DNA from: Syntrophobacterales bacterium | Lineage (GTDB): Bacteria; Desulfobacterota; Syntrophobacteria; BM002 | Length of the DNA: 26,923 bases | Assembly: GCA_030601545.1 (NCBI GenBank) | Contig: JAUVTM010000001.1 | Span: 1-26,923 of the forward strand | Direction of reading: 5' to 3' | Part shown: positions 1 to 26,923 of the stretch, piece by piece | Position numbering within the stretch: position 1 is the first letter of the stretch | Layout of the letters: each line of letters opens with the position of its first letter | Position numbers and translations under genes: made by a program | The notes under the pieces: generated by a model | Seen by the model: the letters and a program-made list of their open reading frames with translations, nothing else | The model's database searches: none | What the model was told of the DNA's origin: nothing

Positions 1-312
1 ACTATCGCTGGATACGATACAAAAACCATCAAATTTGCCCGTGTAAAGTAAATCCATTGCGTCAATTATCAATGCACTGTCAGTTGCATTTTTCCCTGAA
101 GTATACCCAAATTGCTGTATGGGCTGTATTGAATACTGTAACAGTACTTCCTTCCACCCTTTAAGGCCTGACAGCGTCCAGTCACCGTAAATCCTTTTTA
201 CATTAGCTGTCCCATACTTTGCGATTTCCGCTAGTAGCCCGTCAACAATAGAAGGTTGGGCGTTGTCTGCATCTATTAATACGGCCAATTTTTCAATTTT
301 TTCGTCTGACAT
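1..312 (-). CDS. NYN/LabA-like PIN-fold protein, N-terminal part only (runs off the window); third gene cassette; absent from the ORF track
   Basis: Manual translation from ATG at 312: MSDEKIEKLAVLIDADNAQPSIVDGLLAEIAKYGTANVKRIYGDW...GKNATDSALIIDAMDLLYTGKFDGFCIVSSDS. IDADN, RIYGDW, GKNATD and IVSSDS are NYN-domain motifs. AAGGGA lies 5 nt upstream of the ATG; the start is 17 nt past the attC R' site. Confidence 0.85.
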   Translation of the reverse strand, partial: MSDEKIEKLAVLIDADNAQPSIVDGLLAEIAKYGTANVKRIYGDWTLSGLKGWKEVLLQYSIQPIQQFGYTSGKNATDSALIIDAMDLLYTGKFDGFCIVSSDS

Positions 313-328
313 ATTTTCCCTTTCATGA

Positions 329-420
329 TTCTAACGGCCGAGCTCAGCGGCCCTGAGCGAAGCCTTGAGCTTGCCGAAAGGCTGAGTCTGAATGGGTCCG
401 ACTGCAGTGAGTGGTTATCT
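329..420 (-). mobile_element. attC site (92 bp) closing the VapBC cassette
   Basis: Minus strand: R'' AGATAAC, 5-nt spacer CACTC, L'' ACTGCAG..., variable region, L' CTGAGCT, 5-nt spacer CGGCC, R' GTTAGAA. Imperfect palindrome 24 nt downstream of the vapC stop. Confidence 0.85.
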
Positions 421-444
421 TCGCATTATGCCCATAGAGAAGAG

Positions 445-804
445 TTACTTGTAAAAGACTTCGAGTTTAGTTGCCGCTGATTTCAGCTTCTTATCCGAAG
501 TCCACAGGGGTATCCTCGACAATCGTGCCGAAGCTAGGAGATGAGCATCGACGAAACCGATTCCCATGCCCATTAATGTGTGTCGGTCGATGAAGTAGAG
601 AAGTTCATCCAGAGACACGGTTGGAGCCATCGGAAGAGATTGTAGAAGGGAGAGGAACTCAACCCTGTTCTTGATATTACCGCACGCCAGTTCACCGACT
701 ATGAAAGGATGACACCCTACCTGTGCATCCAGAAGCAACTGACTAAGATGACGGCTGCCCTGACGAAGATGGGTAACCCATATCGAGGTATCGACGATGA
801 CCAC
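445..804 (-). CDS. vapC: VapC-family PIN-domain toxin
   Basis: 119 aa, GTG start. N-terminal VIVDTSIW, central ELACG and C-terminal VDAHLLASA...LWTSDKKL acidic PIN motifs. Starts 2 nt after the antitoxin stop. Confidence 0.88.
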   Translation of the reverse strand: MVIVDTSIWVTHLRQGSRHLSQLLLDAQVGCHPFIVGELACGNIKNRVEFLSLLQSLPMAPTVSLDELLYFIDRHTLMGMGIGFVDAHLLASARLSRIPLWTSDKKLKSAATKLEVFYK

Positions 805-806
805 TG

Positions 807-1004
807 CTACGACTTCGCTGTTCTACGTCTCGGAATTGGACGGAGATCCTTTTCGGTTCCACCCAGCCTTGCAAGGCGCTTACTACTTTCGCGGGCAATC
901 AAAGATTCCAGTCCAAGTCGCACCAAGGCAGTCTTTTCTTTGATGCCAGTCAACCGCGATGCCTCTTCCAGGATTTTGTCGTCTATGTTCAGTGTAGTTC
1001 TCAT
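807..1004 (-). CDS. vapB: VapB-family antitoxin (RHH-like N terminus)
   Basis: 65 aa, MRTTLNIDDKILEEASRLTGIKEKTALVRLGLESLIARE; typical VapB start, directly upstream of the PIN toxin. Confidence 0.85.
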   Translation of the reverse strand: MRTTLNIDDKILEEASRLTGIKEKTALVRLGLESLIARESSKRLARLGGTEKDLRPIPRRRTAKS

Positions 1005-1011
1005 GTGTATG

Positions 1012-1040
1012 AGTATGCATTATTTATGCATATAAGTCAA
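1012..1040 (-). promoter_or_regulatory. sigma70-type promoter of vapBC with overlapping palindromic operator
   Basis: TTGACT (1040-1035), 17 nt, CATACT (1017-1012), 7 nt, then ATG at 1004. Perfect inverted repeat TATGCAT-N5-ATGCATA at 1014-1032. Confidence 0.65.
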
Positions 1041-1060
1041 TCGCGAATCTCTCCCTGAGA

Positions 1061-1178
1061 AGATAACGGCCGAGCTCAGCGGCCGGGCTGATCGGTGGCT
1101 GATGTTTGACCCCGCGCATTCGGCACCAAAAAACCAACGAAGCTGTTTCCCCGGTCCAACTGCAGCGAGTGGTTGGGC
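1061..1178 (-). mobile_element. attC site (118 bp) closing the HigBA cassette
   Basis: Minus strand: R'' GCCCAAC, CACTC, GCTGCAGTTGGACCGG...CCGGCCGCTGAGCT, CGGCC, R' GTTATCT. Shares an identical 20-nt arm (plus strand aacggccgagctcagcggcc) with the sites at 333-352 and 1953-1972. Confidence 0.85.
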
Positions 1179-1214
1179 AGCACTAATTATGAGACGTAGC
1201 CGTAATCCTCGGAA

Positions 1215-1556
1215 CTATGAAATATCAGGTGGAATTTGCTGCTTTGTAATATCCTTGAGAGGATAGGGTCGAATAGTCTTTAACTCACCGGCCTCAGATT
1301 TTTGGGCCTGGTACAAATCCCACCGAAGCTGGAGGTTCATCCAGAAATCTGCTGATACCCTAAAGAGTTTAGCAAGGCGTAATGCCGTACTCGGTGTCAT
1401 CCCCCGACGCCCGTTCACAATCTCGTTCACTCTTTGGTAAGGCACATGGATCGCCTTTGCTAACTCCCGTTGAGTCAAACCTAAAGGAATCAAAAACTCT
1501 TCCAAAAGCATTTCGCCGGGGTGAGTCGGTGCTCGATGCGTTGGTACACGAACCAT
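1215..1556 (-). CDS. higA: HigA-family HTH antitoxin
   Basis: MVRVPTHRAPTHPGEMLLEEFL...LTQRELAKAIHVPYQRVNEIVNGRRGMTPSTALRLAKLF...FWMNLQ. ATG at 1556 with GGAG 6 nt upstream is preferred over the TTG at 1568. Confidence 0.9.
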   Translation of the reverse strand: MVRVPTHRAPTHPGEMLLEEFLIPLGLTQRELAKAIHVPYQRVNEIVNGRRGMTPSTALRLAKLFRVSADFWMNLQLRWDLYQAQKSEAGELKTIRPYPLKDITKQQIPPDIS

Positions 1557-1587
1557 GATTAACTCCAAATTTTTCTGGCATCTGACT

Positions 1588-1881
1588 TCAGTGGTAATCT
1601 GCGATTTCCACTTCCACTGGCCCTAAATCAGTCCAAACAAAGCAGATGCGATATTGTTCATTGATACGAATACTGTGTTGTCCTTTCCGATCAGTTTTCA
1701 GTGCCTCCAATCGATTGCCCGGAGGTATTCTGAGTTCGTCCAATGAGATTACCGAGTCAAGCTGATCCAACTTGCGTACAACAATTCGCCACAAGCGTTG
1801 TGGGCACGTTTTTCTGGCAGTCTTAGTGCGCTTGCCATTGAAAATGTCTTCAGTTCCAGTGTTGCTGAACGAGCGAATCAT
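1588..1881 (-). CDS. higB: HigB (RelE/ParE-superfamily) toxin
   Basis: MIRSFSNTGTEDIFNG...RKLDQLD...LRIPPGNRLEALK.DRKGQHSIRINEQYRICF.W...VEIADYH. Toxin-first gene order. ATG at 1881 fits the promoter spacing. Confidence 0.9.
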   Translation of the reverse strand: MIRSFSNTGTEDIFNGKRTKTARKTCPQRLWRIVVRKLDQLDSVISLDELRIPPGNRLEALKTDRKGQHSIRINEQYRICFVWTDLGPVEVEIADYH

Positions 1882-1888
1882 GTGAAGC

Positions 1889-1917
1889 ACGATAGCACGG
1901 AATCCATGCTATTGCAA
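1889..1917 (-). promoter_or_regulatory. sigma70-type promoter of higBA with overlapping palindromic operator
   Basis: TTGCAA (1917-1912), 17 nt, TGc-TATCGT (extended -10, 1894-1889), 7 nt, then ATG at 1881. Inverted repeat ATAGCACGGA-a-TCCATGCTAT (9/10 match) at 1892-1912. Confidence 0.6.
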
Positions 1918-1948
1918 CCAACCAGAAATCGTAACTCAATCACGTGCT

Positions 1949-1975
1949 GCCCAACGGCCGAGCTCAGCGGCCCTG
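1949..1975 (-). mobile_element. Half attC (L'-R' arm only) at the head of the cassette array
   Basis: CAGGGCCGCTGAGCTCGGCCGTTGGGC matches the right arm of the other two attC sites. No partner R''/L'' arm (AAC-CACTC-(A/G)CTGCAG) is present upstream. Confidence 0.75.
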
Positions 1976-2038
1976 CCTGTCCCGCCTGTCCCGAGCGCAG
2001 TCTCGGGAAGCGCAGTCGCGGGGAGCTTGTCGCGGGGC
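1971..2038. repeat. Three-level nested palindromic repeat (two 24-nt units inserted one inside the other)
   Basis: ccctg[cctgtcccg[cctgtcccgagcgcagtctcggga]agcgcagtcgcgggg]agcttgtcgcggggc. The inner unit has a perfect TCCCGAG/CTCGGGA stem. Confidence 0.75.
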
Positions 2039-2066
2039 TGCTTCCTGTTCACTTTTCACTGTTTAC
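2039..2066. repeat. Degenerate heptamer tandem repeat over the exonuclease stop codon
   Basis: tgcttcc tgttcac ttttcac tgtttac. Confidence 0.55.
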
Positions 2067-2834
2067 CAGATCGAATGGCAACATGCGGCCCGCTGCAAAC
2101 TCCAACTCCTGCTGCAGCCGCTCCCAGGCGATCTCCATGATGGTCTTGAGGTTGACCACGTCAGCTTCATTGTACTTAAGTAGTCTGGGAAGGGCTTCGG
2201 GACTGCCACGGAGATGCTCGTGCCAGAGCACAACCGCCTCGTAGCCGCTCATCTCCTGGATCTCCGAGTCGCGAAAGATTCCAAAAAGAGGCTCGATTCG
2301 TTTGAGGCCGCCGCGGTAGCCCAGCCGCCGTGCCACATGCAGCAGATCGATGTGGGCCTGACGGAACTGGAGGTTGGGGAAAAACCCGGCGATGAAGGGG
2401 AGGTCAAATCTACAGCCATTAAAGGTAATGAGCAAATCATAACCCTCTACGGCATCCTCGAACTCCTCCAGGCTTTCCCCGTTGACGAAGTGGTGCATCT
2501 GGAGGCCGTCATAGAGACCGATGACGGTAATTTCGTGGTCGTAACTGCTTATACCCGTGGTCTCGATGTCCAGAAAACCGCAGCGGTTTCGGAAGTCCCG
2601 ATAGAGCCGCCAGCGCTCGGCAGAGGGGAGGCGGTTGTAAAAGTAACCGGCTTGCCCGCGGTGCTCAATGGACTCGTGGAGCTGCCTGGTTATGCGTCGC
2701 CGTTGCTCAGTATTTTTTGGCCAATCCTTGAGGTGAAGCTCCAGGTCATCCCAGGTGAGAATTCCCCGGCGCCAGAGATCGATCTCGGTTCGAGGGCCGA
2801 TGTGGGGGAGGTGTAGGAAAGTATGTTCAATCAT
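2049..2834 (-). CDS. YprB-like RNase H-fold (DEDD-type) exonuclease with N-terminal HhH-like segment
   Basis: 261 aa. FLDIETTG, LITFNGCRFDLPF, HIDL and LLKYNEADV nuclease motifs; N-terminal HLPHIGPRTEIDLW. Confidence 0.8.
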   Translation of the reverse strand: MIEHTFLHLPHIGPRTEIDLWRRGILTWDDLELHLKDWPKNTEQRRRITRQLHESIEHRGQAGYFYNRLPSAERWRLYRDFRNRCGFLDIETTGISSYDHEITVIGLYDGLQMHHFVNGESLEEFEDAVEGYDLLITFNGCRFDLPFIAGFFPNLQFRQAHIDLLHVARRLGYRGGLKRIEPLFGIFRDSEIQEMSGYEAVVLWHEHLRGSPEALPRLLKYNEADVVNLKTIMEIAWERLQQELEFAAGRMLPFDLVNSEK

Positions 2835-2892
2835 GATGGGTAAGCCGTGAGAGGTAAGCAGTACACTAAACGTTAAGTCAGCAAATCATAAG

Positions 2893-2919
2893 ATCGCGGC
2901 TGGAAAGCCGCTCCCACAG
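2893..2919. repeat. Single GTRG-type REP-like palindrome
   Basis: Minus strand CT-GTGG-GA-GCGGCT-TTCC-AGCCGC-GAT: tetranucleotide foot plus 6-bp stem. Confidence 0.65.
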
Positions 2920-2946
2920 GGGGATCTCATGGCTGCCCTCTGTTTT

Positions 2947-3004
2947 CTGGCTGCCGGCTGCAAGCTGCCAGCTGAGTCAGACGTCTCCGCGTCCCCGCTT
3001 CGCC
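2947..3004. repeat. Heptamer array followed by octamer array downstream of the radical SAM stop
   Basis: ctggctg ccggctg caagctg ccagctg (2947-2974); acgtctcc gcgtcccc gcttcgcc (2981-3004). Confidence 0.55.
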
Positions 3005-3023
3005 GTGCCGTTCCACCTGCGTT

Positions 3024-4760
3024 CTAACAAACCCCACATATCTTGCACTCAGTCGGCTCACAGGGTGAGGTAGTCTGGCCGGCCAGGGCCTGCTCATATT
3101 CATGCCAGAGATAATCTTTCTTGATGCCGTGATCCATGAAGTCCCAGGGGAAAAGCTCTTCTCGCTCCCGTTCGCGAGAAACATAGAATTCCGGGTTAAC
3201 ATTGACCGTCTTGAAGGATTTGCTCCAGTTGCCGTTTTCTTGTGCCACTGTTGCCAGCAAGGGTGCCAACCGTCGGTCGCCACGGGCCAGCAGCGCCTGG
3301 ATGTAAGCCCAGCGGGGGACATCGGCATGCACCCGCACGTTGGCCACCGCACCCAGGCCTCGTCTGAGTTTCTTTATTCGTCGCTTGAGTATGGAAAGAT
3401 CGGAGAACGGAACCCACTGAAAGGGTGTGAACGGTTTGGGTACAAAGGAACTGACGCTCAGGGTGACAGTGCCCAGCCGCTTCTGCCCTCGACCGATAAC
3501 CAGCTGCTCATGCTTGACCCGTTTGACCAGCTGTATTATTGCCTCTATATCCTCTTCTGTTTCGGTGGGCAGACCGATCATGAAATAGAGCCTCAGATTG
3601 GGAATACCTGAGCCGAGCACGGCCGTGACAGCATTGAGGATTTGCTCTTCGGTCAAGTTCTTGTTAATTACCTGCCGCAAACGCTCGCTCCCAGCCTCAG
3701 GGGCGATGGCCACGGTTCGAAGACCACTTTCCCGAAGTGCCTCCAGCATGGCAGGGGTGACAGAGTCGGCTCGCAGTGAGGATACCGATAAGCGTGTCCC
3801 TGCTTGCCTCAGCTGCAAACAGATGGCGTCGATATCGGGATGGTCCGACACAGCCGAGCTCAGCAGGCCGATTTTTCTTCCTGAGGGGGCGCTATCCAGG
3901 GCCGCTTGCACCACCTTCTCACCCTGTTGATACCGAACAGGCCGATAGACAAAGCCGGCAGCACAGAAGCGGCAGCCCCGGCCACAGCCCCGGCCGATCT
4001 CCACCAAGACAGTGTTAGGGAATTCGGTATGAGGGGTGACGACTGTTGAGACCGTTGGTCCTTCGGTCTCTATGGCAGCAACTCTAACCGGAATCTTAGC
4101 AGGGATGTCGGTAAGGGGTTCAAAAGAGATAAGTTGACCTTCAGTGTCATTTTCCGCCCTGAACAAGGCAGGCACATAAGCTCCTGATACCCGCTTGGCA
4201 ATATGGACCAGCTGCTCTTCCCTGGAAGCATTCTCATCTTGCGCTTCTTGCCAAGCGGTAGTGAACTCCTCCAGGAGATTTTCCGCCTCACCCAGAAGGA
4301 AGACATCAATGAAGGGAGCGATAGGCTCAGGGTTAAGGAAGGTGGCGATACCTCCCGCCACCACCAGGGGCTCGTGCTGGTGACGGCGGGAGCTGTAGGG
4401 GCTCAATTTGCCAAGTTGCAGGAGGTGAACGAGATTTGCATAATCATTTTCAAAAGCTACTGAAAAGGCGACGATTCGGAAATCCGCCAGCGGCCTTTGG
4501 CTCTCCACTGAAAGCGGGCCGGTTCCCGAACGTGCCGCAGTCATGTCCTTGGATTCCGGCAGAAAAACCCTCTCGCAAACCACGGTGGGCAGCTGGTTCA
4601 GGCGATGGTAGACGGTCTGGAAGCCCAGGTTGGACATTCCCAGAAAGTACCGGTTGGGGTAGACCAGGGCAATGGGAATCTTCCCACCCCAATCCTTGAT
4701 GATTGTGCCGGTCTCGTCCGCCAGCCACTTTTTTAATCTGCGTTGCAGTTGCCAAGACAT
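3024..4760 (-). CDS. Radical SAM protein with N-terminal B12-binding-like domain; function unknown
   Basis: CxxxCxxC motif in EIGRGCGRGCRFC; IALVYPN.Y..GMSNLGFQ; TVAIAPEAGSERLR.VINK; LYFMIGLPTET. Likely start is ATG 4760 (MSWQLQRR) rather than 4838. Confidence 0.85.
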   Translation of the reverse strand: MSWQLQRRLKKWLADETGTIIKDWGGKIPIALVYPNRYFLGMSNLGFQTVYHRLNQLPTVVCERVFLPESKDMTAARSGTGPLSVESQRPLADFRIVAFSVAFENDYANLVHLLQLGKLSPYSSRRHQHEPLVVAGGIATFLNPEPIAPFIDVFLLGEAENLLEEFTTAWQEAQDENASREEQLVHIAKRVSGAYVPALFRAENDTEGQLISFEPLTDIPAKIPVRVAAIETEGPTVSTVVTPHTEFPNTVLVEIGRGCGRGCRFCAAGFVYRPVRYQQGEKVVQAALDSAPSGRKIGLLSSAVSDHPDIDAICLQLRQAGTRLSVSSLRADSVTPAMLEALRESGLRTVAIAPEAGSERLRQVINKNLTEEQILNAVTAVLGSGIPNLRLYFMIGLPTETEEDIEAIIQLVKRVKHEQLVIGRGQKRLGTVTLSVSSFVPKPFTPFQWVPFSDLSILKRRIKKLRRGLGAVANVRVHADVPRWAYIQALLARGDRRLAPLLATVAQENGNWSKSFKTVNVNPEFYVSREREREELFPWDFMDHGIKKDYLWHEYEQALAGQTTSPCEPTECKICGVC

Positions 4761-4980
4761 TGGTAACCCGTGGAAGCTCTTGCCGGAAAAAGGTCTTCGA
4801 TATCCTACTGCCCTCAAAAACACCCCAGAAGATAGCACTGGTACATGGCGTCAGGGCTGCAAATGTACACCGTTCAATTATGCCACAGAGACCGCGCCGC
4901 GTCCTCACCTTTTCACCACCTCTAGAAACAATCTTTGACCGCCGCAAGCGACGGCCGGTATCGGCCGAAATAATCCCGCC

Positions 4981-6138
4981 TCAGTCGGCCTGCCGTCGGA
5001 GAAAGGTTGGGATTTCCAGCTCGTCCTCGTCTATGGGAAGATCTTTGTAACTCATGGGGCGGCTGTGTTCAGTCGCGTTATCCTCAATCTTCCTGTTACG
5101 GCGCAAGAAGGTGGGAATTTCCAGGTCATCGTCACGGCGAGACCCTTGGATAACTCCCAAGTCGGGTTTGGGTCTGACGTCGACTTCACCGATTCCGGTG
5201 GCGATAACGGTAACCCTCAATTCGTCACCAGCACTCTGATCCAGCACCGTGCCCCAGATAATATTGGCATCTTCGTGGGCCTCTTTCTGGATCAGTGATG
5301 ATGCCTCTTGAACCTCGTCGATGGTGAGGTCCAGTCCGCTGCTGATGTTCATGAGCACACCCTTGGCACCACTTATGGACACATCCTCCAACAGAGGACT
5401 GGAAATGGCTTTCTGAGCCGCCTCAGTGGCCCGATCTTCACCACTAGACATGCCGGTGCCCATCAAAGCCATACCCATCTCACTCATGATTGTCCTGACA
5501 TCGGCAAAATCTAGATTGATCAAGCCCGGGACGGTGATGAGATCGGAGATGCCCTTCACGGCATAGAGCAGCACGTCGTCCGCCTTTTTGAGCATTTCCA
5601 GGAAAGTCGCCTTTTTGGCCGCCAGGCTCAAAAGACGGTTGTTGGGAATGGTAATGATGGTATCCACCGTCTCCTGGAGCTCTTTGATACCTTTGTCGGC
5701 CGTCTGCATGCGCTGACGTCCTTCAAAGTTGAATGGTTTGGTCACCACAGCCACGGTGAGCGCTCCGATTTCCTTGGCGATCTGAGCAACTACCGGTGCA
5801 CCACCAGTCCCGGTGCCTCCGCCCAGTCCGGCAGTCACGAAGACCATGTCAGCGCCATCCAAGGCCTGACGAATCCTGTCAGCGTCCTCCAGAGCGGCAC
5901 TGCGGCCGATCTCTGGGTTGGCCCCGGCTCCAAGCCCCTTGGTAATGTTGGCTCCCAGTTGGAGTTTGGTGTGAGCCTTGGAAACTTCCAGGGCCTGGGC
6001 GTCGGTGTTAGCGGCGATGAAATCAACTCCCATCAGACTGGCGTTGATCATATTGTTGATAGCGTTGCCGCCACCACCACCTATGCCAATCACTTTGATC
6101 TTGGCTCCGTTGTCACTTTCAACAAACTCGAACATCAT
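4981..6138 (-). CDS. ftsZ: Cell division protein FtsZ
   Basis: [20 protein letters not shown] tubulin signature, NLDFADV; GGAGG RBS. Confidence 0.99.
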
Positions 6139-6186
6139 GATCCACCTCCTGCATTAGGGTGTTTCATCCATATCCCACGCGGCAGT

Positions 6187-6306
6187 TCACGAGCCCTTCT
6201 GCTGTCGCCGGCGGGCGAAGAAGACAAACCCCATAGTAGAAACAAGAAAACAGCCCATACATACAAAGAACATGGTCAAAACGAAGTAAAGGTCCGACGT
6301 AGTCAT
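6187..6306 (-). CDS. Predicted 39-aa single-pass membrane microprotein between ftsA and ftsZ
   Basis: MTTSDLYFVLTMFFVCMGCFLVSTMGFVFFARRRQQKGS. GGAGG (6317-6313) lies 6 nt before the ATG; about 24 hydrophobic residues followed by RRR. Below the 60-aa cutoff of the ORF track. Confidence 0.62.
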   Translation of the reverse strand: MTTSDLYFVLTMFFVCMGCFLVSTMGFVFFARRRQQKGS

Positions 6307-6324
6307 TGTATCCCTCCGGGCCAA

Positions 6325-6380
6325 AATTCAGGAATTCCTCAATCCTCCAATTCCTCAATTCCCCAATTCCTCAATTCCTT
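6325..6380. repeat. Octamer tandem repeat (7 units) overlapping the ftsA stop
   Basis: aattcagg aattcctc aatcctcc aattcctc aattcccc aattcctc aattcctt. Confidence 0.85.
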
Positions 6381-7605
6381 ACACTATGTCACTAAACCAT
6401 TTCCGCATCCGATCGACCAAGCGGTTGAAAATGTTGTTTTGACGGATGCGGAACAATTTTCTGGGTGCGGCGTTGGCACCGTAAAGGACCAACCCCACTC
6501 CAGTGGCGTACATGGGGTTTTTGACCACATCTGCCAGGCCACCGATGTCAGTGGGTAGGCCAGTGCGAACAGGCAGGTTGAAGACCTGCTCGGCCAACTC
6601 CGCAAGCCCCGGTAGCAAAGAGGAACCCCCGGTAATTACCAGACCGGAAGCCACAAGGTCCGAATAGCCGGATCGAAGTAATTCCCGTTGCAGCAACGAA
6701 CAGATTTCCTCCACTCGTGGCTCCAAAATCTCACCCAATATGTTTCTGCTGAGCACCTTTGCCTTGCCACCTCCAACACTCGGCACCTGGATAGTCTCGT
6801 CCTTTTGAATCATGGCAGTGAGAGCACAGCCGTAGCGCAGTTTGATTTTTTCTGCCTCTTCCACTGGGGTTCTCAATCCCACGGCAATGTCGTTGGTAAG
6901 ATTATTGCCACCCAGGGAGAGAACCGAGCTATGTCGTATGCTGTGTTCTGAAAAGATGGCCAGATCCGAAGTGCCTCCACCAAAATCCACCAGGGCCACG
7001 CCCAACCTACGCTCTTGGGGGTTCAGTACCGCTTCTGCTGAGGCGAGGGACTCCAAAACAATGTCACAGACGTCAAGGCCGGCACGTTGGCAGCATTTGA
7101 CGATATTCTGGGCTGAGGTAACAGCACCGGTGACGATGTGAACCTTGGCCTCCAAGCGCACGCCTGACATGCCCAGAGGGTTTTGAATACCGCCCTGGTC
7201 GTCGATCAAATATTCTTGCGGCAGAATATGAATAACTTCTCGATCAAAGGGTATTGCCACTGCTTTGGCAGCATCGATTACCCGGTCAATGTCTTGCTGG
7301 CTTACTTCACGGGTCTTCACGGCGATTACACCATGGCTGTTGACGCCCTCGATATGTCCACCGGCAATACCGACGTAAACCGCATTGATTTCACAGCCCG
7401 CCATTAACTCGGCCTCTTCCACTGCTCGTTTAATTGAATTCACCGTGCTTTCAATGTTGACCACTACACCCTTGCGCAAGCCGTCAGAAGGATGGGTGCC
7501 AATTCCCACAATATCTATTCCTTCAGGGGTAGCCTCACCAACCACGGCACAAATTTTGGTGGTGCCAACGTCAAGTCCCACAATCAATGAATCCTTTTTG
7601 GCCAT
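6379..7605 (-). CDS. ftsA: Cell division protein FtsA
   Basis: IVGLDVGTTKI, GMSGVRLEAKVHIVTG, VDFGGGTSD, ITGGSS actin-fold motifs. Confidence 0.99.
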   Translation of the reverse strand: MAKKDSLIVGLDVGTTKICAVVGEATPEGIDIVGIGTHPSDGLRKGVVVNIESTVNSIKRAVEEAELMAGCEINAVYVGIAGGHIEGVNSHGVIAVKTREVSQQDIDRVIDAAKAVAIPFDREVIHILPQEYLIDDQGGIQNPLGMSGVRLEAKVHIVTGAVTSAQNIVKCCQRAGLDVCDIVLESLASAEAVLNPQERRLGVALVDFGGGTSDLAIFSEHSIRHSSVLSLGGNNLTNDIAVGLRTPVEEAEKIKLRYGCALTAMIQKDETIQVPSVGGGKAKVLSRNILGEILEPRVEEICSLLQRELLRSGYSDLVASGLVITGGSSLLPGLAELAEQVFNLPVRTGLPTDIGGLADVVKNPMYATGVGLVLYGANAAPRKLFRIRQNNIFNRLVDRMRKWFSDIV

Positions 7606-7607
7606 GT

Positions 7608-8504
7608 TTAAACCCCCTTTTGTTGAGATCGGTTTTGCTTGGGAATCTTGAAACGTCCTCTGACAAAGACCCGATTTCCGTGGCTGAGATCAATCCCCCT
7701 TAACTGGGTCTGAAGTCCTTTTTTCTCCAGATAGCGCAACACCTTTTCAAGCTTGGCTATCCTGATGCCATAGTCTTCGCTGCCGAGGTCGACCTGAATT
7801 CCACCTCGGGCGGTAAAAAAGCTGAGCCCTGCATTCCTGTTCCACCTGATCTCAGAGATGAGTCGCCAGGGTAATTTCAACTGAGTCTCTCGATAGAGAT
7901 TCTCAAGGAGAACGGTAAACTCTCGAGGCAGGTTGCAGCCGGAGCCGAGGGTTCCAGGGTCAAGTCCTGTAATAATAGGCAAACCGGCATATTCGCTCGG
8001 CGCGGCCTGGGCGAAACAAGTGCCCTGCTGGTCTACCAGGTAGAACTGATGCCCCTTGACCAGGGCCACCGGCTTACGTTCCTCAATCTCTATACGAATC
8101 CGATCTGGGATCTCGCGGCTAACAGCGGCGGCCGCTATCCAGGGATGTTGTGTGAGCCTATTTCTTACCTCGTCTAGATCCAGGGAAAGAATGTTGACCC
8201 CAGATGGGATCTCGGCTTGTTGAATGACAGCTTGAGGGTCCAGCTGCTGACAGCCATTCACCTGGATCCGGGTGACCTGCAGTAGCGGTGAAGTGAGTAG
8301 AGCACGGTAGCCAACAAGGCACAGAGCACTCAAGGCAACAAAAACAAGAAGGACAAGAAATATTTTAGCAACCAGGCGCAATCGTCGGTACAACTGCAGA
8401 CGTTTGTTCCGGTAGCTATTCTTCTTGCTCTTTACCTTTATGGCTTCAAATGGCAGCGAAATTTGCATACGGCCCCGACAATCAGGTGTTATGGTTATTG
8501 CCAA
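7608..8504 (-). CDS. ftsQ: Cell division protein FtsQ/DivIB
   Basis: Basic N terminus, one TM segment, POTRA-like region (IQVNGC...HPWI..A.VSREIPDRIRIEIEERKP), C-terminal IDL. Lies between murB and ftsA; start uncertain (possibly 8468). Confidence 0.92.
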   Translation of the reverse strand: MAITITPDCRGRMQISLPFEAIKVKSKKNSYRNKRLQLYRRLRLVAKIFLVLLVFVALSALCLVGYRALLTSPLLQVTRIQVNGCQQLDPQAVIQQAEIPSGVNILSLDLDEVRNRLTQHPWIAAAAVSREIPDRIRIEIEERKPVALVKGHQFYLVDQQGTCFAQAAPSEYAGLPIITGLDPGTLGSGCNLPREFTVLLENLYRETQLKLPWRLISEIRWNRNAGLSFFTARGGIQVDLGSEDYGIRIAKLEKVLRYLEKKGLQTQLRGIDLSHGNRVFVRGRFKIPKQNRSQQKGV

Positions 8505-9402
8505 CGACTTCGATTTCCAGTTCTAGTTGGACGCCAAATTCTTGCGCCACCTTTTCCTGGGCGAGTTGAATGAGAGCCAGGATATCGCTGGCCCGTGCCT
8601 GGCCCCGGTTTACGATGAAATTGGCGTGCTTTGTAGAAATTTGGGCATCGCCAACGCGTATACCTTTTAAACCTGCGGCCTCAATAAGCCGACCGGCAAA
8701 GTCCCCTGGGGGATTCTTGAACACCGAGCCAGCTGAGGGAAGGCGCCATGGCTGTTTCTCCTTTCGAGTATTAAGCAAGGCGCGAATCTTGTCTCGAATG
8801 TGCTCTCGAGAGCTTGGGGTAAGTGAGAACTCAGCTTCAAGAACCACAGAGTTTGGCGGCAGTTCTAGGCTGCGGTACGAAAAGCGGAGTTGGGATCCGG
8901 ATAGCCTGCTCAGGGCGCCGTCAGCAAGAAGAAGGAGCACCGCTTCACAAACATCAGCCATTTCTCCGGCGTGAGTACTAGCATTCATTCGCAGAGCACC
9001 CCCCACCGAGCCGGGTATGCCGGCAATAAACTCGAGGCCGCTGAGAGCTTCTTTCAGGCAGAAGCGAAGAAGCCTGTTGAGACGCATTCCCGCACCTACT
9101 TTCACTCTTCCCGCGGAATCCATGTGCTCTATTTGAGAAAAGCCGTTCTCCAGGTTGATAGCCGCAGCCCGGCTGCCACCATCCCGCACCAGAAGATTGG
9201 TTCCACGCCCAAGAATGAAGTAGGGATGATGATTTTTGTTCAGCACCTGGACGGCGGTTTGCAGCCCTGCCAGATTAAGAGGACGGAGGAGGCAGGACAC
9301 CGGCCCCCCCACGCGCAGCGAGGTGTGTCCTGTCAGCATCACATTCCAGTCGACTTCAACTCCGTCCAGGTGCTGAAGCTGTTTTTTCAATTTAGGATCC
9401 AT
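8482..9402 (-). CDS. murB: UDP-N-acetylenolpyruvoylglucosamine reductase
   Basis: HTSLRVGG, LGRGTNLLVRD, GLEFIAGIPGSVGG, PSAGSVFKNP, HANFIVN, LELEIEVVG. The ORF extends to 9429, but those extra codons are heptamer repeat. Confidence 0.97.
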   Translation of the reverse strand: MDPKLKKQLQHLDGVEVDWNVMLTGHTSLRVGGPVSCLLRPLNLAGLQTAVQVLNKNHHPYFILGRGTNLLVRDGGSRAAAINLENGFSQIEHMDSAGRVKVGAGMRLNRLLRFCLKEALSGLEFIAGIPGSVGGALRMNASTHAGEMADVCEAVLLLLADGALSRLSGSQLRFSYRSLELPPNSVVLEAEFSLTPSSREHIRDKIRALLNTRKEKQPWRLPSAGSVFKNPPGDFAGRLIEAAGLKGIRVGDAQISTKHANFIVNRGQARASDILALIQLAQEKVAQEFGVQLELEIEVVGNNHNT

Positions 9403-9433
9403 TATCATTTCACATTTATCATTAGTCATTTGC
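9400..9433. repeat. Heptamer tandem repeat over the murB start
   Basis: cattat catttca catttat cattagt catttgc. Confidence 0.6.
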
Positions 9434-9450
9434 TGTCTAGTGGCCAGTCA

Positions 9451-9535
9451 TCGTAGGGCGGGTCTCCGGACCCGCCAGAAACGTATCTCAAGCTACGTTA
9501 TCCTCTTTCGGCCGGTACGGAGACCGGCCCTACGA
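9451..9535. repeat. Inverted pair of GTAG-type REP palindromes (REPIN/BIME-like)
   Basis: tc-GTAG-GGCGGGTC-tccg-GACCCGCC (9451-9476) and, on the opposite strand, tc-GTAG-GGCCGGT-ctccgt-ACCGGCC (9510-9535). Confidence 0.8.
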
Positions 9536-9570
9536 ATGAAGGAGAAGCGTAATGACCTAAGCATTTTTCT

Positions 9571-9605
9571 CGTTCACCCTTGACCGTTTACCTGTTATCG
9601 GTTCC
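9571..9605. repeat. Heptamer tandem repeat over the murC stop
   Basis: cgttcac ccttgac cgtttac ctgttat cggttcc. Confidence 0.55.
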
Positions 9606-10980
9606 TTTCCTTTAATCGTTTGAGCAACTCCTCGCCTGTTTGCCAAATGTTACCTGCTCCAAGGGTCAACACAACATCTCCCTCCCGCACTTCCTCCACG
9701 AGAGACGGCACCAGGGCCAGGTGATCTGGGATGTACCTGACATTGCCATGTCCATGTTCTCGAATGGCAGTTGTCAGCTTTTCTGCATGCACTCCTGGAA
9801 TAACCGGTTCACTGGCAGCATAAATCTCGGTGACAATGAGAACGTCCGATTGATAAAAGGCAGTGGTGAAATCCTCGAACAGGGCTTTTGTGCGGGTGTA
9901 GCGGTGAGGCTGGAAAAGCACAAAGCGGCGCCGCCCCGGAAATGATAAGGCCATTGTTTTCAGCACTGCCTTTATCTCGGTGGGATGATGGCCGTAGTCA
10001 TCGATTACGGTAACGCCATTGACGTCACCTTTGATTTCAAAACGGCGCTGCACCCCGGTCATTTCCTGTAGACCGCGGCAAATAGCGGAGAAGGGAATTT
10101 CCAGTTCGTGGCCGACCGCCACAGCCGCCAGGGAATTCAGGGCATTGTGCCGCCCTGGGATGGGCAAATTGACCTTTCCCAATTCCTGACCGCGATAGAA
10201 AGCGCGGTAGGAAACATTCAGTCCATCAAAGGCAAGGTCACGGGCTTGGAAATCAGCCTGCGCTGAGAAACCATAGGTGACCAGCCGCTTCTTGATCCGA
10301 GGCAAGAGGGACTGAATATTTTCATCCTCGAGACAAAGGATATTGAGTCCATAAAATGGGACCTGGTTGATGAATTCGAGAAAAGTCTCTTTGATCGCAT
10401 CCAGGTCTTTATAGAAATCGAGATGTTCAGTGTCGATGTTTGTTACCAGCGAGATGGTGGGAGAATACAGAAGAAAGGTGCCGTCGCTTTCATCCGCTTC
10501 CGCCACCACAAAGTCGCCCTGGCCAAGCTTGGCATTGGTTCCCCAGGCATTCAGACGACCACCAATGATCACGGTGGGATCTAGACCGCCCTCTGCCATC
10601 ACCGTACCCACCATGGAGGTAGTGGTCGTCTTGCCGTGAGCTCCTGCAATCAAAATGGCGTACTTGAGTCGCATGAGCTCGGCCAGCATCTCGGCCCGAC
10701 GAATAACTGGTATGTGGTAGTCCATGTTGGCCGCAGCCACCTCAGGGTTGTCAGAATCAATGGCAGAGGAAACCACCACAGCGTCAGCACCGGCTACCTG
10801 CTGGGGCTGATGGCTGTAGGAGATCGTTGCCCCTAATGTTTCAAGCCGACGGGTAATTTCGCTCTCCTGGATATCGGAGCCACTGACCTGGTGGCCGAGG
10901 TTGAGAAGCAGTTCAGCAATACCGCTCATACCGATGCCACCGATGCCAACGAAGTGAATATGATAAGAACGTTTGTACAT
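9595..10980 (-). CDS. murC: UDP-N-acetylmuramate--L-alanine ligase
   Basis: HFVGIGGIGMSGIA, GAHGKTTTT, EADESDG, DDYGHHPTEI, FQPHRYTRT. Confidence 0.99.
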   Translation of the reverse strand: MYKRSYHIHFVGIGGIGMSGIAELLLNLGHQVSGSDIQESEITRRLETLGATISYSHQPQQVAGADAVVVSSAIDSDNPEVAAANMDYHIPVIRRAEMLAELMRLKYAILIAGAHGKTTTTSMVGTVMAEGGLDPTVIIGGRLNAWGTNAKLGQGDFVVAEADESDGTFLLYSPTISLVTNIDTEHLDFYKDLDAIKETFLEFINQVPFYGLNILCLEDENIQSLLPRIKKRLVTYGFSAQADFQARDLAFDGLNVSYRAFYRGQELGKVNLPIPGRHNALNSLAAVAVGHELEIPFSAICRGLQEMTGVQRRFEIKGDVNGVTVIDDYGHHPTEIKAVLKTMALSFPGRRRFVLFQPHRYTRTKALFEDFTTAFYQSDVLIVTEIYAASEPVIPGVHAEKLTTAIREHGHGNVRYIPDHLALVPSLVEEVREGDVVLTLGAGNIWQTGEELLKRLKERNR

Positions 10981-11054
10981 TTTTCAGTTTAGCCAGCTAA
11001 GAAAGTCATCATAAAATCTATTCTTGACAGTGTTTTTTCAAAGTTTTAGACAAT

Positions 11055-12251
11055 TTAGGCATTTCTTTTGCTCCGCCTCCCTCTGGTCTGCGGATTCAGC
11101 CAGTTCCCCGTGTACCAGCCCCGGGACTGCTCCTTGGCGTAGCTACTTATATTCATGAGAATTCCCATGGCTGCCAGGTTGGTGAGCAGAGAACTGCCGC
11201 CGTAGCTTATGAAGGGTAGCGGCAGTCCTTTGGTGGGCAGCAGCCCCATGACCACCGCACTGTTAATGAGTGCTTGGAGCCCGATTACCAGAGTCAGGCC
11301 GAAAGCCAGGTAGGTGCCGTAGCGGTCGGGTGCTCGCAGGGCGATTTGCACCCCCTTGTAGATCAACAGACCGTAGAGGAGGAGGACAATGGCAATGCCC
11401 ACCATCCCGGTTTCTTCGCCAATTACCGCCAGAATAAAGTCCGTATGTGGTTCTGGCAGATAGAAAAGCTTTTGCTGGCCGGAACCCAGACCAACTCCTA
11501 ACGGACCACCTGAGCCGAGAGCCAGTAATGAGTGAAGGAGCTGGAAACTGGTATCGCTTGGATCTCGCCACGGGTTGACAAAAGCCAATAGCCTTTCCAA
11601 GCGGTAACTTGACTGGGCTATGGCCAAAGCCAGAAGGGGAATGAGGGCCAGGCCTGTGGCCAATAGAAAGCGCAAACGTACGCCGGCGACGAAGAGCAAG
11701 AGAAAAACCAGGGCCGCAAAGGTTACTGCAGTTCCCAAATCAGGTTGCATAAGCACCAGGCCAATAAAGACTGCTGAAACCAGAAGGTGTGGTACATACC
11801 CCACACTGAACTCTTGGATCCGGTCCTTCTTTTTGGCCAGGGAGTAGGAAATGTAGATGATGAGTGTCAATTTGGCAAATTCTGCAGGTTGCACAGAGAG
11901 AGGGCCCAGCCGCAACCAACGCCTGGCACCCCCAACCCGATGGCCCACCTGGGGCAAGAGCACAATAAGAAGACTCAACAGGCTCACCCCAAGGATCACA
12001 TAGACAAGACGGCGATACACAACATAGGGCAAATTCTTGCTTACGATCAGGACGGCAACCCCAATCAAGGAAAAAAGGATCTGCCTCTTGACAAAGTACA
12101 TGCTGTCACCAAAACGCTGCTGGGCAATGATGGAACTCGAACTGTAAAGCATCACAAGTCCAATACCCATCAGAGCAAAAGTAACGAACAGGAGGACTAG
12201 ATCGTAGCTGTTCTTATGTTCCCTTAAATGAGCCATCGTGCTATTTACCAT
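11055..12251 (-). CDS. ftsW: SEDS peptidoglycan glycosyltransferase FtsW
   Basis: Multi-TM. GARRWL..G...QPAEFAK, QPDLGT, YLPEPHTDFI, GLPLPFISYGGSS. Start may be 12236. Confidence 0.97.
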   Translation of the reverse strand: MVNSTMAHLREHKNSYDLVLLFVTFALMGIGLVMLYSSSSIIAQQRFGDSMYFVKRQILFSLIGVAVLIVSKNLPYVVYRRLVYVILGVSLLSLLIVLLPQVGHRVGGARRWLRLGPLSVQPAEFAKLTLIIYISYSLAKKKDRIQEFSVGYVPHLLVSAVFIGLVLMQPDLGTAVTFAALVFLLLFVAGVRLRFLLATGLALIPLLALAIAQSSYRLERLLAFVNPWRDPSDTSFQLLHSLLALGSGGPLGVGLGSGQQKLFYLPEPHTDFILAVIGEETGMVGIAIVLLLYGLLIYKGVQIALRAPDRYGTYLAFGLTLVIGLQALINSAVVMGLLPTKGLPLPFISYGGSSLLTNLAAMGILMNISSYAKEQSRGWYTGNWLNPQTRGRRSKRNA

Positions 12252-12300
12252 TTCGCATAACGCATAGCGAGAAATACAGGGAATCTTGACATTGACAGTT

Positions 12301-12335
12301 TTACGCTTTGCGCTCTGCCCTTAGCGCTTTGCTGC
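12301..12335. repeat. Heptamer tandem repeat just downstream of murD
   Basis: ttacgct ttgcgct ctgccct tagcgct ttgctgc; a loosely complementary cgcataa cgcatag lies at 12254-12267. Confidence 0.5.
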
Positions 12336-12342
12336 TTCGCCT

Positions 12343-13770
12343 TCAATTGTGGGCGTTGAGCTTTCTTTTGCTCCTGCCCGCAGAGGTCCAGGGACAACTA
12401 GTCTTTTCATCAACCACTTCCATAGCGGTGCATTTATGGACCAGAGAACGAAAGTGGTCGCCCCTGGCCTTATAGTTCTCATAGTGGTCAAAACTCGAAC
12501 ATGCGGGAGAGAGCAAGACCACGTCGCCTGGCGCAGCAGCGCCCAGGGCTACCGGGACCGCAGCTTCCATGTCGTCCACCACCACCGTGCAAGTGAGATT
12601 ACCCAAAGCCTTGGCCAATCGAAATCGAGCTTCTCCCATAAGCACGAGCATTTTTACGCGTTGGCGAACCAAACCAGTAAGAGGATCGTAGGAGCCTTCT
12701 TTGTCGCGCCCCCCAGCAAGGAGAATAATGGGCGCAGTGAAGGTTTCAAGGGATCGGACCACTGAATCCACATTGGTGGCTTTGGAGTCATTATAGAAGC
12801 GGATGCCGCGCCAGTGATGAGCCAGTTCCAGGCGGTGCGGCAGCGGTTTGAAATTGTCGATAGTCTTCTGAATGGCCTCAGGTTCGGCCCCCATGTTGGT
12901 GGCAGCAAGTACCGCAGCCATAAGATTCTGCTGGTTATGATTGCCCACGAGTTGCCAGCGACGCAGGTCATAGCGACGCACCGGGCCAGGCATTACCCGA
13001 CAGACCAGCTGCTCTGAATCCAGATAGGCGTGGGCTGATTGCTTGGACAGGCTAAAGTTGAGTTGGCGACTGCGGATGGTACAACGCACCCCGATCAGGG
13101 GGTCACGGGCGGGGACCACCGCAATATCGTCCACTGTTTGATTGGAAAAGAGTCGGCATTTGCTTTCCACATAGTCAGAAAAAGAACCATAACGATCTAG
13201 GTGATCTTCGCTGATGTTCAGGAGCACTGCAACCTGGGGGTGAAAGGTATCCATGGAATCAAGCTGGAAGCTGCTCACTTCAACCACTGCTATTTCAAAA
13301 TCTTCTTTTGCTCGAAGTAGATTGACGAGAGGATTGCCGATGTTGCCTCCCACGAAGACGCGCTGGCCGCTGTGGTTGATCATGTCACCCACCAGTGCTG
13401 TCGTGGTGGTTTTGCCATTGGTGCCACTTATGGCTACAATAGGAAGCTTGAGAAAGCGACTCGCCAGTTCCAGTTCACCGACAATCGGAACGGACTTGCT
13501 TTTGGCCTCTTGCAACTGCGGTAAGTTCAGAGGAACACCAGGACTGACAACGATGAGATCCGCATCGGTGAATAGTTCCGCGGGATGGCCTCCCAACGCC
13601 AATAAGCATTCCAGCCCCCGGGCAGAGTCCGCCTCAGAGCCCAAGTCTTCAGCTGGGAGATGGTCGGTAATGGTAACGCGAGCTCCTTGGTTCAGAAGGA
13701 ACTCGGCAACGGCCAGACCCGTGCGAGCCAGCCCGACAACCAGTACGTTTTTATCTTTGAGGTCTTTCAT
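12343..13770 (-). CDS. murD: UDP-N-acetylmuramoyl-L-alanine--D-glutamate ligase
   Basis: VVGLARTG, GTNGKTTTT, VGGNIG, VEVSSFQL, NDSKATN, LLSPACSSFD. Confidence 0.99.
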   Translation of the reverse strand: MKDLKDKNVLVVGLARTGLAVAEFLLNQGARVTITDHLPAEDLGSEADSARGLECLLALGGHPAELFTDADLIVVSPGVPLNLPQLQEAKSKSVPIVGELELASRFLKLPIVAISGTNGKTTTTALVGDMINHSGQRVFVGGNIGNPLVNLLRAKEDFEIAVVEVSSFQLDSMDTFHPQVAVLLNISEDHLDRYGSFSDYVESKCRLFSNQTVDDIAVVPARDPLIGVRCTIRSRQLNFSLSKQSAHAYLDSEQLVCRVMPGPVRRYDLRRWQLVGNHNQQNLMAAVLAATNMGAEPEAIQKTIDNFKPLPHRLELAHHWRGIRFYNDSKATNVDSVVRSLETFTAPIILLAGGRDKEGSYDPLTGLVRQRVKMLVLMGEARFRLAKALGNLTCTVVVDDMEAAVPVALGAAAPGDVVLLSPACSSFDHYENYKARGDHFRSLVHKCTAMEVVDEKTSCPWTSAGRSKRKLNAHN

Positions 13771-13810
13771 GAGTGCTCTTCTAGTTTGTTTCCATCCGGA
13801 AACTCCTCCA

Positions 13811-13890
13811 TGTCATTCTGAGCGAAGCGAAGAATCTCTGCGGATCCAGCAACTATGAGATTCTTCGTCGCCTTGCTCCTCAGAATGACA
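13811..13890. repeat. 80-bp REP-like palindromic element at the position where mraY normally lies
   Basis: TGTCATTCTGAG..CGAAGAATCTC ... GAGATTCTTCG..CTCAGAATGACA, with 12-bp and 11-bp complementary arms. Confidence 0.8.
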
Positions 13891-13933
13891 CCCATAAACG
13901 CGGTTTCCAGTTGGTCACCAGTTAGCAAAAATC

Positions 13934-13970
13934 TTAGACATTTTAGGCACTTTAGCTCACTTCAGACATT
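13934..13970. repeat. 9-10-mer tandem repeat over the murF stop
   Basis: ttagacatt ttaggcact ttagctcact tcagacatt. Confidence 0.6.
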
Positions 13971-15395
13971 TACCTTTTGTTTCTCAAACTCAGATAGAAG
14001 AATCTCAACTACCTTTTCCATCCGCATGCCCCGCGAACCCTTCACCAGCAACCAGTCACCGGCAGCCAGCAAGCTGCTGACCTGCGTTGCCATTTCCTGG
14101 TGATCACTGGCCTGGGTCATACGGTCGCTACTCATTCCAGCCTCAGCAGCACCGGCGAGCAGATGAGAGGCTTGTTCACCCATGGCCAAAAGGTGATCAA
14201 CCCCTTCCCTGGCCACGATGACGCCCACCTGCCGGTGAAGGGCCGAGCTATCCTCTCCCAACTCCAGCATGTCGCCCAGAACGGCGAAAGTTTTGCCTTG
14301 CTTCTTAACGTGTATCAATGTTTCCAAAGCGGCGGCCATGGAACCGGGATTGGCATTGTAACTGTCATTTATTATGTGGATGTCGCCAGGAAGAGTGAGT
14401 ATTTCCATTCGTTTGTCAACAGGACGAAACTCTGCCAGGGCAGCGGCAATGGTGCTTGATTGAAGATTCAAAGCCCAGGCAACAGCCGCGGCTGCTACCG
14501 CATTATTGATGTGGTGGCGGCCAAGCACCGGCAGGTGAATCTCAAGGGTTTCCTCCTCCAGTTTCAGGAGAAAACGGCTGCCATCAAGGTCCATAGAGAC
14601 GACCCGCTCCAAGGTTATGTCGGCAGAACCGCCTGCCGTTGAGAATCTCACCTGACGGCCAGCGAAAGGGGAGGCCACATCCATGACCCTGGGATCATCC
14701 AGATTGACCACTATGGTTGCGGTCTCTTCCATACCAGCGAAAAGCTCCCCTTTGGCGGCCTGAATCCCCGCCAGACTTCCCAACCCCTCCAGATGGGCCG
14801 GCTGGATATTGGTAATCATTCCCACCTCTGGGCGGGTTATTTCGGTCAAGCGCCCGATTTCTCCTGGTTGATTCATTCCCAGCTCTATCACCGCTGCCTG
14901 ATGGCTGCTGTTTAGTTGCAACAAGGTGAGTGGCACACCCACCAGGTTGTTGAAGGTTCCATGATTCTTGAGAACCTTCCAAGATCGGCTAAAGATAGCC
15001 GCAACCATCTCTTTGGTGGTGGTCTTACCATTGGAGCCAGTAATCGCCACCAGCGGGATGGGATAGCGCCGGCGCCAGAACTCAGCCAGGTCCCCGAAAG
15101 CACGGAGAGTATCAGGAACACCCACTACAGGGATCTGCAAGTCCTGAAGACCACTCGTTTCTTGCTCCTCCAAGGCCACAACCACACCAGCGGCACCACG
15201 GCTTACGGCCTGCTCGAGAAACTGATGACCGTCAAATTGTTCCCCCTTCAGGGCTACAAACAGGTCACCTCGATCCAGGATGCGACTGTCGGTGGAGATT
15301 TCGCTGAAACTTTGCTCTTCACCCTGCACCAGAAGCTGACCTCCGGTGGCCTCTAGCACTGCCGCTAAAGTCCATTTGTTTTGCTCATCAGTCAT
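13962..15395 (-). CDS. murF: UDP-N-acetylmuramoyl-tripeptide--D-alanyl-D-alanine ligase
   Basis: ISTDSR, ITGSNGKTTTKE, GTFNNLVGVPLT, IELGMNQPGEI, INDSYNANP, LGDMLELG, LVKGSRG. Confidence 0.99.
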   Translation of the reverse strand: MTDEQNKWTLAAVLEATGGQLLVQGEEQSFSEISTDSRILDRGDLFVALKGEQFDGHQFLEQAVSRGAAGVVVALEEQETSGLQDLQIPVVGVPDTLRAFGDLAEFWRRRYPIPLVAITGSNGKTTTKEMVAAIFSRSWKVLKNHGTFNNLVGVPLTLLQLNSSHQAAVIELGMNQPGEIGRLTEITRPEVGMITNIQPAHLEGLGSLAGIQAAKGELFAGMEETATIVVNLDDPRVMDVASPFAGRQVRFSTAGGSADITLERVVSMDLDGSRFLLKLEEETLEIHLPVLGRHHINNAVAAAAVAWALNLQSSTIAAALAEFRPVDKRMEILTLPGDIHIINDSYNANPGSMAAALETLIHVKKQGKTFAVLGDMLELGEDSSALHRQVGVIVAREGVDHLLAMGEQASHLLAGAAEAGMSSDRMTQASDHQEMATQVSSLLAAGDWLLVKGSRGMRMEKVVEILLSEFEKQKVNV

Positions 15396-15404
15396 TTTTC
15401 ATCT

Positions 15405-15497
15405 CACATTTCTCATTTCTCATATTAATGAGATGCCTTCATGATTCTTCCCACTCAATGGGCAATGATAATTGCGCAATGAGAGATGAGAAATGTG
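15405..15497. repeat. 93-bp element bounded by 19-bp inverted repeats built from heptamers
   Basis: cacatttctcatttctcat (15405-15423) and atgagagatgagaaatgtg (15479-15497) are 18/19 complementary. Confidence 0.75.
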
Positions 15498-15530
15498 CCC
15501 GCTGCCTACTGCCCGCTGCCTGCTGCTTCC
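15496..15530. repeat. Heptamer tandem repeat over the murE stop
   Basis: tgcccgc tgcctac tgcccgc tgcctgc tgcttcc; encodes the MurE tail EAAGSGQ and the TAG stop. Confidence 0.7.
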
Positions 15531-17050
15531 TTCTTCTTCCTTTCCTCCAGTGCCTTTGCCGCCACCAACCGATCATCGAAGTCAATGCGTTTATTTCCGA
15601 GAATTTGATAGTTCTCATGGCCCTTGCCGCCGATGTAAACTACATCTCCTTCTTGGGCATGCTCGATTGCCACCCGAATAGCTTCACTACGGTCCACTAC
15701 GAGGGTGTAGCCACGCCTACAGTTGTCACCACATTGGGCGAGGGAGGAGAGCAGGGGGAGGCCCTGCGTGCGAACTCCCGCTTCGATGTCGGCCATGATA
15801 GTGTCAGGGACCTCGCTTCTGGGATTGTCTGAGGTAATCACCAAGAGGTCGGCCCTTTGCGCTGCAGCTTCTCCCATAAGTGGTCTCTTGGAACGATCAC
15901 GATCCCCCCCGCAGCCAAATACACAAATAATCTTTCGAAACTCAAGTTCTCGCAGAGAGTCCAGAGCTTTCTGCAAGGCGTCCGGAGTATGGGCGTAATC
16001 CACTAGAACCTGAAAGCCCAGATCGCTGGGAACGGGCTCCAGTCTTCCCGGCACTCGGACCAAAGATTGCTCGCCGTCACGAATTGCCTCCAATGGCATA
16101 CCGAGGCCCACAGCCACGGAGGTTGCTGCCAGCAGGTTATATAGGTTCAACCGCCCAATCATGGAAGAGTGAACCTCGAGTTGGCCTTTGGGCGTGTGGA
16201 GTAAGGCCTTGACCCCTGATGAATCGCACTGAACCTTGTCAGCTCGAATCTCAGCGTCGGCAGCCAGACCGTAGCGAAGCAGTGGGCCGTTAACCTGAGA
16301 GCACAGTTGCTGACCCCAAAGGTCATCACAGTTGATAACTGCAAGCGGCGGTGGCTCCACCTGAGTTTGAAGAATGTGTGAAAACAACCGGCTCTTGGCC
16401 GCAAAGTAGTTTTCCATGCTACCGTGATAATCCAGGTGATCTTGGGACAGGTTGGTAAAAAGACCAACAGCGAAACGGGTGCCGTCCACGCGGTGCATGT
16501 CAAGGCCGTGAGAAGAGACCTCCATGACCACGTGGGTAACTCCAGCGTCAACCATTTGGTTAAAGGTCTGCTGGAGGTCGAGGGACTCTGGAGTGGTAAC
16601 GGGTGCTGGCTGCACATGACCTGGATAGCGAATGTTTACTGTTCCTATAACTCCCACTCGATGGCCGCAGGCTTGTAGGATGGACTCGAGCAAGTAAGCG
16701 GTAGTGGTTTTGCCGTTGGTCCCGGTGATGCCAATAACCGTGAGCTTGTGGGAAGGAAAACCGTAAAATCGGTTTGAGATGTGGGCCAGGGCCGCCCTGG
16801 AATTGGCAACCCTGATGATGGTTATTCCAGATATGGGCTCTTGTGGTTTTTCCACAACTATGGTTTGAGCACCCCGGTCAATGGCCTGATGGACAAAATT
16901 ATGACCATCGCTTTGCGTTCCCTTTATGGCCACAAAAAGACTTTCTTCCGAGGCCTGGCCGCTGTGGTAGGTAAGAGCGCGCACCTGATGCTGCAGGTGC
17001 CCGTGCACCTGGAGAGTGGCAAAATCCTGAATCAGGTGTTCCAACAGCAA
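15506..17050 (-). CDS. murE: UDP-N-acetylmuramoyl-dipeptide--meso-diaminopimelate ligase
   Basis: GITGTNGKTT, TTPES, MEVSSHGL, FTNLSQDHLDYH, VDYAHTPDAL, GCGGDRD, and DNPR (DAP-type motif). TTG start with GGGGG RBS. Confidence 0.99.
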   Translation of the reverse strand: MLLEHLIQDFATLQVHGHLQHQVRALTYHSGQASEESLFVAIKGTQSDGHNFVHQAIDRGAQTIVVEKPQEPISGITIIRVANSRAALAHISNRFYGFPSHKLTVIGITGTNGKTTTAYLLESILQACGHRVGVIGTVNIRYPGHVQPAPVTTPESLDLQQTFNQMVDAGVTHVVMEVSSHGLDMHRVDGTRFAVGLFTNLSQDHLDYHGSMENYFAAKSRLFSHILQTQVEPPPLAVINCDDLWGQQLCSQVNGPLLRYGLAADAEIRADKVQCDSSGVKALLHTPKGQLEVHSSMIGRLNLYNLLAATSVAVGLGMPLEAIRDGEQSLVRVPGRLEPVPSDLGFQVLVDYAHTPDALQKALDSLRELEFRKIICVFGCGGDRDRSKRPLMGEAAAQRADLLVITSDNPRSEVPDTIMADIEAGVRTQGLPLLSSLAQCGDNCRRGYTLVVDRSEAIRVAIEHAQEGDVVYIGGKGHENYQILGNKRIDFDDRLVAAKALEERKKKEAAGSGQ

Positions 17051-17059
17051 TGTTTCCCC

Positions 17060-19057
17060 CTAGTCTGCTGCCAGGATGAGGCTGCAGGAGCTGATCGTGC
17101 TGAGATTTCTGCCCGGTTCAGGGTTTTGTCCCACCACCCTACCGCTGCCGTGAATATCCAACGAACCGGTGAAGTTCTGCAATCGATCAAGTGCAGCTCT
17201 CAGGCTGAGGCCGGTAAGATCAGGCATCACCGTTGGCTGGTTGCTTTGTCTCTGACTATAGGCAATCGGTTGCAGGGTCATAGGCGACTGCGATGGTGAC
17301 CCAATACTGTCCAGGGTGGCAACATTCTTGACTTTGCTCTTCGCTTTTTCAGGGGGCACCTGGAGGGCGTGGAGAGTCTGCTGGGCGATACGACGAAAGG
17401 CAGGAGCTGCCACTACCCCACCGTAATATCCCTTCTGGGGCTCGTTGATCACCACCACCACGAGGATTTTGGGATCTGTCACCGGAGCGAAGCCCACAAA
17501 GGAGGCAGTGTAGCGATCGTCCGAATAGCCGCCACTCTTGTGGTTACTCTTCTGAGCGGTTCCTGTTTTGCCAGCCGCCTGATACTGGGAGAGCGCAGCC
17601 CGAGCCCCGGTGCCTCCAGGTTTGAGCACATCCGCCATCAGGTCCTTCAACCGTTCGGCCGTGGCCGCACTTATCACCCGACGTGCTACCCTGGGATTGT
17701 TTCGCCTCACTACTCTGCCTTGTGCGTCCAGCACCTCCTTGATCAGGAGGGGTTGCATCAAAAGGCCATCATTAGCTACAGCCCCCAGGGCCATAGCAAG
17801 CTGGATGGCAGATAATGACAGGCTTTGACCAAAACTGGCGGCGGCAAGATCCACCGGGGTCCACTTGTCGGGCGGTCGGATCAAGCCGGAAGTCTCGCCC
17901 GGCAGGCCAAGTTCGGTAGGAGCGCCGAAGCCGAAACTGCGAATGTAATGATAAAAGCGGCTCGGACCCAGTTTTTCTGAAACTTTAGCAGCCCCGATGT
18001 TACTGGAAAAACGCAGGATCTGCGCCAGTGAAAGCCAGCCAAATTTTTTCAGATCGTGAATTGTGTGGTTCATGACTTTGTATTTGCCATTTTCGCAGTA
18101 AAAAAGGTCGTCTGGGTGAACCAAAGCCTCTTCCAGGGCTGCCGCCATCAAGAAGATCTTGAAAGTTGATCCCGGTTCGAAAGCATCTGTCACAACTCGA
18201 TTGCGCCAGACCGCTGGCCCATAAGAGGAGAAAGAATTGGGATTGAACGACGGGAACACGGCCATGGCTAGGATTTCACCAGATTTCGGCTCCGTCACCA
18301 CGGTCATACCGCCCTTGGCCTCATAATCAGTCACTGTCTTCTGTAATTCTCTTTCCGCAATGTATTGAATGCGTTTGTCCAGGGTTAGTCGGAGACTGTA
18401 TGCCTGCGGACCAGATTCAGCAGGCAGGCCGTGAGTGTAAATGATCTGACCCCGAGCGTCCTTGGCACCAGGAAGGGTACCGGAGTGGCCACGCAAGAGC
18501 AGGTCCTGGGCGACCTCCAGCCCTTCCAAACCTATGTGGTCTCGGCCGACGAACCCAAGGAGATGGCCTGCAAGCTCAACATTAGGGTAGTAGCGGCGAT
18601 TCTCTTTGACGAAGTGGATGCCCTCGAGGCCGAGAGCCCGAACCGCATCTGCTTGTCTGGGGGTGAGATAGTGTTTTAACCAGACAAAGGCTCGGTGCTG
18701 GCGCAATTTTTCCCCCAGCCTGGCCGCAGGGATTTCAACGACTGCAGCAAGTTTTTTCGCAGTGTCTTCCGGATCCTTTATGACTCGCGGATTGGCGGCC
18801 AGGGATTCTAATTCAATGCTGACGGCCAACTCTTGACCGTTGCGGTCGTAAATGTCTCCTCGTCGGGCCTCAAAGTGAAGATCTCTGCGGATTTGTTTGT
18901 TGGCAACGCTTGCCCAACCCTCCCACTGGAAGAACTGAATCTGAAAGCTCCGCGCAATCAACAACAAGAAGCAGAAGAGCAAACCAGTGGCCACGAGAAG
19001 AACGCGGAACCGTATCCAGCGAACCGCAAGGTTATCTTGGCGAGGTTGAACCGTCAT
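17060..19057 (-). CDS. ftsI: Class B penicillin-binding protein FtsI (PBP3) with C-terminal PASTA-like segment
   Basis: N-terminal TM, RGDIYDRNG, EPGSTFK (SxxK), SSN, KTGTAQ, C-terminal MPDLTGLSLR. Confidence 0.97.
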   Translation of the reverse strand: MTVQPRQDNLAVRWIRFRVLLVATGLLFCFLLLIARSFQIQFFQWEGWASVANKQIRRDLHFEARRGDIYDRNGQELAVSIELESLAANPRVIKDPEDTAKKLAAVVEIPAARLGEKLRQHRAFVWLKHYLTPRQADAVRALGLEGIHFVKENRRYYPNVELAGHLLGFVGRDHIGLEGLEVAQDLLLRGHSGTLPGAKDARGQIIYTHGLPAESGPQAYSLRLTLDKRIQYIAERELQKTVTDYEAKGGMTVVTEPKSGEILAMAVFPSFNPNSFSSYGPAVWRNRVVTDAFEPGSTFKIFLMAAALEEALVHPDDLFYCENGKYKVMNHTIHDLKKFGWLSLAQILRFSSNIGAAKVSEKLGPSRFYHYIRSFGFGAPTELGLPGETSGLIRPPDKWTPVDLAAASFGQSLSLSAIQLAMALGAVANDGLLMQPLLIKEVLDAQGRVVRRNNPRVARRVISAATAERLKDLMADVLKPGGTGARAALSQYQAAGKTGTAQKSNHKSGGYSDDRYTASFVGFAPVTDPKILVVVVINEPQKGYYGGVVAAPAFRRIAQQTLHALQVPPEKAKSKVKNVATLDSIGSPSQSPMTLQPIAYSQRQSNQPTVMPDLTGLSLRAALDRLQNFTGSLDIHGSGRVVGQNPEPGRNLSTISSCSLILAAD

Positions 19058-19374
19058 CGGAGCACCACAATTTGCTCTTTGGTCGGGCGGTTGAGCCCTA
19101 GCTGTTCGATAGCAATGCGCTCCACCCGTTCAGGAGCTTTAAGCCGGGCCAACTCCAGGTGTAGCTTCTTGCTATCATTCAGAAGCTGAGTGTGCACCCG
19201 GTGAGCGTCTGACAGCATATAGCCCAGCTGTACCACCTGTACCCGGCACCAGACATAGCCAAAGCCGCTGAACAGAAGCCAGAGAAAAGCGGCAATAATG
19301 GCGGGTATATTCCGCTGCCTCCAGTTACGCGTTGCTGCCTTTTTGCCTGCTAGTTTTTTTTTCTTCTTACTCAT
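19054..19374 (-). CDS. ftsL: Cell division protein FtsL
   Basis: 106 aa: basic N terminus, TM, coiled coil, L..PERVE.IA...LGL..P motif. 4-bp overlaps with rsmH and ftsI. Confidence 0.92.
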   Translation of the reverse strand: MSKKKKKLAGKKAATRNWRQRNIPAIIAAFLWLLFSGFGYVWCRVQVVQLGYMLSDAHRVHTQLLNDSKKLHLELARLKAPERVERIAIEQLGLNRPTKEQIVVLR

Positions 19375-20330
19375 GCAGCTTCTGCTTTTTCCACCACGCG
19401 TAAGCGGCCACTTCTGGCTCTGGGATTCGCTTTTATCTCCTCCGCCCCAGGTACTACAGGCTTTTTATTGACCAGCAGCACCAGGGGTCTTCCCTCACAT
19501 TGGCAAAGCGGCAACTGAGCCGGACAACGGCATGATCGCGCCCAATTGGCAAAAGCTTGCTTCACCACCCGGTCCTCCAGGGAATGGAAGGAGATAATGG
19601 CCAACCGACCGTGGGGTCGGAGCAAGTCCAGAGCGCCCTGGAGGAATATCCGCAGGTTATCCAGTTCCCGGTTCACCGCCATCCGAAAGGCCTGAAAAGT
19701 GCGAGTGGCCGGATGTCGCTTCCGTGACCTCTTACCCGCAGGAATGGCCTTACGGACCACCTCGGCCAAGCGTTCGGTGGTATCGATTGGTGCTTCAGCT
19801 CGCATCCTGACAATGTTCCGGGCGATTCTCCGCTTCCAACGCTCTTCTCCGAAGCTCCAGATGAGATCAGCCAGTTCCTGTTCGCTCAAAGTGTTGACCA
19901 ACTGGGCCGCGGTAGTCTCCTCTCTTGTATCCATCCTCATATCCAACGGGCCAGGCTGGCTGAAACTGAACCCCCGTTCGGCAACATCCACTTGGAAAGA
20001 GGAGAGCCCAAGATCCAGAAGAATCCCGTCCACTGCCTGCACATGAAGCCGAGCCAGGACTGGGCCAATTCGAGCGAAGTTCTCCCTAACCAGGACGAGC
20101 CGTTCCTCGTAAGGTTGCAGGTGAGACTGCGCCTTAGCCAAAGCTTCTGCGTCCCAATCGATGCCGATTAACCGGCCGTCAGGCGCCGTTTTTTCCAGGA
20201 TGGCCCGAGCGTGACCACCACCACCCACCGTACCATCAACAAAACATTTTCCGGCAGTGCAACGCAGGTGCTCAATCACTTCATCAAGGAGAACCGGCCT
20301 GTGTTCCTGCTGCTGCACCGCGCTCACCAC
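19371..20330 (-). CDS. rsmH: 16S rRNA m4C1402 methyltransferase RsmH (MraW)
   Basis: HRPVLLDE, DGTVGGGGHA, DLGLSSFQ, PLDMRMD, HPATRTFQA, ISFHSLEDR, NPRARS. Confidence 0.99.
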   Translation of the reverse strand: MVSAVQQQEHRPVLLDEVIEHLRCTAGKCFVDGTVGGGGHARAILEKTAPDGRLIGIDWDAEALAKAQSHLQPYEERLVLVRENFARIGPVLARLHVQAVDGILLDLGLSSFQVDVAERGFSFSQPGPLDMRMDTREETTAAQLVNTLSEQELADLIWSFGEERWKRRIARNIVRMRAEAPIDTTERLAEVVRKAIPAGKRSRKRHPATRTFQAFRMAVNRELDNLRIFLQGALDLLRPHGRLAIISFHSLEDRVVKQAFANWARSCRCPAQLPLCQCEGRPLVLLVNKKPVVPGAEEIKANPRARSGRLRVVEKAEAA

Positions 20331-20450
20331 CGGGTAAATGGAAGCCTAATTCTAACCCCTCATCAGATAGCGCGATGCGGGGGTGATTGACAGATTGATT
20401 CCCAAACCCCAGTAGGGTTTTTTATCGGCTCAGACCGATTGGACAGAGTT

Positions 20451-20600
20451 AGAGAAACGGAGACGCGGCGACGCGGCAAAATAAAACGGTCTGCTGCGCT
20501 GTTCATATTCTTGATCCGTGAAGCCCCTGTTGTCTTCACCCACCATAATTCTTTGTGTTAGTGTTAAAGTCACGCCGCGCCGCCGCGTCTCCGTTTCTCT
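20451..20600. repeat. 150-bp element bounded by 27-bp inverted repeats built from octamers
   Basis: agagaaacggagacgcggcgacgcggc (20451-20477) and gccgcgccgccgcgtctccgtttctct (20574-20600) are 26/27 complementary. Confidence 0.8.
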
Positions 20601-20636
20601 TATATGTGAAGGGGTTGAACCCTATATTGCGATTTA

Positions 20637-21077
20637 TCAAATGCCGAGTTCTGCTAGAGTTGTGGTAATCTGGGCAAAATCATCACGGGCTCTGTTAATT
20701 TCCTCATCCCACAGTGGCTTGCTCCAGACTTCGAAACTCTTGAGCATACCTGCCAGCACCACATCACGCTCTAACGAGGCGTGCTCACGCAGGGTCTGAG
20801 GGATCAGAATTCTTCCCTGCTTGTCGAAATTACATTCAGTGGCGCCAGAAATGAAAAAGCGCTGAAACGCCTTCACATCCTGACGAACCAGGGAGAGTTC
20901 TCCTAGTTTTTGTTCAATAATTTCCCACTCTGATAAGGGATAAGCAATCAGGCAGCGGTCAAGGTTGGTGATTATACAGCGGTCTTCATAGCGGGTTGTG
21001 AGGATCTCGCGAAACCTTGCAGGAATGCGTATACGCCCCTTGGCATCCAGGGTATGTAAGGAACGACCCCTGAACAT
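20637..21077 (-). CDS. mraZ: Division/cell wall cluster transcriptional repressor MraZ
   Basis: MFRGRSLHTLDAKGRIRIP...DKQGRILIP..LREHA (two AbrB-like DxKGR repeats). ATG at 21077 with GGAG RBS. Confidence 0.98.
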   Translation of the reverse strand: MFRGRSLHTLDAKGRIRIPARFREILTTRYEDRCIITNLDRCLIAYPLSEWEIIEQKLGELSLVRQDVKAFQRFFISGATECNFDKQGRILIPQTLREHASLERDVVLAGMLKSFEVWSKPLWDEEINRARDDFAQITTTLAELGI

Positions 21078-21100
21078 GTAGACTCCATAGCAGGACTGAA

Positions 21101-21140
21101 TTGACACTTATGACCACTTTTACCCACTTATTGACACCTT
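21101..21140 (-). promoter_or_regulatory. Four 10-bp-periodic direct repeats, probable MraZ operator
   Basis: Minus strand AAGGTGTCAA TAAGTGGGTA AAAGTGGTCA TAAGTGTCAA, between the -10 box and the mraZ RBS. Confidence 0.7.
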
Positions 21141-21168
21141 TTATACAGTTCACCCCACAAAATGTCAA
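21140..21168 (-). promoter_or_regulatory. Near-consensus sigma70 promoter of the dcw operon
   Basis: TTGACA (21168-21163), 17 nt, TATAAA (21145-21140). Confidence 0.75.
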
Positions 21169-21180
21169 CTTAAAAAACAA

Positions 21181-21193
21181 AATCAAAGGATTA
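21181..21193 (+). promoter_or_regulatory. Possible IHF site upstream of the dcw promoter
   Basis: AATCAA-AGGA-TTA matches WATCAA-N4-TTR in an AT-rich tract; the match is short and could be chance. Confidence 0.35.
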
Positions 21194-21303
21194 ACCGACT
21201 CCCAAATCTGAGTCCTGAGTTAAACAGATATCAATATATAGAATAATTAGCTATTAGACAACTGCATTATGTGGTTTGAAGGGAATCGTGCAATGATAAT
21301 TTC

Positions 21304-22335
21304 TTAACGCCTTTTTTGGTGGCGCAAAACCGCTGCGTTGTGTTCCACCAAATTGGTTGAGAAATGATGGGTCCCGTCTTTTTTGGCCACAAAGTACAGA
21401 TAGGGTGTGGAGGTTGGGTTGAGCACTGCTTGGATAGATGCCGCTCCAGGATTGCAGATGGGGCCGAGGGGCAAGCCTCGCCGGGTGTAGGTGTTATAGG
21501 GAGTGTTTTTCTGAAGGTGGGCTCTGGTGAGGTTGCCATCGAAGTTTCTTAGTCCGTAAATTACAGTTGGGTCACTCTGAAGCCGGATCCGTCTTCTGAG
21601 GCGATTTAAGAACACACCGGCAATCAGTGGACGTTCCTCGGCTGCCGCGGTTTCCTTTTCCACCACCGAAGCAAGGATGACCACTTGGTGGCGAGTAAAA
21701 CCAAGTTTGCGAGCTTGCTCCTCCTGGACTGGGCCAAAGTGTTGGTTGAACATGGTCACGAAGGAGCGCAACACGGTCTTGACCGGTAGTCCCCTTGCAA
21801 ACCGGTAAGTGTCAGGGAAAAGGTAGCCTTCCAGACTCGTGGCCGGTATATCCAGGCTACGGACGAAAGGTGGGTCGGTTGCGGCGGCGATGAAGCGCTC
21901 AGCGTTGACCAACTTACTGGCCTCGAGCAGCTCTGCCATCTGCTTAAGGGTGTAACCTTCGGGAAAGGTGATCTGGTGAAGTCGAACCTCACCGCGGATA
22001 ATCTTGTTGAGAAGCTCTCCCGGGCGAAGGCCGGTTGAGAGTTGATACTCGCCAGCCTTGATCTGACGGGCTGCCCCCTTGAACCTAACCAGCCAGCGAA
22101 ATTTTCCGGCGCTGCGCACCAGACCCTGCCCGTGCAGCAACTCACTCAAGGCTGGGACGGACATGCCCATCGGGACCTCCACCACCACTTCCGCCGGTTC
22201 AGATCTGGCCGGAGTTCTGATAAAATGGAGCATATCCCCAACCAGCCACGCCACCGCGAGGACGAGAACCAGGAGCAGAAACCACAAAGGGTTCAGCCTT
22301 CTCTTTTTTCTCTCGGGAGGTGTTTGCTCGGACAT
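21304..22335 (-). CDS. mltG: Endolytic transglycosylase MltG
   Basis: N-terminal TM, IKAGEY, ITFPEG, LEGYLFPDTY, LASVVEKE, LQSDPTVIY, YNTY...GLPLGPICNPG, YLYFV. Confidence 0.96.
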   Translation of the reverse strand: MSEQTPPERKKRRLNPLWFLLLVLVLAVAWLVGDMLHFIRTPARSEPAEVVVEVPMGMSVPALSELLHGQGLVRSAGKFRWLVRFKGAARQIKAGEYQLSTGLRPGELLNKIIRGEVRLHQITFPEGYTLKQMAELLEASKLVNAERFIAAATDPPFVRSLDIPATSLEGYLFPDTYRFARGLPVKTVLRSFVTMFNQHFGPVQEEQARKLGFTRHQVVILASVVEKETAAAEERPLIAGVFLNRLRRRIRLQSDPTVIYGLRNFDGNLTRAHLQKNTPYNTYTRRGLPLGPICNPGAASIQAVLNPTSTPYLYFVAKKDGTHHFSTNLVEHNAAVLRHQKRR

Positions 22336-22388
22336 TTTCGGTTCTTGCAGTTAGTATTAGCAAAATTCGATAGCGACTAGTAACTTAG

Positions 22389-22608
22389 CTCCGCAAGAAT
22401 CTCTTCTCCTCTTGGAAACTATGCCACAATTCGCCGAACCCGTCATTCCGGACGAGGCCGCCCAAGGCGGGCGAGATCCGGAATCCAGTGAAAGTTCAAT
22501 ATAATCAAATTCTTTCTGGATCCCGGCTCGCGTCCGCCTTCGGCGGACTTGGCCGGGATGACGAATTGTGACACGGCCCCTCAGAGGGAAAAGAAGTCAT
22601 TTGCGGAG
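22389..22608. repeat. Nested palindromic element: inverted CGTC-type REP pair inside two further imperfect inverted-repeat shells
   Basis: Outer CTCCGCAA (22389-22396)/TTGCGGAG (22601-22608); middle ..CACAATT/AATTGTG.. arms; inner CGTCATTCCGG...GGAATCCAG (22441-22488) and CTGGATCCCGG...CCGGGATGACG (22516-22563). Confidence 0.75.
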
Positions 22609-22667
22609 TTGAGTACATAGGCGTATTCGATATTAGGATTTGAGGTTCTGTTTCAGCAAACCCTCTT

Positions 22668-22702
22668 CACGCTGCTAGCTGCCTGCTGTCAGCTGCCATC
22701 TG
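22668..22702. repeat. Heptamer tandem repeat just downstream of the cobB stop
   Basis: cacgctg ctagctg cctgctg tcagctg ccatctg. Confidence 0.65.
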
Positions 22703-22704
22703 AC

Positions 22705-23442
22705 TTACCATCCTTCTACCAACTGCGGCAGGATCTCGCCCGCTTTCCCCTGAAGTGAAAGGTCGAGTTTGTGGGAGTAGGGTGTGGGTTCTAGATTGAT
22801 CTCCACCACCCGCGCACCCTTTTCCTTGGCAACAATGGCCAGAGAGGCAGCCGGTTGCACCAGAGCTGAGGTGCCTATTACCAGCATGGTATCACAGGAG
22901 CGAATTGCGGCGACGGCTTTATCCAGAATAGTAGGGTCAAGCTGTTCGCCAAACCACACCACGTGGGGGCGCAGAAGCCCTCCGCACTCTTTGCACGCGG
23001 GTAGCTCGGGCAGGGGAACTTCCTCATTGCGACTTACCACGTGGCACTGAGTGCAACGAACCATCCAGATGTTGCCATGCAACTCGACAAGGTTTTTGCT
23101 ACCCGCCCGGTGGTGCAGGTCATCAATGTTTTGGGTAATAAGGGAGAACTGAGGAACCTTCTCCTCCAGACGTGTCAGGGCTTGGTGGGCAGGGTTTGGC
23201 TGAAGGGGAGCAAGCAGCTCCCGGCGCCAATTATAGAAGTTCCACACCAACTTCGGGTCACGGGCAAAGGCTTCGGGAGTAGCCAGGTCAGTGGCCCTGA
23301 AACCCTGCCAGAGCCCGTCCTTGCCTCTAAAAGTGGGCACTCCGCTCTCGGCGGAGATGCCGGCACCGGTAAGTGCGGCGACTCGCTTACTTTCAGCCAG
23401 CCAGAGCCCGGCTTGTTGAAGATCCGCTGCAATGGCAGCCAT
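22705..23442 (-). CDS. cobB: NAD-dependent protein deacylase (sirtuin, CobB/class III type)
   Basis: GAGISAESGVPTFRG, TQNID, ELHGN, two CxxC zinc motifs, RPHVVWFGE, GTS. FYNWR carries the Tyr-xx-Arg pair typical of desuccinylases. ATG at 23442 overlaps the upstream TGA (TGATG), with a GGAGG RBS. Confidence 0.95.
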   Translation of the reverse strand: MAAIAADLQQAGLWLAESKRVAALTGAGISAESGVPTFRGKDGLWQGFRATDLATPEAFARDPKLVWNFYNWRRELLAPLQPNPAHQALTRLEEKVPQFSLITQNIDDLHHRAGSKNLVELHGNIWMVRCTQCHVVSRNEEVPLPELPACKECGGLLRPHVVWFGEQLDPTILDKAVAAIRSCDTMLVIGTSALVQPAASLAIVAKEKGARVVEINLEPTPYSHKLDLSLQGKAGEILPQLVEGW

Positions 23443-24242
23443 CAAATACCTCCTTCAGTTACGCGTTTGCTTAGAAGTTGGTAGATGTTCAGACCTGCCG
23501 CTTCAAAGCCCTTGAGACCGTAGACCATATTGGCCTCTATCACCAGATACTTGTCTTCGCAGATGCAAATATCAAGCCCCACTTCGTCAAACTTACAGAG
23601 GCCGGCCACGCGTTCAGCAAAGCGGAGGGTATCATCAGGGATATCCTCCAATGATATCCTCCCCCCGAGTGAGACATTGCTGCGAAATTCCCCAGGCCGG
23701 GCAATACGCCAGTAAGCGTGCACCACTTTTGCCCCCACTAGGACGACGCGCAGGTCGCGGTCAATGGGAAGGTATTCCTGAATATAAGCCGGTGCGTATT
23801 TTTGCAGGTAATCCTGAAGATCTTCACGGCTGCGAATGAGGAAAACTCCTCTGCCCTTTGAAGAACCCCGGGGGATCTTGGCGATAAAAGGAAAGGAGAA
23901 ATCCGCAAGGATCTGTGGCGCACGGGGGTTGTCCCTGTAGATCCGGGTGCGAGGGTGAGGGATACCAAGCAGAGTAAAGAGCTCGGTTTGTTTGATCTTG
24001 TCTCCCATGTAACGGTAGTAATTAGCTGGAAAAACCCTCTTGCCCAGCGCGAGAAAAATGTCTTCATAGAGGGTACTTGGGTAATAAATGGTGTCGGCGT
24101 TTCGCAGCAGGTCCAGTTCAATCTCGCTGTAGTCCCCGAAGTTAGGACGCAACCCAAGGGTGTGTACCAGAGGACTGTGTCGCAATCTCTTTCCCAAACC
24201 GATTTTTCGTTTATGCATCGTTGCCTTGTTATTTGTAGCCAT
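23442..24242 (-). CDS. RimK-like ATP-grasp ligase, substrate unknown
   Basis: DKIKQ..LF, FPFIAKIPRGSSKGRGVFLI, YIQEYL, DLRVV, FRSNVSLGG, VGLDI, VIEAN ATP-grasp motifs. Confidence 0.85.
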   Translation of the reverse strand: MATNNKATMHKRKIGLGKRLRHSPLVHTLGLRPNFGDYSEIELDLLRNADTIYYPSTLYEDIFLALGKRVFPANYYRYMGDKIKQTELFTLLGIPHPRTRIYRDNPRAPQILADFSFPFIAKIPRGSSKGRGVFLIRSREDLQDYLQKYAPAYIQEYLPIDRDLRVVLVGAKVVHAYWRIARPGEFRSNVSLGGRISLEDIPDDTLRFAERVAGLCKFDEVGLDICICEDKYLVIEANMVYGLKGFEAAGLNIYQLLSKRVTEGGI

Positions 24243-24362
24243 ATGGCCGCTCTTATTTTTGGCGAACTGTCCGGTGAGAGTGTAAGCTATTCACTAAAAG
24301 CAAGTTCATTTGCTCTATGCCCCATGCCAACGTCAGTAACTCTGCGAACTACACGTACTTCC

Positions 24363-25481
24363 TCAGTCCTTGATTATTTGCTCCAAGGGCTGGTAAGGAT
24401 AATTGAGGTCCCGTGCTACGGTCTCATGGGTAACATGGCCGCGATAAATGTTAATCCCTTTTGCAAGGGCAGGGTCAGCTGCCACAGCTGTCTCAAAGCC
24501 CTGATTGGCTATCTTGAGAGCATAGCTGATGGTAACGTTGGTCAGGGCAAAGGTGGCGGTTCTTGGTACAGCCCCGGGCATATTGGCCACACAGTAGTGA
24601 ATGACGTTATCCACTGTGAACACGGGCTGATCATGAGTGGTTGGTCGGCACGTTTCAAAGCACCCTCCCTGGTCCACAGCAACGTCCACAATCACTGTGC
24701 CAGGCTTCATTTGGGCAATCATCTCAGCGCTGACCAGGCTTGGGGCCCTACCGCCCGGGACCAGAACTGCGCCGATAACCAGATGCGATTCTCGCACAGA
24801 GCGCTCGATGGTGTCGGGGTTGGAGATGAGTGTGGTGATAGCCGAGCCGAATATGTCATCAAGGGCCATGAGACGAGCCTGGTCGATATCAATAATGGTG
24901 ACCATGGCCCCCATTCCCACTGCGATCTTGGCTGCATTGATCCCGACCACACCACCTCCCAGAATAGTCACCTGGCCTCGGTAGACACCGGGGACGCCTC
25001 CCAGGAGCACGCCGCGGCCGCCCTGAGTTTTTTCCAGATAATGGGCACCCACTTGGACCGCCATCCTGCCGGCGATTTCGCTCATTGGTGTGAGCAGCGG
25101 TAAGGAACCGTCAGCCAACTGTATGGTCTCATAGGCAATGCCAATGATGGCCTTTTCCAGGAGGACGGCTGCCAGTTCAGGCGCAGGAGCCAGATGTAAA
25201 TAGGTATAGACTATCAGGCCTGGTCTCAGGAGGTCATACTCCGGAGGCAAAGGCTCCTTTACTTTCATCACCAACTCTGCCTCTCCATAGACCTCAGCAG
25301 CTGAGGATACCAGGTGGGCACCGGCAGCCTTAAACTCCTGATCACTGATACCCGCGCCTTCACCTGCGCTTTTTTCAATCAGCACCCGGTGGCCCGAGGC
25401 TGCTAAGAGCCGCACGCCAGCCGGAACGATTCCCACACGGTATTCCTCGGTCTTTATCTCTTTAGGAACTCCGATGATCAT
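24363..25481 (-). CDS. ald: Alanine dehydrogenase
   Basis: MIIGVPKEIK.EEYRVG, KVKEP, YTYLHLA, AYETI, LTPMSEIAGR, GGGVVG, VDQGGCFET, YCVANMPGAVP; GGAGG RBS. Confidence 0.97.
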   Translation of the reverse strand: MIIGVPKEIKTEEYRVGIVPAGVRLLAASGHRVLIEKSAGEGAGISDQEFKAAGAHLVSSAAEVYGEAELVMKVKEPLPPEYDLLRPGLIVYTYLHLAPAPELAAVLLEKAIIGIAYETIQLADGSLPLLTPMSEIAGRMAVQVGAHYLEKTQGGRGVLLGGVPGVYRGQVTILGGGVVGINAAKIAVGMGAMVTIIDIDQARLMALDDIFGSAITTLISNPDTIERSVRESHLVIGAVLVPGGRAPSLVSAEMIAQMKPGTVIVDVAVDQGGCFETCRPTTHDQPVFTVDNVIHYCVANMPGAVPRTATFALTNVTISYALKIANQGFETAVAADPALAKGINIYRGHVTHETVARDLNYPYQPLEQIIKD

Positions 25482-25630
25482 TGGTGGCCTCCATAGAGTG
25501 GGTTAACCCTGATGTTGCATACCAATGTCGCCGCGATCCGGTACGCTTCGAGTCATCAGGTCGTTGCAATAAGGGATCACCAATGAAAACGAAGCTATGA
25601 TCCGGTGATCAAATGGACCAAGCGACATAG

Positions 25631-25662
25631 TGACTTGATGACTTAATGACCTAATGACTAAC
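25631..25662. repeat. Octamer tandem repeat over the DUF2156 stop
   Basis: tgacttga tgacttaa tgacctaa tgactaac. Confidence 0.7.
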
Positions 25663-26566
25663 GATCCGTTGCTCTGAGAATGACTTTATTAGACAAATGA
25701 TCCGGGTAATAGGACAGCTTGGATTGGCGCAGACCGGATTCACCCAGATCCTGTTCACGATTTGTGTAGGTGAAGTCGCTCCAAGCGTTTTGGCAGAATT
25801 CTTGATTGATCACTGCGTAGCTACCGGGAAATTCAGGATCGGCCTTCTCGAGGTGAATCAAAGCCGTGTCCTGATTGAGAGGCTCTCCCAAACTGAAGGC
25901 CACCACCTTCTCGTCCACCACAATAGCAGCTCCCTGGCAATCCAGTTGGTGGTAGTGAAGTAAGGCCTCGCGGATGGCCTGTTCTTCATTGAGAAGTGCC
26001 GGATTTTCCGCACAACTTCTGAGACGACACCATTGCTCTTCCAGCTCCAGGCAGGCCTCTGTCCAATCATCACTGAGAGCTTGATAGCGGTAAGAATATC
26101 TCTTTCGGAATTGCTTGAGATGATTTCGTTTGCGGTGGTACTTCCGACCGCTCAGATTGATGAGGGATTCGGTACGGTAAACATAATCGCTATTGGCTCG
26201 ATCCTCAAGAACTTCAAGGGAGAGAGCGGCAGCGTAGCGCTGGGCCAGGGCCTCAGGCGCCCGGTGGATTTCTGGCGTATCCGTATGGTTTTCCAGAAAA
26301 CTCAATAATTGCCCAAAAGCCGGGGATAGATCATGCGGCCCAACTGGTGGCAAAGCGAAGGGGAGGCCTTCTCCATTTTGTCCGATGATCAATAGCGTGT
26401 CTTTGGCAAGGCACCACTGAAAATTGTAATGGGACCGCCACATGAATAGATTGGTGAAGGTTAGTTCGGAAGTGACCGGTGGACTCTGGTGAAAGAAAGC
26501 AGTAATCTGGTCCCGGTCTTCTAAGCTCAACGGCTTAAAGTCAGGGTAATGTGGCGTGGCCTGCAT
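25658..26566 (-). CDS. DUF2156-family protein (GNAT fold related to the aminoacyl-phosphatidylglycerol synthase C-terminal domain)
   Basis: SELTFTNLFMW, DYVY....LINLSGRKYHRKRNHL..F, IHLEKAD....GSY..INQEF, NREQDLG..GLRQSKLSY.P motifs recognised by eye. Confidence 0.8.
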   Translation of the reverse strand: MQATPHYPDFKPLSLEDRDQITAFFHQSPPVTSELTFTNLFMWRSHYNFQWCLAKDTLLIIGQNGEGLPFALPPVGPHDLSPAFGQLLSFLENHTDTPEIHRAPEALAQRYAAALSLEVLEDRANSDYVYRTESLINLSGRKYHRKRNHLKQFRKRYSYRYQALSDDWTEACLELEEQWCRLRSCAENPALLNEEQAIREALLHYHQLDCQGAAIVVDEKVVAFSLGEPLNQDTALIHLEKADPEFPGSYAVINQEFCQNAWSDFTYTNREQDLGESGLRQSKLSYYPDHLSNKVILRATDR

Positions 26567-26610
26567 GCAGTTCCAGATCGTGTCATCTGTTGAGACATTA
26601 ATTCCTTGTG

Positions 26611-26640
26611 ACTATGTCATATCAGATGTGGGAGAGTCAA
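26611..26640 (-). promoter_or_regulatory. Candidate sigma70 promoter for the DUF2156-ald unit
   Basis: TTGACT (26640-26635), 18 nt, TGa-CATAGT (extended -10, 26616-26611), overlapped by a TGAC-N3-GTCA palindrome. Confidence 0.4.
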
Positions 26641-26742
26641 CGAAATAACATTTTGCTTGACAAGAACACCACTACATGATTTATAGAAAGGTTTAAATAA
26701 TTCCTATGAAATAATTCAATCAATAAACAGGGGGATAAACCC

Positions 26743-26871
26743 ATGCTGAAAAGCCCTTGCTTAGCTTGTGAGATGGTCGGCCAGGATAAGAACAAGTGCT
26801 TGCAAAACTGTGATAAGCTCAAAGAGTACCAAGAGTTCATCCTCAAACAGGGGATCTACGCCAAGGTATAG
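26743..26871 (+). CDS. Predicted 42-aa cysteine-rich small protein
   Basis: MLKSPCLACEMVGQDKNKCLQNCDKLKEYQEFILKQGIYAKV; AGGGGG 8 nt upstream of the ATG; CxxC and CxxxC; followed by a terminator. Confidence 0.55.
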   Translation: MLKSPCLACEMVGQDKNKCLQNCDKLKEYQEFILKQGIYAKV

Positions 26872-26890
26872 AGAGACTCTTGCAATCGAG

Positions 26891-26922
26891 AAAAAAAGGC
26901 GGCCTCAGGGCCGCCTTTTTTT
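26891..26922. terminator. Bidirectional rho-independent terminator
   Basis: AAAAAAAGGCGGCC-tcag-GGCCGCCTTTTTTT, a perfect 14-bp inverted repeat with A7/T7 tails. Confidence 0.9.
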
Positions 26923-26923
26923 G

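Follow-up and report, generated by a model that had tools for sequence, protein, structure and literature searches.

A probable integrase-less integron cassette array with a deletion-scarred head in an uncultured bacterium of the Syntrophobacterales

In this study, we analysed a stretch of 26,923 nt (the window), which is an entire contig of a metagenome-assembled genome (MAG; 80.7% complete, 344 contigs) of an uncultured member of the Desulfobacterota (Syntrophobacterales) from marine sediment/cold seep. With a probability of roughly 0.8, the window carries a classical IntI/attC cassette array that lacks an integrase (a CALIN), is located at the usual locus of its genus and has a head scarred by deletion.

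All genes of the array lie on the minus strand, in the same orientation as mraZ to ftsZ. Between ftsZ (4981-6138), at the end of the dcw cluster, and the array there are two conserved genes, a radical SAM gene (3024-4838; with ftsZ, 3024-6138, minus strand) and an exonuclease gene of the RNase_H_2 superfamily (2049-2834, minus strand; PF13482, E 4.9e-35) that borders the cassette locus as its conserved left flank. The original prediction had placed the array directly downstream of the dcw cluster; the co-orientation was confirmed but the direct adjacency was not, because these two genes intervene after ftsZ. Putative read-through from the upstream genes into the array is plausible.

The 20-nt arm AACGGCCGAGCTCAGCGGCC occurs in exact copies at 333-352, 1065-1084 and 1953-1972 (plus strand), for which the chance expectation was none (100 shuffles), and a whole-MAG search found no copy beyond these three. 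With the crossover placed at G|TT on the minus strand, they delimit a HigBA cassette (HigB and HigA-HTH) of 888 nt at 1954-1067, a VapBC cassette (VapB and VapC-PIN) of 732 nt at 1066-335 and an NYN cassette at 334-1 that is cut by the contig end, as had been predicted. Every ORF of the array is supported by Pfam domains. The HigBA cassette encodes higB (1588-1881 or 1588-1890; PF05015, E 1.3e-14) and a higA-type HTH antitoxin (1215-1568, the start codon being uncertain; PF01381, E 6.8e-12), together spanning 1215-1890 on the minus strand. The 97-aa HigB from the ATG start is identical to a protein encoded in a sister assembly, and an exact look-up of the 100-aa HigB from the GTG start gave no record. 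In the VapBC cassette, vapB (807-1004; PF09957, E 2e-17) and the PIN-domain gene vapC (445-804; PF01850, E 1.1e-7), at 445-1004 on the minus strand, are 96.8% identical in nucleotides to the pair of the same-genus genome G010. The third cassette holds the 5' part of an NYN-domain gene (1-312, minus strand; PF01936, E 2.9e-23). In four runs, the Logan contigs over the NYN-cassette region were about 10 times as deep as their neighbours; this sequence is therefore multi-copy or widely shared, which is probably the reason why the assembly broke at this end.

Both toxin-antitoxin cassettes appear, from their sequence, to carry their own predicted promoters. In the VapBC cassette, a sigma-70-like element TTGACT-17-CATACT over a palindrome (1012-1040, minus strand) matches the consensus, was the sole promoter-like match in a promoter scan of positions 1-5200 and presumably functions as a promoter. 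The 5' leader of the HigBA cassette (1891-1948, minus strand) contains a possible promoter/operator, TTGCAA-17-TATCGT, around a near-palindrome, which was recognized by eye and is below the scan threshold. This part of the leader is the same in the window, in the sister contig L100 and in the metagenome contig L101 (one change in L101), while the part closest to the crossover differs in L101. The toxin-antitoxin cassettes would probably stabilise the array.

Candidate sites were scored with a covariance model (R1) trained on 46 relatives' attC sites alone, the window being left out of it. The attC of the HigBA cassette (1061-1178, minus strand, 118 nt) has its R'' box GCCCAAC at 1178-1172 and its crossover G|TT at 1067|1066, and reached 73.8 bits (E 1.7e-19). 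That of the VapBC cassette (329-420, minus strand, 92 nt) has R'' AGATAAC at 420-414 and the crossover G|TT at 335|334, and reached 70.9 bits (E 1.2e-18). Three attC junctions had been predicted; two thus passed covariance-model scoring as complete sites, whereas the third, at the head of the array, lacks the R''-L'' arm and retains R'-L' together with most of the variable loop. An attC site has a terminal inverse core R'' of the form RYYYAAC and a core R' of the form GTTRRRY. The invariant AAC and GTT triplets, at least 93% conserved across the relatives' 46 sites, were found at both complete window sites. Among the R' 7-mers of the three junctions, GTTGGGC fits GTTRRRY fully (one of three), while GTTATCT and GTTAGAA match GTT plus part of the remainder. 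In each complete site, the R'' box matches exactly, in reverse complement, the 7-mer with which its own cassette starts (GTTATCT for VapBC and GTTGGGC for HigBA). Such a match between R'' and the R' at the cassette's own 5' boundary is a legacy of the circular intermediate, and this signature was present in both window cassettes (2/2) and overall in 15 of 29 consecutive site pairs, compared with 3 of 48 for the control junction.

The sites were also arranged by hand into a fold with an AAC/GTT R box, an unpaired spacer, an L box, three single-base bulges of the '' arm and a covarying inner stem. In alignment A1 this fold paired in 83% of the cells, against 27-40% with slid partners; nine of its pairs change on both sides, and the loop lengths give attC sites of 54-124 nt. 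The hallmark fold of attC sites consists of an R box, an unpaired central spacer, an L box, extrahelical '' bases and a variable terminal structure (PMC5027507). Single-sequence MFE folding of the three junctions on both strands gave no R/L hairpin and unremarkable z-scores, and RNAalifold on the 46 sites gave no consensus and did not find the hairpin unaided. An Rfam scan of positions 1-3200 with E up to 10 returned two chance-level matches and no attC family. Beyond this contig, the MAG yielded no attC, whether it was searched with model R1 or for either of the two arms, allowing up to 5 mismatches.

The head of the array is a deletion scar and not a natural array start. The feature at 1949-2035 (minus strand; upstream limit accurate to about 10 nt) is a 5'-truncated attC that keeps the R' box, the L' arm and the variable loop with two GGGACAGGC units and misses the R''-L'' arm. 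Its fusion point lies about 15 nt beyond the stop codon of the exonuclease gene, and it scored 13.3 bits with R1 (E 0.09); the '' arm motif has only two occurrences in the window. The half site aligns with the 3' two-thirds of the intact attCs G009:C4, G003:C89, G016:C308 and that of L101, where an intact precursor attC of 98 nt (74.8 bits) stands in front of a HigBA cassette of 96% identity.

Other readings of this junction were tried and rejected. An attI is contradicted by the lack of any similarity to the sequence conserved next to intI in G011, G013 and G014; the junction is unlike their candidate attI (…TAATCTAAG|GTTAG…) and matches attC loops. The idea that the exonuclease gene is itself a cassette ending in a degenerate attC was dismissed because this gene stands, conserved and in single copy, next to the radical SAM gene in 15 of 17 congeners, and because the GTGAAC at the exonuclease stop belongs to heptamer repeats that are present with or without a following attC.

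The same attC family was found in 16 of 17 same-genus genomes, four of them with a canonical IntI. In these four (G003, G011, G013 and G014) the family adjoins IntI genes (476-487 bits, TIGR02249), and the IntI of G014 matches VchIntIA (PDB 2A3V) over its full length (E 1.8e-97). Orthologues of the exonuclease (71-95% aa) are encoded in 15 of the 17 genomes; when the locus 3' of this gene was compared, as the original prediction had advised, co-oriented attCs followed in nine congeners at a distance of 0.6-3.7 kb. Members of the genus usually carry their cassettes in this interval behind the exonuclease gene. Upstream of the array, the relatives' interval contains a sigma-54-type promoter element, small ORFs or an ATPase gene, and intI with attI in two species; in G014 and G011, IntI separates the array from the exonuclease gene. 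The right flank of the array is HSP20 in G016, G013 and L100. The head deletion junctions differ between three lineages (window/L100, G010 and G002). The window and its sister strain are 100% identical over 449 nt and then about 83% identical from the middle of higA on.

No recombinase gene or attI-like sequence is present in the 76 nt between the head repeat and the exonuclease gene, in agreement with the original prediction. The search for intI was extended to all 344 contigs of the 80.7%-complete MAG and detected no IntI on this contig or elsewhere, the best TIGR02249 match having 90 bits against a cut-off of 265. On the head side, intI is absent from 24.9 kb, and on the other side the contig ends 329 nt beyond the last attC. 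Since no IntI is found in the assembled contig or MAG, the array is classed as a probable CALIN, and the predicted orphan status is supported on the assembled sequence. [quoted passage not shown]

We propose a deletion with one end shortly after the stop codon of the exonuclease gene and the other within the attC preceding HigBA; it would have removed the R''-L'' arm of this attC plus everything upstream of that site. The deleted segment need not have held intI, because cassettes occur before a convergent intI in G014 and probably in G003. The remaining half site would be unable to form the hairpin recombined by IntI, so HigBA would no longer be excisable via its upstream site. The two downstream attCs are structurally intact, and an IntI acting in trans could still recombine them. 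The strain differences downstream of HigBA arose, at least partly, by homologous recombination inside higA and not at the attCs.

Several other origins were weighed against this deletion-scarred CALIN. That the repeats belong to a non-integron class, e.g. REP-like elements or toxin-antitoxin-associated junction repeats, would suit the missing Rfam match and the unremarkable MFE folds of single sites, but it is scarcely credible in view of an attC-type fold backed by covariation, the cassette-permutation signature and the physical linkage of the same sites to a canonical IntI in four congeners. An assembly chimera, in which the exonuclease contig and an unrelated cassette contig were joined via repeats, has to be considered since the MAG was assembled from short reads and a 9-nt tandem repeat at 1975-1995 breaks the Logan unitigs; positions 1987-1997, inside this repeat, are spanned by none of the Logan contigs listed. 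Against it, the fusion of the exonuclease 3' end with the half attC and HigBA recurs in an independent NCBI assembly (JAIVUK010000013.1) with differences in repeat number only, and the junction region is supported by Logan contigs X1 record 7, which bridges 1997-2423, and X3 record 21, which covers 1831-1987, making a chimera highly improbable. Neither the exonuclease/half-attC junction nor the start of the HigBA cassette had an exact match in JGI metagenome contigs. Very unlikely, too, is that an integrase from another locus placed the cassettes at a secondary (non-att) site here and that this locus never held an integron platform: this is one listed origin of CALINs (Cury et al. 2016, PMC4889954), but it leaves a bare G|TT junction, whereas about 85 nt of the preceding cassette's attC remain here, and the same interval holds attCs in nine congeners and IntI in two.

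A different question is whether the array is an orphan at all, since an intact intI-attI might service the cassettes, either from further down the same array, past the end of the contig, or from a contig that was not assembled or not binned. The MAG is 80.7% complete, and the two complete attCs of the window score as high as the attCs of IntI-linked arrays. In addition, the array content varies between co-occurring strains, G014 has the order exonuclease, ORF, attC, ORF169, convergent intI, attI and array, and the intI contig of G003 begins with an ORF169-like sequence while its exonuclease contig ends in four attCs. On the other side, no IntI-like frame exists in any of the 344 contigs, the single-contig congeners G001, G010 and G012 have attCs without IntI, and the breakpoint of the strain difference is inside higA, not at an attC. 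Moreover, the sister contig L100 contains no integrase along about 4.2 kb of cassettes, after which it reaches its conserved flank (Rce1-like ... HSP20, Lon). We regard a serviced array as unlikely, though with an appreciable chance, and retain the integrase-less reading.

In the genus, the intI-attI module may lie inside a run of co-oriented attCs, flanked by cassettes on both sides of the integrase as seen in G014 and probably in G003, and attC x attC recombination by IntI could then excise the integrase gene. We hold this idea as doubtful. If true, integrase loss would be built-in and recurrent, which could explain why attCs occur in 16 of 17 congeners and IntI in 4; the window would then be one survivor, scarred later by a further deletion and still diversifying via homologous recombination inside its toxin-antitoxin cassettes.

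Taken together, the array is real but ordinary, is much less unusual than the original prediction implied and leaves the current understanding of integrons unchanged. It is a well-documented case of the origin of an integrase-less array in an uncultured Desulfobacterota lineage of marine sediment, resting on the anchored platform, three different head deletions and an intact precursor of the broken site elsewhere. It also indicates that integrase-less arrays go on changing through ordinary homologous recombination within cassettes.

CALINs are clusters of attC sites without an integron-integrase, 95% of which have no nearby intI pseudogene (Cury et al. 2016, PMC4889954). The window resembles them in having at least two co-oriented attCs, cassettes unrelated to antibiotic resistance and neither intI nor an intI pseudogene nearby, although one window end is the contig end, so that the rule of no intI within 4 kb was applied on one side. 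At its head a core gene is joined to a truncated attC, and a deletion mechanism is thereby indicated more clearly than in most CALINs. As in the Vibrio cholerae superintegron, the attC arms are homogeneous within the array, and sedentary chromosomal integrons likewise have toxin-antitoxin cassettes equipped with a promoter of their own and occupy a constant chromosomal position within a genus (Richard et al. 2024, PMC13108822); the window differs from that superintegron by the few cassettes in view, its lack of an integrase and its Desulfobacterota (Syntrophobacterales) host. The chromosomal integron of Xanthomonas, downstream of ilvD, has repeatedly lost intI in a lineage-specific manner (Colombi et al., bioRxiv 10.1101/2025.06.18.660453). 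There as here, the platform is anchored beside a conserved housekeeping gene genus-wide, and a minority of lineages have kept intI intact, while others have lost or inactivated it and retain stable arrays. In contrast to Xanthomonas, the platform studied here is anchored at the exonuclease gene that follows the dcw cluster, some congeners also have cassettes behind intI, and the loss is represented not by intI pseudogenes but by clean deletions with different breakpoints (window/L100, G010 and G002).

The window is coextensive with contig C253 of a 2.13-Mb MAG (344 contigs, 80.7% complete), and all of its genes of interest are carried on the minus strand. Public runs containing its sequence came from cold-seep and marine-sediment metagenomes, and the relatives retrieved using the exonuclease protein as query were MAGs labelled Syntrophobacterales, Desulfobacterota or Deltaproteobacteria. 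The dcw cluster (6379-21107) runs mraZ-rsmH-ftsL-ftsI-murE-murF-murD-ftsW-murC-murB-ftsQ-ftsA-ftsZ, and the genes other than ftsL were confirmed by NCBIfam and Pfam. It is missing mraY, murG and ddl; contig C307 begins with an mraY fragment, and C136 has a murG-like domain within a 1220-codon open frame. After ftsZ follow a radical SAM gene (3024-4838), an RNase_H_2-superfamily exonuclease gene (2049-2834), HigB with its HTH antitoxin (1588-1890 and 1215-1568, respectively), VapB with VapC-PIN (807-1004 and 445-804, respectively) and the first 104 codons of an NYN-domain gene (1-312).

The original prediction placed a shared 20-mer at three junctions bounding cassettes of 888 and 732 nt. Exact copies were found at 333-352, 1065-1084 and 1953-1972 (chance expectation none), both lengths hold with a G|TT crossover, and the proposed whole-MAG search gave no further copy. 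On the minus strand the two internal junctions share one layout: a 7-mer ending in AAC, the conserved arm CACTCRCTGCAGTYGGACC, a variable loop, the conserved arm GGCCGCTGAGCTCGGCC and GTT. The HigBA site opens with GCCCAAC, which is exactly reverse-complementary to GTTGGGC at the start of its own cassette and not to the start of the next one; AGATAAC of the VapBC site relates in the same way to its own GTTATCT. Such complementarity is what a circular cassette leaves behind on insertion at G|TT. In the relatives' arrays the full relation was present in 15/29 consecutive site pairs, versus 3/48 for a control junction.

For attC identity, 46 sites of relatives were aligned with the window sequence left out, and a fold was drawn by hand. 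Its R box is AAC/GTT, the spacer is unpaired, the L box bears three single-base bulges on the '' arm, and the inner stem varies. In this alignment 83% of cells pair, compared with 27-40% when partners were slid, nine pairs have both-sided changes, and the covariation score exceeded all 500 shuffles. The layout agrees with the published description of attC sites (PMC5027507), in which bases close to L'' are extrahelical, the central spacer stays unpaired and the terminal structure varies. The covariance model derived from the alignment (R1) scored the HigBA attC (1061-1178) at 73.8 bits (E 1.7e-19), the VapBC attC (329-420) at 70.9 bits (E 1.2e-18) and the head junction (1949-2007) at 13.3 bits (E 0.09), all on the minus strand; it had no other match in the window or MAG, and Rfam gave no attC match. 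That the two full sites are attC is established, and so are the cassette boundaries; of the three junctions predicted as attC, the head one is incomplete. A 16/20 look-alike of the R' arm lies at 3849-3868 in the coding sequence of the radical SAM gene, 2 kb from the array. It is one of only two four-mismatch matches genome-wide, is kept at the same place in G014, G010, G001 and G018, and is probably a coincidence.

Upstream of the third 20-mer no R''-L'' arm was found. The sequence at 1949-2035, about 85 nt, aligns over the 3' two-thirds of intact attCs whose loop subtype, with one to three GGGACAGGC units, is present in G009:C4, G003:C89 and G016:C308. In L101, a JGI metagenome contig, a 96%-identical HigBA cassette lies mid-array after RelB/YafQ and tautomerase cassettes, and the site before it is complete (98 nt, 74.8 bits, GTTGGG at the end); in the window the 5' arm is lost and the remainder is fused ~15 nt after the exonuclease stop codon. 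These comparisons showed that the head site is truncated, and a deletion scar best explains the junction. The junction does not represent an attI, because it does not resemble the conserved stretch proximal to intI (…TAATCTAAG|GTTAG…) in G011, G013 and G014. The predicted absence of recombinase and attI from the array head was borne out, the exonuclease gene being fused to a half attC with no attI-like stretch. An assembly artefact was ruled out by the sister strain contig L100 (JAIVUK010000013.1) and by Logan contigs: the exonuclease 3' end, half site and HigBA at the start of L100 are those of the window apart from repeat copy number, a Logan contig of run X1 covers 1997-2423, and independent Logan contigs reproduced 287-1461 without any difference. 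The 9-nt unit GGGACAGGC occurs in one to three copies depending on the strain (window 1975-1995; L100 75-103; L097 1699-1822), in keeping with the 7-9-nt tandem repeats that recur between genes at many places in this genome, such as the heptamers around the exonuclease stop codon. Unable to fold, the half site would be dead and HigBA would be fixed on its upstream side, while the two intact sites would stay usable by IntI supplied in trans.

No integron integrase was found in the MAG, at its 80.7% completeness, by the genome-wide search originally proposed; the best TIGR02249 matches were Xer-like (90 bits against a cut-off of 265). The attC family of the window was found in 16 of 17 same-genus genomes and the arm pattern in 14. 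G003, G011, G013 and G014 have IntI (476-487 bits on TIGR02249) on contigs that also bear sites of this family in the classical divergent arrangement, and G014 IntI aligned over its full length to VchIntIA (PDB 2A3V; E 1.8e-97), including the integron-integrase-specific segment. The window-family sites are therefore part of a canonical integron system.

The orphan reading of the array stands on the head side, where the remaining 24.9 kb has no recombinase; the other side is readable only to 329 nt beyond the last attC, where the contig stops within the NYN gene. That an integrase lies deeper in the array of this strain, or on some unbinned contig, is rather unlikely, though G014, and probably G003, carry intI behind exonuclease-proximal cassettes. 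Four runs from four studies gave the NYN region (1-300) ~10 times the Logan contig depth of the neighbouring toxin-antitoxin cassettes, so that this cassette is probably multi-copy or common to many community members. In L100 the identical head is followed by HigBA, RHH/PemK, a Fic pair, DUF188/S4 and an acetyltransferase, with attC sites of 28-67 bits between them, and then by tightly packed non-cassette genes (Rce1-like, acyltransferase, GNAT, asparaginase, HSP20, Lon); no integrase was found on L100 from the array through to these flank genes. The HigBA cassettes of window and L100 are 100% identical over the first 449 nt and ~83% from mid-higA on (L100 196-862 versus window 1215-1954), and this sharp switch argues that the downstream cassettes were exchanged by homologous recombination inside higA, not site-specifically at attC. 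Runs X1 and X3 contain both variants: 1082 is joined there to 1155, and the loop is the 15-nt one known from the L100 site.

The proposed comparison of the exonuclease 3' locus showed that the interval is the genus's usual cassette site, conserved across the genus. Orthologues of the exonuclease occur in 15 of 17 congeners (71-95% amino acid identity), 9 of which have co-oriented attC sites 0.6-3.7 kb downstream. The order in G014 is exonuclease, sigma-54-type promoter element, ORF113, attC, ORF169, convergent intI, candidate attI and array, and in G011 exonuclease, ATPase_2 gene, ORF152, convergent intI, candidate attI and array. In G016 and G013 HSP20 is found ~1.3 kb past the exonuclease gene, a single attC separating the two; it also lies at the far side of the L100 array, and on this gene-order evidence it marks the locus's other flank. 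In G014 (contig C218; L061, 6068-8093) the convergent intI has behind it a cassette-like ORF together with a full attC of 65 bits, oriented as the main array, and the stretch 3' of intI in G003 (C89, C222) is 90% identical at the protein level to G014 ORF169. Recombination of attC with attC across intI could delete the integrase gene.

In relatives the sigma-54-type promoter motif TGGGACGAATTTTGCAT, with GG-N10-GC spacing and a conserved ~120-nt leader, points away from the exonuclease side and into the first ORF or the cassettes (L061 ~5900-6070 of G014; L064 ~2960-3100 minus, G003:C89; L068; L070; L065 ~4380-4440, G003:C222; L069 ~2930-2990 of G002), and in G003 a related motif sits in the stretch from intI to the first cassette. 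The element may serve as a sigma-54-dependent promoter for cassettes. In the window it is deleted. Between the exonuclease gene and the array lies only a hairpin without a T-run, and read-through from the former into the latter is possible. HigBA and VapBC also carry predicted promoters of their own, TTGACT-17-CATACT over a palindrome for VapB and TTGCAA-17-TATCGT with a near-palindrome for HigB (identical in window and L100, one change in L101). Own promoters are typical of toxin-antitoxin cassettes in chromosomal integrons, and there these cassettes stabilise arrays (PMC13108822).

G010, a single-contig chromosome without IntI, has exonuclease, ATPase, ORF151 and then directly a VapBC cassette with unrelated sequence in place of its first ~15 nt. 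Since its identity to that of the window (94.3%) matches that of the backbone genes (93.6-93.9%), the cassette appears to have been inherited vertically, with different breakpoints in the two lineages. In G002, which has no intI there, a stretch that G003 carries 181-423 nt upstream of intI lies 125 nt past the exonuclease stop. The three different junctions of window, G010 and G002 are consistent with repeated platform loss. CALINs, toxin-antitoxin cassettes, genus-anchored chromosomal integrons and lineage-specific intI loss are already described (PMC4889954; bioRxiv 10.1101/2025.06.18.660453; PMC13108822); the modest added value here is a deletion junction resolved together with its intact precursor site, and further the evidence for homologous recombination driving array turnover. 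Loss of intI is one proposed origin of CALINs (Cury et al. 2016, PMC4889954), and the integron next to ilvD in Xanthomonas has repeatedly lost its platform (Colombi et al., bioRxiv 10.1101/2025.06.18.660453), a recurrence that the three junctions fit.
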